64,000 nt of DNA, taken from a bacterium (lineage in GTDB: Bacteria; JAAXHH01). The stretch covers positions 150,286 through 214,285 of the forward strand of contig CBDETH010000008.1 of NCBI GenBank assembly GCA_965242885.1. The letters are read 5' to 3'. A program made the translations under genes and the position numbers. The notes under the pieces are model-generated. The model did no database searches, was not told where the DNA came from, and saw only the letters and a program-made list of their open reading frames with translations. Of the stretch, positions 1 through 64,000 are shown one piece after another. Every line of letters begins with the position of its first letter. Positions within the stretch are counted from its first letter, which is position 1.

Positions 1-1190
1 GCGATGGACTCACGCACGTCCACCCCGCCGTAGCTCTTCTTGAAGTACTCGTTGACGCCCTTGAGGATGCCCTCGCGGAACGCGCTCTGGTGGGACCCGC
101 CGTCCGCGGTGTACTGGCCGTTCACGAAGGAGAAGAGGGTCTCGCCGTAGTTGGTGGTGTGCGTGAAGGAGAATTCGATGTACTGGCTCTTGTGGTACGA
201 GGGCTCGTAGAGAACGTTCTCGCCCACCTCGGCCTTCAGGAAGTCCAGCAGGCCGTATTTGGAAACGAAGCGCTTCCTGTTGAAGACCAGGCGGAGGCCG
301 CTGTTCAGGCAGGCGTAGTTCCACATGCGGCGTTCGACGTAATCCGGCTGGAAGGCGTATTCCCCGAAGATCTCCTCGTCGGGCAGGAACTCGACATAGG
401 TGCCGTCCGGCTCGTCCGCGGCGCCCTCCTTCTGCCCGTGGAGCTGTCCCCGCTCGTACACCGCCTCCGCGTAGCGTCCGTCCCGGTAGGCCACGACGCG
501 GAAATCGACGGAAAGGGCGTTGACCGCCTTGGCGCCCACGCCGTTCAGTCCGACGCTGAACTGGAAGACCTCGTCGTTGTACTTGGCGCCCGTGTTGATG
601 ATCGAAGTGCACTCCACGACCTTGCCCAGGGGAATCCCGCGGCCGAAGTCGCGTACGCGGACGCGATTGTCTTCGATGGACACGTCGATCTGCCGGCCGT
701 GGCCCATGATGAACTCGTCCACGGCGTTGTCGATCACTTCCTTGAGGAGGACGTAGATGCCGTCTTCGGGATCGCTGCCGTTCCCGAGCCGGCCGATATA
801 CATGCCGGTGCGGAGCCGGATGTGTTCCAGCGACGAGAGGGTCTTGACCTTGCTTTCGTCGTAGACGGCGGCGTCCTTAGCGGCCGCGGTGTCCGCAGCG
901 TCCGCAGCGGCCGAGGTGGCCGGAGATCCGTTGCCGTCGACGGGCCGTGCGGCCGGAGATCCGTTGCCTTCATCCGGTCGCGCGCCGTTTTCCGATTCGG
1001 CCGGCCTTCTGTTCGTCGCGGCATCGCTGCCGCGTGAGCCGCTGCCGTTTCCGGAACTGCCGGCCGCCCCTTCGTCCCGTGACCCTACCCCGTTCCCGGA
1101 CCTGCCATTCGCCCCTTCTTCCCGCGGCGTAAGCAGATCGAGCTGGGTGTTCTGGTCCTCTCCGTTTCCCGAACCGTTCCTGGAAGCCAT
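1..1190 (-). CDS. Type IIA topoisomerase B subunit (GyrB/ParE-like), N-terminal part; the gene runs off the window start
   Basis: Reverse-strand translation from ATG at 1190 gives ...LSSLEHIRLRTGMYIG...LLKEVIDNAVDE...GLNGVGAKAVNALS..., the canonical GHKL ATPase/transducer motifs of GyrB/ParE. It is preceded by a ~110-aa Gly/Ser/Asn/Ala-rich low-complexity N-terminal extension. It is not in the ORF track because no stop lies within the window. Confidence 0.85.
   Translation of the reverse strand, partial: MASRNGSGNGEDQNTQLDLLTPREEGANGRSGNGVGSRDEGAAGSSGNGSGSRGSDAATNRRPAESENGARPDEGNGSPAARPVDGNGSPATSAAADAADTAAAKDAAVYDESKVKTLSSLEHIRLRTGMYIGRLGNGSDPEDGIYVLLKEVIDNAVDEFIMGHGRQIDVSIEDNRVRVRDFGRGIPLGKVVECTSIINTGAKYNDEVFQFSVGLNGVGAKAVNALSVDFRVVAYRDGRYAEAVYERGQLHGQKEGAADEPDGTYVEFLPDEEIFGEYAFQPDYVERRMWNYACLNSGLRLVFNRKRFVSKYGLLDFLKAEVGENVLYEPSYHKSQYIEFSFTHTTNYGETLFSFVNGQYTADGGSHQSAFREGILKGVNEYFKKSYGGVDVRESI
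912..970 (-). repeat. 18-nt direct repeat (ggccggagatccgttgcc x2) inside the low-complexity N-terminal extension of the topoisomerase gene
   Basis: Two copies seen directly in the sequence; they encode the repeated NGSPA peptide. Confidence 0.6.
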
Positions 1191-1289
1191 AGGTCCTTTC
1201 CGGATAGCAGTTGACTACGGCAACAGACATCCCATGCCACATCGGCATTAGAACATGTCGTGTCAGGCCATGCAGTTAGCACAATATAT

Positions 1290-1390
1290 GGCCGTATGCC
1301 ACGCGTGTCAATATACGCTATTTGGCCGTATGCCGCACGTGTCAATATACGCTACTTGGCCGTATGCCGCGCGTGTCAATATACGCTACG
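1290..1390. repeat. Three tandem 34-bp direct repeats (GGCCGTATGCCrCrCGTGTCAATATACGCTAytt) 100-200 bp upstream of the topoisomerase gene start
   Basis: Three near-identical units read directly, in the intergenic region between the acyl-CoA dehydrogenase 3' end and the gyrB/parE 5' end; iteron-like. Confidence 0.85.
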
Positions 1391-1486
1391 TCTGTTTGGT
1401 GATTTGTCAAGGAAATCCATGCCAGCATGGGCACCATCACGGGTACCCGCCAGCGATGGATCGGGGCGCGCAGGCCGGACGCGCCA

Positions 1487-1560
1487 GGACCCGCCGCCGT
1501 CCGATTTCAGGACCCGGCGCCGTCCGATTTCAGGACCCGGCGCCGTCCGACTTCAGGATG
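1487..1560. repeat. Three tandem 24-bp repeats (caggacccggcgccgtccgatttc) overlapping the stop codon and 3' end of the acyl-CoA dehydrogenase gene
   Basis: Direct reading; the first unit encodes the C-terminal KSDGAGS residues and the other two units lie in the 3' flank. Confidence 0.8.
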
Positions 1561-2687
1561 TTCCGCGAGATGACGATCTTCTGGGCTTCGGAGGTGCCTT
1601 CGTAGAGGGTGGTGATCCGTGCGTCGCGGTAAAAACGTTCCACGTCGAAGTCACGGATGTAGCCGTAGCCGCCGTGGATCTGAATGGCCTCGTTCGTGAT
1701 CCGAATCGAGGCCTCGGACGCGTACAGCTTGGCCATGGACGACGCCGTGATGTAGTCCTGCCCGGCGTCCTTGAGCCACGCAGCCCGGTACGTCAGCAGG
1801 CGCGCCGCCTCGAGTTCGGTCGCCATTTCCGCAAGCTTGAAGGCGATCGCCTGGAACTCGGCGATGGGCTTGCCGAACTGGGTCCGTTCCTTCGCGTACC
1901 GCACGGAAGCGTCGTAGGCCCCCTGCGCGATGCCCAGGGCCTGGGCCGCGATGCCAATGCGGCCGCCGTTCAGTATGGACAGCGCGATGTTCAGCCCCCG
2001 GCCCTCCTCGCCCAACAGATTAGACTGCGGTACGCGGCAATCATCGAATAACAACTCGCTGGTGTCCGAACCCCGGATGCCGAGTTTCTGCTCCTGGCGG
2101 CCGACGGTGAACCCCGGGGTTCCTTTCTCCACGAGGACCATGCTGAGGCCGCGATGGCCGGTGCCGGGGGCGGTGGTCACCAGCACGAGGAGGTAGTCGG
2201 CGAAACCGCCGTTGGTCACGAAGTGCTTCTTGCCGTTGATGACGTATTCCGTGCCGTCCTTCAGCGCGGACGTCACCGTCGAGCCGACGTCCGTACCGGC
2301 GCCGGGTTCGGTCAGCGCCAGGCAGGCCTGTGCCTCGCCGCGCCCGAGGGGCGGCAGAAAGGCCTTCTTCTGCGCTTCGGTCCCGAAGGCGAAGACGCCG
2401 TCGGCGAAAAGGGAGTTGTTCACCGAGACGCATACTCCGGTCGACGCGCACACCCGGGAGAACTCCTCCACGGCCAGCACGTAACTGAGCGTATCCAGGC
2501 CTGCTCCGCCGTACGCCTCCGGAATCATCATGGCCATGAAGCCCATCTCGCCGAGTTCCCGGATCGTGTCGAAATGGACGGCTTCGCGCTCGTCGATGTC
2601 CCGGGCGTGGGGCTTCAGTTTCTCCTCGGCGATCCGGCGGGCGGTGTCCCGCATCATGGCCTGGTCGCTGCTCAAGGCGAATTCCAT
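1530..2687 (-). CDS. Acyl-CoA dehydrogenase (short/branched-chain type)
   Basis: 385-aa ORF with full-length ACAD signatures (…ALTEPGAGTD…, …GGYGYIRDFDVERFYRDARITTLYEGTSEAQ…). Confidence 0.9.
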   Translation of the reverse strand: MEFALSSDQAMMRDTARRIAEEKLKPHARDIDEREAVHFDTIRELGEMGFMAMMIPEAYGGAGLDTLSYVLAVEEFSRVCASTGVCVSVNNSLFADGVFAFGTEAQKKAFLPPLGRGEAQACLALTEPGAGTDVGSTVTSALKDGTEYVINGKKHFVTNGGFADYLLVLVTTAPGTGHRGLSMVLVEKGTPGFTVGRQEQKLGIRGSDTSELLFDDCRVPQSNLLGEEGRGLNIALSILNGGRIGIAAQALGIAQGAYDASVRYAKERTQFGKPIAEFQAIAFKLAEMATELEAARLLTYRAAWLKDAGQDYITASSMAKLYASEASIRITNEAIQIHGGYGYIRDFDVERFYRDARITTLYEGTSEAQKIVISRNILKSDGAGS

Positions 2688-2700
2688 CGATCCTCCCTCT

Positions 2701-3975
2701 TCAGTTCACGCCGAGCAACCGGGCCGTGGTGACCGCCATGACCTCGCAGCTCCGGACGAGATGCTCGATCTCACAGTACTCGTCGGGCTGGTGGGCGAGA
2801 TGGAGCAGTCCAGGACCATAGGCGATGCACTGCTTCACCCGGCCGGTGTTGTGGACGTGCTTGTGGTCGTAGGTGCCGGGGCTGGCCACGTACTCCGCGG
2901 GGGCGCCGGTCAGATCCTCGATCGCACCGGCGGCCGTACCGACCAACTCGGCGTCCGGGTCGGTCTCGACCGGGCGAACGTTCATCAGATCGGTTAGCTC
3001 CGCTTTGAAATCGGGGTTGGCCGCGGCCAGGCTGGCAATCAGCGTCTCGATTTCTTTTTTCACATCTTCGAAGGATTCCTCTTTCAGGTACCGCCGGTCG
3101 AAGATGGCGGAGCACCGGTCGGCCACGCAGGGCGATCCCACGTTGCCGTCCGTCTGTCCGCCGGTTATGCCGTTCACGTTGATCGTGGCCCGGCGCGCTT
3201 CCGGCGGGTCCACGGGCATTTCCGTTCTCCGCGTGCGAAGGGCAGGCGCAAGGTCCTTTGATACCTGGCGAAGGAAACGTTCCATCTGGCTGATGGCGCT
3301 GACGCCAAGAAAAGGCATGCTGCCGTGGGCGGTCCGGCCGATGGTGTCGACACGGAACCAGTAGACCCCGCGGTGTCCCAGGCAGATGCGTCCCGGACCG
3401 AAGGGTTCCGGGATGATCACGTACGAGGTCCGTTCCGGTGAAATAAGCCCCTCGCGGGCCAGGTAGTCCATGCCGGCGAACCCGCCGGTTTCCTCGTCGA
3501 CCGTCGCGCTGAACTCGAGACTGCCGCGCAGCGTGACGCCCGCCTCCCGCAACGCGGCCGCAGCGAAGAGCGCCGCGGCGATGCCGCCCTTCATGTCGCA
3601 CGCGCCGCGGCCGTATATCCTGCCGTCCTTCACCTCCCCGCCGAAAGGATCGACCGTCCAGTGCGCTCCCGGCGGTACCACGTCGGTGTGGCCGTTGAAA
3701 TGCAGCGTAGGCATGGGCGACCGGCCAGGGAGCCTGCCCATCACGTTGACCCGGGGGTGTTTAGCGGAATGGTCCGGATGACCGGTGGCGGTCACGAACC
3801 GGGTTTCGAAGCCCAGCGCGCTCAACCGGTCGCCCACGAGCCGGGCACAGTCCAGGTATCCTTCGCCGGGCGGATTCACGGAGGGGATGCGGATCAATTC
3901 CTGCAAAAAGCCGATCATGTCGTCGCGGAGGACGCGAACCTGATCCACGATGCGCTGTTCGAGCGGGGTTATCAT
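2701..3975 (-). CDS. M20 family metallopeptidase (ArgE/DapE-like deacylase)
   Basis: ORF 2701..4170; the conserved M20 core (HxDVV…, GRGACDMKGG, EETGG) begins at MITPLEQ. The likely start is ATG 3975; the upstream 65 codons in the track ORF are probably not translated. Confidence 0.75.
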   Translation of the reverse strand: MITPLEQRIVDQVRVLRDDMIGFLQELIRIPSVNPPGEGYLDCARLVGDRLSALGFETRFVTATGHPDHSAKHPRVNVMGRLPGRSPMPTLHFNGHTDVVPPGAHWTVDPFGGEVKDGRIYGRGACDMKGGIAAALFAAAALREAGVTLRGSLEFSATVDEETGGFAGMDYLAREGLISPERTSYVIIPEPFGPGRICLGHRGVYWFRVDTIGRTAHGSMPFLGVSAISQMERFLRQVSKDLAPALRTRRTEMPVDPPEARRATINVNGITGGQTDGNVGSPCVADRCSAIFDRRYLKEESFEDVKKEIETLIASLAAANPDFKAELTDLMNVRPVETDPDAELVGTAAGAIEDLTGAPAEYVASPGTYDHKHVHNTGRVKQCIAYGPGLLHLAHQPDEYCEIEHLVRSCEVMAVTTARLLGVN

Positions 3976-4037
3976 GGGCTTGCGGGGGAGGCCGACGCCG
4001 CGGCGCCGGGTCAGCCGGGTTCCTTCCGGGCGCCGGG

Positions 4038-5045
4038 TCAGCCGGCGTCCTCCATCTCGTCGTAGAATCTGGCCATGCTGCCCCTTTCCTTCGCCGCGTT
4101 GAACCGCATGCCCGACCGGGGATGCTGGTTCATCAGGCCCGTGATCATGTAGGGAATGTCGAATCCCCACATCAGTTCGGCCCGCATCGGTTCGACGTGG
4201 TACTGTATGCAGTCCAGGAGCGGACGCAGGCGGAACTTCGGGTTGTGCAGGAACCCGACGATCAGTTCCATGGGGCAGTTGCCGGCGCCGCGGCCGAGAC
4301 CGGCGAGGCTGGCGTCCAGGTAGTTCGCCCCACGGATCAGCGCCTGTATCGTGTTGGCGAAGGCCAGTTGCTGGTTGTTGTGGGCGTGGATGCCCACCTC
4401 CTTGTCGGTGGATTGCAGGGCGTTCAGGAACTTGTCCACGAGCGCTTCGATCTGTTCGCTGTAAAGGGCGCCGAAGCTGTCCACCACGTAGATGGCGTCC
4501 ACCGGCGATTCGACGAGCATGGAGAGCGCCTCGTCCATTTCGCCTTCCGGAACCGTCGACGCCGCCATGAGGTTCAACGTGGTCTCGTAGCCCTTCTCGT
4601 GGGCGTCCTGGATCATGTCCAGCGCCAGGGGAATCTGGTGGATGTAGGTGGCGATCCGGATCATGTCCAGCACGCTGTCCGCGGCCGGCAGGATATCGGT
4701 CTTGTAGTCCGACTTCTCCGCGTCGGCCATCGCCGCCAGCTTGACGGGCGAGTCATTATCGCCCACGACGCCGCGGATGTCCTCCTCGGCGCAGAACTTC
4801 CAGGGTCCATGTTCGTCGGGGGAGAAGATCTGCCGCGAGTTGATATACCCGATTTCCATGTAGTCGATCCCACCGGCGACGCAGGCCTGGTAGACCGCCC
4901 TGACGGTATCCGCGTCGAAACGGTGGTCGTTCATCAGGCCGCCGTCCCGAATGGTACAGTCGATGAGCTTGATCTCCGGCCGATAGGTCAGCCACTTTCG
5001 CGTGGGCGCTTCGTTGAGTGCAGATTGGTCCATGATGCTGGTCAC
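4038..5045 (-). CDS. HMGL-like / DRE-TIM metallolyase (pyruvate carboxyltransferase-domain aldolase)
   Basis: IKLIDCTIRDGG near the N-terminus and HAHNNQQLAFAN motifs, typical of the HMGL-like TIM-barrel family; the exact substrate is unknown. Confidence 0.6.
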   Translation of the reverse strand: MTSIMDQSALNEAPTRKWLTYRPEIKLIDCTIRDGGLMNDHRFDADTVRAVYQACVAGGIDYMEIGYINSRQIFSPDEHGPWKFCAEEDIRGVVGDNDSPVKLAAMADAEKSDYKTDILPAADSVLDMIRIATYIHQIPLALDMIQDAHEKGYETTLNLMAASTVPEGEMDEALSMLVESPVDAIYVVDSFGALYSEQIEALVDKFLNALQSTDKEVGIHAHNNQQLAFANTIQALIRGANYLDASLAGLGRGAGNCPMELIVGFLHNPKFRLRPLLDCIQYHVEPMRAELMWGFDIPYMITGLMNQHPRSGMRFNAAKERGSMARFYDEMEDAG

Positions 5046-5342
5046 TTCACTCCTGTTTACCGGTGAATTCGATTAACAAGCCTTGACGGCCGCGAAAAAC
5101 AGGGGCCGTTCCGCGACAGAACATATATGACACCCGGACGCGGGACAAGGTAATTCAAGCGGCGCGCGCAAGTCGCCTGTAACGGTACTACGTATCCGGC
5201 TGAATGCCCTTGACTAATCCGCCTTCCCGCTTATCATGCAAAGGGCGTTTTAAAGTCGCGCCGGTCAATCGCATGCCCGGACGCGCCAGGTATCTGACGA
5301 TCGCGTCCCGGATTACGTGTGGAATATCGTGAGGCAACGGTT

Positions 5343-6143
5343 ATGGGAATCATTCTCAAGACCGAAAAACAGATCGAGACCATTCGCCGCAGCGGCCAGG
5401 CCGCGACCGCGACGCTGCAGCGCATGGGAGAATCCGTCAGGCCGGGCATCGCGACCTCCGAGCTGGACCGGATCGCCCGCAAGATGATCCGGGATTATGG
5501 GGGCACCTCCTCTTTCCTCGGATACCGGCCCAGCTACCATCCGCCCTTTCCCGCCACGATCTGCGCGTCCATCAACGACGAGATCGTGCACGGCATCCCC
5601 AGTCCGCGGCGCAAGGTCGAGGAGGGGGACATCCTCAGTCTCGATTTCGCCATGATCATCGACGGGTACCACGGCGATACGGCCTTCACCTTTCCCGTCG
5701 GCCGCGTTTCACCGGATGCACAGCGGCTTATGGATGTCACGCGGGCGTCGGTATTCAAGGGGATCGAGGAAGCGAAGCCGGGCAACCGCATCGGTGACAT
5801 CGGGCACGCGGTGCAGCAGTACGCGGAGTCCCACGGATACTCGGTGGTGCGGGACCTGTGCGGCCACGGGATCGGCCGCAGTCTCTGGGAGGAGCCGCAG
5901 GTGCCCAATCACGGCCGGCCGCAGCGCGGTATCCGGCTCAAACCGGGCATGGTCATCGCCATCGAACCCATGGTGTGCGCGGGCGCGCACCGGATCCGGG
6001 TCCTCGACGACGAATGGACGACCTCCACCGCCGACGGACGGCTGTCCGCCCATTTCGAGCACACGGTAGCGATCCTGTCCGACGGTCCCGAGATCCTGAC
6101 GGAAAACACCGACCTCTGGGGTTCGAACGGCCTGCCGGGGTGA
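5343..6143 (+). CDS. map: Methionine aminopeptidase type I
   Basis: Conserved MetAP-I residues throughout (…DGYHGDTAFTF…, …HGIG…, …EPM…); start chosen at MGIILKTEKQ. Confidence 0.9.
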   Translation: MGIILKTEKQIETIRRSGQAATATLQRMGESVRPGIATSELDRIARKMIRDYGGTSSFLGYRPSYHPPFPATICASINDEIVHGIPSPRRKVEEGDILSLDFAMIIDGYHGDTAFTFPVGRVSPDAQRLMDVTRASVFKGIEEAKPGNRIGDIGHAVQQYAESHGYSVVRDLCGHGIGRSLWEEPQVPNHGRPQRGIRLKPGMVIAIEPMVCAGAHRIRVLDDEWTTSTADGRLSAHFEHTVAILSDGPEILTENTDLWGSNGLPG

Positions 6144-6159
6144 CCGCGGTCCGCCAGGT

Positions 6160-6195
6160 TCGCACGGTCCTCACGGTCCGCACGGTCCGTCCACC
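6160..6195. repeat. 9-nt microsatellite (cacggtccg x4) in the map / GNAT-protein intergenic region
   Basis: Direct reading. Confidence 0.7.
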
Positions 6196-6239
6196 TCACC
6201 GGTCCTTCTAACCGGGCGTCCCCGTCTGAGCAAGAATCA

Positions 6240-9200
6240 TTACAGGTCTTTCAATACCGCGTATCGCCGCGCTTCCTCTCTCGATCCGGCCAGGACCAGG
6301 TAAGCCGTTTCCTCGCTGACTCCGCGAACGGCCATCTCGTGACCCCGCATGAGCTTCAGGTGCCCCCCGTCAGCGCCCCAGCTGTCCATTCGGACTCCGT
6401 TCCCCGGCGAAACGAGCACGAAGGTCCGCCCGGTGCGCGGGTTGGCGGCAGCGGCCCAGTGTCCGCCATCCTGATCGACATACCACGGGCGCCGTTTCCG
6501 CTCGCTGTCCGCCGAAAAGAGGACGGTGTCGTCCAATTCGCCGTCGGGCTTCAGGAACAGATGCCATCCGCCCCTCAATCGCCGGTGCGCGTCGGTTTCG
6601 TTCAGCAACCTCCAGACCAGTTTGATCACCGGTCCGCCCCCCAGGATCAGGGTATCGAGTTCCAGGGTCAGGCCGCGGGACGCCTCTTTGGTCAACGCCG
6701 CCCTCTGCCGCAGGCCCGTCCATTCAAGACCCCCGGCGCGATAGGAGACAGGCTCCGCGACGAACCTCTCGTCCTCGAGGGATTCCGTCCAGGACAGGCG
6801 GTCCAGAACGATCTCGGGCTGCAGCCCGCCATACCAGGGGTAGCTCCATCCGAAGGCCTCGGGTTCGGGAAAGGCGGAAGCCAGGTGGTTGCATTCGCCG
6901 CCGGCATCCCGGATGGCGCTCACGGATCCGAGGAAGGAGGGGGCCACGTCAATTTCGAGCCGCTGGTTACGAATGGTATACACCCTGTGACCCCCGGATT
7001 CGACCTCGTCGATTACCACGGCCGATCCGTCCGTCAGCCGGACGAGGGGCAATTCGACCTCCGCGCCGCGCTCCCCGCTGTCCAGCAACATGCGGCCGGT
7101 GTAGACGCCGGGCGGCCGGGACGTGGCAAGCCGCACCGAACCCTCGAAGGGTTGCCGCCAGTCGATCTCGGAGAATGAAACCCACGGCGGATCGCATCGC
7201 CAGCCGTCGGGCATGACGAAGGAAACGGTCCCGCTGGCCTTCCGTGACTTCCACTGCGCTATCCGGAACCGGAGATCGGTCTCGTCTCCGCTTACCACGG
7301 CCAGGGGAGGATCGGTCGACGCCTCGAATTCATCCAGGATCCGCGGGGCGGGTTCACCTTCGCTGGTCGATTCCCCCCGGAGACGCCTCCACAGCCGGCG
7401 CACGCCTTGCCAGCCGCCGTCCCCGACGTGCAGTCTCAAGGCGCCGAAGGTTACGCGGGACTGGGGCGCACAGGTCGTCTCCGCGCTCACCGACTGGAAC
7501 TCGTTTCCGTTCCATTCGACCTCGTCCGGGCCGTCGGCCCACAGGACCCCCATCGTTCCATGGGGCATTTCGAAGGCGCCCCACGATTCCGCATAGCGGT
7601 CGCCCGTCTTGAAATCGTGGTCATCCGGCGCGGGCAGGTCGCTGCAACGGGCCTTGAGTATCCCTTCCCGGAGCGGCAGCGTCAGCGCGGCCTGGTCCGC
7701 CCCTCCGTTCGTGACGAACTGGTAAAGGCGGGAGACGCGGGGGTCGAATCCGGTATTCTCCAGCGTGTGCTCCACGGTAATGACCGGTCCGGCGTTCAAC
7801 CGGATGATCCGGCTGAATACGAGACCGGGGGTCTTCCGGGGCGCGAAGGTTGCCGTGAGGACCACGCCGTGCCCGTCCCCCTCAGCTTTCAGCTTGAATT
7901 CCGACTCGCTGTATTCGCTGGGCCACTTCGGCGGTATGGGACGGCCGCCTTCTGTGCCCAGGTACCTCCCGGTGGCCCGGTCGCTGATCTTCAACTGGCC
8001 GCCCTCGGCCTCCAGGTTCGCCCGGAAGATCTCGTTCTCAAACCGTATCGCGCCGTCCTGGTGGTACAGCAGCCCGCCCGGCGCCAGCGCGAAGACGGCG
8101 TGTTTCGCATCCGCCAGGTCGACCGGTCCGCCCTCCCGTTCCAGGCGGCCCGACAGGGTCAGTTCGAACACGCCCGGGCGGTCTGCCTCGAGGACCGTTT
8201 CGAATCCTCCGTATCCCCGGGCGGGCACCGCTACGGATCGTGCGCTGTGGTCCACCGAGAGGCCGTCCGATACCGAGACGCGGACCTGCGCTTCCACGTC
8301 ATCGTCCAACTGGCTTTGCAGGGTTACGCGCACCGGCCGCGGTGCGCCGGGAGCCAGGGTGATCTCCCCGGGATCGATGGAAAAAGACATCTCGACGCGC
8401 GGCCGGATGCCGGTGGCGAGGTCAATGGGAAGATCGTCCCAACGTATGCTGGTGCGCACCCGCGGCGCGGTTTTCTTCACGTCCACGGATTTGGCTTTGT
8501 CCGACACACTCACCGGCGCCTCGAGGGAGATCGTCTCGCCGGGTCCCAACGTCTTCCGGCAGTGGTAGTCGATAGACAGGTCGCCCGTCTCTTTCGCCGT
8601 CAACGCGATGGTGGCCGGCACGTCCTTCCGGTTCTCCAGTTTCCACCTGAGGACCGTCTGCCCGCCCCGCACCGGCTCGATATCGTCCACCGTCGCCCGG
8701 GCGGACAGCTCCGCCGTCTCCACCGCGGTCACGTGCCGGGCTTCGCGGTCTACCCGAACCGTCAGTTCCTCCCTGTCTGCGGCGGGCGCGGCTTCATCTG
8801 ATGTCGGAGACCGATCGGCAGGCCCGGCTTCATCCGCGCCAGTCCGGGCGGCACCACCGGAGGACGGCGTCCCCCCGGACGTAAACCGGTAGGTAAACAC
8901 CCGAAGCCCTTCCCAGGTTTCGTCGTCGGGCCGCTGGTCGATCCGCCGCTGCAGCGACGCGTACCAGTCGTGCCGGTCGAAGAAGTACCGCGTACAGGGC
9001 ATCTCGAGGATGGCGGGCATGTAGTTGCGCATGATCGGCCAGCCCCCGGCGTCCCAGAAAAAACCCGTCCGCTTGTAGGGCGCCATCGCCTTCACGTTAC
9101 CCGACCAGGTGTCGAGGTCGAGGTGGTACTTCTTGTCCTCGATGGCCATTTCCACCGAACGGACGAGCAACCGACGGCCGATGCTCCTGCCCTGGAAGCG

Positions 9201-9479
9201 CGGTGAGACGTTCAACAGTGCGAGGTAGAGGGCCTCGCTGTCGTCCTTGTCGTATACCAGGGAACAGTACCCGCCGATCTTCTCCGCTTCGGCCCAGACG
9301 AAGACCGCGGTGTATTCCAACTTCTCGTGCCAGTCGCGAATGTCCCGCGCCGTCGTGGGCACGCCGCTGTTCCAGGTGCCGGGCCATTCGCCGTCGCTTT
9401 CGTTCCACATCTCGGCGATCGCGGCGGCGTCCCGCACGGGGTCGATCAGCCGTAGTTTGGCTTCTTCCGCCATCGTCAT
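6240..9479 (-). CDS. Large multidomain protein: N-terminal GNAT acetyltransferase domain fused to an ~900-aa uncharacterised domain
   Basis: 1079-aa ORF; the first ~160 aa have GNAT-like features (…RFQGRSIGRRLL…) and the rest has no recognisable motif. Confidence 0.45.
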   Translation of the reverse strand: MTMAEEAKLRLIDPVRDAAAIAEMWNESDGEWPGTWNSGVPTTARDIRDWHEKLEYTAVFVWAEAEKIGGYCSLVYDKDDSEALYLALLNVSPRFQGRSIGRRLLVRSVEMAIEDKKYHLDLDTWSGNVKAMAPYKRTGFFWDAGGWPIMRNYMPAILEMPCTRYFFDRHDWYASLQRRIDQRPDDETWEGLRVFTYRFTSGGTPSSGGAARTGADEAGPADRSPTSDEAAPAADREELTVRVDREARHVTAVETAELSARATVDDIEPVRGGQTVLRWKLENRKDVPATIALTAKETGDLSIDYHCRKTLGPGETISLEAPVSVSDKAKSVDVKKTAPRVRTSIRWDDLPIDLATGIRPRVEMSFSIDPGEITLAPGAPRPVRVTLQSQLDDDVEAQVRVSVSDGLSVDHSARSVAVPARGYGGFETVLEADRPGVFELTLSGRLEREGGPVDLADAKHAVFALAPGGLLYHQDGAIRFENEIFRANLEAEGGQLKISDRATGRYLGTEGGRPIPPKWPSEYSESEFKLKAEGDGHGVVLTATFAPRKTPGLVFSRIIRLNAGPVITVEHTLENTGFDPRVSRLYQFVTNGGADQAALTLPLREGILKARCSDLPAPDDHDFKTGDRYAESWGAFEMPHGTMGVLWADGPDEVEWNGNEFQSVSAETTCAPQSRVTFGALRLHVGDGGWQGVRRLWRRLRGESTSEGEPAPRILDEFEASTDPPLAVVSGDETDLRFRIAQWKSRKASGTVSFVMPDGWRCDPPWVSFSEIDWRQPFEGSVRLATSRPPGVYTGRMLLDSGERGAEVELPLVRLTDGSAVVIDEVESGGHRVYTIRNQRLEIDVAPSFLGSVSAIRDAGGECNHLASAFPEPEAFGWSYPWYGGLQPEIVLDRLSWTESLEDERFVAEPVSYRAGGLEWTGLRQRAALTKEASRGLTLELDTLILGGGPVIKLVWRLLNETDAHRRLRGGWHLFLKPDGELDDTVLFSADSERKRRPWYVDQDGGHWAAAANPRTGRTFVLVSPGNGVRMDSWGADGGHLKLMRGHEMAVRGVSEETAYLVLAGSREEARRYAVLKDL

Positions 9480-9513
9480 CTCCTCACTATCTCCTTACCA
9501 TCTTCTTACCATC

Positions 9514-10947
9514 TCAAGACGTCCCGCCATGGTCCGGGCTTCCGCGTCGACCACGCGGGGGAACCGCCGTCTCGTAAGGTACCGCGCCCGCATCGTTCAC
9601 TTCGTAACCGAATCGCTCCAGGTAATGACCGGCGGGAAGCAGCGCGTCGCCCCGCCGGGCCATCTCTTGCTGCAACATGCCGTCCAGGCGCCGCTGCAGG
9701 CCGGCATGTTCTTCCCGGCCGGCCAGGTTGGACAGCTGACAGGGATCCTCCAGGTTGTCGTACAACAGCCAGGGCCCGTCGAGATTGCGTACATAGGTGT
9801 GCCCGGTGGTCCGGATTCCCCGCCAGGGCTGGCCCCGGTATTCCGAAAAAGGCGCGATGCTCATGATGTAAGCGGCCTCGTTGCCCGTAAAGGCCTCGCC
9901 CCGCACCGCCGGGGCGTGGTCCCGCCCCTCGCAGGTATCGGGTACGGGGATGCCCGCCAGACCGAGCAGCGTCGGCATGATGTCCACCACGTTGAAGGGG
10001 GTGCCGATACGAAGCCTCGCGTGCGCCTGGACCGCCTGGACCGCCTGGTCCGCCCGGTCCGCCCGGTCCGCCCGGTCCGCCCGGTCCGCCGGGTCCGGGC
10101 AACACATGACGAATGGAACGCGGATGGACTCGTCCCAGGGATGCTGCTTGCGCTGCCGGCCCTGCGATCCGAGCATGTCGCCATGATCCGAAGTATATAC
10201 GAAAATCGTTTCGTCCATCAGTCCCTGTTCTTCGAGGACGCCGCCCAGCCGCGCCAACTGGTCGTCGAGAGCCGTAATATGCGCATGGTAACCCGCCAGA
10301 TCTGCTCGGGCAGGATCGGGACAGTTGGGACGCACCTCTACTTCCTCCGGCGGATACAGGTCAAGGTAACGGTCGGGCACGGCTTCGTAGGGATTATGGG
10401 GCGGTCCCCACGACAGCACCAGCGCGAAGGGCCGGTCCCGCTTCCGGTCCCGCCCCCGGGCGCGTATGTATTCGATGGCCAGGGAAGTCTGCGCCTCCGC
10501 ATCGTAGCCGTTCCAGTACAGCGGCGCTTCCGAATCCCGGTAGTACAGGGAGTGCATGTAGTCGTGGGTGCAGTTGCCCACGGCCCAGAAATCGAACCCC
10601 TGCCTGCGGGGACCGGGCGGCGTGTATCCGCTCCGGGACGGGCCGTCGAGATGCCATTTCCCGATGTAGGCCGTGTCGTAGCCCTCCGCGCACAGGACCG
10701 TGCCCAGGGTCGGCCGGTCCGTTGGAAGCCGCACATCGTTCATGAACATGCCGGTCGTCAATGGATACTGTCCGGTCAGAAGAGCAGCCCGCCAGGGCGT
10801 GCAGACCGGGATGTTGGAGACTGCCAGGTCGAAGACGACGCCTTCGTCGGCCATGAGGTCCATGTACGGCGTCCGCACCTGGCGGCTGCCTCCGAAGCCG
10901 GTGCTGCACCATCGGTGCTGATCGCTGAACACGAATACGATATTCAT
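9514..10947 (-). CDS. Sulfatase (formylglycine-dependent arylsulfatase family)
   Basis: CTPWRAALLTGQYP (CxPxR FGE motif), GKWHLG, …SDHGDMLG… motifs; contains an in-frame 9-nt tandem repeat insert. Confidence 0.85.
   Translation of the reverse strand: MNIVFVFSDQHRWCSTGFGGSRQVRTPYMDLMADEGVVFDLAVSNIPVCTPWRAALLTGQYPLTTGMFMNDVRLPTDRPTLGTVLCAEGYDTAYIGKWHLDGPSRSGYTPPGPRRQGFDFWAVGNCTHDYMHSLYYRDSEAPLYWNGYDAEAQTSLAIEYIRARGRDRKRDRPFALVLSWGPPHNPYEAVPDRYLDLYPPEEVEVRPNCPDPARADLAGYHAHITALDDQLARLGGVLEEQGLMDETIFVYTSDHGDMLGSQGRQRKQHPWDESIRVPFVMCCPDPADRADRADRADRADQAVQAVQAHARLRIGTPFNVVDIMPTLLGLAGIPVPDTCEGRDHAPAVRGEAFTGNEAAYIMSIAPFSEYRGQPWRGIRTTGHTYVRNLDGPWLLYDNLEDPCQLSNLAGREEHAGLQRRLDGMLQQEMARRGDALLPAGHYLERFGYEVNDAGAVPYETAVPPRGRRGSPDHGGTS
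10021..10092 (-). repeat. In-frame 9-nt tandem repeat (~7-8 units) inside the sulfatase gene, encoding (ADR)n/(AVQ)n
   Basis: gaccgcctg x2 then gcccggtcc x5 read directly; translates to PDPADRADRADRADRADQAVQAVQA. Confidence 0.8.
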
Positions 10948-11540
10948 CGCGCGGTCGCCCGGACCGCCCGGTCCAGCAACGACTTCAACGCGGGGGTGAA
11001 GTCAATATCCCGCGCGGCCTCCCGTCCCGTGGGCGACATCTTCTTCCAGGTCTTCGCCAGAATATCGACCAGTTTTTCGTCACTTTGCTTTTTTGCGAAC
11101 GCAGTCAGATAGTGCCGGAGAAACACCAGGCAGGCCACGTCCTCGACGGTCTGCGCCTCGGGGTCGGCCTTGAAGCGCTCTTTCCGAACGAGAGCCTGCA
11201 CGCGGTCTACGAGGGCGTCGTCATAGCCGGCATCCCGCAGGATGGCGCCCGCGGTCTGGGCGTGGTACCAGGCCAGTTCCGTGCGCCACTGCCGGTAACC
11301 TAGCCGTCCTACGGGGAAATCGCCGCGGGGAATCTTCCACCGCTGGATGTGCTGGCAGCGCACGGCCAGCCGCAGTGCTTCCGACGCGCCGGGCGCCAGG
11401 TCTTCAAGGCAGGCTGACATCCGCAAGCCGTACAGAAGCGCTTTCGGCATCGATCGGCCGTCGACTTCCTCGGATTCCGGATCGGCGCCATTCGCGGCGT
11501 CGATGCGTTCCATGGCATCCGAAAATCGATCATGATCCAT
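10944..11540 (-). CDS. Hypothetical protein (possibly DUF4202 family)
   Basis: 198-aa ORF with good coding appearance; the stop overlaps the sulfatase start; the family assignment is from memory only. Confidence 0.3.
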   Translation of the reverse strand: MDHDRFSDAMERIDAANGADPESEEVDGRSMPKALLYGLRMSACLEDLAPGASEALRLAVRCQHIQRWKIPRGDFPVGRLGYRQWRTELAWYHAQTAGAILRDAGYDDALVDRVQALVRKERFKADPEAQTVEDVACLVFLRHYLTAFAKKQSDEKLVDILAKTWKKMSPTGREAARDIDFTPALKSLLDRAVRATAR

Positions 11541-11576
11541 CAGTCAAGTCGCTTTCACTTTTCAGTCGCTATCACC

Positions 11577-11612
11577 AAAAAGCCGCCGGTTGATGATTCC
11601 GGCGGCTTTTTA
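11577..11612 (-). terminator. Rho-independent terminator (gccgccgg–loop–ccggcggc plus a T run), bidirectional in appearance
   Basis: 8-bp GC stem, 9-nt loop, flanked by A4 and T5; lies 30 nt downstream of the stop of the 11644..12072 gene. Confidence 0.6.
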
Positions 11613-11643
11613 GTAGTGGCATGAAGCGTTACGGGATCGTGTT

Positions 11644-12072
11644 TCAGGCGGACATGGCGAGCTGTTCGCTGTATTCCTGCATCTCGAACGACCGCTCGGC
11701 CGGTTGGAAATCGATGCCGTGCCGGTCGCACAGCTTGCGCAGCTTGTTCACAGCGCCGCCGATATGCTTTCCGCCCCTGCAGATCCCGAACAGGTGCTGG
11801 CTCACGACCCTGCGGGAGATGCCCAGGATCTCCGCGGTCTCCTGCTGGGTCTTCTGGTAGATGAAATACAGCACCACGACCTCGCACTGTTTCTGGGTCA
11901 GATACTGGGAGAGGAAATCGTAGACCGCGTCGGCCAGTTCGTCCACACGGTCTTCGCGCTGGTACCTGTGCACCCGATCCTCCCCCGTCTCGTACCAGAT
12001 ATTCGCTTCATTGGGATATTGCTCCAGGTCAACCTGGTCCAATCGGATTTCCCAGAATTCTGGATTATACAT
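11644..12072 (-). CDS. Small sigma-70 region-4-like HTH protein (ECF-sigma-like C-terminal domain only)
   Basis: LTQKQCEVVVLYFIYQKTQQETAEILGISRRVVSQHL matches sigma70_r4 / LuxR-type HTH. Confidence 0.5.
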   Translation of the reverse strand: MYNPEFWEIRLDQVDLEQYPNEANIWYETGEDRVHRYQREDRVDELADAVYDFLSQYLTQKQCEVVVLYFIYQKTQQETAEILGISRRVVSQHLFGICRGGKHIGGAVNKLRKLCDRHGIDFQPAERSFEMQEYSEQLAMSA

Positions 12073-12521
12073 GAAGTGATTCTACCTCCGGTTCGAATCG
12101 TTAAAGGACAAAAAAAACACCGCGTGACGTAGGTCTCGCGGCTCCGGAGGACGTGCGTCAGTTTCCCTGATCGGGTCCGGGACTCAGGGAATGTCCCAAC
12201 AACACTCCGGAGACGAGAACGGCGTGCCTGCGTCAGAGACGAAGGTCTTCGGACGCGCGATGGACCGCGCTGCAAGGTATCTTCCTGCCATTTTGATGCC
12301 TCCTTTGGTGGGATTCAACCCGGGGAGGACGGTCGAAACGAACTGCTGTGATCATCGAGCCGTCCATGGTTTCTGCGTGCTGTGTTCCCGCGGGTGCGAC
12401 GACGGTATCTACATATATACATTACGGATGCACTTATATACACTCCGGATGCACTTTTTCTTCGATTCAATCGCAAAAAGTCGTAATTGGCAGAATCCGG
12501 GTCCGATCCGCTTCCGTCTGG

Positions 12522-13520
12522 CTAACGCCGGAGATCCGATCCGGTTCCCTCGATCTGTGCTTCAAGGTCGTCCCGGGTGAACCAATTGAACGGTCCGGGA
12601 ATGGAACAGGAAAGCGCGGCGGCGGCACTGCCGTACTGCAGGGCGGAACGGGTGCAACCCTCCAGGCAGCCGAGGAGAAAACCCGCCGCGAAGGCGCCCA
12701 GCGCCCCGTCGGTATCGACCGCCCTGGTCTCCCCCGACCGCTCCTCGAAGGTCTCTCCGGACGGGGAAACCGCCACGGCGGAACATTCCGCAGCTCCCTC
12801 GGCGGTCAGGCGGTGCTCCACGACGGCCGCGTGCTTCGATTCGAACCGGCTGCGCGCCAGGTCGGCCGCCGCCGCCAGCGGGCCTTCGAAATCCCAGATC
12901 GTCTCCAGGGACCTTCGGGTCGTCATGATGACGGCCGCGGTTTCCACGAGACCGAGCACGCTGCTGCCGACCGCGGCGTCGAGACGCTCTCCGTCCGGAA
13001 TGTCCAGCAGGATGCTGACCGGGTTGCTCGCGGTCCGGACGGACTCGAGGGCGGATTCCAGCAGGCCGGCGTTTGCTTCGTCGAGCATGGGCGCCGTGAG
13101 ATCCAGGTGAAGGACGGCCGTGTCGCGGGCCGCGGCCCAGTCCTCCGTACCGGGAGGGGCAGCACGAAAAGCGGTACCCTCCATGTCGTACCAGTACCGG
13201 GCCGGCCGGGGCGCGCTGCCCGTCTCGGCGTAGCACAGTCCGGTGCGGCCCCCGGGCACGCGAACCACGTGCCGGGTGTCCACGCCGTGCTCCCGGACCT
13301 TGTTGACGAGCTTCATGCCCAGGGGCGTGTCGCCCACGGCGGAAAGCCAGGCCGTCCGCAGGCCAAGCCTTGCGAGACCGACCGCCGCCGCCAGCGCGCC
13401 GCCGGACACGGCCGCATCGAAGCCGCCGGCCTGCTCGAACCGCTCCCGACCCCGCGGGGTAAGGCGCAGAAAACCTTCGCCCCAGGTCACGACGTCGTAC
13501 TTTTTATCGCGATTCCTCAC
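12522..13520 (-). CDS. PfkB-family carbohydrate kinase
   Basis: Ribokinase-like fold signatures (N-terminal GG dipeptide region, C-terminal …GAGDAF-like GAFAAGFL… motif). Confidence 0.65.
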   Translation of the reverse strand: MRNRDKKYDVVTWGEGFLRLTPRGRERFEQAGGFDAAVSGGALAAAVGLARLGLRTAWLSAVGDTPLGMKLVNKVREHGVDTRHVVRVPGGRTGLCYAETGSAPRPARYWYDMEGTAFRAAPPGTEDWAAARDTAVLHLDLTAPMLDEANAGLLESALESVRTASNPVSILLDIPDGERLDAAVGSSVLGLVETAAVIMTTRRSLETIWDFEGPLAAAADLARSRFESKHAAVVEHRLTAEGAAECSAVAVSPSGETFEERSGETRAVDTDGALGAFAAGFLLGCLEGCTRSALQYGSAAAALSCSIPGPFNWFTRDDLEAQIEGTGSDLRR

Positions 13521-13550
13521 GGCCTGCGCTCCCTCATGGCCTGCGTTTTC

Positions 13551-14336
13551 TCATGGCTTGCGCTCCCGTCCGTCCTCCTCGATGGACTCCAGGAATTTCA
13601 GTGACTTCAACTCCCGTCCGTCGTCCAACTGGTAGAGGTAGAAGGCGCGGATCGCACGCTGGATCTCCCGCCGGGACGTCCCGACGGGTTTCAGCCGGGG
13701 CAGATGCTCCAGCGGCATTTCGCGCACACGGGACAGCAACCGGGTGGTGCCCAGGGAGAGCTGCATGGCCTCGCCGTCCTGCGCCTGGCAGTCCCGGCAC
13801 AGGATTCCGCCCAGGGACGGACTGAATCGGACCGAGGCTTCCTCCGGGCGCTCCCCGCAACCCAGGCAGGCCGAGAACTCCGGACCGGTGCCGTAGACAT
13901 CGGCGAATTCGATCTGAAAACGCCAGAACAGCATTTCGCATGCGTCCGCGGACAGCTGGTCGATGGCTTCCAGTGTACGCAAGATCAGTCCGAAGAGTTG
14001 TTCGCCGGGTTCTTCGCCGAGGACGAGCCGGTTCACCAGTTCACAGACGGCGCTGGCATAGCCCACTTTCGTGAGGTCTTCCCCGATCCGCCTGAAGTAC
14101 GGCCCCGCCTCGACTTTCGAAAGATGCTGCAGTTCACGGTTCTCGCGATGGTTGTACGATATGGTGATTACGCACAGCGGTTGCAGCGAGGACGCCATCC
14201 TGCTCTTCGGACGTCGCGCCCCGCGGGCCACGAGCTTCACCTTTCCGAATGCCCGCGCGTAGACCGTGACCAGGAGGCTGGTGTCCCCCAGCGGGATTCG
14301 GTTCAATACGATGGCTTCCGAGGATCGTATGGCCAT
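13551..14336 (-). CDS. recO: DNA repair protein RecO
   Basis: N-terminal OB-fold region (EAIVLNRIPLGDTSLLVTVYARAFGK) and C-terminal zinc-binding CxxC…CxxC (CLGCG…CRDC). Confidence 0.8.
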   Translation of the reverse strand: MAIRSSEAIVLNRIPLGDTSLLVTVYARAFGKVKLVARGARRPKSRMASSLQPLCVITISYNHRENRELQHLSKVEAGPYFRRIGEDLTKVGYASAVCELVNRLVLGEEPGEQLFGLILRTLEAIDQLSADACEMLFWRFQIEFADVYGTGPEFSACLGCGERPEEASVRFSPSLGGILCRDCQAQDGEAMQLSLGTTRLLSRVREMPLEHLPRLKPVGTSRREIQRAIRAFYLYQLDDGRELKSLKFLESIEEDGRERKP

Positions 14337-14369
14337 GGGGAGGCCCGGGGTTGCCGGGAGGAAACCGTT

Positions 14370-14864
14370 TCAGCGGCCGGGATCGGACGTCCTAGCTTCG
14401 GAGGAATCCGCTTCGACGGAATCCGATTCGGCGGAATCCGTTTCCGCGGGGAACCGGTATATCAACTCGTCTTCCCGGACCATGCCGTGTTCCTCCCGGG
14501 CCCGCCGCTCCAGCTCGAAGCGCGTCCGGTCGTCCGTATCGGCATCGCCCTCCAGCAGTTCCAGTTCGTCGATCTGTACGCGCTCCCTGGATTCCAGTTC
14601 CTTCAAGTCGGTCTGCAACTGAGATCGTTGCTCGCTGAGTTTCCACATGTTGTACCAGCCGTAATCTCCACCGATAAAGACGTAGCCGAACACGACAGCG
14701 ATCACGGCGAGGATGATCCACCTCAACCGGGACCGTTTCCTGGACCGACGGCGGCGCCCGGCTCTAAACCCCCTCGAGGAATCGGACGCCGCCAAGTCAT
14801 CGGACGCCATCGAGGCATCGGACGCCGACGAGGGATCGGATCTGAAAGGTCCCGTATCGGCCAT
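14370..14864 (-). CDS. ftsB: Septum formation initiator (FtsB/DivIC-like)
   Basis: Single TM segment followed by a coiled coil (WKLSEQRSQLQTDLKELESRERVQIDELELL); conserved synteny immediately downstream of eno. Confidence 0.6.
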   Translation of the reverse strand: MADTGPFRSDPSSASDASMASDDLAASDSSRGFRAGRRRRSRKRSRLRWIILAVIAVVFGYVFIGGDYGWYNMWKLSEQRSQLQTDLKELESRERVQIDELELLEGDADTDDRTRFELERRAREEHGMVREDELIYRFPAETDSAESDSVEADSSEARTSDPGR

Positions 14865-14878
14865 GGGACGTGCTCCGT

Positions 14879-16330
<1,452 letters not shown>

Positions 16331-16388
16331 TCAACCGCTCCATATGTTAACGGCTCCGGGCCATGCGTCAAGGACAAGACGGATAAGG

Positions 16389-17609
16389 TCACGGCCGTTG
16401 GTCTTCCTGCGCCTGAAGCGCCCTGAGCTGGCGGGTCACCCGGGCCAGTTCGATCAGCAGTCCCTCCATGCGCGCCGCGTATTCCTCCGGGTCCTCCTGT
16501 TCCTTCCGGACCCTGAGCTCGTCGATCAGCCAACGGAGTTCCTCCATGCGCGCCTGCAGCGCCTGCCCGCCGGGCGGCACGGTCCCGGCAGTGGCTTCCG
16601 GGCCGCCTGGGCCGCGTCCGAAGTATATCCTGCCGGCCAGCGTACCGTCCGTACCGCCGGGTCCCGGTTCCCGGGTGCCCCGCCCGTCGCCGTTATCGTC
16701 CAGCAGGGCATGCTCGGTAGCCAGCAACCCCTGGTCTTCGTACCACTCCGCGGTCTTGTTCCTCGCGTAGTTAAAAGACTCCAGCACGGAGACCCGCCCA
16801 TCCTTGTCCAGGTCGCCCGCCTGCGCTTTCAGTGCGTCGAGCAGGTGTTCCGGGAAGACTGTGGACAGTCGTTCGGCGCCGCTCTTGGTCGCCGTTACGA
16901 TCACGCGGCCTGGACCGCTGAGCGCGTCGATGAACGGGGCGCTGGAACTCGCTCCGTTCACCACGACCGTGTATCGGGCCCCAATCTCATCGAGCGCATC
17001 GTGGAGCGCGTCCGCCGTCAGGTCGGGGCCGGGTATGTTCAGCCTGGGGCCCGTGCCCGTGGCGCTGCCATGGCCGATCAGCAGGACGAACAGATCGTCG
17101 TTAGGACGCACCAGGCGCGCCAGCTCGGCCAGGGCGGCGCGGATCTCCTCGAGCGTGGACTTCACGGCCGGGGTGCCGCCCGCCGCGTCCGGGTCTTCGA
17201 CCAGCAGGAACAGCCGGTCTTCCGGGTATCCGTGTTCGGTCTTCAATACCTCGTAGAATCCGCGCGCCCAGGCCAGATGCTGTTCCACGTACTTCATCTC
17301 CCCGCCGAGACCCGCGATGACCAGCCCGTATCGCACGCCCGACGCCGGCCCGGCGGACTTCATATCCTGCGGAGTGGCCTCCTGCCGCGCCGGACCCGTT
17401 ACCGAATCGGTTGCAGGGCGCGGCAGCTCAGCCGCATGAACCGGCAACAGCCCCGCGGCCAGCTCGCAAACGAACAGCCCCGCGGCCAGCACGCAAACGG
17501 ACAGCACGCGAACGGACAGCACGCGAACGGACAGCAGGCGCGCGGGCACGCCCGTAGCCAGGTTGACCAGGCCCATCACGACAGTCCTTTCTGGCGTCTC
17601 AGGAACCAC
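16389..17609 (-). CDS. Peptidase C13-like (legumain/caspase-fold) secreted protein
   Basis: YGLVIAGLGG…LFVLLIGHGS… arrangement, typical of the C13 His-Gly / Cys dyad region; repetitive signal-peptide-like N-terminus. Confidence 0.45.
   Translation of the reverse strand: MVPETPERTVVMGLVNLATGVPARLLSVRVLSVRVLSVCVLAAGLFVCELAAGLLPVHAAELPRPATDSVTGPARQEATPQDMKSAGPASGVRYGLVIAGLGGEMKYVEQHLAWARGFYEVLKTEHGYPEDRLFLLVEDPDAAGGTPAVKSTLEEIRAALAELARLVRPNDDLFVLLIGHGSATGTGPRLNIPGPDLTADALHDALDEIGARYTVVVNGASSSAPFIDALSGPGRVIVTATKSGAERLSTVFPEHLLDALKAQAGDLDKDGRVSVLESFNYARNKTAEWYEDQGLLATEHALLDDNGDGRGTREPGPGGTDGTLAGRIYFGRGPGGPEATAGTVPPGGQALQARMEELRWLIDELRVRKEQEDPEEYAARMEGLLIELARVTRQLRALQAQEDQRP
17445..17545 (-). repeat. 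Tandem 18-nt and 15-nt repeats inside the 5' end of the C13-like gene (encodes LLSVRVLSVRVLSV… and …AAGLFVCELAAGLL…)
   Basis: aacagccccgcggccagc x2 and acgcgaacggacagc x3 read directly. Confidence 0.7.
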
Positions 17610-19861
17610 TCGGCGCTCAGGAAGAGCAGAATGGCCGCGAAAAGGAAGGGGGCGTCCCGCAGGTCTCTCTCGCGGATCGAAGTCGCCGTATCCTCGACAG
17701 GCGCGATCATTTCCGCCAGCTGTCCCGCATCGGACAGCGGCAGGTACGTGCCGCCCGTGGACGCCGCGAGCCTTTCGAGTTCTTCCCGTCGAAGCCCCGC
17801 GTTCGTGAATTCGGTGGCCGAGGGGGCCACGGTAAACCCGGTCTGGTCACGCAGCAACTCGCCATCCCCGGAACGGACCGACACCTCTACCTTGTGCGTC
17901 CCGCCCAGTGCGGGCCGGAACTCGCCGCTGTACAGTCCGTTCCTTCCCAGGGTCCGTTCGAGCCGCACAGCCTCCGTGCGTCCGGCGGGGCCTGTTATGT
18001 CGGCCCACACTTCGGCGCCGCTCACCAATTCGAATTCCTGGTCGAACAAGCGGCTTTCGATGACCACCGGTTCGTGTCCGCCGTAGTTCGTCCGGTCCGT
18101 GGCGACCGACACCCGCCCGGGGGCGTACAGGGAGATCCAGCGGATCATCTGGCGCCAGAACCGTTCGTGGGACTGGTCTTCCGACGGAAGATGCATCTGC
18201 CAGCGCCACGTGCTGAATCCGGTAAAGGCCATGGACCGCCCTCTTCCATAACGCTGAACCGCCAGGACCACGTTCGACCCTTCCAGCGCGTCCGCCTTCG
18301 GGTCGATCGCCAGTACGGCGGCCCCGGGTTTCGCACCGCCGATCCGGTTGTAGCCCATCAGTTCCGGCAACTCGCTCCAGATCGCGCTGTTTTCCTCCCG
18401 GGTAGACCCGAACCGGAGCAACGGATGGTCGATCCCTTCCGCGGCCGGTTCGAGGAGAAAGGCGTGGTCGACGATGCCCATAGCCCAGTCTTCGCCGGTG
18501 AGCCGAACCGGCAGCAGGTCCTCGATCGGCGTTCCCGCGTACCCGCCTTCCCGGAAGGAACTCAGTCCGCCGATCATCAGGAAGCCGCCGCCGCGGTCAC
18601 TCACGAAGGCCTCGGTGAGCCGCAACTGCTCGGGCGTGAACCAGTCTGCCTCGATGTCTCCGAATACGACCGCGTCATAGGCAAACAGCTCCTCGCGGCT
18701 GCGGGGGTATCCCGCCGTCAACTCCTGCTTCGGATCCCGTATGCCCTGACGGTAGATCCTCCCGTCCGGCGAAATCCGGACGATCGAGACCAGATCGATC
18801 CTGGGGTCTTCTTCCAGGGCCCTTCGAATGAACTTGAACTCCCTCCGGGGATATCCTTCCACGTAGAGGACCCGTCCGGTTTTCGACCGGTTGTCCAGCA
18901 GGAAGGCCTGCGCGTTGTTCTCCGCGATCGTCTCCGCGTTCTGCGGGGCGACTTCGGCCGAGTATTCGAGAATGCCCGGCGATTCCGGCGAGAGGAACAC
19001 CTGAACCCGCTGGACGTCGCCGTCCCCGCCCAGGCGCACGGGCACCGTCTGGACCACCCGACCGCCCTCCCTGATGTTCAGGTCGACGGACCGGCCCGAA
19101 TACCCTGAACTGCGGAGGGTGACGATCAGGTCGGTTATGGTGCCTTCCGCGACCCGGTCCGAGGCGGCAACCTTAAGAATCTCCACGTCCCGGTCGATCC
19201 GTTCCCGGCCGACACCCACGGCATGGACCGGCGTGTCCTGCGATGCGAGGTACGCGGCCGCGTTGGCCAGCTTGTCCGTACCCGTGCCCGTATTGTCCGC
19301 GCCGTCGGTCACCAGCACCACGGCGGCCACGGGCAGGTCTCTGAACTCGCCGGCGGCCTGTGCGAGCGCGCCCGCCATGTCCGTCGCGGTCCCGGAGGCG
19401 TCCAGTTCCCCGATACCAGGGACCCGTTCGGTCCGTTCCGCGAACCGGTAGAACCTCAGCCTGAACTGTGCGGCGAGTTCCTCGAGCAGTCCATCATCCC
19501 CGAACCTGCGCTTCACCGCTTCCACGCGCGAAAGGCCCTGCGTCGCGTCCTGAATGCCCATGCTACCGGAGTCGTCGAACAGCATCAGGAGGAAACCCCG
19601 GCGGGGGGAGACCTCGGACGCCACGATGACGGGTTCCATGAGACAGAACACGACCAGCAGCAGGGGCAGGATTTTCAGCCCGGTGAGCAGGGATTTCACC
19701 GGCGTGGAAGTCGCCACGGGCATGCGGCGGTAGAACAGGACGACAAGCCCGGCCACGGAAAGGGCGAAAAGTACGATGACCCAGAAAGGGATCGTGGTTC
19801 TGAAGGCCAGGTGCTCGGACACCCCGATCAGGCCGAGCGCGTATAGGACCGAATCGATCAC
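17576..19861 (-). CDS. VWA-domain membrane protein (BatA-like) with a C-terminal glutamine-amidotransferase-like domain
   Basis: N-terminal TM helices, a VWA MIDAS-like motif (LLMLFDDSGSM) and a C-terminal TM segment; overlaps the upstream C13-like gene by 34 nt. Confidence 0.5.
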   Translation of the reverse strand: MIDSVLYALGLIGVSEHLAFRTTIPFWVIVLFALSVAGLVVLFYRRMPVATSTPVKSLLTGLKILPLLLVVFCLMEPVIVASEVSPRRGFLLMLFDDSGSMGIQDATQGLSRVEAVKRRFGDDGLLEELAAQFRLRFYRFAERTERVPGIGELDASGTATDMAGALAQAAGEFRDLPVAAVVLVTDGADNTGTGTDKLANAAAYLASQDTPVHAVGVGRERIDRDVEILKVAASDRVAEGTITDLIVTLRSSGYSGRSVDLNIREGGRVVQTVPVRLGGDGDVQRVQVFLSPESPGILEYSAEVAPQNAETIAENNAQAFLLDNRSKTGRVLYVEGYPRREFKFIRRALEEDPRIDLVSIVRISPDGRIYRQGIRDPKQELTAGYPRSREELFAYDAVVFGDIEADWFTPEQLRLTEAFVSDRGGGFLMIGGLSSFREGGYAGTPIEDLLPVRLTGEDWAMGIVDHAFLLEPAAEGIDHPLLRFGSTREENSAIWSELPELMGYNRIGGAKPGAAVLAIDPKADALEGSNVVLAVQRYGRGRSMAFTGFSTWRWQMHLPSEDQSHERFWRQMIRWISLYAPGRVSVATDRTNYGGHEPVVIESRLFDQEFELVSGAEVWADITGPAGRTEAVRLERTLGRNGLYSGEFRPALGGTHKVEVSVRSGDGELLRDQTGFTVAPSATEFTNAGLRREELERLAASTGGTYLPLSDAGQLAEMIAPVEDTATSIRERDLRDAPFLFAAILLFLSAEWFLRRQKGLS

Positions 19862-20165
19862 GGTATATACCTGGTGGGGTTACCATCGAACGGGAAGCGA
19901 CAGTCCGGCCGGGCCAGCCGACAGGGAGCGCCGCCGGTCCCGTATAGACACCGTTATTGAAAAGGAAATCGGGTGGAACTGTCAATACAAATAAGGCGTC
20001 TGGCGTGCCGGAGCGGGCTATGCTGAAAGTACCGTCGGATGCCGCAGAAAGACCGACCTGAAAGCCCTTGACAGCGCGGCGGAGCGTATCTAAGTTGCCC
20101 GAACCGCCCGTGGAGCGGGGAAGGCCCGGCGACGCGCAACAGAGTCCGCAATGCCCACGACGAAA

Positions 20166-20546
20166 GGAGTCGCGATGAAACGGATCATACCGGTGATAGC
20201 CGCCTGCTTCGTGATGACGGTCCTGGTCGACGCAACCGTGGACGCCCAGCGCACCCCTCAGAACGTCCAGGTCCTGACGGATCTCTCCACTCGGGATATA
20301 CGCGAATACATGAAGTCGGTCAGCAGCGGCATCGGGGAGAAGTGCGACTACTGCCACAATCTGAAAGACTATGCCAGCGACGAAAAGGAAGCGAAACTGA
20401 TCGGCCGGGAGTTCATCAGGCTCGTGGAGCAGGTCAACGAGCAAGTGGTGGCCATCAACAGCAATGTCATGAAAAAGGAAGACCTGCAACTGGTGACCTG
20501 CTACACCTGCCACGCCGGTGAACTCACCATCATTTCCGAAGAGTAG
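20166..20546 (+). CDS. Small c-type cytochrome (photosynthetic-reaction-centre cytochrome c subunit-like family), two CxxCH motifs
   Basis: Signal peptide and two heme-binding motifs, CDYCH and CYTCH. Confidence 0.6.
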   Translation, partial: GVAMKRIIPVIAACFVMTVLVDATVDAQRTPQNVQVLTDLSTRDIREYMKSVSSGIGEKCDYCHNLKDYASDEKEAKLIGREFIRLVEQVNEQVVAINSNVMKKEDLQLVTCYTCHAGELTIISEE

Positions 20547-20594
20547 GCATCCTTCGCTTTACGCACACCTCGAACCAGACGGGGTCAGAGAGAC

Positions 20595-21302
20595 GTGACA
20601 AGATACGCGGCGATCCCAGTGCTGCTGGGCCTCGTCCTGGCGCCCATTGCATCGGCATCGGCCCAATCACAGGAAGGCGCCTTCGAAGGCAGCCTCGACT
20701 TCAGCGTGGCGTTCAGCGGCGGCAACATGCAGGAACGGGCCCAGGTCACCATGCTGGTGCCCGAGTCGTACACCCTCTACATCAAGGGCGGCCAGACCAA
20801 GATCCTCATGCGGGGTGGCATGATCGGCCTGACGATGGGTGAAGTCATCATAGACGGCTCGTCGGCCCGCGGATTCGTCATCAGCCACATGAACAGCAAG
20901 GCCTACGAGATCGTCGCGGACCCTGGCCTGAAAGAGCGGACCGCGCCGGTTATCGTCGACGAGAACGAAACGACCGTCATCGCCGGCTACGAATGCAGGA
21001 AGTACAGGATCACCCGGGCCAATCCTTCCGGCGCGATGACCCAGTTCATGTGGGTCACTGACGCGATCCAGCTGGATCTGGCCGCTTCCCTCGGAAACGC
21101 GTTGAAGGACAGCATGCCCTTCTGGACCGAGGGCCTGTCGGGATTCCCGCTGCAGATCACCACGTCCTTCCCCGGGACGGCCATGTCCATGACCCTGACC
21201 GCGACCGAGGTGAAACCCCACGTCGTCGATCCGTCCATATTCGTCGTCCCGGCCGGTTACGCCATCGAGGCCATCAACCCCGGGCAGCTTTTCGGCCGGT
21301 GA
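20595..21302 (+). CDS. Secreted hypothetical protein (DUF4412-like)
   Basis: Signal peptide ending ASASA; no catalytic motifs seen. Confidence 0.35.
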   Translation: MTRYAAIPVLLGLVLAPIASASAQSQEGAFEGSLDFSVAFSGGNMQERAQVTMLVPESYTLYIKGGQTKILMRGGMIGLTMGEVIIDGSSARGFVISHMNSKAYEIVADPGLKERTAPVIVDENETTVIAGYECRKYRITRANPSGAMTQFMWVTDAIQLDLAASLGNALKDSMPFWTEGLSGFPLQITTSFPGTAMSMTLTATEVKPHVVDPSIFVVPAGYAIEAINPGQLFGR

Positions 21303-21425
21303 CGCGGCCTGCCCGCTTTTCGGCAGATGACGAGGCCACCCGTATTTCGGTAGTCGACGCGGCCGCCCAACTACCTTGATTCTTCGACAAAACGTGAACG
21401 CGGCCGCCCAGCGCCGGGAATCGTC

Positions 21426-22565
21426 ATGATAATCGCATCCGTCGAACAGTTCTTCCCCCGCCACCGGACCCGACTCGTCCGGATCACCACGGACACGGGC
21501 CTTGACGGCTGGGGAGAATCCACCCTCGAAGGGAAGCCCGAGAGCGTGGAAGGCGCGGTGCGTGAGCTTGCCGACTATCTCATCGGCAAGGACCCGCTGC
21601 GCATCGAGCATCACTGGCAGCACATGTACCGCTCGGCCTTCTTCCGCGGCGGCGCCATCCTCATGACCGCCCTGTCCGCCCTGGACCAGGCACTCTGGGA
21701 CATCGCCGGCAAGCACTACGGCGTTCCCGTCTACAAGCTGCTCGGCGGCGCCGTACGGGACCGCATCCGCGTCTACGCCCACTGGGGCATCGGCAACCTG
21801 TCCGTGGAAACCCAGGCCGCGGCACGGAAACGGCTGGACATGCTGCAGGAAAGCGGGTACACGGCCTTCAAGACCGGCCCAGGCGGCAAGTGGCGGGGCC
21901 ATGAGCCGCCGGCGGTCATCGACGAGTTCGTCGAATGCGCCTTTCTCATGCGGGAATGGGTGGGGCCCGACGTGGAACTCGCCTTCGATTTTCACGGGAA
22001 GATGACCCCCGCCCTGGCCATCGAGATCTGCCACGAGATCAAGGACATGCGGCCCATGTTCGTGGAGGAGCCGGTGCCGCAGGAGAACGTGGACGCCCTC
22101 AAGCTCGTATCGGACCACGTCACCTTCCCCATCGCCACGGGCGAGCGGCTGCTGAGCCGCTGGGAGTTCCGCCAGGTCTTCGAGAAGCAGGCCGCGGCCT
22201 ACATCCAGCCCGACGGTTCCCACGCCGGCGGCATTACCGAACTGAAGAAGATCGCCAACATGGCCGAGGTCTACTACATCCACGTGCTGCCCCACTGCGC
22301 CATCGGGCCCGTGGCCTTCACGTCCTGCATGCATGTGGACGCCGTGATCCCGAACTTCCTCGCCCAGGAACAGGTGGACTGGGCACTCGGCGGAGACATC
22401 CTGAAGGAGAACTGGAAGGTCGTCGACGGCCATATCGAACTGCCCGACAAGCCCGGACTGGGCATCGAGATCGACGAGCAGGCGATCAGCGAGCGCGCGC
22501 CGTACCGGGAGGAACTGGGCGGCGAGCATTTCTACGACACGGACGGCAGCGTGGCGGACTGGTAG
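21426..22565 (+). CDS. Enolase-superfamily dehydratase (D-galactonate/mannonate dehydratase-like)
   Basis: MR/MLE N- and C-domains with the metal-ligand pattern (…DFHG…, …EEP…, …IQPD…) typical of DgoD/ManD-type members. Confidence 0.8.
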   Translation: MIIASVEQFFPRHRTRLVRITTDTGLDGWGESTLEGKPESVEGAVRELADYLIGKDPLRIEHHWQHMYRSAFFRGGAILMTALSALDQALWDIAGKHYGVPVYKLLGGAVRDRIRVYAHWGIGNLSVETQAAARKRLDMLQESGYTAFKTGPGGKWRGHEPPAVIDEFVECAFLMREWVGPDVELAFDFHGKMTPALAIEICHEIKDMRPMFVEEPVPQENVDALKLVSDHVTFPIATGERLLSRWEFRQVFEKQAAAYIQPDGSHAGGITELKKIANMAEVYYIHVLPHCAIGPVAFTSCMHVDAVIPNFLAQEQVDWALGGDILKENWKVVDGHIELPDKPGLGIEIDEQAISERAPYREELGGEHFYDTDGSVADW

Positions 22566-22586
22566 GGCGGACGACTAGGAGATTCC

Positions 22587-24275
22587 ATGTTGAGATTCGT
22601 AATCGCAGCGTCGTTCATTCTGCCGGCGCTGGCCCTGCTTTCCGGCTGCGCGCAGTCTCCGGAACAAGCCTCCCTGATCGTCCGCGACGCCCGCATCTGG
22701 ACCGGGCAGTCCGGGCAGGCCGGGCAGGCCGGGCAATCATACAGGGCGTGGGCCGAGGCCGTGGCCGTATCGGGTGACCGCATCCTGGCGGTGGGTTCGA
22801 ACGACGAGATGGACGCCCTGGCCGACGACGAAACGCGGGTCATCGAGGGCGGCGGGCGGTTCGTGACGCCCGGATTCATCGACGCCCACGTGCACTTCAT
22901 ATCGGGCGGGTTCAACTTATCGTCCGTCCAGTTGCGGGACGCGCCAACGCCGCAGGTGTTCGTCGACCGCATCGCCGAATTCGCCCGGGACCTGGAACCC
23001 GGAGTCTGGATCCTTGGCGGCGACTGGGACCACGAGCAGTGGGGCGGCGAGCTTCCCCGGCGGGACTGGATCGATTCGGTGACGACGGACAACCCTGTCT
23101 GGGTCAACAGGCTTGACGGGCACATGGCCCTGGCGAACACGGCCGCGCTGACCGCCGCCGGCGTGACGAAGGATACGGAGGAGATCGAAGGCGGCACCAT
23201 CGAACGGTACGAAGACGGCGAACCCGCGGGCATCCTGAAGGACAACGCCATGTACCTCGTAGACCGGGTCGTTCCCGACGCGCCCGACGCCTTGAAGGAC
23301 CGCGCCTTGGATTCTGCGATGGACTACGTGGCAGCCCAGGGCGTCACGTCGGTCCATAACATGGGCTCGTGGAGCAACGTGGCGGTTTTCGAACGGGCCA
23401 GGGCCGAGGGCCGGATGAAGACGCGGATTTACGCCGCCATACCGCTTTGGGACTGGCAGACGCTCGAGGCACGGGTCGACTCGGCTGGAAGGGGTGACGA
23501 GTGGGTTCGCCTCGGTGGCCTGAAGGGCTTCGTGGACGGTTCGCTGGGATCGCACACGGCCGCCTTCATGGATCCCTTCACCGACGCGCCGGACGACCGG
23601 GGCCTGTTCATCAGCACCAAGGAAGAACTGTACGAGTGGACCTCCGAGGCCGACCGGGCCGGCCTGCACGTGATGGTCCACGCCATCGGCGACCGGGCCA
23701 TCCGGGTTCAGCTGGACATCTTCGAGCGCGTCGCGGACGAGAACGGTCCCCGGGACCGCCGCTTCCGGATCGAGCACGCCCAGCACATCGACCCGGATGA
23801 TATGGCGCGGTTCGCCGCCCAGGACGTGATCCCCAGCATGCAGCCCTACCACGCCATCGACGACGGCAGGTGGGCCACAAAAGTCATCGGTCCGGAACGG
23901 ATCAAGACGACCTACGCCTTCCGGTCGCTCCTGGACACCGGCGCGCGGCTCGCCCTGGGCAGCGACTGGTCTGTGGCCCCCGCAACGCCCATCGAAGGGA
24001 TCTACGCCGCGGTCACGCGCCGCACGCTGGACGATCTGAACCCCGGAGGATGGGTGCCCGAGCAGAAGATCACCGTGGAAGAAGCCCTGCGCGGTTACAC
24101 GGTGGACGCGGCCTACGCCTCCTACGAGGAGGACATCAAGGGATCGCTGGAACCCGGCAAGCTCGCGGACTTCGTGATCCTGGACCGCGACCTGACCGCC
24201 ATCCCGCCGGAGGAAATCAGGGACGCGAACGTAGACCTGACGGTCGTAGGCGGAAAAATCGTCTATGAACGGTGA
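22587..24275 (+). CDS. Amidohydrolase-family lipoprotein (Amidohydro_3)
   Basis: Lipobox LLSGC; PGFIDAHVH metal-binding motif; C-terminal …DFVILD…; contains a (QAG)3 repeat at 22705-22738. Confidence 0.8.
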   Translation: MLRFVIAASFILPALALLSGCAQSPEQASLIVRDARIWTGQSGQAGQAGQSYRAWAEAVAVSGDRILAVGSNDEMDALADDETRVIEGGGRFVTPGFIDAHVHFISGGFNLSSVQLRDAPTPQVFVDRIAEFARDLEPGVWILGGDWDHEQWGGELPRRDWIDSVTTDNPVWVNRLDGHMALANTAALTAAGVTKDTEEIEGGTIERYEDGEPAGILKDNAMYLVDRVVPDAPDALKDRALDSAMDYVAAQGVTSVHNMGSWSNVAVFERARAEGRMKTRIYAAIPLWDWQTLEARVDSAGRGDEWVRLGGLKGFVDGSLGSHTAAFMDPFTDAPDDRGLFISTKEELYEWTSEADRAGLHVMVHAIGDRAIRVQLDIFERVADENGPRDRRFRIEHAQHIDPDDMARFAAQDVIPSMQPYHAIDDGRWATKVIGPERIKTTYAFRSLLDTGARLALGSDWSVAPATPIEGIYAAVTRRTLDDLNPGGWVPEQKITVEEALRGYTVDAAYASYEEDIKGSLEPGKLADFVILDRDLTAIPPEEIRDANVDLTVVGGKIVYER

Positions 24276-25056
24276 CGGCACCGGGTACACCAGGGCGTGG
24301 CAGGCGGCGCCCGCCGAACCGTTCGGGGAACGGCAACCCGCGGAAGGCGAAATCCACGTCTGGCGGGCTTCCCTCGATCTGCCGCGGGACCGGGTCGGGG
24401 AGTTGGAGCGTTTCCTGGCGGCCGACGAGCTCGGACGGGCGAAGCGGTTCCTCGTGCGCAGCGCGCAGGACCGGTACACGGTTGCGCGGACCGTCCTTCG
24501 CAACCTCCTTTCCCGCTATGTCTCCGCCGCGCCCGCCGACCTGCGCTTTCATTATACCGAATACGGCAAGCCGGAACTCGCCCAACCGGCGGCTTCTATC
24601 CGGTTCAACGTGTCCCATTCCCACGGCCTGGCCGTATACGCGGTCACGACGGGCGTGCCGGTGGGGATCGACGTGGAGTACCTGCGTCGCCGCGCGACCA
24701 TGGACCGGTTGAAGATCGCCCACCGCGTCTTTTCCGACCGCGAATACAACGAGTTGGCGTCCATGCCCCGTTACCGGCGCGACGAGGCCTTCCTGGCCTG
24801 CTGGACGCGGAAAGAGGCCTTCGTAAAGGCCATCGGCCAAGGCCTGTCCTGCCCCCTCGACCAGTTCGACGTCTCCGTCGATCCCAACGATCCGCCCGAA
24901 TTGCGGGCTGCGCATTGGGACCCTTTGGAGACGGACCGCTGGTCCATGGCGTCCGTCGACCCCGGCCCGGACTACATCGGGGCGCTGGCCGTGCCGGCCC
25001 GGAATGTGAAGATCACCCGTTGGCAATGGAACCACGACCAGGTGGACGTAAACTGA
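24265..25056 (+). CDS. 4'-phosphopantetheinyl transferase, Sfp type
   Basis: FNVSHSHG, GIDVE and WTRKEAFVKAIG motifs. Confidence 0.8.
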   Translation: MNGDGTGYTRAWQAAPAEPFGERQPAEGEIHVWRASLDLPRDRVGELERFLAADELGRAKRFLVRSAQDRYTVARTVLRNLLSRYVSAAPADLRFHYTEYGKPELAQPAASIRFNVSHSHGLAVYAVTTGVPVGIDVEYLRRRATMDRLKIAHRVFSDREYNELASMPRYRRDEAFLACWTRKEAFVKAIGQGLSCPLDQFDVSVDPNDPPELRAAHWDPLETDRWSMASVDPGPDYIGALAVPARNVKITRWQWNHDQVDVN

Positions 25057-25149
25057 TCGAACCTGCGACGCCACGGCAGGGAAATGCCCGCGGGGAGCAC
25101 TCGTGTACGACCGAAGCCACCCGCTGAAACTGACGCCCGAGGAGCACCC

Positions 25150-26034
25150 ATGACCGACAAATTCTGCCCGCTGAACCTGGCTCCGGAGGAACTTATCGAG
25201 TACACGCCGGACTGGGACGGCGAACGCTTCCCGGACGGACGGCCCAGGGTGCCGGACGGGATCATCGAGCGGATGAAGAACGTCTCCATCACCCAGGCCT
25301 GGGGCGTGATGCGCGGCGCGGGCTACGAACACCAGTACGAGGGCGGCTGGGCGCAGACCCATCCCGGCAAGACGCTCGTGGGCCGGGCGCTGACGGCCAT
25401 GTACATGCCCCGGCGGCCGGCCATGCGCGCGGTGATGGAGGCGAAGGGCGCCGCCGCCGGCTGCATCGGCGACCAGATCTCCTGGCCCATCGACATGCTC
25501 GTTCCCGGGGACGTCTACGTAGCGGACACCTACGGCAAGGTGGACGAGGGGCCCATCATCGGCGACAATCTGGCCACCGCCATCTACGCCAATTCCGGCA
25601 ACGGCGTGGTCTTCGACGGGTCCGTGCGGGACCTGGAAGGCATCGAGGAACTGGAGGACTTCGCCTGCTTCGTCCGGGGCTGGCACCCCTCCTACGCCTC
25701 ACCCACGATCATGCTCCTGGGCGTCAACACCGCGGTGCGCATCGGCCAGGCCACGGTCATGCCCGGCGACGTCGTCCTGGGCAAGCGCGAAGGCGTCGTC
25801 TTCATCCCGCCCCACCTCGCGGAGAACGTGGTTAAGACCTCCGAACTCGTCCAGCTGAGGGATATGTTCGGCAAGCAGCGGCTGCGGGAGGGGAAATACA
25901 CACCCGGCCAGATCGACGACCGGTGGACGGACGGGATGGAGGCGGATTTCTCGGAATGGCTCGAGGACCACATGGACGAACTGCCGGTCCCGAAGTCGGC
26001 CATCCAGGACCTGCTGAAGGAACGGACGTGGTGA
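25150..26034 (+). CDS. RraA-family protein (RNase E inhibitor / HMG-CHA aldolase-like fold)
   Basis: RraA-like core (…GDNLATAIYANSGNGVVFDGSVRD…); start chosen at MTDKFCPL. Confidence 0.65.
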   Translation: MTDKFCPLNLAPEELIEYTPDWDGERFPDGRPRVPDGIIERMKNVSITQAWGVMRGAGYEHQYEGGWAQTHPGKTLVGRALTAMYMPRRPAMRAVMEAKGAAAGCIGDQISWPIDMLVPGDVYVADTYGKVDEGPIIGDNLATAIYANSGNGVVFDGSVRDLEGIEELEDFACFVRGWHPSYASPTIMLLGVNTAVRIGQATVMPGDVVLGKREGVVFIPPHLAENVVKTSELVQLRDMFGKQRLREGKYTPGQIDDRWTDGMEADFSEWLEDHMDELPVPKSAIQDLLKERTW

Positions 26035-26045
26035 GGGAGGTTTCG

Positions 26046-26252
26046 TCAGGCACTCACATTCGGCCTGCGCTCAAAAGCGAATTCCATGATATTCGCGTTT
26101 TCTTCCGCGTGTTCGATGGTCATGGAGACGAGATTGCCCTCTTCATCAAGGTCCATGTAGACGTCCTCGGACATCTCCTGCGTCTCTACCGCGGCACTAT
26201 CCAGAAATACGATGTGCAGCGTGTCCGTATCTTCATAGTACTTGATCTTCAT
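26046..26252 (-). CDS. DUF2283-family small protein (putative antitoxin-like)
   Basis: MKIKYYEDTDTLHIVF… is the DUF2283 signature; first gene of the low-GC island; no DUF4258 partner is present. Confidence 0.55.
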   Translation of the reverse strand: MKIKYYEDTDTLHIVFLDSAAVETQEMSEDVYMDLDEEGNLVSMTIEHAEENANIMEFAFERRPNVSA

Positions 26253-26387
26253 CTTGAACTCTTCGTGGAAAGTCTCGATCGAAGAAGGCGTTGTGAACCG
26301 ATTCTCCATCCTCCACATGTCGTAAAGAAAGTTGTACCTAATTGTTGCTTGAATGCACACGGCCTAATAGCGCCATTTGAAACTTGG

Positions 26388-29300
26388 TTAAGCACCAGCC
26401 TCAATTCGAGAATCGGATTCATTACTGGCAATTCCAATGTAACGATCATAAAACACCGTCAACTTGTCCAGAATGCGCTCTTTGGTTTTTGCTCGTTCGC
26501 CACTGGGTGAAAATCGGCCCCCGGGGGGCAGGATAGTGGAAAGGGCTGTACCGGTAGTTGGAACGCCCCCGTCCCGAAACGCATTGCGCATAAATCGAAA
26601 CGTTGCATCCCTATCGACGTTCTCGCTCAATACAATCTGCTCAAGTTCCTCCTTTTTGCGTTCCTCGACGAAATGCTTCCAGTCCCTATCCACGTCGGAA
26701 TGGTCCCCAAGCGAAGCAATAAATACCTGAATAAGGTCTTTCTTGTTCCGCAGTTCAACGCTTGAATCCATGGCCTTTTCTATATCGATTAAAACCTCTT
26801 TGTCCTGTTGATGGCTCTCGTGGAACTTTCTCACGAGTTCCAGAATGTAATCGATATTTATCTCGATCTGCTTGATCAACTCCATCTCGAAGACCAGGTC
26901 ATCGTTGATGTTCGCGCTTTCACCATCCCCGCCCGATCGGAAATCATCGTACAGATCTATATACATGCTGTGGTAGTCCTGTTGATCGCGCGGTGAGAGG
27001 ATTTCATTGCCCTTGAACTCATCAAATGCCGTCAGGATATTTCGGACCCGAAGAATGGTACCGTAAAGCTTGATGAAATTCCGCTGGGACTGCTCGCCAA
27101 TGATATAAGCGCCGACAGGATACTTCTCCAGCAACTCCTCCACCAGGTCGGCGTAACCGCGCACAGGGTGGTCTCCATCCTGATAACCTTCGTAGTAATC
27201 GCGGTAGGACTTCAGCAGCACAAGCCCACCCGCTTCCGGGTTGCCGAAGAGCGCGATGGACTCGTTCGTGGCCTTCTCCAAGTTTCGAAAGCAGACGATA
27301 TTTCCGAATGTCTTTACACTGTTGAGAATGCGGTTGGTGCGCGAAAACGCCTGGAGCAATCCGTGCAGGCGCAGGTTTCTGTCTACCCAAAGCGTATTCA
27401 CCGTCGTTGCGTCGAATCCCGTCAAGAACATGTTGACCACGAGGAGGACGTCGATTTCGCGGTTTTTCACCCTCTCGCTCACGTCCTTGTAGTAATTCTG
27501 AAACTTGTCGGACGACGTATCGTACGATGTTGCGAACAGGGAGTTGTAGTCCTCGATCGCGCCGTCGAGGAAGTGACGTGAACTCGCGTCAAGCCCGCTC
27601 GTATCGTCCGGGTTCTCATCCACCATCCCGTCCGGGTCTTCATCGTTCACACCGAAGCTGTAGATCAGCGCCACCTTCAGTTTTTTGTCACTTGGCGCAT
27701 CAGATAGTTGCCGTTTGAATTCCGCGTAATAGCGTCTGGCCATTTCGATAGAGGCTACGGCGAATATCGAATTGAATCCGGCGAGACGTCGATCCTTCAG
27801 CTTGTAGAAACTATTCCGCTTGGTCTTCCGGTCGAAGTGCTCGCAAATGTAGCGCACGATATTCGCAACCCGTTCCGGAGAGGCCAGCGCCGCCTTGCAA
27901 TCTATATCGGCCACCTGCTCGTCCTCGATATCCTCCGCCTCTTTGATCGTCGAGACATAATCTACCTTAAACGGCAATACGTTCTTGTCCCCGATGGCGT
28001 CCGCGATTGTGTAGGTGTGCGCCTTCTCGCCGAATGCCTGTTCGGTGGTTTTCAGGTCGGGCCGTCCCCCGGAAGCGGCGTTGGCTGCAAAGATCGGCGT
28101 GCCGGTGAATCCAAAAAGATGATACTTCGAGAATGACTTTGTTATCGCGGCGTGCATTTCGCCGAACTGCGAGCGATGGCACTCGTCGAATATGAGGACC
28201 ACATGTCTTTTGAAAACCTCATGTTCGCGGTTCAGCCTTACAAACCGGTCCAGTTTCTGAATCGTCGTGATGATGATACGGGCGTCCGGGTCTTCAAGCT
28301 GCCTTTGCAGGATCGCCGTGCTGGTATTGCTGTTTGCGGCGCCCTTCTCGAATTTGTCGTACTCCTTCATGGTCTGGTAGTCCAGATCCTTCCGATCCAC
28401 TACGAACAGGACCTTGTCGACATGTTCCATCCTGCTTGCCAGCTGCGCCGTCTTGAAACTCGTCAGGGTCTTTCCGGAGCCTGTGGTATGCCAAATGAAT
28501 CCGCCGGCCTCGACCGTGCCCAGTATCCGGTGGTTGGTACTGATGACGATTCGATTCAGTATGCGTTCCGTCGCGACGATCTGGTAAGGTCTCATGACTA
28601 GCAACAACCGGTCGGTGGTGAATACGCAGTACCGGGTCAGGACGTTAAGCAGCGTGTGCTTCGCGAAGAAGGTCCGAGAGAAATTTACCAGGTCCCTGAT
28701 GGGCTTATTGGCCGCATCGGCCCACCAACTAGTGAATTCGAAGCTGTTGCTCGATCGCTTGACGTACTTCGCCGAGCCCTGTTGGGTTTCCTTAACGTGC
28801 TGCATACGGGTCGTATTGCTGTAGTACTTCGTGTTCGTGCCATTCGAAATGACAAAAAGCTGGATGTATTCGAAAAGCCCCGCCTCTGCCCAGAAACTCT
28901 CACGCTGATAGCGATTGATCTGATTGAATGCCTCCCGTATCGGTACGCCGCGGCGCTTGAGTTCGACGTGGACCAGCGGCAGCCCGTTGACCAGCACGGT
29001 AACGTCGTATCGGTTCGCATGCAGCCCGCTGTCGGTTGTGTACTGCCTGATGACCTGCAGTTTGTTGTCGTGGATGTTGTTCTTGCTTAGTAGATAAATG
29101 TTTTTCTTCGATCCGTCGTCGCGGGTTAGTATCTTGACGTAATCTTCCTGAATCGTAGCGGTCTTTTCTTCGATACCGTCGTTCCGGTTGGCCAATTCGC
29201 TGTCGAGAAAAAGGTTCCATTCACTGTCGCTGAAACTGTAGTCATTGAGTTCCTCCAGTTGGCTTCGAAGATTCTCTATCAGGCTGTCTTCGTGCGTAAT

Positions 29301-29465
29301 CTGGATGTACTCGTACGCTTGAGATTTGAGTTGTGCAACAAAGGCACACTCAAGATCTGCCTCGCTCTGGTAACTTTCGGCGCGGTAATTCACCGGCGCG
29401 TATTCCGCCACCACAGTGCTTTGCGCCTGCTCGGCGATGACCTTATAGACAGGGTTTTCGCTCAT
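26388..29465 (-). CDS. hsdR: Type I restriction enzyme R subunit (HsdR)
   Basis: SF2 helicase motifs (…GSGKT…, DECHRS, …) and the HsdR N- and C-terminal regions; start chosen at MSENPVYKV (ATG 29465) rather than the track's upstream ATG. Confidence 0.9.
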   Translation of the reverse strand: MSENPVYKVIAEQAQSTVVAEYAPVNYRAESYQSEADLECAFVAQLKSQAYEYIQITHEDSLIENLRSQLEELNDYSFSDSEWNLFLDSELANRNDGIEEKTATIQEDYVKILTRDDGSKKNIYLLSKNNIHDNKLQVIRQYTTDSGLHANRYDVTVLVNGLPLVHVELKRRGVPIREAFNQINRYQRESFWAEAGLFEYIQLFVISNGTNTKYYSNTTRMQHVKETQQGSAKYVKRSSNSFEFTSWWADAANKPIRDLVNFSRTFFAKHTLLNVLTRYCVFTTDRLLLVMRPYQIVATERILNRIVISTNHRILGTVEAGGFIWHTTGSGKTLTSFKTAQLASRMEHVDKVLFVVDRKDLDYQTMKEYDKFEKGAANSNTSTAILQRQLEDPDARIIITTIQKLDRFVRLNREHEVFKRHVVLIFDECHRSQFGEMHAAITKSFSKYHLFGFTGTPIFAANAASGGRPDLKTTEQAFGEKAHTYTIADAIGDKNVLPFKVDYVSTIKEAEDIEDEQVADIDCKAALASPERVANIVRYICEHFDRKTKRNSFYKLKDRRLAGFNSIFAVASIEMARRYYAEFKRQLSDAPSDKKLKVALIYSFGVNDEDPDGMVDENPDDTSGLDASSRHFLDGAIEDYNSLFATSYDTSSDKFQNYYKDVSERVKNREIDVLLVVNMFLTGFDATTVNTLWVDRNLRLHGLLQAFSRTNRILNSVKTFGNIVCFRNLEKATNESIALFGNPEAGGLVLLKSYRDYYEGYQDGDHPVRGYADLVEELLEKYPVGAYIIGEQSQRNFIKLYGTILRVRNILTAFDEFKGNEILSPRDQQDYHSMYIDLYDDFRSGGDGESANINDDLVFEMELIKQIEINIDYILELVRKFHESHQQDKEVLIDIEKAMDSSVELRNKKDLIQVFIASLGDHSDVDRDWKHFVEERKKEELEQIVLSENVDRDATFRFMRNAFRDGGVPTTGTALSTILPPGGRFSPSGERAKTKERILDKLTVFYDRYIGIASNESDSRIEAGA

Positions 29466-29663
29466 ACTCGACTCCCACATGTACCAAATACGATGGCACC
29501 GTTTTCGTTGGTGGTATGGCACGCAATGAACTGGGGTTCCGCAGGCGCACAAAGTACCTTGCATCTGGATAACTGTCAAGGCGGCATACCGCCCCGCCCA
29601 TTACAGAAACTGGTCCCCAGGGAACGGGCTTGGGTCGACCGATTTGGAGAACCTGTTTTCGCT

Positions 29664-29692
29664 TTGACTAACGCCATTTCAAGATTTAGAAT
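29664..29692 (+). promoter_or_regulatory. Near-consensus sigma70 promoter (TTGACT-N17-TAGAAT) for the embedded ATPase gene
   Basis: -35 at 29664-29669 and -10 at 29687-29692, read directly, ~60 nt upstream of ATG 29753. Confidence 0.5.
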
Positions 29693-29752
29693 GCCATACA
29701 GCGTCTTTTACTGGTCGGTGAAGCGATTTCGAACGCATAAGGAATATGGATC

Positions 29753-31480
29753 TTGTTGACCGAATTAACCGTACGGAATTTCAAGCCTTTTGATGACGTC
29801 CGTATAGAACTCGCCAACCCCGTCGTGTTCATTGGCCCGAACAACTCCGGGAAGACGTCGGCAATGCAAGCACTGGCGTTGTGGAACACCGGCCTGAAGC
29901 GATGGAACGAGCGCCGTTCCGGATCACCCGCGCCTGAGCGCCGACCCGGGGTAACGGTCAACCGCCGTGACCTGATCGCCATGCCAGTTCCTTCAGCCAA
30001 TCTGCTCTGGAGGGCGCTACGTACGCGAAACGTCCGGCAAACAACCGGCGGGCCGAGGACATCCAATATCCGCATCGACGTAATCGTCGTCGGCGTCGGG
30101 AAACAGGGCGAATGGAAGTGTGGACTGGAGTTCGATTATGCCAACGAGGAGTCGATCTACTGCCGACCCTTACGAAACGATGGCGACGCCGACTCCCGCA
30201 TGGCGGTTCCCCCCGAGGCGGGCGCCGTGGAGGTCGCCTTCCTTCCCCCCATGTCAGGGCTTTCAGCCACCGAAACGCGGTTGGATCCAGGCGCGGTCGA
30301 TGTGCGCGTCGGGGAGGGCCGAACCGCGGAGGTACTGCGCAATCTTTGCTTTCAAGTCTCCGAAGGGGATCCCCACCGTTGGGAGGCCATCATATCGCGT
30401 ATAGCACAGTTGTTCGGCGCTGAAATCGATCCTCCGAAATACGTGGTCGAACGGGGAGAGGTCACCATGACCTACCGGGAGGAAGGGGTACAGCTCGACC
30501 TGTCCTCAAGCGGCCGGGGCATGCAGCAGACGCTGCTTCTCCTCGCGTACATGCACGCGAATCCCGGTGCGGTCGTCCTGCTCGACGAGCCCGACGCCCA
30601 TCTCGAAATCCTGCGGCAGCGCCAGATCTACCGAATGATCTCCGAAGAGGCGGAGGGAAATGGTTGTCAGATCATCGCGGCCAGTCATTCCGAGGTCTTG
30701 CTGAACGAAGCGGCGGGCAGGGATACGGTTGTTGCCTTCATCGGGAATCCACACCGGATCGACGACCGAGGCAGCCAGACGTTGAAGGCGCTCCGCGAAA
30801 TCGGCTTTGAGCAGTACACCCAGGCTGGTCAAACCGGCTGGGTGTTGTATCTGGAAGGGTCGACGGACCTCGCGATCCTGCAGGCCTTTGCTAAACGGCT
30901 GAATCATCGTGAAGCGATGCACGCGCTTGAGCGTCCCTTCGTCCACTATATCGGAAACCAATTGGCGAAGGCGGAAAGCAATTTTCACGGACTCAGGGAA
31001 GCGCTGCCCACGCTGCGAGGCATAGCAATCCTGGACGAGATCACGCGGGACCAACCCGCCGACGGGCTGGCGTGCATGGCGTGGGAGCGGCGGGAAATCG
31101 AAAATTACCTCTGCACTCAAGCGACGCTTGAAGCCTACGCCGCTTCAAGCGATAGGGCGGCAGCAGTCGGACCTCTCTTCGAATACGCAGAGGCAAAAAA
31201 ACGACTGGACGCAATGCGGGCCGCCATCCGGGAAGTATCCGCGGCAATGATCACTCTGGGTCGGGGATCTCCCTGGGACGCAGACGCCAAGGTGAGCGAT
31301 GAATTCCTTGCCCCACTCTTCGCCGACTATTTCGAACGGCTGCAACTCCCCAATCTGATGAACAAGAGTAGTTACCACAAGTTGGTGGACTTTGTTCCCG
31401 ATCAGGAGATTGACCCTGGGATCAGACGCGTCCTGGACGCCATCGCGACAACGGATGCGGAATCCAGCGGAAAGGCCTGA
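29753..31480 (+). CDS. ABC-type ATPase (AAA_21/AAA_15-like) with a C-terminal TOPRIM/DUF4435-like domain (OLD-family / PARIS-like / PrrC-like position)
   Basis: Walker A (GPNNSGKTS), Walker B (VVLLDEPDAHLE), H-loop (IIAASHSE); the C-terminal region carries VLYLEGSTDLAIL and ILDEITRD (TOPRIM-like E…DxD); lies between hsdR and hsdS on the opposite strand. Confidence 0.6.
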   Translation: MLTELTVRNFKPFDDVRIELANPVVFIGPNNSGKTSAMQALALWNTGLKRWNERRSGSPAPERRPGVTVNRRDLIAMPVPSANLLWRALRTRNVRQTTGGPRTSNIRIDVIVVGVGKQGEWKCGLEFDYANEESIYCRPLRNDGDADSRMAVPPEAGAVEVAFLPPMSGLSATETRLDPGAVDVRVGEGRTAEVLRNLCFQVSEGDPHRWEAIISRIAQLFGAEIDPPKYVVERGEVTMTYREEGVQLDLSSSGRGMQQTLLLLAYMHANPGAVVLLDEPDAHLEILRQRQIYRMISEEAEGNGCQIIAASHSEVLLNEAAGRDTVVAFIGNPHRIDDRGSQTLKALREIGFEQYTQAGQTGWVLYLEGSTDLAILQAFAKRLNHREAMHALERPFVHYIGNQLAKAESNFHGLREALPTLRGIAILDEITRDQPADGLACMAWERREIENYLCTQATLEAYAASSDRAAAVGPLFEYAEAKKRLDAMRAAIREVSAAMITLGRGSPWDADAKVSDEFLAPLFADYFERLQLPNLMNKSSYHKLVDFVPDQEIDPGIRRVLDAIATTDAESSGKA

Positions 31481-31588
31481 GGCCTAGCAAAGACCGGGAG
31501 TCCGAAATCAGCCTTTACGCCACCCATCGGACCTAGCGAAGCCCAGTAGTAAAATCCAGACTCGTCAGACCGGAACGCAGGCAGAGAA

Positions 31589-32263
31589 TCACGCCGGGTT
31601 AACCGACGGTTCCCCCGATTCCGGCCTGGGTTCGAAAGTTAGCAGCCTGTCCCGGTAATACTCGTATTGTTTCCGACGCGCGGCCAGTTCGGCCGGCAAC
31701 CCGATCGTAATATCGTTCACGAGCATATCGAAACGATCCAGGATCGAGACGATACGCTTCTGTTCGGTTAGGGGCGGGACGGGGATTTTGATCTTTTTAA
31801 TCGCGCGAGGGTGAACCCGATAGACTTTCGTGCCAGTTGCAAATCTCCTGAACTCGCTCAAGTATGAGTTGGACATCAGAATGTAATTGAGAAAACCCGG
31901 CGCTATCAGGTCTTTCCTGATGATTTTCAGTACGGTAGTTTCAGTCCCGGCAAGAAACTTTTGTTGGGTAGTATTCTCGATCAACACGGCCTTTCCGATG
32001 TCGTCCTTCGTTTCCGAAGTCAGATTATAAACGATGTCGCCCGTATCCAGTAGTTGATCGTTTCGAAAACGTTCATTTGCCGAAACTTTAGCTATATGAT
32101 CGAACTCTGAATCGAGATTGACCACCCTGTGATATAGTTTGTAAACATCTCCATAATGAATGTACGGTATTGTATTTATTGCAGAAATCCGGTTGCGTGG
32201 AATACTTGCGCCTTTGCTGAACGTTGCAATATCACCTATCTTCACCCCCCCCCCCCCCCCCAT
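31589..32263 (-). CDS. hsdS: HsdS C-terminal half (TRD2 plus distal conserved region); begins at an ATG fused to the poly-G tract
   Basis: …IPVPPLTEQKRIVSILD…RRKQYEYYRDRLL… is the HsdS conserved region; MGGGGG is encoded by the homopolymer. Confidence 0.75.
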   Translation of the reverse strand: MGGGGGVKIGDIATFSKGASIPRNRISAINTIPYIHYGDVYKLYHRVVNLDSEFDHIAKVSANERFRNDQLLDTGDIVYNLTSETKDDIGKAVLIENTTQQKFLAGTETTVLKIIRKDLIAPGFLNYILMSNSYLSEFRRFATGTKVYRVHPRAIKKIKIPVPPLTEQKRIVSILDRFDMLVNDITIGLPAELAARRKQYEYYRDRLLTFEPRPESGEPSVNPA

Positions 32264-32918
32264 CTAATTCATTGATATTAAACAACTTATCTCTGTAATA
32301 CTCATACTGCTTTTTTCTTGCTTCCAGCTCTGCTTCCAGCTCTGCTTCCAGCTCTTTAAAAGTGTCGAGGGTTTTCACGATCTCTGCTTGGATAGGCAAG
32401 GGGGGAATGGGGATTTCGAGACGTGACCACTTGCTCTTTGTAAGTCCAAATCGCGTAATCCCCGTCGCTGCTTTTTGAATTTGCTTTTGTAGTTCGTCAG
32501 ATTCAAATAAATATGCAATGTAACAAGAAGTAGTATAGTTGGATTTATGGGGTCGAAGCCTCATTACATGATAACTATACACGGCGTTGTGGATGTTTTC
32601 GACAGCGACGGCAGATATGCCTATATCTTCCTTAGTTTCAGAAGTTGGTGTAATAAAAATATCACCTCGTTTAATGTCGCAGCTTTCGAATTGTGCGTCT
32701 GTCGCAGTCACCTTCATTTTCAATATGTCCTTAGAAATGAACTGGTTTCTCACGACATCCATGTAATTTAAAAGTAAAACTTGTTTCTGCCCTTCCTTGG
32801 TCTTTTTATCTGCACCGACCTTTCCGAATCCGCATAATCTGCCCAACGCCCGAAACTCCACCCCATCCGGACACAATTCGGATATCAGTTTCTCGATACG
32901 ACCCACGTGCGTTTTCAT
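32232..32918 (-). CDS. hsdS: HsdS N-terminal half (TRD1 plus central conserved region), truncated by a frameshift at the poly-G tract
   Basis: …LEIPIPPLPIQAEIVKTLD…KKQYEYYRDKLF…; the start ATG overlaps the hsdM stop (ATGA). Confidence 0.8.
   Translation of the reverse strand: MKTHVGRIEKLISELCPDGVEFRALGRLCGFGKVGADKKTKEGQKQVLLLNYMDVVRNQFISKDILKMKVTATDAQFESCDIKRGDIFITPTSETKEDIGISAVAVENIHNAVYSYHVMRLRPHKSNYTTSCYIAYLFESDELQKQIQKAATGITRFGLTKSKWSRLEIPIPPLPIQAEIVKTLDTFKELEAELEAELEARKKQYEYYRDKLFNINELDGGGGGGEDR
32245..32261 (-). repeat. Homopolymeric tract of 17 G (minus strand; 17 C on plus) at the junction of the two hsdS halves: a candidate phase-variation switch
   Basis: Counted directly; a 1-nt contraction to 16 G fuses the halves in frame (…LDGGGGGVKIGD…). 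Confidence 0.85.
32318..32356 (-). repeat. 12-bp x3 tandem repeat encoding (ELEA)3 in the HsdS central conserved region
   Basis: tgcttccagctc x3 read directly; analogous to the TAEL copy-number variation that changes spacer length in EcoR124I/II. Confidence 0.8.
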
Positions 32919-34480
32919 CTCGTTCCTTCTATTTCTAATACGATTTCGTCGATGGCCGTGCGGAGTTCCTGCTGGTGCGCAACGATCCGGTCGATCTCCT
33001 CGTTGAGCGCCTTGATATCGATAGTCTCCCGGGTGTCCTCGGGCTCCACGTAACTCGAAACCGAGATATTGTAGTCGTTCTGAGCGATAGCCTTGTTGTC
33101 GATCAGGGCGGCGAAGTGTTCGATGTCGACGCGATCAGCGTACGCCTTGAGGATCTTCGCGCGGTGCTCATCGGCCAGCTTGTTCTTGTTGCCTGAACGG
33201 ACGAATTCGGAGGATGCCTCGATGAAGAGCGTCTTGTTGTCCGCCTTGCTTTTTTTCAGCACGATGATGCAGGTGGCGATGCTGGTTCCGAAGAAGAGAT
33301 CGGGGGGTAGCTGGATCACTGTGTCGATGTAGTTGTTTTCAATGAGATAGCGACGAATCTTCATTTCGGCTCCGCCGCGATACAGTACTCCTGGAAACTC
33401 GACTATGGCAGCTGTACCGCTGGTTGAAAGCCAGGAAAGCATGTGCATGACGAAAGCGAGATCGGCCTTGCTTTTGGGCGCCAAAACGCCTGCTGGAGAA
33501 AACCGCGGGTCGTTGATGAGGATCGGATTCGCGTCGCCGTCCCATTTGATCGAATAGGGCGGATTGGAGACTATGGCGTCAAACGGTTCATCGTCCCAAT
33601 GCGCCGGGTCGGTGAGTGTGTCTCCGAGGGCGATATCGAACCGCTCGTAATTGATGTCATGCAGGAACATGTTGATGCGGCAGAGGTTAAAGGTCGTGAG
33701 GTTTACCTCCTGCCCGAAGAAACCTTGGCGAACCTTCTCCTTCCCTAGCACCTTGGAGAACTTCAGCAGCAACGAACCCGAACCACAAGCCGGATCGTAT
33801 ACCTTGTTTACATCGTGCCGGCCGACGGTCGTGATTTCTGCGAGCAATTCGCTGACCTCCTGCGGGGTGAAAAATTCGCCGCCGGACTTGCCCGCGTTCG
33901 ATGCATACATCGTCATCAGGTATTCGTAGGCATCTCCGAAAGCGTCTATGGTAGAGTCGGCGTAATCCTGGAAACTCAGTCCGGCAATGGCGTCGAGCAG
34001 TCTAACCAGTTTACGGTTCCGCTGTTCCACCGTGGCGCCGAGTTTGGGCGAGTTTACGTCTAGGTCATCGAAGAGGCCCTTCAGGTCGTCCTCGCTCGCA
34101 GTGCCCTTTGCCGAGTTCTCGATATTTCTAAAGACCCTGGCGAGCGTTTCGTTCAGGTCCTGGTCTTGTCGCGCGGAAGCCGCCACACTGGCAAACAACT
34201 CGGAGGGCAGGATGTAAAATCCTTTCTCCTTTACCGTTTCGTCACGCCCCAACTCCGCATTTTCGTCCGACAGTTCTGCGTAATCGAAATCGGAGATGCC
34301 CCCTCGACGTTCGTCGTCGTTGATATAGGCGGTGAGGTTCTCGCTGATAAATCGGTAGAACAACATCCCCAGCACGTATTGCTTGAAGTCCCAACCGTCC
34401 ACGCTGCCCCGTAGATCATTGGCAATCTGCCAGATCGTGCGGTGCAGTTCTTCCCGATCTTGATGATTAGCGTGTGTCAT
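32915..34480 (-). CDS. hsdM: Type I restriction-modification methyltransferase subunit (HsdM)
   Basis: HsdM N-terminal domain plus N6-adenine MTase motifs (…DPACGSGS…, NPPY). Confidence 0.9.
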   Translation of the reverse strand: MTHANHQDREELHRTIWQIANDLRGSVDGWDFKQYVLGMLFYRFISENLTAYINDDERRGGISDFDYAELSDENAELGRDETVKEKGFYILPSELFASVAASARQDQDLNETLARVFRNIENSAKGTASEDDLKGLFDDLDVNSPKLGATVEQRNRKLVRLLDAIAGLSFQDYADSTIDAFGDAYEYLMTMYASNAGKSGGEFFTPQEVSELLAEITTVGRHDVNKVYDPACGSGSLLLKFSKVLGKEKVRQGFFGQEVNLTTFNLCRINMFLHDINYERFDIALGDTLTDPAHWDDEPFDAIVSNPPYSIKWDGDANPILINDPRFSPAGVLAPKSKADLAFVMHMLSWLSTSGTAAIVEFPGVLYRGGAEMKIRRYLIENNYIDTVIQLPPDLFFGTSIATCIIVLKKSKADNKTLFIEASSEFVRSGNKNKLADEHRAKILKAYADRVDIEHFAALIDNKAIAQNDYNISVSSYVEPEDTRETIDIKALNEEIDRIVAHQQELRTAIDEIVLEIEGTR

Positions 34481-34789
34481 TCAGCTTCCAATCCTATCTC
34501 GATGCTTGGTCTTTGGTGAGATCTCTTTGGGGTGTATATGACCGTCGCTGTCTGCCCACGCAGTCTTCACGAATACGAACAGTGGATTGTAGTCCTGTCG
34601 TGCCTGTTTCGTATCGAACAAACACCGGATCTAAGTACCGGCAACTCTGTCTGGATTTACAAGGGGTACAATATAGAGGTATCCAAACTTCTCGACAATC
34701 AAAAGACCTATGGACGGATGTGAAGCGGATCACCACCAGTTCGTATATTCGATTCACATTACATCGATTTCCATCGCTCACGTGGCCTA

Positions 34790-36043
34790 TCACCCGCCGA
34801 GCGCCCATCCCGTGGGTATCCCCATCACGCCATCACCCAGGTCTCGGATGTGAGGATCATTGGATAGCACCAGCGCCTGGAGGACGGGTTTGTCCAGGAT
34901 CTCATCCAAACGACGCAAATGGCGCGCATCCCTTTGCGAGACCTTTTCTTTGAATTTGATTTCGATAGGCACATAGCCGCTTTCGGTCTCGATCAGCAGA
35001 TCAACTTTCCGACCGTCGACTGTTCGCAGATGATGAAAATCAACGGGCAACCTCAGATTTCGCGCTTGCTTAAAGATCTCCACGATGATGGCACCTTCGA
35101 ATTCGGTACCCGTTGGCCGGGACCTGCGGTTGAGCAGTGCGCGTTGGACGCCTGGATCGAGGAAGTGTATTTTCGCTGCCTTGGAAAGGCGTTTGTTTCG
35201 GTTTCTGAACCACGGCTGTAACTGGATGATCTGGTAACTGATTTCGAGGTAGGAAACAAAACGAATGATCGTCCTGTGCGTCACGCTGGCGAGACGGGCC
35301 AGTTCGCTGATATTCAGCAAACCGCCAGCCAAACCGCCCAATGCCCGCAACATGCGTACATAGGGCACCAGGTCCCGAAGATTGGCCAGATCTCGAAGGT
35401 CTCTTTGCAGATACGTTCGCAGGTAGTCCTGTAGCCACCCGTACCGGTCCTCCCGGGACAGCGTGATATCGGAAACTACCGGCATGCCCCCGAATTCCAG
35501 GTAGTGATCGAGATGATCAACCGCTCTGGCGTACCTGTCGCATTGCTGGGGTATCCCTGATACGAGGATTTCAAGATCCCCCGATACAAGATACCGGACC
35601 AGGCGGGATTCCACGACCGGATCGTGCCAGGAATCGGTCATCATTTCCGGTATCGTGAGTGGATACAGTTCCATAATCGTGACGCGTCCAGCCAGGCTCT
35701 CCCGTATCTGCTCCATCAACAGGATCTGGCTGGATCCAAGCAGAATGGCACGGGCGTCGGTATACCGGTCGTACACCGCCTTGATGGATTCGACAATCGA
35801 TGGCGCTTTCTGAATTTCGTCCAGGATGACCCTGGGATAACGTTGGTACCACAGTGCCGCTGAAAGCGCAGTATAGTCCGGGCGCACGATCGGGTCTTCG
35901 AGCGAGACGAAACCGTATTCAGGAAACCCGGCCTGTACCAGGGTGGTCTTGCCTGTTTGACGGGCACCTGTCAATGCGATCAGTCGTCCCAGGCGGGTAT
36001 CTGCCTTCTGTTTCATCAAGGACAGCACAGTCCGGTTTTTCAT
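34790..36043 (-). CDS. AAA+ ATPase with a DUF4143 domain
   Basis: Walker A (GARQTGKTT) and the C-terminal DUF4143-like region; a common defence-island passenger. Confidence 0.7.
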   Translation of the reverse strand: MKNRTVLSLMKQKADTRLGRLIALTGARQTGKTTLVQAGFPEYGFVSLEDPIVRPDYTALSAALWYQRYPRVILDEIQKAPSIVESIKAVYDRYTDARAILLGSSQILLMEQIRESLAGRVTIMELYPLTIPEMMTDSWHDPVVESRLVRYLVSGDLEILVSGIPQQCDRYARAVDHLDHYLEFGGMPVVSDITLSREDRYGWLQDYLRTYLQRDLRDLANLRDLVPYVRMLRALGGLAGGLLNISELARLASVTHRTIIRFVSYLEISYQIIQLQPWFRNRNKRLSKAAKIHFLDPGVQRALLNRRSRPTGTEFEGAIIVEIFKQARNLRLPVDFHHLRTVDGRKVDLLIETESGYVPIEIKFKEKVSQRDARHLRRLDEILDKPVLQALVLSNDPHIRDLGDGVMGIPTGWALGG

Positions 36044-36329
36044 GTCACAAACTCATTTTGGCGTATTATTATGCTCTTTATGATAAATTATACGCTGTTA
36101 ATTCGATAAAGCAACCGAAATTTACGTTGAAAACACTCGTGTGGCGATACGAAGCCACAGGAGGGAGGGGAATTCAAGCGTGGGAAATGGTGGTCTGAAC
36201 CGGGGGATGCGTGCCTGGGTGTTCTGTGGGGGGAACGGCACCACGTTTTCATGGAAAAGACGAGATCGATTCCTGGCGGAATCAGTAATCAGTTATCCAT
36301 CGTTGTCGACGACGCGACCGTCTGCGTCA

Positions 36330-37919
36330 TTAGTCAGGCTGTCCCGCCGGAACTGGAGTCAGAGGGGGTTCAGTCACGGTCAACATCCCCGTACCCGATA
36401 CTCCGTCCATTGCGGCTTTGATCGTGGCTTCTCCAGCCGAAACACCCATAGCGAGACCAGAGGTGTCAATCGTCGCAACAGATTCATCCGAACTTGTCCA
36501 CGTAAACGCCACATCCGGGACCGACATCCCGTCAGCCGCCTTGGCCACTGCTTCGAGCTGCCGGGCTTGGCCTTCCTCGACTGTCGTCTCCGATGGAGTC
36601 ACTTCGATGATCGCTACCTCCGGCTTGCCGTCCGTCAGTTTCTGGATTGTATTGGGCACACTGTCAACCGAAGTGACCTCATCGATCTGCTTTGTGACAC
36701 GGACGTTTAACTCCGGGAACTTGTTAACCGTCGGCGCGATGCGGGAATCCCACGAGCCGACGCCTTTGTTGTACCGTTCTACCGCCTGCCGAAGCGACTT
36801 GCCCACGTCGATATAGTGCCCGGCAAAAACCGTCAGCCGTTCGTACATCTCCTTGCCCAGGTCGCTGATCTGCCGGGCGGTCTCCGCGACGCGGATCTGC
36901 TGCCAAGACATCTCCACGGCCTTGAGAAGCGCCAGCAGGGCGGGCGGCGTGACGATCACCACGTTCTTCTCGAGGGCCCGGTCCGTTAGCCCGGGTTCCC
37001 GCTCGACGGCGGGGATGAAAGCGAATTCGGGCAAGACCATCACCACCATGTCCGGCGTAGAGGCCAGGACGCTCCAGTACTCTTTCCTGGCCAGGGAGTC
37101 CACGTGACTTTTTACCTGGCTGACATGGCGATCGAACGCGGCGGACCTGGATTCGTCGTCGTCCGTCTCGAAGGCTTCCATAAGCGCCGTCAGTGACACC
37201 TTGGAATCGAGAATGACCGTCCGGTCCTGCGGCAGATGGACGATCACATCGGTTCGGATCCGTTCGCCTTCGCTGTCGAAGCTGTCCTGCACCGTGAAAT
37301 CGATATCCTTACTAAGGCCCGAAAGCTCCAGCACGCGCTCGAGCTGCGTTTCGCCCCAGCGTCCGCGCACGTCGGGCCGCTTGAGCGCGTTGGAAAGCGT
37401 CTGGGCCTCGCTGGCAAGTTCCTTGTTGGTCTGCATGAGGTTCAGCATCTGGGTGCGGAATTCACCGGCGTTTTCCGCCCGCGCCTTGTCCAGCGACACG
37501 ATTTTCTCCGATAGGGGCTTGACCAGTTTCTCGACGGCTTCCTGGCGTGCTTTTAACGATTCCTCGGCGTTTGCCTTGAACGATTCCTGCTGCGACTTCA
37601 GGACTTCCGACGACAGGGCCTTGAAGGTGTCCTTAAACCGCTTCTCGACCTCGTCCCGCTCGCCGAGGCGTTCCTGCGCATTGGTGAGTTTCTGAAGCAG
37701 TTCGGCCCGTTCAACTTCCAGCTTCCGGACTTCCTCCAGTGACTTCCCCGCTTCGGCCAGTTGCTCGCGCACGACGCCCAGTTTGGTCTCCATGGCCGCC
37801 TTCTCGCCGCTGAGCGTATAGATCCGGCTGCTGTTTCTTAAACTCCAGACCAGCACGCCTGCCGCCAGCGCCAGGCATCCCAGGAGCGCGATGAGCAATA
37901 TGATCGTCAGTGTGTCCAT
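36330..37919 (-). CDS. RmuC-family protein (membrane-anchored, coiled-coil, PD-(D/E)xK-like) with a C-terminal Big_2 Ig-like domain
   Basis: N-terminal TM, long coiled coil, RmuC core (…RPDVRGRWGETQLERVLELSG…), then …EVTPSETTVEEGQARQLEAVAKAADG…ATIKA… (Big_2-like). Confidence 0.6.
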   Translation of the reverse strand: MDTLTIILLIALLGCLALAAGVLVWSLRNSSRIYTLSGEKAAMETKLGVVREQLAEAGKSLEEVRKLEVERAELLQKLTNAQERLGERDEVEKRFKDTFKALSSEVLKSQQESFKANAEESLKARQEAVEKLVKPLSEKIVSLDKARAENAGEFRTQMLNLMQTNKELASEAQTLSNALKRPDVRGRWGETQLERVLELSGLSKDIDFTVQDSFDSEGERIRTDVIVHLPQDRTVILDSKVSLTALMEAFETDDDESRSAAFDRHVSQVKSHVDSLARKEYWSVLASTPDMVVMVLPEFAFIPAVEREPGLTDRALEKNVVIVTPPALLALLKAVEMSWQQIRVAETARQISDLGKEMYERLTVFAGHYIDVGKSLRQAVERYNKGVGSWDSRIAPTVNKFPELNVRVTKQIDEVTSVDSVPNTIQKLTDGKPEVAIIEVTPSETTVEEGQARQLEAVAKAADGMSVPDVAFTWTSSDESVATIDTSGLAMGVSAGEATIKAAMDGVSGTGMLTVTEPPLTPVPAGQPD

Positions 37920-37929
37920 GTGAAGATTT

Positions 37930-38544
37930 CTATCCTTTTATCACTTCAAGTAAGATGATTCTTGTTTCCTTGCAGAACTGTTCCAATAGTAGAGGAGAAA
38001 AACGACTCGACAACATCATTTTACCTGGTGTAATCGAATTGACTTTAGCTCCATAATGCCTTCGAACCACCTCATCAAATCTTTTTCGTGTTCTTGCATT
38101 TCCGTGGGCGATGTGATTTCTTACTTTCCTTAAATCGGATATAAAACTCCCATATATAGTTATAGTATTGATAAAGTGTTCATCTGCGGGAAACAGGTTT
38201 TCCAGGTTTTTTTTGATATCCGACGCTCGCCCCCATCTGAGCTGAATTCTGCTGTTGGAACTTCTCTCATATTCCAACATCGCTACACGAGCTCTTTTAA
38301 AGCTTCTTGTAGGACGGTGTCTGAGTAGCTGCGGAGTCGACCCGTCGCAGTAATTTGTACCGCATATCATCCGACAAGCTGAATCCTCAAATATGACCTC
38401 CAAAAGAGAGAATAGACGTACAACTATCATTTCGGCCAAGTAAATACGAGGAAGACTATCTAATGAATTTAAACGGGTTACAAGAGTTAATGCAGTTTCA
38501 GTTGTGTGACGGATTCTGTCAGCCTGTGGATGTAGAGTTGACAT
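37930..38544 (-). CDS. HEPN-like protein (Rx4H motif RNHIAH)
   Basis: 204-aa, all-alpha prediction by eye, with a C-terminal-half KVRNHIAHGN motif matching the HEPN Rx4-6H consensus; 5 nt downstream of the DUF262 gene. Confidence 0.4.
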   Translation of the reverse strand: MSTLHPQADRIRHTTETALTLVTRLNSLDSLPRIYLAEMIVVRLFSLLEVIFEDSACRMICGTNYCDGSTPQLLRHRPTRSFKRARVAMLEYERSSNSRIQLRWGRASDIKKNLENLFPADEHFINTITIYGSFISDLRKVRNHIAHGNARTRKRFDEVVRRHYGAKVNSITPGKMMLSSRFSPLLLEQFCKETRIILLEVIKG

Positions 38545-38549
38545 TGTAA

Positions 38550-39548
38550 CTACAAAAACCTGCTGATATAATTGGAACGAACTTTCCGACTAGCAATCCG
38601 TTGAGTACTAGCCCTACAAGCATCTGCAAAATCAACATCCACTTTAGGGCGATCACTTAGTGGCTTATCTGAGTTAAACCTTTCGTCGATCTCAAATAGA
38701 GCTTCTTCTAGTTTCCTGCCCTTAGCACCCGAGTTCGAGTCCAGCGCAAGTACCAAAGAGAAAAACACAGGTTTTCTTGAGAAAATCGTATCGCGGATTG
38801 ACGAAGGTGATAACGAGACAATCCTATCAAACACCGAGTCCAGCCTCTTTTGGATTTCTGGAGCTTCGGCAAAGGACTCGTCATTGTCGGCATAGAGTTT
38901 CTTTAACCTGGAATTTGAGAAATCTGATAACCCCTCAATCATATTCAGAATGATGTCAGAGATAAACTCAACTTCTTGCATACGTGCGATGTTGTTCGCT
39001 GTGAATACTCTTAAATCTCTCCACAGAGATAACCGAGATGCTGCTTCACGTAAGCAAAACTGTTTAAACTCCCCACTAAAGTCTGCGTTACGCTTTTCTT
39101 GCAGGTTAAGAGTCTTAGCAACAGAATTCAAACGTCCAAAAACCTCAATAACATCTGCATCCGAAGCTCCTAGAAGCCACCCACCAGATAGTTTTGTTTC
39201 ACGAAATACTCTTTTTTGATTTGTTGAGAGCATTTCATAGGTCACCTTGCCTTGATGTACAGGATGATATGCAGCGTACTCACCGCTGATATATTCCAGA
39301 ATTGCTCGGATACGTTGCTGACCATCGACTACTTCTCTAAGGCTCCTATCCTGTTCTAGATCAACAATGTGCCTAAAGTAAAGAGTGGGAACTGGTTTCT
39401 GTTCAAACAGCGTATTAAGAAGGTACGACTTCTGGGGTATCGTCCACACAGAACGCCGTTGGTACCATGGATTTAACTTTAGCTCCTTGTGTTTCTCCCA
39501 GTTAACAAGATCTTGTACAATCAAAGGTTCATAATCTACACGATCCAT
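38550..39548 (-). CDS. DUF262 (ParB/Srx-like, DGQQR motif) protein
   Basis: …REVVDGQQRIRAILEY… is the DUF262/GmrS-like signature. Confidence 0.7.
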   Translation of the reverse strand: MDRVDYEPLIVQDLVNWEKHKELKLNPWYQRRSVWTIPQKSYLLNTLFEQKPVPTLYFRHIVDLEQDRSLREVVDGQQRIRAILEYISGEYAAYHPVHQGKVTYEMLSTNQKRVFRETKLSGGWLLGASDADVIEVFGRLNSVAKTLNLQEKRNADFSGEFKQFCLREAASRLSLWRDLRVFTANNIARMQEVEFISDIILNMIEGLSDFSNSRLKKLYADNDESFAEAPEIQKRLDSVFDRIVSLSPSSIRDTIFSRKPVFFSLVLALDSNSGAKGRKLEEALFEIDERFNSDKPLSDRPKVDVDFADACRASTQRIASRKVRSNYISRFL

Positions 39549-40024
39549 GTTCTTCTCCTCCAGTTTTGTCTTTGATACAGTACTACACGATGTTCACATC
39601 GTACCAAAGGTATTTAGTTGGTTTTAGTAGAGACAATGGAACTCAGATTTGCCCTGTCAATAAACTAATACTCATATAATCTTACACATCAACTTGACAC
39701 GGGTTTCCAAATACTTGTGATTTCACCGTTGTTCGGATTTACGATCGGTATTAAGTCTAAGAATTACCAGGTATCTCATTACGGAACATACTTGAATCAA
39801 TCCTCCTATAATGCCAAACACGAGTTGATAATTCGATCAACTCGCTATTCTCATTTAAAATCTAAAATACATAAATGTCTTATAAGCATGACATCTCAAT
39901 TGAAAGGTATTTGCGTAGTTCCTTTGGGATGATACCCCTGTGTACCCACTACCGACAATCGAAAATGCGGTACAAACTGAGTTTCCTAGCGTTTAAACGA
40001 CAATTGCTAATTTTAACTCTACGA

Positions 40025-40765
40025 CTATCTACTTGAGTGCCATTTATAACAAGATGACTCTTTCATCCATTCCGCAGAGACCCTGGCCAGTTCCTCCATG
40101 ACGGGTTCGTCGGTGTTCCGCCGCTTCAGTACCTTAAATCCATGATCCGCCGTATCCACGACGTGCAGCGTCGCGGTTGGCAGGTCGTCCGCGACCGGCT
40201 GCAGCAGATCCAGGTCCGCCATCGAGTCCCGCTGGCCGGACAGGAACAGCATGGGTACGTCGACCGCCTTCAGATGTTCGGCGCGCTCCGTGTTCTTCTT
40301 GCCCGCATGCAGGGGAAAGGCGAAGAACACGATGCCCCGCAGCCCTTCGATGGGTTCTCGGGCGCAGGCCGTCGAGACCATCCGGCCGCTCATGGAATGC
40401 CCGCCGGCGAACACCGGCAGCCCGTCGGCGCTTTCCTTCGCCGTCTCGATGGCCGCCCGCACCGTGGCCAGGCGCACCTTCTCGCCGTCCATCCCCCCGC
40501 CGCCCTTTTCGGAATAGGGATAGTTGAATCGCAATGTGGCGACTCCCGCATCGTTCAATGCTTCGCTCAGTTCCTCCATGAACCGATGGCGCATGTTCGT
40601 GCCCGATCCGTGTCCCAACACGAGCAGGGCATGTGCGGCGGCCGGACCGCCGGCGCCGCCTGTGCCACCTGCGCCTGATGAGCCGCCCGGCCTCGCCAGA
40701 ATGGCCGATACCTCGCCTTTCTCTTCAGTCGTTATGAACTTCAATTCTCTCGTATCAACGGACAT
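40025..40765 (-). CDS. Alpha/beta hydrolase (dienelactone-hydrolase-like)
   Basis: GHSMSG nucleophile elbow and a C-terminal DHGF His; Gly-rich insert near the N-terminus. Confidence 0.6.
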   Translation of the reverse strand: MSVDTRELKFITTEEKGEVSAILARPGGSSGAGGTGGAGGPAAAHALLVLGHGSGTNMRHRFMEELSEALNDAGVATLRFNYPYSEKGGGGMDGEKVRLATVRAAIETAKESADGLPVFAGGHSMSGRMVSTACAREPIEGLRGIVFFAFPLHAGKKNTERAEHLKAVDVPMLFLSGQRDSMADLDLLQPVADDLPTATLHVVDTADHGFKVLKRRNTDEPVMEELARVSAEWMKESSCYKWHSSR

Positions 40766-40861
40766 TCAAACCTCCAGCTTAGCTCGTTTTTCTGCCTCCG
40801 GATATTTCGATAAATCTCCCTGGCGGACTGTCCACACAAGATGATCTTCTACTGCGTTGTG

Positions 40862-41359
40862 CTACTGCGCCGCGCGTTTCGGATAGTCGTATAGCACACC
40901 GTCGCCGGGCACATCGCCCACGGTGGACCAGGTGTCTACCTGGAACCTGAGGTGCAGCACGGCGCAGGTGGGCATATTGAAGATCTCTCGCGGGCCGATG
41001 TGATTCGCAAGATCCGTCAAACCGGGATTGTGCCCGAAGAGCATCAGGCTATCCACCGAATCATCCACGCCCCGGATCACGTGGAGCAGTTCGTCAACGC
41101 CCGCGTGAAAGAGGCGCTCCTCCACCGCGATGCGCTCGCGGGGGTACCCGAGCTTCCCGGCGACGCTCCGCGCCGTGGCCAGCGCCCGGATCGCGGAACT
41201 CGAGACGATCAGATCCGGTTCGCATCCGCTCCGTGCCAGCCGCTCCCCCATCTCCGGCGCGTCTCGCTTCCCGCGCTTGTTCAGCGGCCGGTCATGATCG
41301 CGGAGGGTGGGGTCTTTCCAGCTCGACTTGGCGTGCCGTACCAGGATGAGTTCCTTCAC
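40862..41359 (-). CDS. Histidine phosphatase family protein (SixA-like phosphohistidine phosphatase)
   Basis: LILVRHAKS (RHG-type motif) and a C-terminal H. Confidence 0.75.
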   Translation of the reverse strand: MKELILVRHAKSSWKDPTLRDHDRPLNKRGKRDAPEMGERLARSGCEPDLIVSSSAIRALATARSVAGKLGYPRERIAVEERLFHAGVDELLHVIRGVDDSVDSLMLFGHNPGLTDLANHIGPREIFNMPTCAVLHLRFQVDTWSTVGDVPGDGVLYDYPKRAAQ

Positions 41360-41374
41360 CTGGAAGCGCTCCCA

Positions 41375-41464
41375 TGGACGAGTTCCGTCGAACGACGACT
41401 CACGTGGACGGGTTCCTTCGAACGACTACTCCTATGGACGAGTTCCGTCGAACGACGACTCACG
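41375..41464. repeat. Three tandem ~30-nt repeats (tggacgagttccgtcgaacgacgactcacg) upstream of the SixA-like gene
   Basis: Direct reading. Confidence 0.8.
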
Positions 41465-41474
41465 CGAAGATGAC

Positions 41475-42338
41475 TCACGCCACCGAGCGCCGGTCCGCTT
41501 TGGCCTTCGCGGGCAGGCTGAACGGACGGTCGTGGCGGAGACTCGGCACGCGGCCGCGCGCGCTGGCGACGCTGCCCAGGTCCACCGTTGCGACGATGAC
41601 GCCCACGTCTTCGCCGCCGTCGGCCAGGACCTCGCCCCAGGGGGAGATGATGAGCGAATGACCGTACACCTCGCCGCCGCCCGGAATCGAACCCGCAGCG
41701 CAGGGGGCCACCACTATGGCGCTGTTCTCGATGGCCCGTGCGCGGTTCAGCACGTGCCAGTGGGCCTGTCCCGTCGTCTTTGTGAACGCCGCAGGTACGG
41801 CGAGGATCTCGGCGCCGGCCTGTGCCAGCGTGCGGTAGAGCTGGGGAAAGCGCAGGTCGTAACAGGTGGTCATGCCCAGCCGGCCCCAGGGCGTGTCCGC
41901 CACCACGGCCGTCTCGCCGGGGGAGACGACGTCCGATTCCCGGTACTGCTCGTCCCGGGAGAGGTCCACGTCGAAGAGGTGGATCTTGTCGTAGCGCGCG
42001 CGGATCTCCCCCTGGTCGTCCACCAGGAAACCCCGGTTGATGAGCCGGCCGTCCAGCCCGTCCACCGCCACGGAGCCAATGAGCGTCCACACGCCTGCGT
42101 TCCGCGTGAAATCCCGCAGGGCCGCGACCACGGGATGGTCCGCCTCCGGCGCCGAGGGCGGACAGATCATGCCGTTGTCGGTTTTGAGGCCGCCGCAGAA
42201 CTCGGGCAGGCACACCAGATCGGCGCCCTTCGCCACCGCGTCGCCCGCGAGGCGGCTGGCGACCTCGATGGCCTCCTCGAAGGTCGCCGTGGCCGGCGTC
42301 TGCACACAACCGATACGTACTTCGTTGCTTGAACTCAT
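41475..42338 (-). CDS. Carbon-nitrogen hydrolase (nitrilase superfamily)
   Basis: E-K-C triad context (…LVCLPE…, …KIHLFD…, …MTTCYDLRFP…). Confidence 0.85.
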   Translation of the reverse strand: MSSSNEVRIGCVQTPATATFEEAIEVASRLAGDAVAKGADLVCLPEFCGGLKTDNGMICPPSAPEADHPVVAALRDFTRNAGVWTLIGSVAVDGLDGRLINRGFLVDDQGEIRARYDKIHLFDVDLSRDEQYRESDVVSPGETAVVADTPWGRLGMTTCYDLRFPQLYRTLAQAGAEILAVPAAFTKTTGQAHWHVLNRARAIENSAIVVAPCAAGSIPGGGEVYGHSLIISPWGEVLADGGEDVGVIVATVDLGSVASARGRVPSLRHDRPFSLPAKAKADRRSVA

Positions 42339-42452
42339 GGCTGCTCTCCTGTGATTGCGTAATGCTGATCTGCGAGTCCTGACTTACTGATGCGGCCAGG
42401 GCACTCATGCATTCAGAATGCCCAGACCGCTCGTGACGTTCTCCCAACGCGG

Positions 42453-44930
42453 CTAATGCGGTATCCCCAGTTGATGCATCCTGCGGTGAATCGCCTCCCG
42501 CGCCTCGACGAAGGGCCGCTCCAGGTAGGCGAGATGGTCTTCCTCGCCGTGATGATGGGTGGCCGTGCCGGGTTCGTGCCGCGCCGCGGTCCGGCGGATG
42601 TACTGCAGGTCGCCGTCGATGAGGGTGAGCATGTACTGGGCGGCGTCCCGGTCGAACATCCACCACTCGCCCCCGCAGGCGACGTAGACCGGCGAGGTGT
42701 GGGCGAAGATCCCCCGTCCCCAGCCGTCGTGATGGGGCACGCTGGTATAGTCCGGCCCCGCGCATCGCGCGGCCAGCCAGGTGTGCCCGTCCACCTTCAC
42801 GTGCGCCTTCAGCTCCAGGCGGCGCGTTCCGTTGCGGTCCTCCGTGGAGGCCACGACGCGGCCGCCCTGGACGATTTCCAGCGTATGGATCGGGAAGATG
42901 CTCTCCGACCAGGCCTGGACCTCCACCGTGCCGGGACCCGACACCTGCACCGTGTCGCCCACCTGGTGCCCGTCCACGGAGAGGTGGATGATGGGGCCGC
43001 CGCTGTGGAAGGTGCGCCCCTGCGAGACGGCGTTGCACCAGTTGTCGTAGGTGAAGTCCTGTTCGGGCATGTAGGCGTAGGTGCGGTACAGCCCGACGGG
43101 CACGTCGCTGCTCATCTTGTCCGTGCCGCCCACCAAGGGCAGCTTGTACCCGCAGTTGAGATAGCGGTAGTATTCGATGTGGTTGAAGGGCTGGTGGCGC
43201 AGCATCTCCACGCCGTCCACGCGGCCCGTGGCGATGAGCGCCGCGGGCTCTCCGTTCGGGTTGGGGAGATGGGGGATGATGACCGATCCGCCCTGGGCGT
43301 GGCACTGGTCCGCCCAGTCGCTCATGGTGATCTCCAGCGTGCCGCCCAGTTCCGCCTCTCCCGGGCCGTCGGTGCACCAGGGCATGACCGGCTCCTTCAG
43401 GCCCCAGAGGATGAGGTGGCCCAGGAAGTGCTGCCGGTTCTCCTGGCCCACGTAGACGATGTTGTTCCCGTCCTGCGAGACGCTCGGCCGGCCCGTGAAA
43501 TCCTCCGTGTTCGTGAAGAGATTGCCCCACTGCGAGGGCAGCAGGTTCACGATGTTCAGGTCCTCCCCCTGGGACTCGGTGTGGCTGCCCTGCGTGGAGA
43601 GGAAATGGACGTGCGAATCTCCGCTGTACCACCCTTGCGCATTCATGTTCACCCAGCGCTTGAGGCGAAGAGTCAGTTCCTGCTGGCCCGGTTCGATCTT
43701 CACCCGGGTCCGCAGCGGCTCGTACTCGAACCCCCGCGCCACGTCCACGATAACCTCGCCGCGGGGCAGCCATCCCTGACATTTCCCGTCGATGTAGGCA
43801 TAGGTGATCTGGCCCAGCCGGAGGTCCCCGCCGATGTCGATGTGCCAGGTGTCCAGGTTGGAGTTGACCTGATTGTGGTGGCCGTAGGGCTGGTAGGGGA
43901 TGCCTTCGGGCGAGCGGAAGTGGACGCGGCACGGGACCGGCCTTCCCGTGTCGTCATCGAGGACGGTGACGTTCACCCAGTTCCGCCCCCGGTCCAGAAG
44001 TTCCACGCGCATGCGCGGCGTCTCGACCACCTTCTTCTGCTCCACGTCGCCCCATTTGACCTCGCCGACGGTTTCCTCTCCCTGTTTCACCGACAGCGTC
44101 GCGGACGGGATGGCCGCCACTTCGACGTAGGCCGGGCTCGACTTCGGGTTCTGGGCCTCGCCCCATCCGGCGAAATCGTCGTCGACGAAGTCATTGGCCG
44201 ACGCTTCGGGCAGGGGATGGACGTAGGAGGCGATGCCCCGGTCCACGTCCACGCGCAGGTCGAAGGGCTTTTCGGCGTCGTCGGGATCCGTCAGCGTTAG
44301 GCGCGCCTCGCGTTTGCCCTGGCGGACGAAGGGATGCTCGTTGGCCTGCGAGACCGTCAGTCCGGCGATGATGAAAGGCGGCCCGGCCGGGATGACCTCC
44401 AGCGATTCGATCACGCGGTCGGGATGGGGGTTCCGCCAGGCCCAGAGGTAGTATCCCCTGGAATAGTCTCCCGTGACTTCCGTCTGGCGCTTGCCCGAGT
44501 TGCCCCAGTTATCCCCCGCGTAACGCCGCATCTTCACCGGACCCCGGTCCGGGAGGGCGATAAAAGGCTTGCCCCCCAGGGAGATATGGCCGATTTCAAA
44601 GCGTTCGCGGATGGGTACGCGGATCTCGTCGCCGCCCTCCAGGCGGAACACGTAGTCGGCCACGGGGATCCCCAGCGGACCGCCTTCCATCAGGTCGGAT
44701 TTCAGCAGGCGATGGGCCAGGATCAAGCCCGTGGCCCGGCTGTTGACGGGAATGGTCACGCCGCCGGAGTTCTTGTCGAAGGCGATGAAACAGTTCGCGG
44801 GATCGTCGTTCACCCGGAAGGGCAGGCCGCGGCACAGTTGTTCGCCGATCGGCGTGTTGGGCTTCTCATCCAAGACGTCGAGACCGGCGTTACACAGTTC
44901 GGACAGGTCGAGGGGCTGGTAGTCTGGCAT
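42453..44930 (-). CDS. Large hypothetical protein with a PHP/CehA-McbA-like metallohydrolase-looking region
   Basis: 848-aa track ORF; start chosen at MPDYQPL; DSHVHF and …IPHLPNPNG… metal-binding-like motifs. Confidence 0.35.
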   Translation of the reverse strand: MPDYQPLDLSELCNAGLDVLDEKPNTPIGEQLCRGLPFRVNDDPANCFIAFDKNSGGVTIPVNSRATGLILAHRLLKSDLMEGGPLGIPVADYVFRLEGGDEIRVPIRERFEIGHISLGGKPFIALPDRGPVKMRRYAGDNWGNSGKRQTEVTGDYSRGYYLWAWRNPHPDRVIESLEVIPAGPPFIIAGLTVSQANEHPFVRQGKREARLTLTDPDDAEKPFDLRVDVDRGIASYVHPLPEASANDFVDDDFAGWGEAQNPKSSPAYVEVAAIPSATLSVKQGEETVGEVKWGDVEQKKVVETPRMRVELLDRGRNWVNVTVLDDDTGRPVPCRVHFRSPEGIPYQPYGHHNQVNSNLDTWHIDIGGDLRLGQITYAYIDGKCQGWLPRGEVIVDVARGFEYEPLRTRVKIEPGQQELTLRLKRWVNMNAQGWYSGDSHVHFLSTQGSHTESQGEDLNIVNLLPSQWGNLFTNTEDFTGRPSVSQDGNNIVYVGQENRQHFLGHLILWGLKEPVMPWCTDGPGEAELGGTLEITMSDWADQCHAQGGSVIIPHLPNPNGEPAALIATGRVDGVEMLRHQPFNHIEYYRYLNCGYKLPLVGGTDKMSSDVPVGLYRTYAYMPEQDFTYDNWCNAVSQGRTFHSGGPIIHLSVDGHQVGDTVQVSGPGTVEVQAWSESIFPIHTLEIVQGGRVVASTEDRNGTRRLELKAHVKVDGHTWLAARCAGPDYTSVPHHDGWGRGIFAHTSPVYVACGGEWWMFDRDAAQYMLTLIDGDLQYIRRTAARHEPGTATHHHGEEDHLAYLERPFVEAREAIHRRMHQLGIPH

Positions 44931-44992
44931 GAGTGCGCCTCTTTTTCGAATGTGACTTAAGGTGACGCTCGTGGTATTTTGAAGCGTGTTTT

Positions 44993-45027
44993 TGTACAAA
45001 TTTCAAATTGAACTTGAAAATTGTACA
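44993..45027. promoter_or_regulatory. 35-bp palindromic operator-like site TGTACAAATTTCAA-N7-TTGAAAATTGTACA in a divergent intergenic region
   Basis: The arms match 13/14 as an inverted repeat; the region is AT-rich and ~370 bp upstream of the cupin gene. Confidence 0.5.
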
Positions 45028-45394
45028 GAGTTACCGAACAGAAACGCAAATCTGACTCGACTTTACTGCGGTTACTGTCAAACTTACAACAAGCACGACT
45101 TCAGGCAAATGATTAACCTCGGGAGGTTGACGGATTTCGAACATTTAATGCGACGGTAAGTCCCGCCCATTGCACGGAATGGGATCACACACCCTCCCAT
45201 TGATCCTTGATGTATCGTTAAGGGGGTCTTATAATACACTTTTGTAAAGTCATTCGAATTATGGCTACGGTTTTCGACGGTCGGATTCCCAAAACTTTCA
45301 ATAGTCTGATAACCACTTTCGTTGTGCGCATGACCGCGACTTTCGAAGATTTGATCGCAAACGCAACGTCACGCAAATTCGAAAGGAACCTCCG

Positions 45395-45751
45395 ATGGCC
45401 CACCACAAGGCCCTGATGAAGAGCGGCTTCCTCCTGCCCACGTGCGAGAGGCACTTCCACGACCATGACGAGACCTGGCTTATCCTCAAAGGAAGCGGGA
45501 CGGGATTCTGGATCGATCACGACGGCAACCGGGAGGATTTCGTCCTGGAAGCGGGAGACGTCTGGATGATCCCCGCGGGTTTCGAACACGGTTGCGCCGG
45601 GACGAACAGCGAAGACTTCACGATCAGTGTCTTCGACGGGACGAAGCCGCCCGGGTGCCACGATCACGCCCATTACTACATCGAAAATGAAGGGTACATC
45701 CCCTCGTTTAAACTGGTCAAGACGCCGACGGACCGGTACGCATCGTCTTAG
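45395..45751 (+). CDS. Cupin-domain protein
   Basis: Two-His/Glu cupin motif pattern (…HDHDETWLILKGSG…, …GFEHG…). Confidence 0.55.
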   Translation: MAHHKALMKSGFLLPTCERHFHDHDETWLILKGSGTGFWIDHDGNREDFVLEAGDVWMIPAGFEHGCAGTNSEDFTISVFDGTKPPGCHDHAHYYIENEGYIPSFKLVKTPTDRYASS

Positions 45752-45862
45752 GTGGGTGTGGTCTGGACCGGCTTAGGCGTCGCGGTCTGAACCGGCGCCG
45801 AAGACGAACGATCCATCTACTTCAGCACACGTATTCAAGAAACATCGACAAGGAACATCTAC

Positions 45863-46189
45863 ATGGATTCCAGGGACGACTGGGAGCGCGCCGAACACGA
45901 CTACGTGCAGTGCCTGAAGCGGCTCGAGGCCGCCAGGGCCGATCTCGATGCGGCGCGCAAAGCGCTGCTGGACCTCACCCCGGAGGAGGGACGCAGCGGC
46001 AGGCTGCTCAACGTCCGCTACCGGAAGAACCGGGGCGCCGTGGACTGGAGGGCGGCGCTGCACGCGGTCCTGGAATCGGACGAAGTGGCCCTCGACGAAA
46101 TCGGCGACAAGTACCGCAAACCGGAATCGGGCGCCTGGTACGTCCGGCTGAACAGACTGGCGGTGAACGCGCAGCGCCCGGGCGGGTAA
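45863..46189 (+). CDS. Hypothetical protein
   Basis: 108-aa ORF in coding-like context; no motif recognised. Confidence 0.3.
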   Translation: MDSRDDWERAEHDYVQCLKRLEAARADLDAARKALLDLTPEEGRSGRLLNVRYRKNRGAVDWRAALHAVLESDEVALDEIGDKYRKPESGAWYVRLNRLAVNAQRPGG

Positions 46190-46191
46190 CC

Positions 46192-47121
46192 ATGGACCTC
46201 AGTTTTTTCACGAGCGCGGGAGGGGACGCCTGGTCCCTGGCGGAATGCGCCGGCTGGGCGAAGGAGAACGGGTTCGACGCGGTGCGGCTTTCGGCCGGAG
46301 GGGCCGTCGAACCGGACCGCATCCTCGAAGGCGGGCCCGGCGAGGTCAACGACACGCTGAATTCGCAAGGCGTCTACCTGGCCGCGCTGTCGGCCCACAA
46401 TAACCTGCTGGACGACGACGTGGCGCAGGCGGACGCGGCGGAAGAGCGGCTCCGCAAGGCCGTCCTGGCAGCCTCGGCACTGGGCGTATCTGTGGTCGTT
46501 ACCCATGCCGGCAGTCCCGTGGGCTGGCATTTCTACGGTCAGTTTTCCTCTCCGCCCGGTAACCCCGGCGACCGGTCCGTGGAACTGGTGGAACGGTTCC
46601 GGGCGCGTTACACGCCCATCGTGAAGCTGGCCGAAGACCACGGCGTAACCATCGCCCTGGACGGCGCGGTGCGCATGGGGAACATCGCCTGCAACCCGGA
46701 GATGTGGGAGCGGGTGCTCGACGCGGTGCCGTCCGATCACCTGGGCCTTTCCTGCGATCCCTCCCACTGGTTGTGGATGATGATCCTGCCCGCCGAGGAC
46801 GCCATCCGCATGTTCGCGGGCAAATGGGTCTACGCGGACGTGAAGGACGCCGAGGTGAGTCCCGCCATGCTGTTCCGCCAGGGCATCATCGGCAACTGGT
46901 GGTGGCAGTACCGCGTGCCGGGCCGGGGCCAGCTGAACTGGGGCACCGTCATCGGCGCGCTGGTCGAGTCGGGCTATGACTACGTCCTCTGCGTCGAGAA
47001 CGAGGACCGCGGCATGCCGGGACTGGCCGGATTCGCCCTGGGCGGCCGCCATCTTCGCCAGTTCCTCCCACCCGCCGACGCGGAATACCAGCAGCCGGGC
47101 GGGCCCTGGAACGTATCCTGA
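46192..47121 (+). CDS. Sugar phosphate isomerase/epimerase (xylose-isomerase-like TIM barrel)
   Basis: AP-endonuclease-2/TIM-barrel signatures; start chosen at MDLSFF immediately after the upstream stop. Confidence 0.7.
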   Translation: MDLSFFTSAGGDAWSLAECAGWAKENGFDAVRLSAGGAVEPDRILEGGPGEVNDTLNSQGVYLAALSAHNNLLDDDVAQADAAEERLRKAVLAASALGVSVVVTHAGSPVGWHFYGQFSSPPGNPGDRSVELVERFRARYTPIVKLAEDHGVTIALDGAVRMGNIACNPEMWERVLDAVPSDHLGLSCDPSHWLWMMILPAEDAIRMFAGKWVYADVKDAEVSPAMLFRQGIIGNWWWQYRVPGRGQLNWGTVIGALVESGYDYVLCVENEDRGMPGLAGFALGGRHLRQFLPPADAEYQQPGGPWNVS

Positions 47122-47166
47122 GCGATTCTCGCGCGCACCGCCTGGTCTCACTCTTCGGAGCTCTCC

Positions 47167-49242
47167 ATGTACAGCCACGATCCCCTGCCTCCCGTCGACC
47201 GCCGCAGGACCGAGATACGCCACCTGAACCTGCCATGCGAGTTCGTCGCGCCTACCACGAAGGAAGCCTGGGAGAAGCGCGCCCGGTCGCTCCGGGAGCA
47301 TATCCTGGTCAGCATGGGGCTCTGGCCGAACCCCGCCCGCAGCCCGTTGAACGCGGAGATCACCCACCGGGTCGAACGCGATGGGTACAGCATCGAGAAC
47401 GTCCGGTTCCAGAGTTTGCCGGGATTCTACGTGACCGGGAACCTGTACCGCCCCGCCGGGGACGGCTCTGGCGACGAAGGCTCCAGCGGCGACGACCGGT
47501 CCGGCGCCGACAGCCTCCGCCCGGCCATCCTGAATCCGCACGGCCACTGGAAGGAGGGCAGGCTAGCCCACGAGCCCGATGGGTCCATACCCGCCCGGTG
47601 CATCAATTTCGCCCTCCAGGGTTATGTGGCCTTCGCCTGGTCCATGGCCGGATACAACGACAGCACGCAACTCGCCCACCGGACCTTCGGCGACGACCGG
47701 AAGCAGCTCTGGGGACTCAGTCTCATGGGGCTGCAGCTCTGGAATAGCATGCGTTCCGTCGATTTCCTGCAGTCGCTGCCGGACGTGGACAACAGCCGCA
47801 TCGCCTGTACCGGGGCCTCGGGCGGCGGGACGCAAACCTTCATGCTCACCGCCGTGGACGACCGCGTTCGGGTTGCCGCGCCCGTGAACATGGTGTCGGC
47901 GCACATGCAGGGCGGATGCATCTGCGAGAACGGCCCCAATCTCCGCATCGAAACGAACAACATGGAGATCGCCGCCCTGGCCGCGCCGCGGCCGATGCTG
48001 CTGGTGTCCGCCACTGGGGACTGGACGGTCAATACGCCCGAGCTGGAGTACCCGGCCATCCGGGCGGTCTATGCGCTCTACGATGCGGAAGATTGCCTGG
48101 GACAGGTGCAGATCGACGCGGGCCATAACTACAATGCCGCCAGCAGGGAAGCCGTGTACGCCTGGTTCGGCCAGTGGATGCTGGAAAGCGAAAGCGCCGA
48201 TCGAATTTCGGAGCGGCCCGTCGAACCGGAACCGCCGAAATCGATGCTCGCGGTTACGGCCGAAAGCCGGCCGGAAGACTGGATCGACGAAGAGGGGTTG
48301 ACGGACGTATGGATCGATCGCGCCCGAAAGCAGCTCAATAAGATGAAGCCCTCCGACGCCAGGTCGCTGCGCAGGTTCCGGCAGGTCATGTCGGCCGGAT
48401 TCCGATCGATCATCGGATCGCCCGGCGCGGCCGACGGCGACCTGGTCGCGACCCACCTGGGCATGCACCGGGCCGGCACCTGTACGGTCCAATCGGGATT
48501 CATGGGATGGCGTAACGGCGGCGACCGGGTTCCCTTCACCGAATTCCGCCCGCCGGGCCCTCCCCGGGGCGCGGTCCTGGTGGTCCATCCCGATGGCGTG
48601 TCGGCGCTGACGCAGGACAACAGTCGGGATCCCGGTCCGCTTGTTCAGCAACTGCTGGGCAAGGGCCTGCTTGTCCTGTCGGCGGACGTCTTCCTCACGG
48701 GCCTGGCGGATAGTAAGCCGGCGGACCACGAACCTGCGGACGGTAAGCCGGCGGACAATGAGCCGGCGGACCGCGAGCAGGCCTCCGGGGAACACGCCTA
48801 CTTCACGACCTATAACCGGACCACGACCGCGAACCGCGTGCAGGACATTCTTTCGGCCGTCGCCTGGCTCCGGCGAACCGGCAGCGTTGCCTCGGTGTCC
48901 CTGGTCGGCATCGGTGCGGCCGGTCCGTGGTGCCTGCTGGCCTGCGGTCTTTCGCCCCACATCGACCGCGCCGTGATCGACGTCGACCGATTCGAGACGG
49001 ACAACGATGAGGCGTACGAAAACAGGCTGTTCATTCCGGTGCTGCGGCGCCTGGGCGGGCTGTCCGCGGCCGCGGCCCTCGCGACCCCGGCCGAGTTGTA
49101 TCTGCACCATACCGGCCACGCGTTTGAAATCGATGAAATAGAAGCCGCCTACCGTGCGGCGGACGCGCTGGACCGCCTCAGAACCCAGCGTACTCCCGCG
49201 GATATGCCCCAGGTTGTCGCGTGGATCGACGAAGGTCCATAG
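47167..49242 (+). CDS. Alpha/beta hydrolase (acetyl-xylan-esterase / dienelactone-hydrolase-like), two-lobed 691-aa protein
   Basis: GASGGG nucleophile elbow and AXE1-like N-terminal features. Confidence 0.55.
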   Translation: MYSHDPLPPVDRRRTEIRHLNLPCEFVAPTTKEAWEKRARSLREHILVSMGLWPNPARSPLNAEITHRVERDGYSIENVRFQSLPGFYVTGNLYRPAGDGSGDEGSSGDDRSGADSLRPAILNPHGHWKEGRLAHEPDGSIPARCINFALQGYVAFAWSMAGYNDSTQLAHRTFGDDRKQLWGLSLMGLQLWNSMRSVDFLQSLPDVDNSRIACTGASGGGTQTFMLTAVDDRVRVAAPVNMVSAHMQGGCICENGPNLRIETNNMEIAALAAPRPMLLVSATGDWTVNTPELEYPAIRAVYALYDAEDCLGQVQIDAGHNYNAASREAVYAWFGQWMLESESADRISERPVEPEPPKSMLAVTAESRPEDWIDEEGLTDVWIDRARKQLNKMKPSDARSLRRFRQVMSAGFRSIIGSPGAADGDLVATHLGMHRAGTCTVQSGFMGWRNGGDRVPFTEFRPPGPPRGAVLVVHPDGVSALTQDNSRDPGPLVQQLLGKGLLVLSADVFLTGLADSKPADHEPADGKPADNEPADREQASGEHAYFTTYNRTTTANRVQDILSAVAWLRRTGSVASVSLVGIGAAGPWCLLACGLSPHIDRAVIDVDRFETDNDEAYENRLFIPVLRRLGGLSAAAALATPAELYLHHTGHAFEIDEIEAAYRAADALDRLRTQRTPADMPQVVAWIDEGP

Positions 49243-49267
49243 TCGAATTGCCTGCGAAAGCAACGCG

Positions 49268-49339
49268 TGCCTGAATGGCGACCGAGCCCGCGCCTGAATG
49301 GCGACCGAGCCCGCGCCTGAATGGCGACCGAGCCCGAGT
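49268..49339. repeat. Three tandem 24-nt repeats (gcctgaatggcgaccgagcccgc) downstream of the esterase gene
   Basis: Direct reading. Confidence 0.8.
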
Positions 49340-49702
49340 GCCGGATTGTAGTTTTTTCTCCTCAAATATCAGAAAGCCCGTAACTCCCCCTGACGCAATA
49401 GTATACCGTCCGTCTGTCCGGTGAATGTCCCCCGCCCGCCCCCGAACGAGCCTCATCCAACAGCCGTTCCTCGCAACCCGTACGTTTACAATAACTTTCG
49501 GTTTTCTCGGCGCGCCGGCACCGGGCTAATGCGGATAATTTGCGCCAAATTCCCGGACTCTGTCGGAACAAAAAACCTGTTGACATATTCCGCTCTTAAC
49601 TAAACATTAGTTTTGTACATATTTCATAACTTTCAACCGTGCAGGATCCGAACATTCCTGCATGGTTTAGGCCGTCCGGAAGGACGGAGAAAGGCTTTTC
49701 TC

Positions 49703-50032
49703 ATGACCGTCTCCAACATTCCCCAGTGCTGCGGCCAGTCCATGTTTCTCGTGACCGGCGATCGTCCCTACTGGAACTGCCCGTTGTGCGGAAACCGGCT
49801 GGACCGGGAATGCACTGCCGTTTCATCGCGCGGGAACGGGTGCGAGCACCCGGATGAACCGGAATCCGGCGGAAATCGGGTCGAAAACCCCGAAGATGGG
49901 GCCACGGTTTCGGTTCCCGTTACGGACTTCGAGCCGAGGTGCTGGAAGTGCGGCCGCATGCTGGGCAAGTACATCTCCCGCCCCTGGAGCGTCCGGTGCC
50001 GCAGGTGCAAGGCAAACAACCAGGCACAATGA
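49703..50032 (+). CDS. Small Cys-rich zinc-ribbon protein
   Basis: Four CxxC pairs (CCGQ…CPLCGN…CWKCG…CRRC); AGGAcGGAGAAAGG RBS-like sequence upstream. Confidence 0.35.
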   Translation: MTVSNIPQCCGQSMFLVTGDRPYWNCPLCGNRLDRECTAVSSRGNGCEHPDEPESGGNRVENPEDGATVSVPVTDFEPRCWKCGRMLGKYISRPWSVRCRRCKANNQAQ

Positions 50033-50046
50033 AAGGAGCTAAGGCG

Positions 50047-50090
50047 ACCACTGCAGTAACGGCCACTGCAGTAACGGCCACTGCAGAAAA
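50047..50090. repeat. 15-nt x3 tandem repeat (ccactgcagtaacgg)
   Basis: Direct reading. Confidence 0.8.
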
Positions 50091-50124
50091 AAGGAAGCAA
50101 ATCGCGTTTTTTTGAAAAACCCGC

Positions 50125-50153
50125 TTGACAGATATGCTATACACACGTATAGT
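50125..50153 (+). promoter_or_regulatory. Near-consensus sigma70 promoter TTGACA-N17-TATAGT with an upstream T/A-rich UP-like element
   Basis: -35 at 50125-50130 and -10 at 50148-50153, read directly. Confidence 0.55.
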
Positions 50154-50194
50154 ACTGTCATGCTGCCCGTGCCAGGAGCGCGGGCGTCACTGAA

Positions 50195-50297
50195 AACCGC
50201 ATCAGAATACCCTCGCGTCCCTTAGCGGACCCGCACCCCGCGGACCTTCAAGCGTCCCCGTGCCACTTCTGATCCACCTACGGCACGGGGATTTTTT
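50195..50297 (+). promoter_or_regulatory. Conserved ~80-nt leader element (copy 1) ending in an intrinsic terminator (CCCCGTGCC–17 nt–GGCACGGGG plus T6) that abuts the ATG of the downstream gene
   Basis: Terminator stem read directly; the core 50195-50274 is ~95% identical to 57627-57707. Confidence 0.55.
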
Positions 50298-50648
50298 ATG
50301 TCCTTTCCCGACAAAACGATTCGCTCGAACACACGGCCGGCGGCGCGCCTGGAAGCACTACGCGACTGGGTGCTCGCCCGCTGCATCGCGCTTTTCACCG
50401 CTCTACCGGGCTCGAAGCATGAGCCGGAGAAAGTCAAAATGCCCGAAAACATCTCAGTCTGGATCGTCGTCATCGGCGTCCTGACAGCACTCTGGATTTT
50501 CATCTTCAAGTTCATCGCTCCCTTTGTCGACCGCATGACCATGCGCGAGGTCCGCCTGTCGAAGATCGAACGGGACATCGAGAACCTGACCGCCAAGATC
50601 GATCTGATCTACGAGGTCGTGCTCGACCGGCACAGGGAGCAGGAATGA
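50298..50648 (+). CDS. Small membrane protein (one TM plus C-terminal coiled coil; holin/spanin-like?)
   Basis: Hydrophobic stretch ISVWIVVIGVLTALWIFIF and heptad-like C-terminus. Confidence 0.4.
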   Translation: MSFPDKTIRSNTRPAARLEALRDWVLARCIALFTALPGSKHEPEKVKMPENISVWIVVIGVLTALWIFIFKFIAPFVDRMTMREVRLSKIERDIENLTAKIDLIYEVVLDRHREQE

Positions 50649-50751
50649 TGGGGCATCGGCAACCGTATCGTTCACCGCAGTACACAAAGGTCTTCCCTCT
50701 CCGAAGTCTGCGCCCCTCGACGCCGGGGAGGGAAGACAAGGAGGTTTACAC

Positions 50752-51132
50752 ATGAAATCATGGCCGTATTTCCCGAACCAGGTCCTTTCCTCGCCGGACA
50801 CCGGCCGGCACGAAATGGACGAGCGCTTCATGCTCCGGCTCGTGCTGCTGCGCCAGGAGCTCGGTTTCCCGCTCATCATCACCTCGGCGTACAGGTCGCC
50901 GGCGCACAACGCGAAGGTGGGGGGCCGTCCCCGTTCTGCGCACCAGGCCGGCCGGGCCGTGGACATCGCCATCTCGGGCGACAAGGCGCACCGGCTCGTT
51001 CGCATGGCGCTCCTATTCGGTTTCACCGGTATCGGCATCCGGCAGCGGGGAGACTTCCGAAGCCGCTACGTGCACCTCGACGATCTCGACAAGGCGCCGG
51101 GCATACCCCGTCCGGCAATATGGAGCTATTGA
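50752..51132 (+). CDS. Peptidase M15_3-family zinc D-Ala-D-Ala carboxypeptidase-fold protein (phage endolysin-like / YcbK-like)
   Basis: SAYRSPAHNAKVGG…SAHQAGRAVDI (H-x6-D) and a distal YVHLD His. Confidence 0.7.
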   Translation: MKSWPYFPNQVLSSPDTGRHEMDERFMLRLVLLRQELGFPLIITSAYRSPAHNAKVGGRPRSAHQAGRAVDIAISGDKAHRLVRMALLFGFTGIGIRQRGDFRSRYVHLDDLDKAPGIPRPAIWSY

Positions 51133-51181
51133 CCACCCGGAACGGACGAGGGTCCGGCCGGAAACACTCATCCACCAACGG

Positions 51182-54100
51182 ATGCACACCATGAAAGGAA
51201 ATGTCATGTTTCGCGTACTACTGACTCTTCTGCTGCTCGCGACCGGACCGGGACAGGCCGCGCGCGGGGCAGTGCCAGGGTCTCCCTTCGGCCCGGCGCC
51301 TCCGCAGAACCAGGCGCCGCAGACTGTGGACTACATCGACGTCGGGACGCTGTACGTCGGAGGCTCCTCGGCGAAGGTTAACGCTACCTCGTACTTTTCA
51401 GATCCCAACGGCGACACGCTCACCTATTCGGTGAACAACCCGAGTCCGGAGGTCGCCACGGTGAGCATCTCGGGAAGCACGGTCACGATCGCGCCCGTGG
51501 CTATCGGCACGACCGGCAAGATCGTCGTCACGGCCACGGACCCGGGCGGCCTGACTGCCACCCAGGACTTCACCGCCACGGTGGAGAACCCGCCGCCGTC
51601 TCAGCCGAACAGGGCGCCCACGGCCGTGGGGTCCATCTCCAATGTGACCTTGCAGGTCGGCGGTTCCTCGGCCACACGAAGCGTGTCGGGCAAGTTCTCC
51701 GATCCTGACGGCGACACGCTCACCTATTCGGTAAACGACCCGGACACATCCACCGTCACCGTAAGCATATCGGGAAGTACCGTCACGATCGCGCCCGTGG
51801 CCGCCGGCACGACCGGCAAGATCGTCGTCACGGCCACGGACCCGGGCGGCCTCACCGCTACCCAGGACTTTACCGCCACGGTGAGCAATCCGCCACCACC
51901 GCCTCTGACGCCGAACAGGGCGCCCACGGCCGTGGAGTCTATTGGAGATCGGACGCTGACAGTTGGCGGGAATCCTGCTACAGTCAATGTTTCAAGCTAT
52001 TTCTCCGATCCCGACGATGACACCCTCACTTACTCTGTGAATTCACCAACTCCGACCATAGCGACAGTGAGCATATCGGGAAGCACGATGACCATGACCC
52101 CGGTATCTGCCGGAACTACTGCCAGAATCATCGTTACTGCCGAGGATCCCGGTGGGTTGACCGCTACCCACGACTTCAACATCAAGGTCAACGGGCCCCC
52201 TGTAGCCTCAGGATCCATAGCACACCGGACAGTGGACGTGGGCGATAGCGCCTTCACCGTTGACGTTTCCGGCAAGTTCTCCGATCCCAATAGTGACATC
52301 CTCACCTTCTCCGCCTTGTCCTCGAACAAGGCCGCGGCAACGGTCAGCGAGTCGAGCGGGACCCTCACCGTCACACCGAAGACAGGCGGCACGACCACCA
52401 TCACCGTCACTGCGACTGACAGCGGTGGACTCTCGGCATCGTTGTCCTTCACCGTCAAGGTCAACCGAGAGCCCACAACGCGCGGCTCCCTGGCGAACCG
52501 GACGGTGGACGTGGGCGACAGCGCCTTCAGGGTGCCTGTATCCGGCAAGTTCTCCGATCCCGACGGCGACGATCTCGACTTCTCAGCGACGTCCTCCCCC
52601 ATGTCGGTGGCCACGGTCAGTGAGTCGAGCGGGACCGTTACCGTCACGCCGAAAGCCGGGGGCACTACCACCATCACCGTCACCGCGTCGGACGGCAGGC
52701 TTTCCGCGTCACTGACCTTTACCGTCACGGTCAACCGCGGGCCTACCACCACGGGTATACTCACGGATCGGACAGTCGATGTGGGCGACAGCGCCTTCGA
52801 CGTCGCGGTATCGGGCAAGTTCTCCGATCCCGACGGCGACGATCTCGACTTCTCAGCGACGTCCTCCCCCACGTCGGTGGCCACGGTCAGTGAGTCGAGC
52901 GGGACCGTTACCGTCACGCCGAAAGCCGGGGGCACCACCACCATCACCGTCACCGCGTCGGACGGCAGACTTTCCGCGTCGCTGACCTTTACCGTCACGG
53001 TCAACCGCGGGCCGACCACCACGGGTACACTGTCGAATCGGACCGTGAACCTGGGCGACAGCGCCTTCGACGTCGCGGTATCGGGCAAGTTCTCCGATCC
53101 CGACGGCGACGATCTCACCTATTCCGCCACGTCCTCCGCCACGACGGTGGCCACGGTCAGCGAGTCGAGCGGGACCGTTACCGTCATGCCGAAAGCCGGG
53201 GGCACCACCACCATCACCGTCACCGCGTCGGACGGCAGACTTTCCGCGTCACTGACTTTCACCGTTACCGTCAGCGTCTCCGGCATCGAAAATCAATCGC
53301 CGACAGTCTCATGGACTATTCCGGATCAACCTCTGGAGCGGAATGGTTCGGCCGGATCGGTAATCCTCTCGAGCAAGTTCTCGGATCCCGATAACGATGC
53401 CTTGACTTATTCGGCCACATCGTCGGACACATCGGTAGCAATGGTGAGCGTATCGGGCAGCGTATTGACGACCACCCCGGGCGTTAAAGGCTCTTCGACA
53501 ATCACGGTCATAGCGACGGACCCTGGAGGCTTGACCGCCTCGCAGACCTTCACGGCAACGGTGAGCCGCAAGCCAGTAACGAGCGGAACCATACCAAAGA
53601 TTATACTGGAGGAGACTGATCAGTCCCGTTCGATCGCCGTGGCAGTCTATTTTTCGGAACCCGACGGCGAAGCGCTCACCTATTCGGCGGTCTCGTCGAA
53701 TTCCGATATCGCGAGAACGAGTGTTACTGGTAACACGGTAACGGTCTCCAGGGTTTCTCCAGGAACCGGTGTGGTATGGGTTACAGCCACAGACCCCGGT
53801 GGCCTGACCGTTGTGCAGTCCATGACTATACTGGTAACGAACAGGGCTCCGGTGACGAAGACCAGTATCACGAACCAGACGCTCTACCTGAGCGATGACT
53901 TTAGAAGAGTCGATTTGTCCGGTATTTTCTCGGATCCGGACGGTCAGACGCTCGCCTTTACGGCTACCTCATCGGATACAGGTAAAGTGACGGTTTCAGC
54001 CGGAGGTTCCACCCTGCTGATCCGGCCCGTGACTCGCGGATCGACGACGGTTACCGTGCGGGCGACCGACCCGGGGAATCAATACGTCGAACAAACCTTC

Positions 54101-56641
54101 ACCGCCACTGTGGCCAATCAATACCCACAGACGGTAGAGCCAGCCATCGGAAACCAGACGCTGTACATGCTTGGCGGTTCCCGGATGATCAACGCAGTCC
54201 TTTATTTCTCCGATCCCGACGGCGACAAGCTTTCCTACAAGGTTACTTCTCCAAACCCGGAGATCGTCACTGTTAGTATTGCGAGCGGCACGGTCACGCT
54301 TACGCCGGTTTCTTTAGGACTAACGGGAAAGTTCCGCGTGACGGCTACGGATCCGAGCGGACTGACCGCCGACCAGGACTTCAATGTCACTGTCGTTGCC
54401 GGGTCTCCGCCGGCACCGACGAACCAGGTTCCCGTAGCTAACGGAACCATAGAGGTCGACAGCCTCTATCAGCTTGGCTCGTCTGTCGTAATCGATGTGA
54501 CGTCCTACTTCTCAGATCCCGATTCTACCGATGTTCTTGCCTATTCGGTTAGGTCTCAGGATCCGGGGATCGTGATCGTAAGTATATCCGGCAGTTCGGT
54601 CAAGATCACGCCGAAGGGGGCCGGAAAGACGGGCAAGATCGTAGTTACGGCCCGGGACCCGGCCGGACTCACCGTCGACCAGGAATTCGTTGTCACGGTC
54701 ATAGCCGGAGCCCCGCCGGTACCACCAAACCGCTATCCGATTGCCGTTGGAACCATAATAGTCGACACGTTGTACGTGGAAGGTCCCTCGATCAAGATCG
54801 ACGTGACTTCCTACTTCAACGACCCGGACGAAGACATACTCTCCTACTCGGCGATTTCCCATAGCCCTGCGATGGTCGAGGCGAGTGCGGTGGGTAGTGA
54901 GGTGACACTAAAACCAGTCATGGCTGGACCGACAGGTAAGATCGTAGTTACGGCCAGCGACCCGGACGGACTCACCGCCGACCAGGAATTCAACGTCACT
55001 GTATTGGCCGGCGCACCGCCGACGCCAACGAACCATGCACCTGAAATACGGGAATCGCTGACAAAATGGGTCGTGACGATTGGAGGAGGGACGGTGAAAT
55101 TAAACGTGGCACCGTACTTCCGAGACGTGGACAACGACTCGCTCACCTACCAACTCGATGCCCAGGGCGCGGGGAAAGCTACGTTGACCATCGCGGACAG
55201 CACCCTGTCTATCGAACCTCTGGCGTTGGGTACGACGGGCAAGAACCTGCTTCGTGCGGTCGATCCCGCCGGGCTCTTCGTCCAACAGGACTTCGTGGTC
55301 TTCGTGGTCACGAATCTAAGTCCCGATACCCTGAAGACCATTCCGGACGATACGCTCACGGTCGCAAAAGGATCGGTGAAGCTGGACCTGTCGACTTTCT
55401 TCTTCGACCCCGACCAGGACACGCTGATGTACACGGCGATATCGTCGAACACCGGTGCCGCGACCGTAAGCGTTACCAGCAACACGTTGACCATGACACC
55501 GGTGAAAAAGGACATGTCTTCGACGGTCACGGTCACTGCTTCCGATGGCGATCTGTCCGTGGCGCAGGAGTTCGAAGTTACAGTGAACAACTCGCGGCCT
55601 GAAGTGTTGGCGACCATTACCGACCAGACGTTGACCGCCGGAGACGAAGACAAGTCCGTAGACCTGTCGACCCATTTCTCCGACGCGGACGGGGACACGC
55701 TGTCCTACGCAGCCGTATCGTCCGACACCAGCGCCGTAACGGTTTCTGTCAGCGACGACTCGCTTGCCGTCAGGCCACGTGCGGTCGGATCATCGACTGT
55801 CGGAGTCACAGCTGCCGATGACGACAGCGCTTCCGTCACCCAGTCCTTCCAAGTCGCGGTAGGGGATGAGGATGAACCACCACCGCCCCCGGATTCCTGC
55901 CCGGCCGAAATCACGAACGCACCCATCCCGGACCAGACGCTGATCGTGGGCGCGGGCACGACGGAGATCGACCTGACGCAACACTTCGAAAACATCGATC
56001 AGGACGATATCGAAATCACGGTCAAGTCACCGAGTCCGGGTATTGCCACGGCGGCTATCGAGGGGACCAATCTGAAAATCGATCCGGTGGCGGCCGGCCA
56101 GATCGACACCGTGACGGTTACTATTTCGGATACGGCCGCTAGTGATCCATGCGATCCCGTGTCACTGTCGTTCATGGTCACGGTGGAGAATCCCGGTCTC
56201 TATCCCTGGTCGGTCTCCGGTGATCACGTCTACCGGCTTACCGGCAACGTGGGCATCGGCGTGGAAGTTCCGGACCAGAAACTCGTCGTGGACGGGACGA
56301 TAAAGGCGGAGGGGTACCGGCTGAGGATGATCCCTGCCGATTACGTGTTCGAGGAGGGGTACGACCTCCTGTCTCTGGATGAAGTGGCGTCGTATATCCA
56401 GAATCATGGTCACCTGCCCGGCGTGGCCTCGGGCGCGGAGATGAAGGCCAACGGCCTGGGCATCAGCCGGATGCAGACCACGCTCCTGGAGAAAATCGAG
56501 GAACTGTCGCTCTACATCATCGCGCAGCACGAACAGCTTCGTGTGCAGGGCGGCCGCCTCGCCGCGCAGCGGCAGAAGCTGGAGATTCAAAAGACGCAGG
56601 CAAGTAAGCTGGAGCAACGGCTCAGGAGATTGGAAAGATGA
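51182..56641 (+). CDS. Giant secreted protein: signal peptide, ~17 tandem cadherin-like/He_PIG Ig domains (DPDGDTLTYS… repeats), and a C-terminal tail-fibre-like domain plus coiled coil
   Basis: Repeated ~95-aa units with SDPDGD.LTYS, VTATDPGGLTA…F..TV; the C-terminus …GNVGIGVEVPDQKLVVDGTIKAEG… is followed by a heptad coiled coil. Confidence 0.7.
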   Translation: MHTMKGNVMFRVLLTLLLLATGPGQAARGAVPGSPFGPAPPQNQAPQTVDYIDVGTLYVGGSSAKVNATSYFSDPNGDTLTYSVNNPSPEVATVSISGSTVTIAPVAIGTTGKIVVTATDPGGLTATQDFTATVENPPPSQPNRAPTAVGSISNVTLQVGGSSATRSVSGKFSDPDGDTLTYSVNDPDTSTVTVSISGSTVTIAPVAAGTTGKIVVTATDPGGLTATQDFTATVSNPPPPPLTPNRAPTAVESIGDRTLTVGGNPATVNVSSYFSDPDDDTLTYSVNSPTPTIATVSISGSTMTMTPVSAGTTARIIVTAEDPGGLTATHDFNIKVNGPPVASGSIAHRTVDVGDSAFTVDVSGKFSDPNSDILTFSALSSNKAAATVSESSGTLTVTPKTGGTTTITVTATDSGGLSASLSFTVKVNREPTTRGSLANRTVDVGDSAFRVPVSGKFSDPDGDDLDFSATSSPMSVATVSESSGTVTVTPKAGGTTTITVTASDGRLSASLTFTVTVNRGPTTTGILTDRTVDVGDSAFDVAVSGKFSDPDGDDLDFSATSSPTSVATVSESSGTVTVTPKAGGTTTITVTASDGRLSASLTFTVTVNRGPTTTGTLSNRTVNLGDSAFDVAVSGKFSDPDGDDLTYSATSSATTVATVSESSGTVTVMPKAGGTTTITVTASDGRLSASLTFTVTVSVSGIENQSPTVSWTIPDQPLERNGSAGSVILSSKFSDPDNDALTYSATSSDTSVAMVSVSGSVLTTTPGVKGSSTITVIATDPGGLTASQTFTATVSRKPVTSGTIPKIILEETDQSRSIAVAVYFSEPDGEALTYSAVSSNSDIARTSVTGNTVTVSRVSPGTGVVWVTATDPGGLTVVQSMTILVTNRAPVTKTSITNQTLYLSDDFRRVDLSGIFSDPDGQTLAFTATSSDTGKVTVSAGGSTLLIRPVTRGSTTVTVRATDPGNQYVEQTFTATVANQYPQTVEPAIGNQTLYMLGGSRMINAVLYFSDPDGDKLSYKVTSPNPEIVTVSIASGTVTLTPVSLGLTGKFRVTATDPSGLTADQDFNVTVVAGSPPAPTNQVPVANGTIEVDSLYQLGSSVVIDVTSYFSDPDSTDVLAYSVRSQDPGIVIVSISGSSVKITPKGAGKTGKIVVTARDPAGLTVDQEFVVTVIAGAPPVPPNRYPIAVGTIIVDTLYVEGPSIKIDVTSYFNDPDEDILSYSAISHSPAMVEASAVGSEVTLKPVMAGPTGKIVVTASDPDGLTADQEFNVTVLAGAPPTPTNHAPEIRESLTKWVVTIGGGTVKLNVAPYFRDVDNDSLTYQLDAQGAGKATLTIADSTLSIEPLALGTTGKNLLRAVDPAGLFVQQDFVVFVVTNLSPDTLKTIPDDTLTVAKGSVKLDLSTFFFDPDQDTLMYTAISSNTGAATVSVTSNTLTMTPVKKDMSSTVTVTASDGDLSVAQEFEVTVNNSRPEVLATITDQTLTAGDEDKSVDLSTHFSDADGDTLSYAAVSSDTSAVTVSVSDDSLAVRPRAVGSSTVGVTAADDDSASVTQSFQVAVGDEDEPPPPPDSCPAEITNAPIPDQTLIVGAGTTEIDLTQHFENIDQDDIEITVKSPSPGIATAAIEGTNLKIDPVAAGQIDTVTVTISDTAASDPCDPVSLSFMVTVENPGLYPWSVSGDHVYRLTGNVGIGVEVPDQKLVVDGTIKAEGYRLRMIPADYVFEEGYDLLSLDEVASYIQNHGHLPGVASGAEMKANGLGISRMQTTLLEKIEELSLYIIAQHEQLRVQGGRLAAQRQKLEIQKTQASKLEQRLRRLER

Positions 56642-56730
56642 CATTTCGGCAGGATCCACATCCCGGGAACCGCAAAGCCCGGGAATCGCGAAGCACCAGG
56701 GTTTCCATTAACCGTAGAAAGGAGCAAGTC

Positions 56731-64000: not shown

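Follow-up and report, generated by a model that had tools for sequence, protein, structure and literature searches.

Background

In the prr locus, prrC sits at the junction of hsdS and hsdR, and in PARIS the AriA protein builds a trigger-binding hexamer by way of coiled-coil or helical-bundle inserts. PARIS is triggered by Ocr, and the metal-binding residues of the Toprim domain of AriB are E26, D30, D88, E90 and E122 (PMC11464382). Class 1 OLD genes have been reported to lie away from defence genes (PMC10568477), and one archaeal OLD-family ATPase, Cran1, has a non-defence role in the cell cycle (PMC12796447). HEC-04, a single gene encoding an ABC ATPase and a Toprim domain, is embedded in Hma and protects against phage (Payne et al. 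2024, bioRxiv 10.1101/2024.01.29.577857); its defence depends on Walker A as well as on the Toprim acidic residues (bioRxiv 10.1101/2024.01.29.577857). OLD-ABC/Toprim modules are likewise nested in BREX and BREX-related (BR; Hma) loci (NAR 2026, PMC12839542), and the PARIS-like modules found there have been interpreted as a fallback against Ocr (PMC12839542). The embedded systems tested so far work independently of their host system.

Here we describe gene X, which lies within the Type I restriction-modification cluster of a bacterial DNA stretch of 64,000 nucleotides (hereafter the window), and compare the gene and its family with these systems.

Results

Gene X lies between hsdS and hsdR on the opposite strand

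The features of the locus are collected in Table 1. The positions of the open reading frames and the Pfam matches confirm what the first-pass annotation had proposed, namely that gene X lies between hsdS and hsdR on the strand opposite to the hsd genes and is convergent to hsdS. The gap to hsdS is 108 bp, and the gene is divergent from hsdR. The likeness of this position to that of prrC was also supported, and the same placement recurs in the related locus L003 and in an unrelated Type I locus, L116. In the window, gene X is surrounded by a low-GC defence island. With regard to the neighbouring genes, the hsdR reading frame reaches position 29579 and its homologues begin at the ATG at 29465, which is probably the true start. 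The hsdS gene is broken into two open reading frames by a run of 17 G residues (32245-32261), which corrects the earlier description; its orthologue in L003 is a single open reading frame.

Table 1. Features of the gene X locus (positions refer to the window)
Feature	Coordinates	Strand	Evidence or remark
hsdR, Type I restriction subunit	26388..29465	-	Pfam HSDR_N, SWI2_SNF2, T1R_D3-like, EcoR124_C
Sigma-70-like promoter candidate, TTGACT-17-TAGAAT	29664..29692	+	In the 287-bp divergent spacer between hsdR and X (29466-29752)
Shine-Dalgarno-like AAGGAA	29739..29744	+	8 nt before the TTG of gene X; read from sequence
Gene X, ABC ATPase and Toprim-like, 575 aa	29753..31480	+	TTG start; stop codon within coordinates
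ABC ATPase domain, residues 1-321	29753..30715	+	Pfam AAA_21 1.9e-21, AAA_15 1.2e-18, SMC_N 1.6e-10
Toprim-like core, residues ~362-455	30836..31117	+	
C-terminal helical domain, residues ~456-575	31118..31477	+	Packs on the Toprim core
hsdS, two target-recognition domains	31589..32918	-	Pfam Methylase_S in each half
hsdM, Type I methyltransferase	32915..34480	-	Pfam N6_Mtase 1.4e-112, HsdM_N

The reading frame of the 575-aa protein and all the motifs quoted from it earlier were found as described, and the protein aligns with its homologues from residue 1 onward. The start region, TCTTGTTGAC-GAATTAACC, is common to the window and the related loci L001, L002 and L003; the AAGGAA block is retained in all of these except L003. 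The site upstream of the gene had been called a strong promoter. It matches the consensus at 10 of 12 positions, its -35 hexamer with the flank CGCTTTGAC is invariant in all four loci, and its -10 hexamer TAGAAT is unchanged in L001 and L002. However, shuffles of the region yield 1.1 such sites by chance, and a single promoter-like site is therefore not significant by itself; we treat it as a promoter candidate that is conserved in related loci but statistically not unusual.

An ABC ATPase is followed by a predicted Toprim-like domain

That the protein is an ABC ATPase, as first proposed, was borne out by both Pfam and PADLOC. Gene X scored 77.9 bits against AAA_21 (cut-off 27) and 68.3 bits against AAA_15 (cut-off 32.1), and its best PADLOC matches were the ATPases of PARIS, Nsn, MADS, AbiL, Gabija, Old and Septu. 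The stretches GPNNSGKTS (residues 28-36), LLDEPDAHLE (276-285) and ASHSE (310-314) contain the Walker A motif G28-T35 with K34, the Walker B pair D278-E279 and the H-loop residue H312, and signature-like residues are present at G254, G256 and Q259. Among 68 sequences, each of the ATPase motif residues is either invariant or conserved in at least 97%. Applying DSSP to the structural model revealed no long coiled-coil or helical-bundle inserts in the predicted ATPase.

For the C-terminal half, a Toprim- or AriB-like nature had been suggested from two acidic motifs, VLYLEGSTDLAIL at residues 364-376 and ILDEITRD at 426-433. In the Toprim-like core, E368 and D372 come after a strand at residues 363-367, D428 ends a strand at 422-427, and E448-x-E450-N-Y comes after a strand at 439-443. 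The placement of these acidic residues at strand ends is what a Toprim domain would lead one to expect. All five, like K34, D278/E279 and H312, are conserved in 64 to 68 members of a set of 68 sequences whose identity to gene X is 32-79%. Conservation does not extend to the second acidic position of the Toprim DxD/DxE motif, position 430 being D in only 11 of the 68. The AlphaFold model of the full-length protein had a pLDDT of 92 and a pTM of 0.80, and Foldseek placed the class 1 OLD nuclease 6p74 (TsOLD) on top (1.8e-13), followed by PtuA and GajA, with a global TM-score of only 0.35-0.38 in the comparison with class 1 OLD. TsOLD was also the best sequence match in the PDB (1e-8). Taken by itself, the C-terminal domain is closest in predicted fold to AriB, nearer than to OLD, on Foldseek matches that are weak (best E 2.9e-3, low TM-scores).

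At the sequence level, residues 322-575 gave no Pfam match at E up to 10, and the C-terminal half returned nothing significant from Pfam, NCBIfam, PADLOC, PHROGs or PDB sequences, the models for DUF4435, Toprim_OLD, AriB, Old, GajA and HEC-04 included. Within the family, one of 22 members, a divergent one, matches Pfam DUF4435 (7.3e-5), and two divergent members reach 2e-7 and 1e-3 with the AriB HMM. In the precomputed annotation, none of the 240 family members listed had PF14491, and these include 120 further members listed by a search from the divergent member P0254 for a bridge to DUF4435. The C-terminal half of one divergent member gave nothing relevant against PDB sequences, and the 320-aa protein of a two-gene pair beside X in L012, which was sought as AriB-like, had no PDB relative. 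What stands of the suggested C-terminus is thus the AriB-like Toprim fold in the model and the conserved acidic residues, whereas this half of the window protein has no significant sequence match to DUF4435, Toprim_OLD or AriB. It is also evident that the protein could rightly not be assigned to a named family, as no HMM library covers its C-terminal half.

The gene X family and its genomic contexts

The family comprises 499 clusters at 50% identity (E<1e-30) from several phyla, among them Gemmatimonadota, Acidobacteriota, Chloroflexota, Nitrospinota and Omnitrophota, and carries only the public annotation 'AAA family ATPase'. Gene X is under purifying selection, with dN/dS values of 0.09-0.14 against L001-L003. 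Its dS is the same as that of hsdR and hsdM in the window lineage, in which it has been co-inherited with the hsd genes. Identity between Gemmatimonadota, Acidobacteriota and Chloroflexota is 66-70%, which is unusually high for a defence gene and is better explained by horizontal transfer.

Restriction-modification-like genes lie beside or near X in 24 of the 87 dereplicated loci, as judged from the available flanks, and within 300 bp in 21. The partners are of Type I, Type III-like Mod-X-Res and DUF1156/Hma-like kinds, and nesting in these systems is recurrent and polyphyletic, with restriction-linked loci at no fewer than 10 separate positions of the neighbour-joining family tree. Architectures confirmed by Pfam are Mod-X-Res (L075 and L077), hsdM/S-X-hsdR (L116) and helicase-X-DUF1156 methylase (L094). 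The nested copies are usually co-directional with the restriction genes, with gaps of -5 to +42 bp.

About 70% of the family loci have no restriction genes nearby, many of them being solitary, and the family is therefore not an obligate partner of Type I systems. An obligate Type I link was also rejected by tblastn, in which the Hsd proteins of the window matched only the window lineage, L116, L064 and L012/13. Synteny around X is not conserved between lineages, and neighbour clustering across the 87 loci detected no conserved partner gene beyond restriction components. A contig scan with the single gene X protein gave only two close relatives, and an exact look-up of protein P0001 found no contig. 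A phage origin was rejected, as only two close relatives were present on IMG/VR contigs, one of them with a Type III-like Mod; integration of a tRNA-linked island was rejected as well.

Comparison with described systems

Gene X shares with PARIS an AAA_15/AAA_21-type ATPase and an association with restriction systems that are inhibited by anti-restriction proteins, and its five conserved acidic residues resemble the metal-binding residues of AriB (E26, D30, D88, E90 and E122) in number and in E-x3-D spacing. The PADLOC model of fused AriAB matched gene X with 57.5 bits (2.6e-16), the best stretch being residues 263-453 against profile positions 322-521 of 694. Unlike PARIS, gene X gives no Pfam DUF4435 match, its C-terminal half is missed by the AriB models, its predicted ATPase lacks long inserts, and the second residue of the DxE motif is not conserved.

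Class 1 OLD proteins (P2 Old, Thermus scotoductus OLD and Vibrio cholerae OLD) are, like gene X, single polypeptides of about 520-590 aa with an ABC ATPase followed by a Toprim and a helical region, and, as in the gene X family, they are often encoded by a solitary gene without a helicase or retron partner. In contrast to this likeness in layout, the sequence match of gene X to them is confined to the ATPase motifs; the PADLOC Old model has its best stretch at residues 2-43, and Toprim_OLD is not found by Pfam. Moreover, about a quarter of the gene X family loci lie inside restriction systems, a setting that departs from the published description of class 1 OLD genes. For the class 2 OLD protein GajA of Gabija, most PADLOC models had their best stretch only in the N-terminal part of gene X. 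The neighbours of gene X are hsdR and hsdS, neither UvrD-like GajB nor reverse transcriptase adjoins it in the window according to Pfam, and GajA was rejected because there is no helicase partner.

HEC-04 and the gene X family both combine an ABC ATPase and a C-terminal Toprim in one gene that is embedded in methylation-based defence loci, and several relatives of X are flanked by the helicase on one side and the DUF1156 methylase on the other in Hma-like loci. Relatives of X differ from the HEC-04 and BREX modules in being nested in Type I and Type III-like systems too. Membership of HEC-04 itself was rejected, as its model was not among the best 25 of 118 PADLOC matches and none fell on the C-terminal half in eight family members. 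PrrC and RloC have in common with gene X the order hsdM-hsdS-X-hsdR and an N-terminal ABC-type ATPase joined to a C-terminal nuclease, but the effector of gene X is predicted to be of Toprim-like fold rather than an anticodon-nuclease domain, gene X is opposite in strand to the hsd genes, and its family is not limited to Type I loci. No PrrC or RloC model was among the best 25 of the 118 PADLOC matches, and identity with PrrC was rejected because the effector domain, modelled as Toprim-like, differs. MAD3 of MADS was rejected as well, NCBIfam NF047739 giving 33.7 bits against a cut-off of 420 and covering only residues 1-49.

Discussion

We consider it reasonably probable that gene X encodes an autonomous single-chain ATPase-nuclease of the OLD/PARIS superfamily which acts as a second-layer phage-defence module of the abortive-infection type. 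The family is often lodged in restriction systems, and therefore it is probably a second-layer defence module of a known kind. The autonomy of gene X fits both its many solitary loci and L001, in which X is intact while hsdM is missing and hsdR is spread over three frames. In the proposed mechanism, the module, lodged where modification and restriction genes meet in the Type I cluster, would be transcribed from its own promoter. Its N-terminal ABC ATPase would be the sensor or switch, and the AriB-like Toprim domain, a putative metal-dependent nuclease, would together with the helical domain be the effector. If the protein works like OLD, Gabija and PARIS, the ATPase would hold the nuclease inactive until a cue of infection is sensed, after which the Toprim site may cut nucleic acid, either tRNA, which is cut by AriB and P2 Old, or DNA, which is cut by GajA and VcOLD. 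What the analysis shows is the domain layout, the conserved residues of both active sites, purifying selection, inheritance together with the hsd genes in this lineage and the repeated nesting of relatives in restriction systems; the defence function, the gating logic, the trigger and the substrate we infer.

A special case of this proposal would be that gene X guards the restriction system in the manner of PARIS or PrrC, sensing either that the neighbouring enzyme has been inactivated or, specifically, anti-restriction proteins (Ocr/ArdA-type DNA mimics, Stp-like peptides), and aborting infection through its Toprim nuclease. Such an anti-anti-restriction or suicide-backup role, raised already in the first-pass annotation, is plausible from the genomic context, and we hold the special case to be tentative and rather unlikely. 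The nearness of the C-terminal domain to AriB in fold, the fused AriAB match over residues 263-453 (2.6e-16), the position at the hsdS/hsdR junction exactly as for prrC, and the nesting in three classes of methylation-based restriction systems at many positions of the tree all argue for it, as do the triggering of PARIS by Ocr (PMC11464382) and the interpretation of PARIS-like BREX/BR modules as Ocr backups (PMC12839542). It is, however, at odds with the majority of family loci, which have no restriction genes nearby, with the intact X of L001 despite the decayed Type I system, and with the lack of AriA-type long inserts in the predicted ATPase; the junction of modification and restriction genes may also be merely a permissive insertion site, and independence of the host system is what the embedded systems tested so far display. 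A further version, which we think unlikely, is that the whole family is a dedicated single-chain guard that lies dormant next to Type I, Type III or Hma-type enzymes. Its trigger would be either the loss of their activity to a phage anti-restriction factor or that factor directly, its Toprim domain would have diverged beyond the reach of existing models, and its ATPase would lack the AriA scaffold inserts.

Two other explanations depart from a separate defence module altogether. Gene X could be a housekeeping or DNA-maintenance ABC ATPase-nuclease (RecF/SbcC/Cran1-like) whose proximity to restriction genes is coincidental, in keeping with the SecA, CTP synthase and Lon genes that flank many loci and the LPS genes in L005, with the strong purifying selection and high cross-phylum identity, and with the archaeal OLD-family ATPase that acts in the cell cycle (PMC12796447). 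We find this quite improbable. X adjoins restriction genes in 21 of 87 loci, far more than the approximately 1% expected from random placement (a rough estimate, not computed); in addition, synteny is not conserved between lineages, horizontal transfer better explains the 66-70% identity, the gene lies inside a low-GC defence island in the window, and its closest structural relatives are all defence nucleases. Alternatively, it could be an integral accessory subunit of the host restriction system, for example an extra nuclease or ATPase in restriction itself, a view favoured by the Type III-like loci L075 and L077, where the last 4 bp of mod are shared with X and res follows 30 bp after X, and by a dS equal to that of hsdR and hsdM in the window lineage. 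We find this highly improbable, as family members accompany three unrelated restriction architectures and more of the loci have no restriction system at all, gene X in the window is on the opposite strand with its own promoter-like site, and X persists in L001 after decay of the restriction system. Canonical Type I and Type III enzymes are not known to require a subunit of this kind, which also speaks against it.

With respect to the preferred reading of gene X as an autonomous defence module, HEC-04 and the BREX/BR loci already provide published examples of embedded OLD-ABC/Toprim modules, and the gene X family itself is large and unnamed. Because the general idea has been published, the value of the present case lies in a new family and a testable example rather than in a new principle. 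If gene X is a defence gene, its family would be a large and widespread one, with hundreds of clusters at 50% identity, whose nuclease half is missed by current domain libraries. Its repeated nesting at the modification/restriction junction extends 'guilt-by-embedding' to three restriction architectures, and makes gene X a compact one-gene candidate with which to ask whether restriction systems outside model organisms have PARIS/PrrC-like backups. Should it indeed guard these systems, the family would have arrived at the PrrC/PARIS logic by a distinct mechanism and would have spread horizontally across many soil and sediment phyla.

Gene organisation around X

X, the gene encoding the ABC-ATPase/Toprim-like protein, is located inside a 14-kb stretch of lower G+C content (37-56% vs 62-68% outside) that spans window positions 26000-40000 and is packed with defence-type genes (see the table below). 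No tRNA gene was found at the borders of this island. The closest named relatives of X come from metagenome-assembled genomes of Gemmatimonadota. At L001 (region 4589-11696), whose X is the closest to that of the window (94% identity), an internal part of the AAA_14-DUF4143 gene is deleted.

Features of the low-GC island, in window positions
Feature	Position	Strand	Remark
DUF2283 gene	26046-26360		
hsdR	26388-29579	-	four Type I R-subunit Pfam domains
Promoter-like site	29664-29692	+	TTGACT-17-TAGAAT, consensus match
X ORF	29753-31480	+	575 codons, TTG start
hsdS	31589-32918	-	Pfam
hsdM	32915-34480	-	Pfam
AAA_14+DUF4143 ATPase	34790-36043		
RmuC with Big_2 domain	36330-37919		
HEPN + GmrSD_N/DUF262 pair	37930-39548		HEPN RiboL-PSP-like, below Pfam cut-off

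The Pfam searches agreed with the first-pass annotation on the identities of the flanking hsdR, hsdS and hsdM. X and hsdS are convergent with a gap of 108 bp, and AAGGAA is found 8 nt 5' of the TTG start of X. Alignment of orthologues placed the likely true start of hsdR at the ATG at 29465, which leaves a spacer of 287 bp between X and the divergently transcribed hsdR. The near-consensus promoter-like site previously proposed for X is present in this spacer, but sites of this type are expected 1.1 times by chance in shuffles of the same region, against the one observed. Its support as a putative promoter is instead conservation: in the spacer alignment the CGCTTTGAC block is invariant in 4/4 related loci and TAGAAT is identical in three of the four, while the remaining spacer has diverged. 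Another block at 29547-29600, GTCAAGGCGGC...CC, is partly conserved across the four related loci. It includes a brief inverted repeat, GGCGG/CCGCC, and might serve both divergent genes, hsdR and X, as a common regulatory site.

An uninterrupted G17 run (32245-32261, minus strand) is located inside hsdS, in the linker joining its two target-recognition domains, and breaks the gene into two ORFs (32232-32918 and 31589-32263), where the related locus L003 has a single 408-aa ORF as orthologue. The run could be a phase-variable tract by which Type I specificity is altered or turned off, or an assembly homopolymer error. Recognition domain 1 is 38% identical to that of L003 and domain 2 79%, which suggests domain swapping. 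In L002, another related locus, about 3 kb with several plus-strand ORFs separates the C-terminal and N-terminal halves of hsdS (L002:10381-13332).

Domain structure of X

Residues 1-320 constitute an ABC-type ATPase, as previously assigned (Pfam AAA_21 1.9e-21, AAA_15 1.2e-18, also SMC_N), and the motifs quoted earlier for X were all located where they had been placed. The top PADLOC matches were the ATPases of PARIS, Nsn, MADS, AbiL, Gabija, Old and Septu, and the model for fused AriAB matched residues 263-453 (2.6e-16). K34, D278, E279 and H312 of the ATPase are kept in 66-68 of 68 sequences.

Residues 322-575 gave no match in Pfam, PADLOC, NCBIfam or PHROGs, a profile built from 22 family members found no relevant C-terminal match among PDB sequences, and none of the 240 family members listed has a Pfam domain on this half. 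One distant member matches Pfam DUF4435 (7e-5), and two match AriB/AriAB models (2e-7 to 1e-3). AlphaFold models were confident for full-length X (pLDDT 92, pTM 0.80) and for the C-terminal half (pLDDT 88.5). In Foldseek, the full model matched best the class 1 OLD nuclease of Thermus scotoductus (1.8e-13), followed by PtuA and GajA; with the C-terminal half alone, AriB and class 2 OLD ranked first, with weak E-values.

In the model, E368 and D372 directly follow a predicted strand (363-367), D428 terminates another (422-427), and E448-x-E450-N-Y comes directly after a third (439-443). This predicted placement of acidic residues at strand ends is the Toprim pattern. Among 68 sequences 32-79% identical to X, E368 is conserved in 64, D372 in 68, D428 in 64, and E448 and E450 in 66 each; the second position of the D-x-D/E pair shows no such conservation across the family. 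The metal-binding residues of AriB are E26, D30, D88, E90 and E122 (PMC11464382); the acidic residues of X agree in number and in E-x3-D spacing, and a residue-by-residue equivalence is putative. The TOPRIM/DUF4435-like C-terminus of the first-pass annotation is supported by the predicted fold, whereas DUF4435 is undetected in X by sequence; X resembles PARIS in its predicted AriB-like fold but not in a DUF4435 match.

The X family and its genomic context

The family comprises 499 clusters at 50% identity (E<1e-30, search of cluster representatives). In the best 150 listed, full-length matches have about 550-630 aa and align over their entire length, and the nearest 120 proteins listed, from several phyla, are 66-100% identical to X; their sources call them 'AAA family ATPase' or 'predicted ATPase'. 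As judged by its dN/dS of 0.09-0.14 against the three closest relatives and a dS equal to that of hsdR and hsdM, X is a working gene that, in this lineage, has moved together with hsd.

We gathered 94 family loci, of which 87 remained after near-duplicate removal. Neighbour clustering and Pfam scans revealed no partner gene that is conserved; housekeeping genes are frequent among the neighbours, and those that recur belong to methylation-based restriction systems. When the components found here were used to seed an iterative search of the available flanks, a restriction-type gene was identified in 24/87 loci (within 300 bp in 21 of these) and in 10 of the 30 loci flanked by 3 kb or more on either side. 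Pfam confirmed three architectures, with X always between a modification and a restriction module: Mod (N6_N4_Mtase) - X - Res (ResIII) in L075 and L077 (upstream overlap 4 bp, downstream gap 30 bp); hsdM/hsdS - X - hsdR in L116, whose Type I system is 26-32% identical to that of the window; and the Hma or 'BREX-related' type, as SNF2-type helicase - X - DUF1156 methylase in L094 and X - DUF1156 methylase in L088. In a neighbour-joining tree (no bootstrap), restriction-linked loci occupy at least ten separate places (Type I three, Type III-like five or more, Hma-like three). Genes of the X family are therefore genuinely and repeatedly linked to restriction systems, though not in every case.

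Some individual loci differ in their surroundings. In L101 (6169-9996), X lies downstream of a Type III-like Mod that has 1275 aa compared to about 900 aa in relatives; by eye, its methyltransferase seems to contain an intein-like insertion that includes an endonuclease-like stretch. In L012 (6241-12447) and similarly L013, a 146-aa AAA_15 fragment precedes X, and downstream, overlapping by 4 bp, come a second AAA_15/AAA_21 ATPase (582 aa) and a 320-aa protein without known domain; the latter two may be a separate two-gene ATPase-effector system. This region belongs to an island with hsdS, SIR2+DUF87 and SbcCD. In L004 (3446-7987, on an 8.5-Mb contig), a same-strand gene for a 1513-aa protein without Pfam match ends 14 bp before X.

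Possible function of X

Characterised OLD and PARIS members use the ATPase to sense or relay an infection cue, and their Toprim domain cleaves DNA or tRNA (PMC10568477, PMC11464382, PMC12392090, PMC12445682). Given its OLD/PARIS-type architecture, we consider X probably an autonomous single-protein defence module: its ABC ATPase would sense or transduce an infection cue, ATP binding or hydrolysis would gate the nuclease, and the Toprim domain would cut DNA or tRNA. The closer fold match to AriB may slightly, if weakly, favour RNA (tRNA) as substrate. On the more specific reading of the first-pass annotation, X would be a guard triggered, like PARIS or PrrC, by anti-restriction proteins or lost restriction activity. 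The nesting pattern of the family is consistent with this, but the modification/restriction junction may merely tolerate insertions, restriction genes are absent near most family loci, and the AriA-type helical inserts are absent from the X model. X also persists in L001, a locus that lacks hsdM, has hsdR spread over three reading frames and keeps no more of hsdS than its last 87 residues; this suggests that X is independent of the restriction system, the pattern reflecting either restriction-system decay around a retained X or assembly errors. We regard such a guard as rather unlikely, a housekeeping role as more doubtful still, and an integral role in restriction as the least probable of all.

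Nesting of genes in Type I loci is well known, as for prrC. A further example is the tgvAB pair in a Vibrio Type I locus (PMC11411939), and 'guilt-by-embedding' was formalised by Payne et al., who validated HEC-04, a one-gene system that pairs an ABC ATPase with a C-terminal Toprim and is embedded in Hma (bioRxiv 10.1101/2024.01.29.577857). A 2026 survey counted at least 1242 taxa with Toprim-linked OLD-ABC modules in their BREX and BREX-related loci, and read them as suicidal backups and the PARIS-like ones as answers to Ocr (PMC12839542). X fits this published picture of embedded ABC ATPase/Toprim modules. By the model searches and tests run, in which neither HEC-04 nor PrrC models were among the best 25 of 118 PADLOC hits, X is none of HEC-04, MAD3, GajA and PrrC.

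The domain assignment of X and its link to restriction systems are supported by these analyses, with the guard mechanism remaining a candidate. X represents a large, unnamed and poorly annotated family within the OLD/PARIS group, whose putative nuclease half is missed by current profile libraries.

What the first reader, a model, noticed from the sequence alone, without database searches (positions are those of the whole stretch)
31589..32918. Type I R-M specificity gene split by a 17-nt poly-G tract: candidate phase-variable hsdS
hsdS is read as two halves: TRD1 plus the central region (32232..32918), and TRD2 plus the distal region (31589..32263). They are separated only by a run of 17 G on the coding strand (plus-strand C17 at 32245-32261). 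With 17 G the N-terminal half terminates 4 codons after the tract (…LDGGGGGGEDR*). The second half can start only at an ATG whose G is the first G of the tract, giving MGGGGGVKIGD. By direct re-translation, 16 G would fuse both halves in frame (…LDGGGGGVKIGD…) into a normal ~445-aa two-TRD HsdS. Homopolymer slippage of this kind is the established mechanism of phase-variable Type I systems (NgoAV-type truncated HsdS; phasevarions). It would toggle between a full-length asymmetric specificity and a half-HsdS that can dimerise to recognise a palindromic site. hsdM and hsdS are also translationally coupled by an ATGA overlap at 32915-32918
Basis: partly seen in the sequence, partly recalled or inferred. 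Interest (0 to 1): 0.8.

Follow-up and report, generated by a model that had tools for sequence, protein, structure and literature searches.

The report
Slippery poly-G switch in hsdS
A restriction-modification specificity gene in an uncultured Gemmatimonadota genome is split by a run of 17 G, and sister genomes carry 10 or 14 G at the same spot, so this is a well-supported but already familiar kind of mutational switch that changes which DNA sequence the system recognises.

Summary
A C17 run (G17 on the coding strand) lies at 32245-32261, and the next longest G/C run in 64 kb is 6. It splits an EcoR124-type (Type IC) hsdS into two Methylase_S ORFs. With 16 or 19 G the gene reads as one 442/443-aa HsdS that aligns end to end with ordinary two-TRD HsdS proteins.

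- A 12.7-kb sister contig is 99.7% identical. Its only two indels are 3 G in this tract (G14 against G17) and one extra copy of a 12-bp repeat in the central conserved region.
- A ~93% identical relative has G10 and one fused 444-aa hsdS.
- Short-read assemblies of related MAGs break exactly at the tract.
- Among 58 related Type IC hsdS genes from many phyla, 11 carry a 7-13 nt G or C run at the same linker. Six of those are frameshifted.

This matches the NgoAV paradigm and a published REBASE survey, which found repeats in 7.8% of hsdS genes, always between the TRDs. It is therefore a new member of a known kind.

Untested: within-population switching, activity of the half-HsdS, and the methylation motifs. 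The exact consensus length of 17 is uncertain.

The parts
32245..32261 (-). Homopolymeric tract, G17 on the coding strand (C17 on +). It is the candidate slipped-strand switch in the linker between the central conserved region and TRD2 of hsdS.
   Evidence: It is the only run longer than 8 nt in the window. The same site carries G14 in L088 and G10 in L089.
32232..32918 (-). hsdS 5' half as read with 17 G: N-terminal conserved region, TRD1, central conserved region and a Gly6-EDR tail (228 aa).
   Evidence: ORF. (Methylase_S, 50 bits). (alignment to full-length HsdS proteins and to EcoR124II HsdS).
31589..32263 (-). hsdS 3' half: TRD2 plus the distal conserved region. It is 224 aa from the ATG at 32263, or 218 aa from the GTG at 32245.
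   Evidence: (Methylase_S, 66 bits). (GTG-start gene call on the sister contig). (the 224-aa form is on record from a 3.84-Mb NCBI contig).
32319..32355 (-). 12-bp tandem repeat GAGCTGGAAGCA, 3.1 copies, encoding (LEAE)3 in the central conserved region. It is a second length-variable repeat, of the EcoR124I/II spacer-repeat type.
   Evidence: TRF, 100% matches. Sister loci L082-L084, L088 and L089 have 4 copies. More distant relatives have 2 to 4 copies.
32915..34480 (-). hsdM (521 aa), Type IC methyltransferase subunit.
   Evidence: HsdM_N and N6_Mtase. (EcoR124II M, E=2e-185 over the full length).
32915..32918 (-). ATGA overlap of the hsdM stop codon and the hsdS start codon.
   Evidence: Translational coupling is inferred by analogy with EcoKI hsdM/hsdS (abstract of PMC3510504).
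26388..29465 (-). hsdR (1025 aa by the gene call on the sister contig; the open frame runs up to 29579). Intact Type IC restriction subunit.
   Evidence: HSDR_N, SWI2_SNF2, T1R_D3-like, EcoR124_C. (EcoR124I HsdR, 843 bits). (1025-aa call in L090).
29756..31480 (+). Intervening ABC-type ATPase gene (AAA_15/AAA_21; matches AriA, AbiL and MADS3-like models) on the opposite strand between hsdS and hsdR. It is context, not part of the switch.

Best explanation
This is the specificity gene of an intact EcoR124-family (Type IC) restriction-modification system. The system lies on a low-GC defence island of a Gemmatimonadota genome. hsdS carries a hypermutable poly-G tract in the short linker between the central coiled-coil region and the second target-recognition domain.

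Slipped-strand mispairing during replication changes the tract length and so the reading frame.
- Lengths of 3k+1 (10, 13, 16, 19) give one two-TRD HsdS (442 aa at 16 G). This form should direct recognition of an asymmetric bipartite site.
- Other lengths stop translation 0 to 4 codons after the tract, leaving TRD1 plus the full central helix.

By analogy with NgoAV and with engineered half-HsdS proteins, two such halves should pair, bind two HsdM and recognise a symmetric site built from the TRD1 half-site twice.

A second repeat, 12 bp encoding LEAE, lies in the central helix. It varies between 3 and 4 copies in the same lineage and should change the spacer length.

Shown here: the anatomy, the in-silico frame logic, natural length polymorphism at both repeats in one lineage with both fused and split forms, and recurrence of the tract at the same site in related systems.

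Inferred: switching within a clonal population, activity of the half-HsdS, and the change in methylation and restriction specificity.
For: Tract and frame logic.

Domains and Type IC identity.

Normal architecture of the fused form: it aligns over 96% of its length with 400-440-aa HsdS proteins, and the tract falls in a length-variable linker.

Same-lineage evidence:
- L088 is 99.69% identical over 12,752 nt. Its only two indels are G14 against G17 and 4 against 3 copies of the 12-bp repeat.
- L089 has G10 and one 444-aa hsdS with the same TRD alleles.
- In the same short-read sample, one scaffold ends inside the tract after 6 G. Its partner scaffold begins 8 nt after the tract.

Family-wide evidence:
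- 11 of 58 central-region junctions carry a G/C run of 7 nt or more, against 0 of 61 distal junctions (Fisher p=2e-4).
- 11 of the 19 such runs found in 982 kb fall in 0.44% of the sequence.
- 5 are in frame and 6 are frameshifted, and each frameshifted one is one base away from being in frame.
- The tract-bearing loci are scattered across the HsdM tree.

Precedent:
- In NgoAV, loss of one G fuses hsdS1 and hsdS2 and changes GCAN8TGC to GCAN7STCA. Tracts of 6 to 9 G occur among 92 strains.
- Repeats in hsdS always lie between the TRDs, in 7.8% of REBASE hsdS genes.
- An HsdS truncated just before TRD2 dimerises and is active.
Against: No read-level data were available, so heterogeneity within one population is not shown.

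Consensus lengths of 10-17-nt homopolymers are unreliable. The contig names of L088 and L089 suggest 6x and 2x coverage. L089 also has split RmuC and DUF4143 genes, so its G10 could be partly error.

The two best assemblies (G17 and G14) are in the same split frame. That is also what a stably split gene would show.

No methylome data exist for this genome. Whether the half-HsdS is active is unknown, and so is whether the 3' half is translated.

No other long repeat tract was found in the 64-kb window. The host is therefore not obviously a contingency-locus-rich organism.
Confidence: 0.7

Rival explanations
1. The tract is real, but the stated length is a consensus error. The predominant allele has 16 or 19 G, and hsdS is an ordinary intact gene in most cells. 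The split is an artefact of homopolymer length calling. The tract would still be hypermutable.
For: Long homopolymers are miscalled by all platforms (general knowledge, also noted). Short-read assemblers could not cross this tract at all. One base fewer gives a perfect 442-aa HsdS. An intact version of the same allele exists (L089).
Against: An independent contig (L088) is also in the split frame, at G14. It shows no other indel against the window in 12.7 kb, so both assemblies are otherwise accurate for indels. In the related loci, 6 of 11 tracts are also frameshifted.
Confidence: 0.2
2. The gene is stably split and the specificity does not switch. Both halves are translated, the second from the GTG or ATG at the tract. 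They assemble into a normal TRD1+TRD2 specificity subunit, so tract changes matter little.
For: Both halves are complete TRD-plus-helix modules. In all 7 split loci the first half stops 0 to 23 nt after the tract, and a start codon lies within about 25 nt of it. In L037, and in the 15/18-G states here, this forms a GTGA stop/start overlap. The poly-G could act as a Shine-Dalgarno mimic (inference). G14 and G17 keep the same frame.
Against: Start codons that close are expected by chance in most cases (roughly 0.75 by my own estimate, not a tool result). The ATG has no Shine-Dalgarno sequence, unlike hsdM, the hsdS 5' half and the GmrSD_N gene on the island. In NgoAV the downstream hsdS2 gives no active protein. 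A fused allele exists in the lineage.
Confidence: 0.12
3. hsdS is a decaying pseudogene. The frameshift is a one-way lesion in a system that is being lost.
For: The gene is frameshifted in the window and in L088. One related record (L082) also carries a TAG within the central region.
Against: There are no other stops or indels in either half. hsdM and hsdR are intact and full length. The 5' and 3' halves are about 99.6% identical between the window and L088. A run of 14-17 identical bases would not be built or kept by neutral decay. The same site carries tracts in many lineages.
Confidence: 0.05
4. The poly-G is an assembly or sequencing artefact (for example two-colour-chemistry poly-G) and does not exist in the genome.
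For: Short-read contigs end in G runs at this position.
Against: The tract is internal, with continuous hsdS coding sequence on both sides. It is present in three separate long contigs, as G17, G14 and G10. Homologous G or C tracts sit at the same codon position in 11 unrelated assemblies.
Confidence: 0.02

Closest known systems
NgoAV (Neisseria gonorrhoeae FA1090), a Type I system with phase-variable hsdS; I recall it as Type IC
   Same: A poly-G tract at the end of the first half of hsdS splits it into hsdS1 and hsdS2. Loss of one G fuses them. The truncated form (208 of 410 aa) is active and recognises a quasi-palindromic site (GCAN8TGC), while the fused form recognises GCAN7STCA. Tract length differs among strains, from 6 to 9 G. 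The gene order hsdM-hsdS1-hsdS2 plus hsdR is the same.
   Different: NgoAV has 7 G and this locus has 17 (10 and 14 in sister genomes). The host here is an uncultured Gemmatimonadota, not a human pathogen. Nothing has been tested experimentally here. An unrelated ATPase gene lies between hsdS and hsdR. I could not align the NgoAV sequence, because PMC3232900 is not held.
EcoR124I / EcoR124II (archetypal Type IC systems)
   Same: All three subunits are clear homologues. The central conserved region carries a tandem 12-bp (4-aa) repeat, and its copy number varies between close relatives (3 against 4 here). From my own knowledge, 2 against 3 TAEL copies change the EcoR124 spacer from N6 to N7. 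Several relatives fetched here carry TAEL itself.
   Different: The repeat unit here is LEAE, not TAEL. EcoR124 has no homopolymer: its linker reads SFKEGEVEWKTLGE where this gene has NINELD-Gly(n)-VKIGD.
SSR-containing hsdS genes catalogued from REBASE (Atack et al., FASEB J 2019/2020, PMC7383803)
   Same: The locus meets their criterion of a mononucleotide tract of at least 9 nt inside the ORF, and their rule that hsdS repeats always lie between the two TRDs. Their examples include G12 in Salmonella and G10-12 in Mannheimia. They report such genes in environmental as well as pathogenic bacteria.
   Different: This locus comes from a metagenome-derived genome that I did not find in their text. 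The tract is longer than the examples quoted. Here a second repeat in the same gene is also polymorphic.
Engineered half-HsdS enzymes (S. aureus CC398-1 'M 1/2 S', PMC6158711; EcoDXXI and EcoR124I truncations cited there)
   Same: [quoted passage not shown] It forms an active methyltransferase and, with HsdR, an active nuclease with a new palindromic target. The 17-G product ends at the same structural point.
   Different: Those are laboratory constructs. The spacing of the new target was not simply predictable, so the palindromic site here cannot be predicted either.
Inverting hsdS shufflons (for example pneumococcal SpnD39III; epigenetic invertons, PMC7672463)
   Same: The outcome is the same: one Type I system with several alternative specificities.
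   Different: The mechanism is different. The window holds only one hsdS (two conserved-region motifs). No direct or inverted repeat of 20 nt or more was found in 26000-40000.

Membership tests
Type I R-M, family IC (EcoR124-like) | HsdM, HsdR and the HsdS conserved regions are homologous to those of EcoR124I/II | tested here: met
   HsdM matches at 2e-185 over the full length. HsdR scores 843 bits and has the EcoR124_C domain. HsdS matches at 8e-32 across the central and distal conserved regions.
Type I R-M, family IC (EcoR124-like) | Tandem 4-aa (12-bp) repeats in the central conserved region of HsdS | tested here: met
   12 bp x 3.1 copies at 32319-32355, encoding LEAE x3. Sister loci have 4 copies.
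Type I R-M, family IC (EcoR124-like) | Subunit complementation with other Type IC systems | not testable with these tools
   Needs genetics or biochemistry.
SSR phase-variable hsdS (NgoAV type) | A mononucleotide tract of at least 9 nt, not a multiple-of-3 unit, inside the hsdS reading frame | tested here: met
   G17. The criterion is from PMC7383803.
SSR phase-variable hsdS (NgoAV type) | The tract lies between the two TRDs, after the central conserved region | tested here: met
   Alignments to full-length HsdS proteins and to EcoR124II HsdS.
SSR phase-variable hsdS (NgoAV type) | A change of one repeat unit switches between full-length and truncated HsdS | tested here: met
   In-silico translation with 15 to 19 G.
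SSR phase-variable hsdS (NgoAV type) | Tract length differs among otherwise near-identical copies of the locus | tested here: met
   G17 in the window, G14 in L088 (99.7% identical, where the tract and the 12-bp repeat are the only indels) and G10 in L089 (about 93% identical). Caveat: these are low-coverage consensus sequences.
SSR phase-variable hsdS (NgoAV type) | Length heterogeneity within a single clonal population (reversible switching) | not testable with these tools
   No reads were available.
SSR phase-variable hsdS (NgoAV type) | The full-length and truncated forms give different methylation specificities | not testable with these tools
   Needs the methylome or heterologous expression.
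Phasevarion (phase-variable regulon) | Switching of the methyltransferase changes expression of a set of genes | not testable with these tools
   No expression data. Membership is not claimed.
Recombinational hsdS shufflon / inverton | Extra hsdS copies or half-genes flanked by inverted repeats, usually with a recombinase | tested here: not met
   There are only two HsdS conserved-region motifs in the window, both in this gene. No repeats of 20 nt or more occur in 26000-40000.

The most novel reading that the evidence does not exclude
One hsdS carries two independent, naturally polymorphic repeats: the poly-G tract (full or half subunit) and the 12-bp LEAE repeat (spacer length). In the split states both halves are translated, with the poly-G serving as a Shine-Dalgarno mimic for the GTG at its end, or through a GTGA stop/start overlap at 15 or 18 G. 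A single locus would then yield TRD1-TRD1, TRD2-TRD2 and TRD1-TRD2 enzymes, each with two spacer lengths.

The mid-gene G/C tract would be a recurrently evolved device found in about a fifth of this Type IC family across many phyla of mostly uncultured bacteria. It would diversify defence at the population level rather than serve host-pathogen phase variation.
Probability: 0.15. Interest if true: 0.5.

Novelty: new member of a known kind. Interest (0 to 1): 0.33.

Why it matters
It extends a mechanism studied almost only in host-adapted pathogens to an uncultured Gemmatimonadota lineage. It does so with natural-population evidence that the two repeats in hsdS are the only length-variable sites in a 12.7-kb defence locus.

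In practice, such tracts break short-read assemblies and cause hsdS to be annotated as two partial genes. A methylome motif for this organism may therefore be mixed or palindromic.

The survey here found G or C runs at the same linker in 11 of 58 related hsdS genes from many phyla. This suggests the device is common in this Type IC family, in line with the published REBASE survey.

Tried and rejected
- Exact-protein look-ups of both hsdS halves, the GTG-start form, the 575-aa ATPase form, a sulfatase and RmuC found nothing. One search failed because I gave wrong coordinates.
- Two exact-pattern scans of the JGI metagenome collection, with the left and then the right flank of the tract, found nothing. 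The left-flank 25-mer also carries a SNP relative to the sister contigs.
- The window's own genome is not among the GTDB representatives. The best HsdM match there is 81%.
- I searched the protein database with the fused Akkermansia (L073) HsdS, hoping for near-identical copies with different tract lengths. The best hit was 64% identical, so this was a dead end.
- The original NgoAV paper (PMC3232900) is not held, so NgoAV details come from PMC9577141 and PMC7383803.
- The shufflon or inverton reading is rejected.
- The poly-G artefact reading is rejected.
- I looked for conserved start codons for the 3' half in split relatives. They are present in all 7, but that is about what chance would give.
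- The simple promoter and terminator scan over 31300-34800 gave fewer or no more sites than in the shuffles.
- I did not confirm the sample origin. A paper search for a sponge source was inconclusive.

Full report
**Observation**

The coding (-) strand between 32261 and 32245 is a run of 17 G. It is the only homopolymer longer than 8 nt in the 64-kb window, and the next longest G/C run is 6. About 2e-4 such runs are expected from the window's base composition.

Both pass the Pfam Methylase_S threshold.

Re-translation with different tract lengths gives:
- 17 G: a 228-aa product ending GGGGGGEDR*.
- 16 or 19 G: one protein of 442 or 443 aa.
- 15 or 18 G: a stop (TGA) directly after the tract.

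hsdM (32915..34480) overlaps the hsdS start by ATGA.

One detail needs correcting. Besides the ATG at 32263, the last G of the tract forms an in-frame GTG at 32245. That is the start chosen by the gene caller on a sister contig.

**What it is**

HsdM matches EcoR124II HsdM at E=2e-185 over its full length. HsdR matches EcoR124I HsdR at 843 bits and carries the EcoR124_C domain. The conserved regions of HsdS match EcoR124II HsdS at 8e-32. This is therefore a Type IC system.

The in-silico fused protein aligns over 96% of its length, at 41-48% identity, with ordinary 400-440-aa HsdS proteins. The tract falls in a short, length-variable linker. That linker lies between the central conserved helix (...LEAELEAELEARKKQYEYYRDKLF) and the first strand of TRD2. 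EcoR124II reads SFKEGEVEWKTLGE at this point.

The central region also contains a perfect 12-bp tandem repeat, 3.1 copies at 32319-32355, encoding LEAE. It is the counterpart of the TAEL repeat of EcoR124. Several related loci carry TAEL itself.

The system sits in a roughly 14-kb island of about 50% GC in a genome of about 66% GC. hsdS itself is 44% GC. The island also holds other defence-type genes. The window has no second hsdS and the island has no long repeats, so a recombinational shufflon is excluded.

**Same-lineage evidence**

The HsdM protein belongs to a 90%-identity cluster. The named members are annotated as Gemmatimonadetes/Gemmatimonadota MAG proteins. The exact protein is on record from a 3.84-Mb contig. 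Fetching the DNA around the other cluster members gave the homologous locus in several assemblies.

- **L088** is 99.69% identical to window 26924-39663 over 12,752 nt, with 25 substitutions and only two indels. One is three G fewer in the tract (G14). The other is one more copy of the 12-bp repeat (4 against 3).
- **L089** is about 93% identical and has the same TRD alleles. It has G10 and one uninterrupted 444-aa hsdS (...NELDGGGVKIGD...).
- **Short-read sample SAMN12347683.** A 92.9-kb scaffold ends inside the tract after six G, and an 84.7-kb scaffold begins 8 nt after the tract. Another MAG's contig stops 21 nt before the tract, and a Logan contig stops inside the 12-bp repeat.

The tract is therefore real. 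It is long enough to break short-read assemblies. It differs in length between close relatives, and both fused and split forms of this gene exist.

Caveats: the contig names of L088 and L089 suggest 6x and 2x coverage. L089 has other broken genes. Consensus lengths of such homopolymers can be off by a base or more.

**Family-wide evidence**

Eighty loci encoding HsdM relatives (69-81% identity) came from species-representative genomes of many phyla. I examined the 75 nt after each HsdS conserved region.

- 11 of 58 central junctions carry a G or C run of 7 to 13 nt, against 0 of 61 distal junctions (Fisher p=2e-4).
- These 11 account for more than half of all 19 such runs in 982 kb, although the junction windows make up only 0.44% of the sequence.
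- Five are in frame (8 or 9 nt). Six are frameshifted, each one base away from being in frame.
- The tract-bearing loci are scattered over the HsdM tree.

**Mechanism**

The best reading is slipped-strand mispairing at the tract.
- Lengths of 3k+1 give the two-TRD subunit.
- Lengths of 3k+2 (17, 14) give TRD1 plus the central helix plus a short tail. They also put the upstream ATG in frame with TRD2.
- Lengths of 3k put a TGA directly after the tract, overlapping the GTG of the TRD2 frame (GTGA).

Published work supports the expected consequences.
- In NgoAV, a truncated HsdS1 of 208 aa is active and recognises GCAN8TGC. Loss of one G fuses the halves and gives GCAN7STCA. Tracts of 6 to 9 G occur among 92 gonococcal genomes (PMC9577141).
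- An HsdS truncated directly before TRD2 dimerises and yields an active methyltransferase and nuclease with a palindromic target (PMC6158711).

Change in the copy number of the 12-bp repeat should alter the spacer, as in EcoR124I/II. That last point rests on my own knowledge.

Activity of the half-subunit, translation of the 3' half and the actual motifs are inferred here, not shown.

**Rivals**

- **Consensus-length error** (the true length is 16 or 19). This is plausible for the exact state, but it does not remove the switch.
- **Stably split gene** whose halves reassemble. This cannot be excluded. G14 and G17 share a frame, and every split relative has a start codon near the tract, though that is about what chance would give.
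- **Pseudogene decay.** This fits poorly with intact hsdM and hsdR, with otherwise clean halves, and with a 14-17-nt perfect run.
- **Pure artefact.** This is excluded by three long contigs and by the homologous tracts elsewhere.

**Comparison and novelty**

The locus meets every sequence-level criterion of an SSR phase-variable hsdS. A REBASE-wide survey already reported such repeats in 7.8% of hsdS genes, always between the TRDs, in environmental as well as pathogenic species (PMC7383803). It is a new member of a known kind.

Three points are mildly new:
- the length of the tract;
- the host phylum;
- the demonstration that two repeats in one hsdS are the only length-variable sites across a 12.7-kb locus in natural populations.

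**Dead ends**

Exact-protein look-ups, two metagenome scans, a search for near-identical copies of a relative's hsdS, and the unavailable original NgoAV paper led nowhere.

Noticed in passing
window 32319-32355; L088 7309-7320; L082-L084 and L089: The 12-bp repeat GAGCTGGAAGCA (LEAE) in the central conserved region has 3 copies in the window and 4 in all sister loci. A Logan contig (L085) ends inside the array.
   Followed up: yes
window 26000-40000: A low-GC island (about 37-61% GC in 500-nt windows, against about 66% in the flanks) holds several defence-type genes. They are a GmrSD_N/NsnA-like gene (38550-39548), a HEPN gene (37930-38544), RmuC with a Big_2 domain (36330-37919), a DUF4143 ATPase matching PADLOC PDC-S01 (34790-36043), the Type IC hsdMS, an AriA/AbiL-like ABC ATPase on the opposite strand (29756-31480) and hsdR. 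The more distant relatives (L082-L087, L089) lack the GmrSD_N and HEPN genes, and those with a full-length RmuC call (L082-L086) have a shorter 475-aa RmuC with no Big_2 hit.
   Followed up: partly
L010, L019, L024, L031, L037, L040, L043, L061, L066, L068, L073 (hsdS central junctions): G or C runs of 7 to 13 nt sit at the same linker of hsdS in 11 of 58 related Type IC loci. The hosts include Patescibacteria, Bacteroidota, Actinomycetota, Lentisphaeria, Akkermansia and Alphaproteobacteria. Six of the 11 are frameshifted. The loci are scattered on the HsdM tree.
   Followed up: yes
L082 7563-8237 against L083 7563-8237: The NCBI and ENA records of what appears to be the same 92,869-bp scaffold differ by one base in the hsdS central region. 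It is TAG (stop, ...KKQ*EYY) in GCA_009842775.1 and TAT (Tyr) in the ENA copy.
   Followed up: no
L001 (ENA ERZ23491905 scaffold_12931), equal to window 32881-35758: A 2,878-bp short-read contig is 100% identical to the window. It ends 36 nt into hsdS on one side and inside the DUF4143 gene on the other. The break at the start of the variable TRD1 may reflect several hsdS alleles sharing one hsdM in that sample, or low coverage.
   Followed up: no
proteins P0002-P0005, P0012, P0018-P0023 and others: Many of the best HsdS relatives are 600-640 aa long, about one and a half times the normal size. They may be three-TRD 'extended' HsdS proteins like those described in Mannheimia and Fusobacterium.
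   Followed up: no
protein P0063 (Campylobacter upsaliensis HsdS), alignment A1 columns 240-260: This relative has ...MLNGGGLKLVSLGE at the same linker, in a genus known for poly-G contingency loci. The DNA was not inspected.
   Followed up: no
window 29580-29752 and 31481-31588: hsdR is separated from hsdMS by a convergently oriented ATPase gene, so hsdR must have its own promoter. In the sister contig, the genes beyond the hsdR stop are a DUF2283 gene and then an RraA-like gene (L090).
   Followed up: no

Follow-up and report, generated by a model that had tools for sequence, protein, structure and literature searches.

The window, the whole 64-kb stretch of DNA that was analysed, comes from a 3.84-Mb NCBI contig of an uncultured Gemmatimonadota bacterium, environmental or symbiont-associated, whose relatives are metagenome-assembled genomes (MAGs). 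It carries a type I restriction-modification (R-M) locus on the minus strand. hsdM (32915..34480) encodes a type IC methyltransferase subunit of 521 aa with Pfam N6_Mtase (1.4e-112) and HsdM_N domains, and its stop codon is overlapped by 4 nt by the start of hsdS1 (32232..32918), a 228-aa ORF (Pfam Methylase_S, 3.8e-13) that contains the first target-recognition domain (TRD1) and the complete D1 helix and ends seven codons past a poly-G tract. The ATG of hsdS2 (31589..32263) abuts the same tract, and its 224-aa product (Pfam Methylase_S, 7.8e-18), consisting of TRD2 and the C-terminal helix D2, aligns to TRD2 and D2 of EcoR124 HsdS. The restriction and translocase subunit, also on the minus strand, is encoded by hsdR (26388..29579; Pfam EcoR124_C, 9.4e-64, T1R_D3-like, SWI2_SNF2 and HSDR_N), the true start of which is probably downstream of the listed TTG. 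Between hsdS2 and hsdR, on the opposite strand, lies a gene for a 575-aa ABC/OLD-type ATPase (29753..31480, plus strand; Pfam AAA_21 and AAA_15), with AriA (3.1e-22) and AriAB (2.6e-16) of the PARIS system, together with NsnB, as its best PADLOC matches. It is kept at the same place in two of the relatives described below (L168 and L169) and looks like a defence gene of the anti-anti-restriction type embedded in a type I operon.

The family to which these subunits belong was investigated by comparison with solved structures. HsdM matched the EcoR124 M protein over its full length (E = 2e-185, 621 bits) and the EcoKI M protein at 3e-15, and is nearer to HsdM of the IC family than to those of IA or IB. 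HsdR matched the EcoR124I HsdR chains (E = 3.4e-252), with none of the other solved type I HsdR chains of full length reaching E <= 1e-5, and the best solved relative of the reconstructed (fused) HsdS was the EcoR124 HsdS chain 7bst_A (7.7e-32). The type IC family was originally defined by genetic complementation and subunit exchange with IC enzymes; judged by the sequences of all three subunits, the R-M system of the window is type IC (EcoR124I family).

Within hsdS1 the coding (minus) strand carries a 12-bp tandem repeat at 32319..32354. Its three perfect GAGCTGGAAGCA units are in frame within the ORF 32232..32918 and encode ELEAELEAELEA, that is ELEA x3, at HsdS residues 189-200, with RKKQYEYYRDKL directly after. 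Perfect 12-bp periodicity reaches 32355, beyond the third unit, and Tandem Repeats Finder placed the tract at 32319..32355 of the plus strand, with a period of 12, 3.1 copies, 100% matches and the unit TGCTTCCAGCTC. A preliminary description of this DNA had reported an (ELEA)3 repeat in hsdS at 32318..32356; the repeat is real, and each of those limits was misplaced by a single base, which is immaterial. A chance origin was ruled out by the expectation for a perfect period-12 run of this length, about 2e-10 per window, and by shuffling, since 25 consecutive period-12 matches were observed against a maximum of 11 in 30 shuffles of the window. Only two perfect repeats with at least three copies of a 6-30 bp unit occur in the 64 kb, the ELEA repeat being one. 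Given the codon usage of the R-M operon, the use of identical codons across all three ELEA units has a probability of about 4e-4, indicating that the identity of the units at the DNA level is not a mere by-product of protein conservation.

In the HMMER alignment with 7bst_A (E = 7.7e-32), FKELEAELEAELEARKKQYEYYRD pairs without gaps with the TAEL-repeat segment of EcoR124 HsdS, and the ELEA units therefore occupy exactly the site of the TAEL repeat. The coding region of the D1 helix, the central conserved region, spans 32283..32399 on the minus strand (residues 174-212) and holds both the repeat and the RKKQYEYYRDKL motif. In an AlphaFold model (51 sequences, mean pLDDT 88.7) one predicted helix runs from residue 174 to 212 with residues 189-200 at its middle, predicted partner helices lie at 383-401 and 407-425 (D2), and the poly-Gly segment at 219-223 falls in a low-confidence linker. 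The top structural matches of the model in Foldseek were all HsdS subunits. The D1 partner, D2 (LDRF-DMLVNDITIGLPAELAA-RRKQYEYYRDRLL; coding region 31640..31768, minus strand), has 17 residues between its anchors and is encoded by non-repetitive DNA. D1 ends in ...ELEARKKQYEYYRDKL and D2 in ...ELAARRKQYEYYRDRL, in a TRD1-D1-TRD2-D2 order with RKKQYxYYR-type ends, and R201, Q204, Y205, Q417 and Y421 are invariant in the family alignment. Both the gap-free match to the EcoR124 TAEL site and the predicted helix 174-212 thus bear out the earlier proposal that the repeat lies in the coiled coil between the two TRDs.

The TAEL repeat is known to alter recognition: two units in EcoR124I specify GAAN6RTCG and three in EcoR124II specify GAAN7RTCG (PMC3874165). 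The window resembles this pair in carrying a 12-bp, four-residue repeat at the same site, immediately upstream of RKKQYxYYR in D1, in having HsdM and HsdR of the same family, and in that near-identical alleles differ in copy number (PMC3874165). It differs in its unit, ELEA (GAGCTGGAAGCA) rather than TAEL, in residing on a Gemmatimonadota chromosome rather than an enterobacterial plasmid (R124), and in having a poly-G tract after the repeat and an ATPase gene between hsdS and hsdR. From the LDxF anchor to RKKQY, D1 is 13 residues long in both the window and EcoR124I, which is the two-TAEL length; in the window these residues are made up of three perfect units, whereas in EcoR124I they consist of two perfect units with degenerate flanks. 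D2 is 17 residues long in both the window HsdS and EcoR124 HsdS, and the three-TAEL length of D1 has been called the apparent optimum (PMC3874165). The suggestion that the repeat is an EcoR124I/II-style substrate for specificity switching therefore stands as regards its site, but three ELEA units correspond to the 13-residue D1 of the two-TAEL EcoR124I and not to that of EcoR124II.

The poly-G tract, G17 on the coding (minus) strand and C17 on the plus strand (32245..32261), occupies the stretch that separates D1 from TRD2, at 57 nt downstream of the codons for RKKQY, and is the only homopolymer of at least 9 nt in the window. The consequences of its length were examined in silico. With G17, hsdS is split into ORFs of 228 and 224 aa; with G13, G16 or G19 it forms a single frame of 441-443 aa, and a change of one G is enough to restore a 442-aa hsdS frame. 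With 15, 17 or 18 G the first subunit (S1) ends at 224-228 aa, and D1 is complete at every out-of-frame length tested. In a REBASE survey of SSRs in hsdS (Atack et al.), these always occupied the inter-TRD segment that directly follows the TAEL coiled coil (PMC7383803). G17 is likewise a frameshifting SSR between the TRDs, right after a TAEL-type coiled coil; units divisible by three were deliberately excluded from that survey, so that the 12-bp repeat falls outside its catalogue (PMC7383803).

Both tracts have a counterpart in NgoAV, a type IC system of Neisseria gonorrhoeae. There, the poly-G tract closing hsdS1 at its 3′ end determines whether the subunit is truncated, recognising GCAN8TGC, or fused (PMC9577141), and across 25 gonococcal strains the number of LEAT units (0-3) together with the poly-G frame set the recognition sequence to GACN6TGC, GACN7TGC or GCAN8TGC (PMC6789123). 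The window shares with NgoAV a tetrapeptide repeat in D1 followed by poly-G before TRD2, the division of hsdS into a TRD1-D1 half (~208-228 aa) and a second ORF, which the loss of one G fuses, and a repeat number that differs among strains (PMC9577141, PMC6789123); tract length, which varies in NgoAV, may do so in the window lineage as well, where the G counts come in part from low-coverage contigs. Unlike NgoAV, the window has a tract of 17 G (7-11 in other family members) and an hsdS2 that is an intact TRD2-D2 ORF, the hsdS2 of strain FA1090 having been reported inactive; and whereas NgoAV belongs to a human pathogen, the host of the window is environmental or symbiont-associated. For EcoR124I and EcoDXXI, subunits truncated to TRD1-D1 are reported to work as homodimers whose sites are palindromic (PMC3874165). 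The S1 of the window keeps all of D1, as do the active homodimeric mutants EcoR124I(delta50) and EcoDXXI(deltaC), although its truncation is natural and arises by homopolymer frameshift rather than by deletion or Tn5 insertion. By analogy, the truncated S1 would be expected to homodimerise via D1 and to recognise a palindromic site, and on the same precedents this form would be active; a complete D1 is required for this, though it does not suffice.

Variation of the repeat was next sought in relatives of the window. These were reached via the members of the 90% HsdM cluster and their neighbouring DNA, HsdM being the sole query that led to relatives. Exact-sequence look-ups of HsdS1, HsdS2 and the ATPase returned no contigs, and hsdS-hsdM had no match in the plasmid collection by Megablast. 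A database of 5.8 billion proteins held nothing closer than 62% identity for the fused HsdS and 74% for HsdS1, and matches of HsdS1 among metagenome and genome contigs were at most 58% identical; these loci suited a survey of the family but not the study of strain-level variation. Over 12,752 bp shared with the window, the nearest relative, a 14.4-kb contig (ENA ERZ25069412; L168), shows 99.69% identity and 25 mismatches, and hsdS differs by five substitutions in 1.4 kb. Only two indels separate the two sequences: L168 carries an additional GAGCTGGAAGCA unit, four against three in the window, and its poly-G tract is shorter by three G (14 vs 17). At ~92.5% identity, a sister lineage includes L162 (GCA_009842775.1), L163, L164 (GCA_009838645.1) and L169, each with four units, and L165, which ends inside the repeat. 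All of the sister-lineage units are GAACTGGAAGCA or GAATTGGAAGCA, both synonymous variants, compared with GAGCTGGAAGCA in the window and L168, and the presence of synonymous variants throughout these units represents homogenisation within a single gene lineage. Since the nearest relative and the outgroup both have four units, the three units of the window are most simply explained by a recent loss, and the window most likely represents a one-unit contraction. The three-unit state was seen only in the window's own assembly, an identical independent contig (L161) stopping 38 nt into hsdS1.

These comparisons bear on two further points of the preliminary description. It had anticipated that variants with two or four copies might occur in related genomes, and four copies were indeed present in L168 and in the four sister-lineage sequences that span the repeat. 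It had also regarded the repeat and the poly-G tract as two independent hypermutable elements, which agrees with a 12-bp unit and three G being the sole indels of L168, provided that "hypermutable" is taken relative to point substitution between strains. In the four-unit sequences L168, L169 and L162-L164, D1 has 17 residues, equal to D2, and thus the three-TAEL length, a point of resemblance to EcoDXXI and EcoPrrI. The poly-G tract measured 17 nt in the window, 14 in L168 and 10 in L169 (fused, 444 aa), but L168 (6x coverage) and L169 (2x, with several broken neighbouring genes) both appear to be low-coverage long-read contigs with unreliable homopolymer counts, and homopolymer errors may be present in them and possibly in the window, so that the split or fused state is uncertain. 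Independently made short-read assemblies of Gemmatimonadota MAGs (L162-L167 and the hsdS2 cluster) all break inside hsdS, a systematic assembly breakpoint. The poly-G tract is where contigs of ~92.9 kb stop, hsdS2 is where those of ~84 kb begin, and one Logan contig is cut off within the 48-bp repeat. In L162 (7563-8189), D1 reads RKKQ*EYY, with TAG for TAT; the ENA scaffold L163, of the same length, has TAT. Either the nonsense allele is genuine, or one contig was processed differently for its two deposits.

The wider family was surveyed using 160 distant homologous loci with 30-58% identity in TRD1, and D1 and D2 lengths were obtained from 150 of these. D1 was 5, 9, 13, 17, 21, 25 or 33 residues long, in steps of four save for two loci of 14, the commonest lengths being 13 (71 loci) and 17 (65 loci), and D2 was 17 residues long in 147 of the 150. 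A perfect period-12 tract was present in D1 over at least 24 nt in 115/150 loci and over at least 36 nt in 83/150. Units differed by a mean of 0.27 nt within a locus, as against 1.7-1.8 nt between loci encoding the same tetrapeptide; conservation at the amino-acid level only was ruled out as the source of the repeat, its codons being identical within loci and different between them. Copy number also varied between near-identical alleles unrelated to the window: L038 and L064 differ by one unit and L034 and L047 by two, with flanks 99-100% identical, and the latter pair differs in poly-G as well (G8 vs G10). A slippery tract 45-69 nt (about 55) downstream of RKKQY was common across the homologous loci: about 30 of them had poly-G of 7-11 nt, and others had GACA(n), GA(n) or GGTC(n). 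The longest poly-G was the G17 of the window. At the protein level, LEAELEAELEA-RKKQY was the amino-acid consensus in dozens of homologues with 39-62% identity.

Several members of the family showed more extreme arrangements. At L079 (~3500..3700) at least eight ELTA units form a 98-nt perfect tract, giving a D1 of 33 residues that is followed by GACA(n), and GACA tracts of 14-18 units follow D1 at L095, L119 and L156. L029, L032, L061 and L074 have two D1-type repeat regions ~540-620 nt apart, with an ELEA/ELTA-type repeat after each of two successive TRDs and no EcoR124-like D2. Homologues of 600-640 aa (P0002-P0005, P0012, P0027, P0067 and others) contain three conserved RKKQY regions and correspond to the three-TRD "extended" HsdS of the kind described in PMC7383803.

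Taken together, these data make it probable that the repeat is a length-setting module of D1 in a type IC HsdS, and a specificity-changing repeat of the EcoR124I/NgoAV kind. D1 and D2 would form an antiparallel coiled coil that holds the two TRDs apart. Identical DNA units would allow replication slippage or unequal crossing-over to add or remove whole ELEA units with the frame kept, and each unit, corresponding to about one helical turn, would shift the half-sites 1 bp apart or together, so that a different set of sites would be protected and attacked. The change of 1 bp in the spacer per unit is expected by analogy with EcoR124I/II and NgoAV. Under such a mechanism the three units of the window would pair a 13-residue D1, the EcoR124I length, with a 17-residue D2, and the four units of its closest relatives would pair 17 residues with 17. 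The poly-G tract may provide a second axis, its present frame splitting hsdS into TRD1-D1 and TRD2-D2 halves and the loss of one G being predicted to restore a two-TRD subunit. Both the mechanism (EcoR124I/II) and the pairing of poly-G with a tetrapeptide repeat (NgoAV, PMC6789123) have already been published; no new mechanism is involved, and the window represents the NgoAV architecture in a new host.

The two tracts are unlikely to change at similar rates. Published figures put G9 at ~1e-3 to 1e-2 and a tetranucleotide of three units at ~1e-6 (PMC7383803). We infer from them that the G tract would change much more frequently than the 12-mer, a three-unit 12-mer being expected to be slower than G17 by orders of magnitude. 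With three units only, and given the cited rate of ~1e-6, the repeat may produce a strain-level polymorphism rather than a fast switch. It could even be that the repeat is a conserved structural motif of the coiled coil whose copy number drifts slowly, as a strain polymorphism rarely and perhaps neutrally fixed, with no role in switching. This would fit the conservation of the LEAELEAELEA-RKKQY consensus, the small number of units for slippage at the rates quoted in PMC7383803, the presence of four units in all five lineage relatives that span the whole repeat and the dominance of the two length classes of 13 and 17 residues, as if only those were well tolerated. We nevertheless consider slow drift unlikely. 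Units that are identical within loci and different between them require ongoing turnover, and alleles with zero or very few flank substitutions differ in units, indicating that copy number changes much faster than point substitutions accumulate. Moreover, each unit alters specificity in the experimental systems (PMC3874165, PMC6789123), and a change in copy number would not be neutral if the R-M system is active.

Alternatively, hsdS might be a decaying pseudogene, frameshifted at the poly-G tract, in which both length differences are the noise of relaxed selection. The split hsdS of the window and L168, the TAG stop in L162 and the broken neighbouring genes of the low-coverage L169 could be read in this way. 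However, each half of hsdS is an intact ORF without further stops, a single G separates them from the 442-aa frame, and just five substitutions distinguish hsdS from that of L168. Both hsdM and hsdR are present at full length and closely resemble their EcoR124 counterparts, S1 retains D1 at every out-of-frame length tested, like the functional truncated forms of NgoAV, EcoR124I(delta50) and EcoDXXI(deltaC) (PMC3874165, PMC9577141), and dozens of unrelated loci share the arrangement in which D1 is followed by an SSR; decay of the gene is accordingly improbable. That the difference between three and four units is an artefact of assembly or sequencing, in the window or in its relatives, is highly improbable, for although the L165 Logan contig ends inside the repeat, MAG contigs end in poly-G and L168 and L169 are of low coverage, a tract of 36-48 bp is shorter than a sequencing read, two Illumina MAGs, two ENA scaffolds and a further two contigs show four units independently of one another, a clean in-register 12-bp indel is atypical of sequencing error, and unrelated allele pairs in other samples differ in the same manner.

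If the repeat does set the length of D1, as we favour, the locus could in principle be a two-axis generator of specificities, combining the ELEA count (3 or 4 seen) with the poly-G frame. The split state could then yield methyltransferases of three kinds at once, with homodimers of S1 and of S2 alongside the S1-S2 heterodimer, three species being conceivable because hsdS2 is an intact ORF with its ATG abutting the tract, and in-frame changes of the unusually long G tract could also tune the linker. This extended scheme is rather doubtful; if true, it would provide a richer repertoire than has been shown for NgoAV. The locus offers a clean natural example of the diversification of a type IC specificity subunit outside enterobacterial plasmids and Neisseria, and the family survey points to a general design, with a D1 that varies in four-residue steps beside a fixed D2, homogenised units and, ~55 nt downstream, a tract prone to frameshifting. 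Such a design should be useful for predicting recognition-site spacers from sequence and for interpreting fragmented hsdS annotations and contig breaks in MAGs.

The surroundings of the R-M locus also contain candidate defence genes. The region of ~26.0-40.0 kb has a GC content of 37-61%, compared with ~66% in its flanks, as expected for a defence island. A DUF4143/AAA_14 ATPase gene beside hsdM (34790..36043, minus strand) matches the PADLOC candidate PDC-S01 (1.5e-75), and alongside it lies a gene for a 529-aa RmuC-family protein with a C-terminal Big_2 domain (36330..37919, minus strand), the RmuC of L162 being 475 aa. The window and L168 share a GmrSD_N (38550..39548) and HEPN_RiboL-PSP (37930..38544) gene pair, within ~37923..40063 at 37-43% GC, in place of which the sister-lineage MAGs L162 and L164 (~92.5% identity) have ~76 bp; a defence module was thus inserted or deleted recently. 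Other tandem repeats in the window are unrelated to the R-M locus: a 270-bp unit repeated 3.9 times at 52226..53273 (86% matches), a perfect 23-bp unit x3.0 at 49269..49336, a 34-bp unit x3.0 at 1289..1389 (94%) and a 9-bp unit x8.2 at 10024..10097 (95%).

Follow-up and report, generated by a model that had tools for sequence, protein, structure and literature searches.

The closest described relatives of the locus studied here are operons that pair a DUF262 protein with a HEPN protein. PD-T4-2, from E. coli ECOR65, appears as 'DUF262, HEPN' in Tables S1 and S3 of Vassallo et al. (2022, Nat Microbiol, PMC9519451); it was validated against T4 both in K-12 and, through a deletion, in ECOR65 itself, and the top HHpred match of its second protein, PD-T4-2B, is PF18735 at residues 23-162 (PMC9519451). 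A literature search found no published account of the mechanism of PD-T4-2. The operonic link had already been tabulated by Anantharaman et al. (2013, Biol Direct 8:15, PMC3710099), whose Table 1 contains the entry 'Ribo L-PSP-HEPN ... operon with ParB'. DUF262 domains are also present in GmrSD, BrxU and SspE, in which DNA cleavage resides in DUF1524/HNH (PMC10952713), and in NsnA of Menshen, for whose layout of ParB-DUF262 plus a helical 'ParBDB' a role in sensing DNA has been put forward (Bell et al. 2025, PMC12065111).

The window, that is, the whole stretch of 64,000 nucleotides analysed here, contains a DUF262 gene followed by a HEPN gene and an RmuC gene, which an original prediction had taken for a candidate three-gene defence module. 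The three minus-strand ORFs of that prediction were recovered with their coordinates and with gaps of 5 nt (DUF262-HEPN) and 10 nt (HEPN-RmuC), and Pfam agreed with its domain calls, assigning GmrSD_N, HEPN_RiboL-PSP and RmuC plus Big_2 to the respective proteins. The features are:

38550-39548, minus strand: DUF262 gene, 332 aa, with a ParB/Srx-fold NTPase domain, a helical C-terminal half and no HNH/DUF1524.
37930-38544, minus strand: stand-alone HEPN gene of the RiboL-PSP-HEPN family, 204 aa, with R142-x4-H147.
36330-37919, minus strand: RmuC::Big_2 gene, 529 aa, read here as an adjacent host core gene outside the module.
39549-40063, minus strand: 5' leader of the cassette, AT-rich (~37-42% GC), with a hydrolase tail in its first 39 nt.
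37923-40063, minus strand: the whole insertion (leader, DUF262 and HEPN), 2,141 bp, ~40% GC.

We propose, with a probability of roughly 0.7, that positions 37923-40063 constitute a self-contained, horizontally acquired two-gene defence cassette of PD-T4-2 type, of which RmuC is not a component. The data behind this reading are the gene content, the HEPN and ParB folds, the conservation of the pair, the absence of RmuC elsewhere and the boundaries of the insertion. From analogy with GmrSD, BrxU and SspE for the DUF262 protein, and with HEPN effectors for its partner, we infer a defence function, sensing by DUF262, an RNase activity of HEPN together with its target, and an abortive-infection outcome.

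The DUF262 protein matches Pfam GmrSD_N at residues 14-157 (E = 1.4e-15). Its motifs YQRRSVW, VDGQQR and FGRLN, corresponding to QRxxxW, DGQQR and FxxxN, are invariant across 31 orthologues, which bears out the earlier description of a DGQQR-bearing DUF262 protein. The AF2 model (pLDDT 87.4) has an all-helical C-terminal half, and no DUF1524/HNH was found by Pfam search, in the AF2 model or by structure comparison. Structurally, the protein comes nearest to the type IV restriction enzymes BrxU and SspE, and the comparison also returned ParB-fold proteins annotated as nucleases, PadC and pNOB8 ParB-N. With GmrSD, BrxU and SspE the protein shares the NTPase fold and the QR, DGQQR and FxxxN motifs, but each of those enzymes is one polypeptide that carries a DUF1524 His-Me DNase at its C-terminus, whereas here a separate RNase-type HEPN protein is present. 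Across more than 10 phyla the orthologues retain 44-81% identity, which is unusually high for a defence gene and counts against the defence reading.

The partner of 204 aa has Pfam HEPN_RiboL-PSP (PF18735) as its best match (residues 27-163, E = 3.8e-6), with a score of 27.4 bits that falls 1 bit short of the gathering cutoff of 28.4. The same model is matched by 17 of 28 members of the family, and precomputed PF18735 annotation exists for two of them (P0001 and P0009). In the family alignment E38, R139, R142, N143, H144 and A146 do not vary, and conservation at H147 is at least 90%. Together with the fold of the AF2 model (pLDDT 92.7, pTM 0.88), the Pfam match and the conserved R142-x4-H147 motif uphold the identification of this protein as HEPN. 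The nearest solved folds are HepT-type toxins of toxin-antitoxin systems; the window protein differs from HepT/MNT and other HEPN toxins (5yep, 7ae2 and 8xdj) in its length, which exceeds theirs by ~70 residues and includes a conserved CGxxYxDG loop insert, and in having a DUF262 NTPase as its partner, in place of the MNT nucleotidyltransferase antitoxin of HepT/MNT. The HEPN partner spans 493 clusters at 50% identity and forms a discrete, length-invariant subfamily. A PDB sequence search with the DUF262 and HEPN family profiles gave no significant match, and NCBIfam contained no model covering either protein.

We propose DUF262 as the putative sensor or switch subunit of the pair and HEPN as its putative RNase effector. 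The roles could also be divided differently, with DUF262 as a ParB-like DNase or nickase that restricts modified DNA in a type-IV-like manner and HEPN having only a regulatory, nucleotide-binding or scaffolding part; the resemblance to BrxU and SspE, the nuclease annotation of some ParB-fold proteins and the selection of PD-T4-2 on T4, whose DNA is modified, all agree with this arrangement. We nevertheless consider it quite unlikely, as GmrSD, BrxU and SspE cleave through the DUF1524/HNH that is missing here, and the catalytic R and H of HEPN are invariant or nearly so across the family, which argues for an active RNase.

Species-representative genomes were then scanned with the DUF262 alignment, yielding 80 loci in more than 10 phyla. 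These cover Binatia, Pirellulales, Verrucomicrobiales, Acidobacteriota, Bacteroidota, Actinomycetota, Chloroflexota, Nitrospira, Spirochaetia and alpha-, beta-, gamma- and delta-proteobacteria. An orthologue of HEPN of ~203 aa lies directly downstream of intact DUF262 in all 74 evaluable loci (a HEPN profile match in the next ORF at 73 of them, plus a contig-truncated copy in L029); the six loci left out comprise three at a contig edge and three with DUF262 pseudogene fragments. Both genes are on the same strand with DUF262 first, separated by -4 to +12 nt in 63 of 69 loci, and their identities to the window copies co-vary among loci (r = 0.81). Clustering of the ORFs within 5 kb on each side of the 80 loci recovered DUF262 in 79, HEPN in 73 and antisense shadow ORFs, and no third conserved gene; the commonest other real clusters were a C5-methyltransferase (7/80 loci) and an integrase (5/80), in variable positions. 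The pair was also present on all five matching IMG/VR viral contigs, with an integrase, an Eco29kI R-M system and an AbiJ-like HEPN protein as neighbours, and in six metagenome contexts it stood alone, flanked by unrelated housekeeping genes. The GC content of the cassette is more than 5 points below that of its flanks in 60 of 68 loci (mean difference 11.8 points), and this deficit, together with the occurrence on viral contigs, indicates that the pair has been acquired horizontally.

In none of these settings is RmuC associated with the pair: blastp found it near 0 of the 80 genome loci, and it occurs on 0 of the 5 viral contigs and in 0 of the 6 metagenome contexts. The gene-neighbourhood search suggested with the original prediction thus returned a conserved pair and no triad, and as a conserved system the triad is refuted by these sequence comparisons. 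The RmuC::Big_2 protein itself is a clear family member, matching Pfam RmuC (PF02646) with a full-length domain (1.2e-81), Big_2 (1.2e-12), NCBIfam PRK10361 (1.3e-42, under the equivalog cutoff) and the PADLOC RTasRmuC model (1.4e-63). Read by eye, the N-terminal sequence ILLIALLGCLALAAGVLVW is evidently a hydrophobic anchor, and the protein also has a coiled coil. Its closest homologues, from Gemmatimonadetes, are proteins of 451 aa with 86-90% identity encoded on Mb-scale contigs, and in related genomes the gene next upstream of the RmuC orthologue is neither DUF262 nor HEPN. Two of these relatives (L098 and L100) show the order alpha/beta-hydrolase, 55 nt, RmuC and then an RraA-like gene, and both miss the Big_2 tail (window 36330-36735). 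From this synteny rmuC is evidently a core housekeeping gene of the lineage and not island cargo.

These relatives provide empty sites whose junctions can be read directly. In blastn comparisons homology ends at window position 40064, in the hydrolase, and restarts at 37922, 3 nt ahead of the rmuC ATG. The insertion replaced the last codons of the hydrolase and the entire spacer between hydrolase and rmuC, and the first 39 nt of the leader supply the hydrolase with a new C-terminal tail of 11 residues and a stop. No target-site duplications or terminal inverted repeats were found at the junctions, and a repeat search gave no meaningful repeats. The GC profile steps at the same boundaries: DUF262, HEPN and the leader are at ~37-43%, and an abrupt step located at the RmuC start codon leads to ~57-65% in RmuC, with the remaining island genes at ~42-63% and the host at ~65%. 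The region is rich in defence genes, as had been described; it is not the single low-GC island that had been envisaged but consists of several GC units, RmuC and the cassette falling in different ones. In this lineage both the hydrolase-rmuC and the rmuC-rraA junction are hotspots of variation.

The arrangement that led to the three-gene proposal can therefore be traced to the cassette having inserted exactly between hydrolase and rmuC, which left a gap of 10 nt and an operon-like look. A single three-part defence system of DUF262, HEPN and RmuC::Big_2, in which a membrane-anchored RmuC would be the DNase effector of PD-(D/E)xK type, would be in keeping with the common strand, this spacing and the lack of a terminator-like site from HEPN to rmuC, with probable co-transcription now that the ancestral upstream spacer is gone, and with the presence of RmuC-family proteins in some defence contexts, such as that modelled by RTasRmuC. 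It is nonetheless most improbable given the absence of RmuC beside the pair elsewhere, the relatives in which RmuC stands in its syntenic place free of both genes, and the GC step at the HEPN-rmuC junction. Moreover, in L099 the same slot before RmuC::Big_2 is filled by a different low-GC gene of 203 aa, which is unrelated to HEPN and has no match in Pfam, PADLOC, NCBIfam or PHROGs. This removes a false lead, and it illustrates that empty-site comparison can tell core genes from defence cargo.

The two-gene cassette could alternatively be a selfish addiction module resembling toxin-antitoxin systems, with HEPN as toxin, DUF262 as protein antitoxin and no dedicated anti-phage function. Several observations fit such a module: the two genes are tightly coupled with the potentially toxic RNase second, the insertions lie naked among housekeeping genes, mostly without a recognisable mobility gene, the three decayed loci retain a DUF262 fragment but lack HEPN, and HepT-type toxins are the closest solved folds. 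We consider this unlikely, as PD-T4-2, of the same architecture, protects against T4 natively and heterologously, the invariant NTPase motifs of DUF262 suggest an active switch and not a passive inhibitor, and the cassette recurs beside R-M systems, AbiJ-like genes and integrases and at prophage ends. Toxin-antitoxin behaviour and abortive-infection defence can coexist.

The original prediction could not assign the combination to a named system, but DUF262 with a RiboL-PSP HEPN is the architecture of PD-T4-2, and its reading of these two genes as a defence-type module is supported by that validated example. Like PD-T4-2, the window pair is a two-gene operon with DUF262 (PF03235) followed by a small HEPN and no DUF1524/HNH, and the PF18735 region occupies a similar part of both HEPN proteins. 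The sizes are 332 + 204 aa against roughly 350 + 160 aa, the latter estimated from the 1,540-bp ECOR65 locus and the 363-position PADLOC model of the A subunit. That model (PD-T4-2_A, PDLC04027, PADLOC-DB v2.0.0) matches the DUF262 protein partially (E = 1.3e-19, 68.5 bits), in two stretches of which the best aligns residues 12-89 with model positions 41-114, and ranks below NsnA (1.6e-26, residues 4-259); PD-T4-2_B matches neither the window HEPN nor any of the 28 family members at E <= 10. The relationship to the E. coli proteins that were validated thus lies at the level of domain families only, and the unmatched PD-T4-2_B model keeps the pair from being filed as PD-T4-2 in the strict sense. 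The PD-T4-2_B model is narrow: it also misses the HEPN partners of other DUF262 pairs, one of which has a full-length PD-T4-2_A match at 1e-50. The window subfamily has a much broader spread than PD-T4-2 and is more strongly conserved.

With Menshen (NsnABC; Millman 2022) the DUF262 protein shares its best score and the two-domain layout of NsnA, but no gene for an NsnB ABC-ATPase or NsnC inPIN-effector is conserved beside the pair, and the putative effector is a separate HEPN. The broader fit is to the operon class of DUF262/ParB with RiboL-PSP HEPN, as judged from the intact NTPase motifs, the Rx4H motif, the gene order and the adjacency. The 2013 survey (PMC3710099) also covers operons of MAE_28990-HEPN with ParB. 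Its RiboL-PSP HEPN clade likewise has a ParB/DUF262 partner and an active Rx4H motif, although it was described as a table entry without defined system or mechanism, whereas here one discrete orthologous group is delineated. The two-gene architecture was therefore already known, and the window pair is a fairly ordinary new member. What is gained is the delineation of a very widespread, strictly two-gene group to which the PADLOC B-subunit model is blind, and for which a dedicated profile would make the annotation of defence genes better across many environmental phyla.

In the mechanism that we propose, HEPN would be translationally coupled to DUF262, and the DUF262 subunit, with its helical, putatively DNA-binding half, would bind DNA and use NTP binding and hydrolysis as a switch. 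Sensing of phage DNA, possibly modified, would release or activate a HEPN dimer, which would cut RNA (tRNA or mRNA), halt translation and abort the infection. With its very high conservation, the family lends itself well to structural and biochemical studies of PD-T4-2-type systems. More tentatively, and we hold this as a possibility on the doubtful side, the pair might be a mechanistically distinct defence or abortive-infection system missed by current defence-finder models, in which a slow-evolving DUF262 sensing a universal feature of invading DNA gates a fast-evolving HEPN RNase; such a system would offer a tractable model for the control of a trans-acting RNase by a ParB-fold NTPase.

The 5' leader presumably carries a promoter, and one weak sigma-70-like match was found in it (39958-39929). 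HEPN proteins of AbiF type have RNA antitoxins. An RNA antitoxin or other conserved non-coding element upstream was rejected for this cassette, since the leaders of 10 cassettes share no conserved element except the RBS and Rfam gave no match in the cassette leader. No terminator-like site lies between HEPN and rmuC, and one is found past rmuC (36159-36140). Having lost its ancestral upstream spacer, rmuC is probably transcribed by read-through from the cassette; still more speculatively, transcription of rmuC may have become infection-responsive through the insertion in this Gemmatimonadota lineage.

A tblastn search of plasmids and phages retrieved other DUF262 + HEPN variants, none of them matching PD-T4-2_B. 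One combines DUF262 with a MAE_28990 HEPN on E. coli IncF plasmids (L015); hhalign joined it to the window HEPN family over only 21 residues around Rx4H, with 6% probability, which indicates no family-level link past that motif. Another lies in an E. coli prophage integrated at icd, where the partner carries RNACAH (L016), and a further analogous pair is found on a Rhodococcus plasmid, its partner carrying RDRISH (L014).

The three open reading frames of the proposed defence operon are all found on the minus strand, with the coordinates, sizes and gaps first assigned to them (5 nt between DUF262 and HEPN, 10 nt between HEPN and RmuC):

38550-39548, minus strand, DUF262, 332 aa; Pfam GmrSD_N/DUF262, E = 1.4e-15
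37930-38544, minus strand, HEPN, 204 aa; Pfam HEPN_RiboL-PSP, E = 3.8e-6 and 27.4 bits, 1 bit below the Pfam gathering cutoff
36330-37919, minus strand, RmuC::Big_2, 529 aa; Pfam RmuC 1.2e-81 and Big_2 1.2e-12

Base composition argues against the triad as one unit: DUF262 and HEPN, together with the leader 5' of them, have ~37-43% GC in a host background of ~65%, and the step to ~57-65% falls at the rmuC start codon.

We aligned the 204-aa protein with 28 homologues, which are alignable over the full length. R139, R142, N143, H144, A146 and the N-terminal E38 are invariant in this alignment and H147 is conserved in at least 90% of the sequences, giving R142-x4-H147 as a canonical HEPN motif, and 17 of the 28 homologues individually match PF18735. 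The AlphaFold2 model built from the same alignment is confident (pLDDT 92.7, pTM 0.88). The reading of this protein as HEPN stands because the conserved Rx4H motif, the PF18735 matches within the family and the model all point to the HEPN fold. The family also shares a conserved non-helical loop between helices 2 and 3, (C)xxxCGxxY(C)DG at residues 57-68 (window ~38341-38376), with C61, G62, Y65 and G68 invariant; canonical HEPN cores lack this loop, which is a candidate for an interface or a regulatory role.

Scanning the DUF262 alignment against one genome per species retrieved 80 loci from >10 phyla, and in 73 of them the HEPN profile matched the ORF immediately 3' of DUF262 (E 1e-103 to 1e-13). 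One further locus (L029) carries a contig-truncated HEPN copy, found by tblastn, and the other 6 comprise three that run out at the contig edge and three DUF262 pseudogene fragments; wherever an intact DUF262 had downstream DNA available, the HEPN partner was present (74/74). The intergenic distance is -4 to +12 nt in 63 of 69 loci, and identities to the DUF262 and HEPN of the window co-vary across loci (r = 0.81), with means of 53% for DUF262 and 35% for HEPN, indicating that DUF262 evolves much more slowly. An exhaustive profile search yielded 493 HEPN-partner clusters at 50% identity; in the clusters listed, the partner stands alone, either with ~200 aa or as a shorter fragment. In the contexts of five HEPN homologues, taken from metagenomes and genomes unrelated to one another, HEPN follows DUF262 by 2-3 nt every time, each pair being set among different housekeeping genes (LamB_YcsF/Sox; IlvD; PS decarboxylase/SSF transporter; MaoC/UvrA; ABC substrate-binding). 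The DUF262-HEPN two-gene module is thus real and very widespread. In three loci (L090, L093 and L097) all that is left of DUF262 is truncated or frameshifted fragments, and no remnant of HEPN could be detected, a pattern that fits a decaying cassette whose HEPN gene, presumably toxic, is not retained without its partner.

The third gene does not travel with this pair. RmuC is absent from the 5 metagenome and genome contexts and gave no blastp hit in any of the 80 loci; it accompanies the pair only on a contig whose sequence is that of the window, which refutes the triad as a conserved system. When the ORFs up to 5 kb away on both sides were clustered all against all, no additional gene proved to be broadly shared among the 80 loci. 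The next genuine clusters, both at variable positions, are a C5 cytosine methyltransferase in 7 loci and a tyrosine integrase in 5. The methyltransferase, DrmMII/Type II-like, lies within a few kb of the cassette in its 7 loci (including L033, L040, L044 and L063) and, again at variable position, on one viral contig (L102:6451-7701). These neighbours echo the ParB + HEPN + methylase operons noted in 2013 (Anantharaman et al., PMC3710099), and their proximity may be coincidental defence-island clustering.

The origin of the arrangement in the window became apparent from related genomes. The closest RmuC homologues, of 451 aa and annotated 'DNA recombination protein RmuC [Gemmatimonadetes bacterium]', lie on Mb-scale contigs, and the RmuC part of the window protein is 86-90% identical to them. 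Two relatives without the cassette, L098 and L100, share the gene order large protein, CN_hydrolase, His_Phos_1, a 207-aa protein, Abhydrolase_11, 55 nt, RmuC and then, on the opposite strand, RraA-like, ACPS, Amidohydro_3 and further genes, and this backbone is also present in the window, with the following genes at its two junctions with rmuC:

40025-40765, minus strand, Abhydrolase_11 gene, of which 40025-40063 is a 3' end from inserted low-GC DNA
34790-36043, AAA_14/DUF4143 ATPase, PADLOC candidate single-gene system PDC-S01 (1.5e-75)
26388-34480, Type I R-M block, with hsdR at 26388-29579 and hsdM at 32915-34480
31589-32263 and 32232-32918, two short adjacent hsdS-like ORFs
29753-31480, plus strand, OLD/AriA/NsnB-like ABC ATPase, in opposite orientation inside the R-M block between hsdR and hsdS

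In blastn against L098, homology runs up to 40064, in the hydrolase, and picks up again at 37922, which is 3 nt ahead of the rmuC ATG; a second break comes at 36736, where the Big_2 tail starts, and homology returns at 26039 (RraA-like). Judged from these breakpoints, DUF262 plus HEPN is a 2,141-bp insertion (37923-40063). It took the place of the last hydrolase codons and of the entire ancestral hydrolase-rmuC spacer, which held a TTGACT-containing, promoter-like stretch ahead of rmuC. The hydrolase ends in ...AGWMAGLR* in the relatives and in ...AEWMKESSCYKWHSSR* in the window, its last 11 residues and stop codon being encoded by the low-GC insert. The 10-nt gap between HEPN and rmuC is therefore a consequence of the cassette replacing the spacer. 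Together, the spacer loss and the lack of any terminator-like site between HEPN and rmuC suggest that rmuC is now transcribed by read-through from the cassette, which would be a local accident rather than a conserved design. Overall, rmuC is cleanly shown to be a bystander.

The third relative, L099 (TARA metagenome), resembles the window in having RmuC::Big_2 and a downstream DUF4143 ATPase, and its hydrolase/RmuC slot (L099:7368-7979) is filled by a different, unrelated 203-aa gene of 42.5% GC. The product, with N-terminus MSTSYTSNVFLNFPFDAQY..., lacks an Rx4H motif, does not resemble the HEPN family and matches nothing in Pfam, PADLOC, NCBIfam or PHROGs; it may be single-gene defence cargo of the same hotspot. 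Cargo hotspots thus lie on both sides of rmuC: the hydrolase/rmuC junction, which is occupied by different genes, and the rmuC/rraA junction, which in the window carries DUF4143 together with the Type I R-M system. The DUF4143 gene directly follows RmuC::Big_2 in the window and L099 (81.7% DNA identity over both genes), is not at that position in L098 or L100, and the R-M block (8.7 kb) is missing from L099. The Big_2 tail (36330-36735) is rare on RmuC, occurring in 3 of the 120 best homologues (the window protein itself, P0154 and P0193), and the Gemmatimonadetes orthologues with 86-90% identity do not have it. The sequences most similar to the tail are multi-Big_2 surface proteins (63% identity). 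Its position is a topological oddity, since a usually extracytoplasmic Ig-like domain is C-terminal on an N-terminally anchored, presumed cytoplasmic nuclease.

The low GC of the cassette is general: it lies >5 points under its flanks in 60 of 68 loci and >5 points over them in none. Five IMG/VR viral contigs carry DUF262, all with the HEPN partner, near contig ends and beside an integrase, an Eco29kI R-M system or an AbiJ-like HEPN gene, and in L005 the pair adjoins a XamI/Eco57I-type R-M system. Searches of the cassette detected no target-site duplication or terminal repeat, no conserved non-coding element and no Rfam family.

The original prediction could not match the combination to any named system, which does not hold for its first two genes, since DUF262 + HEPN is a known, experimentally validated architecture. 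An operon link between RiboL-PSP-HEPN and ParB had also been tabulated in 2013 (Anantharaman et al., PMC3710099). PD-T4-2, recovered from E. coli ECOR65 by functional selection and listed as 'DUF262, HEPN', is a 1,540-bp locus with two CDS that protected K-12 against T4, and its deletion sensitised ECOR65 (PMC9519451). In the authors' HHpred table PD-T4-2A is PF03235 and PD-T4-2B is PF18735 HEPN_RiboL-PSP (97.8%, residues 23-162), followed by PF18737 MAE_28990 (PMC9519451); reviews group it with the largely uncharacterised DUF262 systems without DUF1524 (PMC10952713, PMC12065111). The window pair has the same families, with the HEPN match over the same region, but its HEPN falls outside the PADLOC PD-T4-2_B model, which recognises none of the 28 family members, and neither protein has a model in NCBIfam. 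For this reason we file the pair as a DUF262 + RiboL-PSP-clade HEPN two-gene system (archetype PD-T4-2) and not as PD-T4-2 as PADLOC strictly defines it. Its value is one of annotation, as a DUF262-HEPN subfamily missed by current models.

In the DUF262 protein, QRxxxW (YQRRSVW), DGQQR and FxxxN (FGRLN) are invariant among 31 orthologues, and the AlphaFold2 model (pLDDT 87.4) combines an alpha/beta domain at the N-terminus with a C-terminal half made up entirely of helices; Pfam finds no DUF1524/HNH domain. Its top PADLOC model is Menshen NsnA (1.6e-26, residues 4-259), followed by a partial match to PD-T4-2_A (1.3e-19). The DUF262 domain of GmrSD, BrxU and SspE recognises modified DNA and licenses a nuclease via NTP hydrolysis (PMC10952713, PMC12065111), and HEPN domains form Rx4H RNase sites as dimers, cutting tRNA or mRNA in defence systems (bioRxiv 10.64898/2026.02.22.705581). 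By analogy, the pair most likely works through DUF262 as a DNA-sensing NTPase switch that would hold or activate a HEPN dimer, whose RNA cleavage would abort infection. The pair may instead be a plain toxin-antitoxin, or DUF262 may act as a DNase. Two active subunits fit with DUF262 evolving more slowly than HEPN and with catalytic residues that are invariant in both proteins; the architecture is validated, and the switch mechanism is what we infer for it.

Variant pairs occur on E. coli IncF plasmids (L015:2869-4569, DUF262 + MAE_28990 HEPN), at the end of an E. coli prophage at icd, beside the integrase (L016:2968-4679, partner motif RNACAH), and on a Rhodococcus plasmid (partner motif RDRISH). 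The two E. coli partners are ~210 aa with Rx4H, and PADLOC detects only the A subunit (NsnA or PD-T4-2_A), so that DUF262-HEPN pairs are probably under-called in enterobacteria too. L098 (GCA_022821085.1) has a second DUF262 of 351 aa (L098:660-1715), ~7 kb upstream of rmuC, matching PD-T4-2_A over its full length (1.2e-50). The PD-T4-2_B model matches none of the partners in the E. coli, Rhodococcus and L098 variants. The L098 partner is an uncalled ~163-aa ORF 3' of DUF262 (about 1720-2215) with an RIYLTH (Rx4H) motif, and this second pair seems to resemble PD-T4-2 more closely, its HEPN gene having escaped gene calling.

Follow-up and report, generated by a model that had tools for sequence, protein, structure and literature searches.

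What does a leader RNA do when it starts at a near-consensus promoter and ends in an intrinsic-terminator-like hairpin whose U-tract runs straight into a start codon? Such an arrangement precedes a holin-like gene, an M15 endopeptidase gene and a giant-adhesin gene in a 64,000-nt stretch of bacterial contig CBDETH010000008.1 (hereafter the window, to which all coordinates refer; all features described lie on the + strand). A first-pass annotation had proposed an attenuator or riboregulator that controls this locus by conditional read-through. Based on the analysis below, we assign the element to an undescribed leader RNA family that is absent from Rfam 15. With moderate confidence, we favour a model in which it acts in cis as an attenuator and translation switch with two states, controlling a dispersed regulon of toxin, adhesin and lysis-cassette genes.

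Promoter and leader of copy A

The promoter upstream of the holin-like gene (promoter A, 50107–50153) is as strong as had been noted at first pass. It comprises an UP-like tract at 50107–50119 with a T7 run (50107–50113) and an A5 run (50115–50119), a −35 element TTGACA (50125–50130), a 17-nt spacer and a −10 element TATAGT (50148–50153), and agrees with the sigma-70 consensus at 11 of 12 positions. In a promoter scan, sites matching at least 9 of 12 positions numbered 4 per 5 kb, versus 0.8 ± 0.9 in shuffled sequences. The promoter, including its spacer, is kept in 21 of the 35 copies of the RNA family described below. A consensus promoter is absent from the other 14, most of which come directly after the stop codon of the gene before them and lie ahead of a giant gene. 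Three tandem 15-bp repeats (CCACTGCAGTAACGG) are found at 50048–50090, about −112 to −70 of promoter A, and their conservation at other loci is only partial.

Transcription is predicted to start near 50160, which gives a leader of ~138 nt, somewhat shorter than the ~145 nt first estimated. The minimum free energy (MFE) of the copy A leader is −54.5 kcal/mol (z = −3.3), and 1 of 200 shuffled sequences folded equally well. A 21-codon leader peptide from ATG 50160 was considered and rejected, as other copies have no ATG at that site.

The leader belongs to a conserved multi-copy family

The ~80-nt conserved core proposed at first pass is real. Positions 50195–50274 are repeated at 57627–57707 in the window (copy B) with 94% identity (E about 1e-28), and about 33 further copies were found, spread over 11 related MAG genomes and several contigs from metagenomes, which brings the family to ~35 copies across about a dozen uncultured bacterial genomes. 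The submitters of MAGs of this lineage gave them the label Latescibacterota or Gemmatimonadota. All copies are sense-oriented and lie directly 5' of a gene. Two pattern scans of genomes and metagenomes yielded 29 loci; 30 of 57 genome loci, 3 of 5 metagenome loci and one viral locus were discarded as chance matches in GC-rich DNA because the rest of the element was absent there. The two scans of viral contigs gave 0 matches and this 1 chance match, respectively. The search pattern fixed 21 of the 73 core positions, a bias that is partly removed by five further copies reached independently through homologues of the holin-like protein, in which the core is still nearly invariant. The nhmmer E-values of the copies range from 1e-26 to 1e-45. 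A lack of further copies would have spoken against a riboregulator; this objection falls away, as the element is conserved in many copies and is not a simple repeat.

No Rfam 15 model (4227 models) matched anywhere in the window at the gathering score, and at E ≤ 10 the region 49950–50450 gave no more than two matches, both at chance level (E 2.8 and 5.2). ARAGORN found no tRNA or tmRNA, and our literature search found no description of the element.

The mean pairwise identity of the core is 0.93, against 0.42–0.66 for the flanks, and 0.97 among five paralogues located 0.13–3.19 Mb apart on one chromosome, with flanks on both sides at 0.37–0.76. One might suppose that there is no switch, and that a conserved 5' UTR and promoter cassette was simply duplicated alongside RHS-type genes and kept uniform by gene conversion, with the hairpin serving as an mRNA stabiliser or as a terminator of upstream transcription. 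Such a history would suit recombination-prone paralogues like the RHS genes, and most copies do precede RHS-type genes and carry core helices without covariation. However, the borders are sharp, with 73 invariant nucleotides between diverged flanks in one genome, unlike conversion tracts, and unrelated genes are also headed by the element (the holin-like gene, a gene for a 157-aa protein and a zinc-ribbon gene). The structure of the 5' hairpin P0 is moreover preserved by compensatory changes, and mimics of the alternative pairing partners recur. We thus regard a mere copied cassette as improbable.

The core RNA is predicted to adopt two mutually exclusive folds

P0 (50164–50186) is a 5'-proximal hairpin in which 50164–50172 pairs with 50178–50186 around a CAGGA loop. 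It is the sole helix of the element that covaries, with three pairs changed on both sides (CG/UA, GC/AU) and many G-U changes. Downstream of P0, the MFE structures of shortened transcripts and an RNAalifold consensus predict that the invariant 73-nt core (50201–50273) forms an ON, or antiterminator, fold. For nascent transcripts ending at 50274 or 50282, the MFE structure (−36.5 kcal/mol) consists of P1 (AUCAGAA 50201–50207 with UUCUGAU 50267–50273) enclosing P2 (50217–50220 with 50227–50230) and P3/P3b. In P3, 50233–50236 pairs with 50260–50263, and in P3b, G50240 and 50242–50245 pair with 50254–50258. P3/P3b, which pairs GCAC..G.GGAC with GUCC.C..GUGC, occupies the whole 5' arm of the terminator in this predicted fold. 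In the full-length RNA, the terminator fold is more stable (−54.5 kcal/mol vs −36.7 kcal/mol for the ON fold), a gap of ~18 kcal/mol.

Folding of shortened and full-length transcripts therefore yields the competing structures anticipated at first pass: in both copy A and copy B, the core fold and the expression-platform fold exclude each other, and both terminator and sequestor variants of the platform occur on one core. The complementarity between UUCUGAU in the terminator loop and AUCAGAA had also been recognised, although AUCAGAA is at 50201–50207 and not at 50203–50209. Its assignment as the attenuator helix holds in part, since P1 is the closing helix of the predicted nascent RNA, whereas the antiterminator proper would be P3/P3b.

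Covariation, which the first-pass annotation had named as a check, is present in P0 and absent from the switch helices: P1, P2, P3 and the terminator helix show zero covariation among the copies, because the core is invariant. Substitutions in P1 still allow G-U pairing in 7 cells, one internal A-A break occurs, and the variable and indel positions map to the P2 loop, the P3b loop and the junctions. Several copies carry a CAGAA or AUCAGAA mimic in the 3' arm that would compete for the P1 3' strand, and some have duplicated P1 5' strands. A search through the holin-like protein gave no more diverged homologues for covariation analysis, as identity is 77% or higher in each of the 18 relatives. 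The P1, P2, P3 and terminator pairings are thus predictions of the folding models, together with these indirect patterns among the copies. The lack of stem covariation despite a divergent P0 points to sequence-specific recognition or to dual constraints.

This last point bears on whether the three-way-junction core could be the aptamer of a small-molecule riboswitch, for example for a second messenger, in which the ligand stabilises P1/P3 and turns the genes on while the zinc-ribbon gene is a regulon member or encodes a DNA-binding factor. Closure of a junction by P1, with one core joined to either terminator or SD-sequestor platforms, is typical of riboswitches, several copies per genome are found, and junction nucleotides are among those conserved. 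Against this, no Rfam family matches, the stems do not covary although P0 shows that divergence is sufficient, the distribution is limited to one narrow clade, and the targets are toxins, adhesins and a lysis-type cassette instead of metabolic or transport genes; the gene content suggests no small ligand. A riboswitch is therefore rather unlikely in our assessment. Three known motifs were also considered and rejected by inspection: a CsrA-type GGA loop (the CAGGA loop of P0 is not conserved), an ANTAR hexaloop (the P2 loop varies in length) and a boxA-like sequence.

The proposed OFF hairpin abuts a probable start codon

The OFF structure (50256–50297) is an intrinsic-terminator-like hairpin, identified from sequence, folding and conservation in the copies. 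Its 9-bp stem, 17-nt loop and U6 tract running into ATG 50298 are all as first described. The arm CCCCGUGCC (50256–50264) pairs with GGCACGGGG (50282–50290) through 8 G-C pairs and 1 U-A pair, with one further U-A pair possible. The loop (50265–50281; 16–35 nt in other copies) houses the P1 3' strand, and the hairpin is followed by A50291, U6 (50292–50297) and ATG 50298–50300. A GC-rich stem with a direct U-tract is as expected of an intrinsic terminator, but the 17-nt loop is unusually large compared with the usual 3–8 nt or so. The hairpin is missing from a terminator scan because the scan takes loops of 3–8 nt only. Among the 34 copies with a readable 3' end, 29 have the stem followed by U5–8, and the other five have a hairpin without a U-tract.

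The 3' arm of the hairpin also holds an SD-like GGGG(A). The spacing from GGGG to AUG is 6–7 nt in 26 of 29 copies, and in 23 of 29 the abutting AUG reads without a stop, and in frame, into the main ORF. In copy A, this AUG opens a poorly conserved 47-codon extension (50298–50438) in frame with the holin-like gene, and indels within such N-terminal extensions are multiples of 3. The exceptions to the open frame are L058 (frameshift), L051 (stop at codon 3) and L020 and L053 (short uORFs), and GGGGA is only a moderate SD, as real genes of this DNA use AAGGAG. The reading that ATG 50298 is no start, based on the L058 frameshift, the L051 stop and a strong internal SD, was dropped because the frame and spacing statistics favour a weakly constrained upstream start beside an internal one. 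ATG 50298 is thus probably the genuine start of a poorly conserved in-frame extension.

The fixed position of the AUG also speaks to the idea of a stand-alone small RNA family ("sibling sRNAs"), in which an abundant ~138-nt RNA acts in trans and its place before genes is incidental or reflects a dual role. The near-consensus promoter with its UP-like tract, the terminator 138 nt on, the stable 5' hairpin and the dispersed copies with an identical core would all fit. However, a promoter and terminator of its own are not found in every copy (14 of 35 have no consensus promoter and five have no U-tract), every copy has the sense orientation and is followed immediately by an ORF, and all are coupled to a downstream AUG whose distance is fixed and whose frame is that of the next gene. 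We consider a purely trans-acting RNA very improbable.

Genes downstream of the element

The holin-like gene (50439–50648) encodes 69 aa with one TM segment and a charged coiled tail, and was identified by conservation and by PHROG holin matches that are weak (E 0.002–0.008). It has its own SD, GGAGAAAG (GGAG), upstream of ATG 50439; conservation climbs sharply at M48 of the extended ORF, and its 18 homologues are annotated as 69 or 116 aa. It is followed by a 126-aa Peptidase_M15_3 endopeptidase gene (50752–51132; Pfam E = 3e-17) and, according to domain matches, by a gene for a secreted protein of 1819 aa with Big_9, cadherin-like and Big_2 repeats (51182–56641). The neighbours are chromosomal genes, syntenic at 75–93% identity in several species. 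Specific control of the holin-like/M15/giant-adhesin locus, as first proposed, does not hold, since the element heads dispersed RHS-toxin and other genes.

One of these is in the window itself. Copy B (57588–57735), identified by sequence match and two-state folding, is internal and has no promoter. It contains P0 (57588–57608), AUCAGAA at 57611–57617 and again at 57633–57639, the core (57633–57706) and a sequestor hairpin in which CCCCgUGC (57689–57696) pairs with GCAGGGG (57719–57725). The U-tract is absent, and AUG is at 57733–57735. This type of 3' end is common to the orthologous copies L057, L018, L055 and L062. From AUG 57733, the frame is open into a giant RHS-repeat protein (DUF6443 and RHS repeats; 57733–64000) and runs off the window, while the main start of the RHS gene is likely TTG 57847, before the signal peptide MRLFAALALAIGALSVSGQ.

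Promoterless copies such as copy B raise the alternative of a processive antitermination RNA (put/EAR-like), whose core binds or modifies RNA polymerase so that it ignores adjacent and later Rho-dependent or intrinsic stops in genes of 6–7 kb, with internal copies reloading it. The 14 copies without a consensus promoter, most of them between an upstream stop codon and a giant gene, would be in the right place, and the five terminator-less copies still keep the core. The leaders 3' of the hairpin are long (100–300 nt), partly C-rich and G-poor, and an invariant primary sequence is expected of a polymerase-binding RNA. Nevertheless, the exact overlap between the core and the 5' arm of the terminator, together with the mimic strands, argues for a local exclusive switch, a hairpin still covers the SD-like/AUG region in copies that have no terminator, suggesting control at the level of translation, and no antitermination RNA in Rfam matches. 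Processive antitermination therefore seems to us a poor candidate.

A zinc-ribbon protein as candidate effector

Upstream of promoter A lies a gene (49703–50032) for a 109-aa zinc-ribbon protein, which has two CxxC..CxxC ribbons separated by a long linker and a C-terminal motif PRCWKCGRMLGKYISRPWSVRCRRCKANN. A homologous gene is directly upstream of 14 copies, namely 12 promoter-bearing copies, L065 and L066, and three separate OY762445 loci are among them; no zinc-ribbon gene is found close to about 7 of the promoter-bearing copies. At L065, one copy of the RNA element also precedes the zinc-ribbon gene itself.

The C-terminal domain is a member of a ~60-aa zinc-ribbon family. Hhalign aligned the family profile with phage Mu Com at 82% probability (E = 1e-5, 28 columns), and Pfam Zn_ribbon_Com was matched by 9 of 40 relatives with a best E of 2e-4, although other ribbon models fitted equally well. 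The window protein itself had no Pfam, NCBIfam or PDB match at threshold, its AlphaFold2 model was unusable (pLDDT 49), and a word-index search gave only 6 close relatives.

Com activates translation of the Mu mom gene (PMC6483171). By analogy, we prefer the zinc-ribbon protein as the candidate for holding the ON fold; it may act on the leader as Com does on that of mom, although we put this forward tentatively. It is tempting to speculate further that protein and leader form a novel RNA–protein system of antitermination and translation activation. In this more doubtful proposal, a two-ribbon distant relative of Com would bind the 73-nt core, flip the terminator/start sequestor and, across the genome, turn on a regulon that comprises RHS polymorphic toxins, giant adhesins and the holin/M15 release cassette. 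If true, the regulator of at least one genome (L065) would be under its own switch, giving positive feedback and all-or-none expression.

Proposed model

We then propose a model for the element that builds on the observed sequence features, family, conservation pattern and gene contexts and on the two predicted folds, and in which we infer termination, switching with conditional read-through, translation from AUG 50298 and the effector. The near-consensus sigma-70 promoter with its UP-like tract would start transcription near 50160, and the nascent RNA would fold P0 first and then the three-way structure in which P1 closes P2 and P3/P3b. In this ON fold, the upstream GCAC..G.GGAC segment would hide the 5' arm of the terminator. 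Unless the ON fold is held, the more stable CCCCGUGCC/GGCACGGGG hairpin with U6 would form, end transcription and bury the SD-like GGGGA 6–7 nt before AUG 50298. When it is held, the polymerase would read through and the start site would be freed, so that the holin-like protein, the M15 endopeptidase and the giant adhesin could be made. At copy B, with its sequestor hairpin and no U-tract, the ON fold would allow the RHS toxin gene product to be made, and the same switch may head the dispersed RHS-type giant genes in related genomes.

Should the switch prove real, it would define a new leader-RNA family in a poorly studied uncultured lineage and would place giant RHS toxins, adhesins and a holin/endopeptidase cassette under linked control. 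One hairpin appears to gate both termination and the abutting start codon, and the linked zinc-ribbon protein is a concrete candidate partner. Metagenomes could also be searched for the regulon with the invariant 73-nt core as a handy sequence tag.

Comparison with known systems

In cargo and context, the locus resembles type 10 secretion. As described in PMC10847048 and PMC10109510, holin and peptidoglycan endopeptidase cassettes release large toxins, are tightly controlled and are expressed in specialised subpopulations. Here, too, holin-like and M15 endopeptidase genes adjoin giant toxin and adhesin genes, a likeness that does not extend to the RNA and in which the holin assignment is weak.

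Lambdoid late control (Q, PR', 6S RNA/tR', the holin S and the endolysin R) likewise combines a strong promoter and a short terminated transcript with a holin-like and endolysin-type pair and long structural-type genes, assigned here by sequence only, with the gene for a small zinc-binding protein just upstream. Lambdoid Q acts through DNA and a sigma-dependent pause. Inspection by eye of the initially transcribed region of copy A revealed no good −10-like element for such a pause, and the zinc-ribbon protein had no match at threshold to any Pfam or PDB family, hence none to a Q family there. Unlike lambdoid late control, the element has no prophage context, being chromosomal, syntenic across species and dispersed over 3 Mb, and the leader RNA itself is conserved even in promoterless copies.

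HK022 put and Bacillus EAR are also conserved structured RNAs, found in leaders and inside operons made up of long genes for surface polymers or surface proteins, with a terminator immediately downstream. The element matches neither in sequence or structure, and it physically overlaps its own terminator, which implies local competition, unlike put and EAR.

The Com-mom system of Mu is close in layout: a small zinc-ribbon gene is immediately upstream of the regulated gene (14 copies, including copy A), a hairpin buries the start region with a conserved RNA element just 5' of it, and the C-terminal ribbon aligns with that of Com. The Com binding motif is CC(N)2-3GAG. However, the zinc-ribbon protein resembles Com weakly and no more than it resembles other zinc ribbons, the present proteins carry a pair of ribbons with a long linker, and the inhibitory hairpin doubles as a terminator.

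Terminator/antiterminator leaders (riboswitch platforms, RAT/BglG-LicT and ANTAR) differ from the element in that it has no Rfam match, its core is invariant and does not covary, its targets are toxin, adhesin and lysis-type genes, and its U-tract runs straight into a conserved AUG. With these leaders it shares a sensor fold that uses nucleotides of the terminator 5' arm, an upstream segment that mimics the terminator 3' arm, and one sensor that is joined, copy by copy, to a terminator or an SD-sequestering hairpin.

The leader of copy A and its two predicted folds

Reading of positions 49700-50700 bore out the first-pass annotation of the leader element at 50115-50297 (copy A): promoter, leader, hairpin, U6 tract and abutting ATG are all present on the + strand. 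A T7 tract (50107-50113) and an A5 tract (50115-50119) precede the -35 TTGACA (50125-50130), a 17-nt spacer and the -10 TATAGT (50148-50153). This promoter matches the consensus at 11/12 positions; across 5 kb the consensus scan found four sites of at least 9/12, where shuffled sequence gave 0.8 ± 0.9. The terminator hairpin pairs a 5′ arm CCCCGUGCC (50256-50264) with a 3′ arm GGCACGGGG (50282-50290) across a 17-nt loop, followed by A50291, U6 (50292-50297) and directly by ATG (50298-50300). It escaped the terminator scan solely because of its loop, since that scan takes only 3-8 nt. Folding of the 140-nt leader gives -54.5 kcal/mol (z = -3.3). Between the stop of the upstream zinc-ribbon gene (49703-50032, +) and the promoter lies a tandem repeat of 3 x 15 bp (CCACTGCAGTAACGG, 50048-50090); other short tandem repeats occur at 49266-49336 (3 x 23 bp, downstream of an esterase-like gene), 1285-1386 (3 x 34 bp) and 41369-41464 (3 x 30 bp).

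Folding for competing structures, as the annotation had proposed, yielded two mutually exclusive predicted folds. The consensus from RNAalifold agrees with RNAfold predictions for nascent transcripts truncated at 50274 or 50282 on an antiterminator (ON) fold in which helix P1 (AUCAGAA 50201-50207 with UUCUGAU 50267-50273) encloses hairpin P2 (GUCC/GGAC) and an extended hairpin of P3 (GCAC 50233-50236 with GUGC 50260-50263) and P3b (G50240 and 50242-50245 with 50254-50258). Here the terminator 5′ arm is wholly paired with an upstream mimic of the 3′ arm, except for C50259 and C50264. With the 3′ arm present, RNAfold prefers the terminator (OFF) fold (-54.5 vs -36.7 kcal/mol), as it does by a smaller gap (-40.2 vs -36.6 kcal/mol) for a second window copy (copy B, 57588-57735); to persist, the ON fold must therefore rely on kinetics or on a factor. 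The AUCAGAA/UUCUGAU complementarity had been noticed correctly, with AUCAGAA placed two bases too far right. The alternative helix proposed from it is predicted as P1, but covariation cannot confirm it, because the core helices never vary.

Indirect sequence support for P1 comes from its substitutions (seven G-U-compatible cells, a single internal A-A break and some mismatches at the helix ends), from CAGAA/AUCAGAA mimics in the 3′ arm able to pair with UUCUGAU (B-type copies, loci L029, L045 and L044, and the second copy of locus L066) and from duplication of its 5′ strand, present twice in copy B (57611-57617, 57633-57639) and three times in the second L066 copy. In L066, the triplicated strand reads CAUCAGAAAA x3 (17950-17985), and an extra AUCAGAA in the terminator loop (18040-18070) can pair with UUCUGAU.

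An invariant core shared by a narrow lineage

The search for further copies suggested by the first reading found them both in the window and in other genomes. Rfam 15 gave no match at the gathering score or at E ≤ 10, and no tRNA or tmRNA was found. The core of copy B (57627-57707) is 94% identical to 50195-50274; ORF 56638-57558 stops before it and a giant ORF follows. Metagenome contigs scanned for an exact 21-mer yielded two true homologues. In one genome per species, a gapped pattern matched 57 loci, of which 27 have the whole element and 30 are chance matches. The true loci derive from 11 MAG genomes labelled by their submitters as Latescibacterota, Gemmatimonadetes/Gemmatimonadota or only "bacterium". 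Several element-bearing loci are syntenic with the window locus at 75-93% nucleotide identity, so this is one narrow lineage and a chromosomal locus rather than an obvious prophage. The complete chromosome OY762445 carries five copies, at 0.13, 0.71, 1.69, 3.18 and 3.19 Mb. Five further copies, reached through homologues of the holin-like protein rather than the DNA pattern, still have a nearly invariant core, which partly offsets the ascertainment bias introduced by the pattern scans. An nhmmer profile found no further diverged copies in the sequence searched.

The same promoter recurs in 21 of 35 copies, along with its T/A tract and a large part of its spacer; most of the 14 others follow the stop codon of the upstream gene and are therefore operon-internal. 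P0, a 5′-proximal hairpin of variable sequence, is the only helix to show compensatory changes: three pairs switch between CG and UA or GC and AU, and G-U intermediates are numerous. The 73-nt core (50201-50273) has a mean identity of 0.93, or 0.97 among the five OY762445 paralogues, while its flanks reach 0.37-0.76. The little substitution and indel variation it shows falls in two short stretches (in the window copy, CUUAGC and CUUCAAGC) and at junctions, exactly where the predicted fold has its loops and junctions. A passive conserved UTR is an improbable reading, fitting this anatomy less well than a two-state leader. A GC stem with U5-8 ends 29 of the 34 copies with a readable 3′ end, and five copy-B orthologues have a CCCCgUGC/GCAGGGG hairpin without a U-tract. 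Processive antitermination is likewise improbable and stand-alone sRNAs slightly more so; both suit the anatomy more poorly than the two-state leader.

In L002 (1480-1530, -), L037 and L044, the promoter lies within a perfect 15-nt inverted repeat, TTGACAGATATACTA...TAGTATATCTGTCAA, extending from -35 to about +10; most other copies retain just TGACAG...CTGTCA. A DNA-binding regulator may use this repeat as its operator.

The start codon next to the U-tract

The AUG abutting the U-tract was at first doubted. Against it stand a 2-nt insertion in L058, a stop at codon 3 in L051 and a GUG plus 38 codons in L020 and L053; the conserved proteins start internally with canonical SDs (GGAGAAAG-N7-AUG 50439; AAGGAG in other families), and only there does conservation rise sharply. 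Three further counts favour a real start. The GGGG-to-AUG distance is 6-7 nt in 26/29 copies; the AUG frame is open into the main ORF in 23/29, while the other two usually stop within 10-60 codons; and within three gene families the indels that set the extensions apart span 1 to 35 codons, always multiples of three. The abutting AUG is thus probably used, and we infer that initiation there would yield either an N-terminal extension under weak constraint or a coupled upstream ORF. In that case the 3′ arm of the hairpin would serve both termination and sequestration of the start site, which would explain the five copies with a hairpin but no U-tract.

In most copies the 40-80 nt that immediately follow the hairpin appear rich in C and poor in G (e.g. 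CCGCAACAAUCCUCACCUCGUACGACAAACCACGAUCACGCC), as at 50298-50340, 57736-57800 and in homologous leaders. Such a stretch would suit a Rho-loading site, provided that it stays untranslated.

Together, we consider it probable that the element is a cis-acting two-state leader, both attenuator and start-site sequestor, and that it stands for a new RNA family with a dispersed toxin/adhesin/lysis-cassette regulon. It is of interest chiefly for its effector, for a single hairpin put to two uses and for the biology under its control.

Genes around the element

Copy A is followed by genes for a holin-like protein (69 or 116 aa, one TM, weak PHROG holin matches), a Peptidase_M15_3 endopeptidase (E = 3e-17), an 1819-aa Big_9/cadherin-like protein and a 306-aa protein sharing the C-terminal domain of the latter. 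Control of a holin-like/M15/giant-adhesin locus, as first proposed, agrees with these neighbours but does not cover all copies. Copy B precedes an RHS giant ORF (open from AUG 57733 to the window end, DUF6443 + RHS repeats), and others precede RHS-type giants with the same YDF..VDYFSG N-terminus or a 157-aa protein. A mechanically listed 533-aa ORF (57555-59156, +) is spurious: it overlaps copy B and is read in another frame than the genuine RHS ORF.

The C-terminal module shared by the 1819-aa (56226-56530) and 306-aa (57134-57441) proteins has 75-77% nucleotide identity and a VYRLxGNVGIGV...LVVDG.IKAE motif followed by a coiled coil; it presumably resembles tail-fibre-type C-termini. Elsewhere, 26000-40000 is a low-GC defence island (GC 0.41-0.58, against 0.63-0.68 outside it) with type I R-M genes for HsdR (26388-29579), two HsdS (31589-32918) and HsdM (32915-34480), an AAA_15/AAA_21 ATPase, a DUF4143 ATPase, RmuC, a RiboL-PSP HEPN protein and a GmrSD-like nuclease.

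A linked zinc-ribbon protein and comparison with known systems

A gene for a protein of 109-135 aa with two zinc ribbons lies directly upstream of 12 promoter-bearing copies, including three separate OY762445 loci, and also in L065 and L066. In L065 one element copy also precedes the zinc-ribbon gene, and the likely operon is element, zinc ribbon, element, holin-like, M15. Ahead of it (L065 1-3467) stand two LuxR-type response-regulator genes (Response_reg + GerE) and a 165-aa gene; the first of its element copies comes with a TGGTATAAT-type promoter of its own and without P0.

Relatives over the full length occur in this lineage only (6 matches among 5.8e9 proteins). The C-terminal ribbon falls within a wide family of ~60-aa proteins that share the motif TDxxPRCWRCxRxLAxxxxRPWxxxCxRCKAxN and number 276 representatives at E ≤ 1e-3. 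These proteins (P0034-P0174; locus L067) are unannotated and lie in phage-like gene clusters, one adjoining a CsrA gene; they also occur in Arthrobacter phages as hypothetical proteins, e.g. OQ938578 1770-1871. In a profile comparison, the zinc-ribbon family aligned with the ribbon of phage Mu Com at 82% probability (E = 1e-5); the Pfam Com model matched weakly, no better than other ribbon models. As effector, the zinc-ribbon protein is our tentative first choice; a small ligand comes second and seems unlikely.

On mom mRNA, Com binds a hairpin adjoining the translation-inhibition structure and switches translation on (PMC6483171). The layout here, with a putative Com-family member, is analogous in gene order and predicted RNA. 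At the level of genomic context only, genes for a holin-like protein and an M15 endopeptidase beside those for giant toxins also recall type 10 secretion cassettes.
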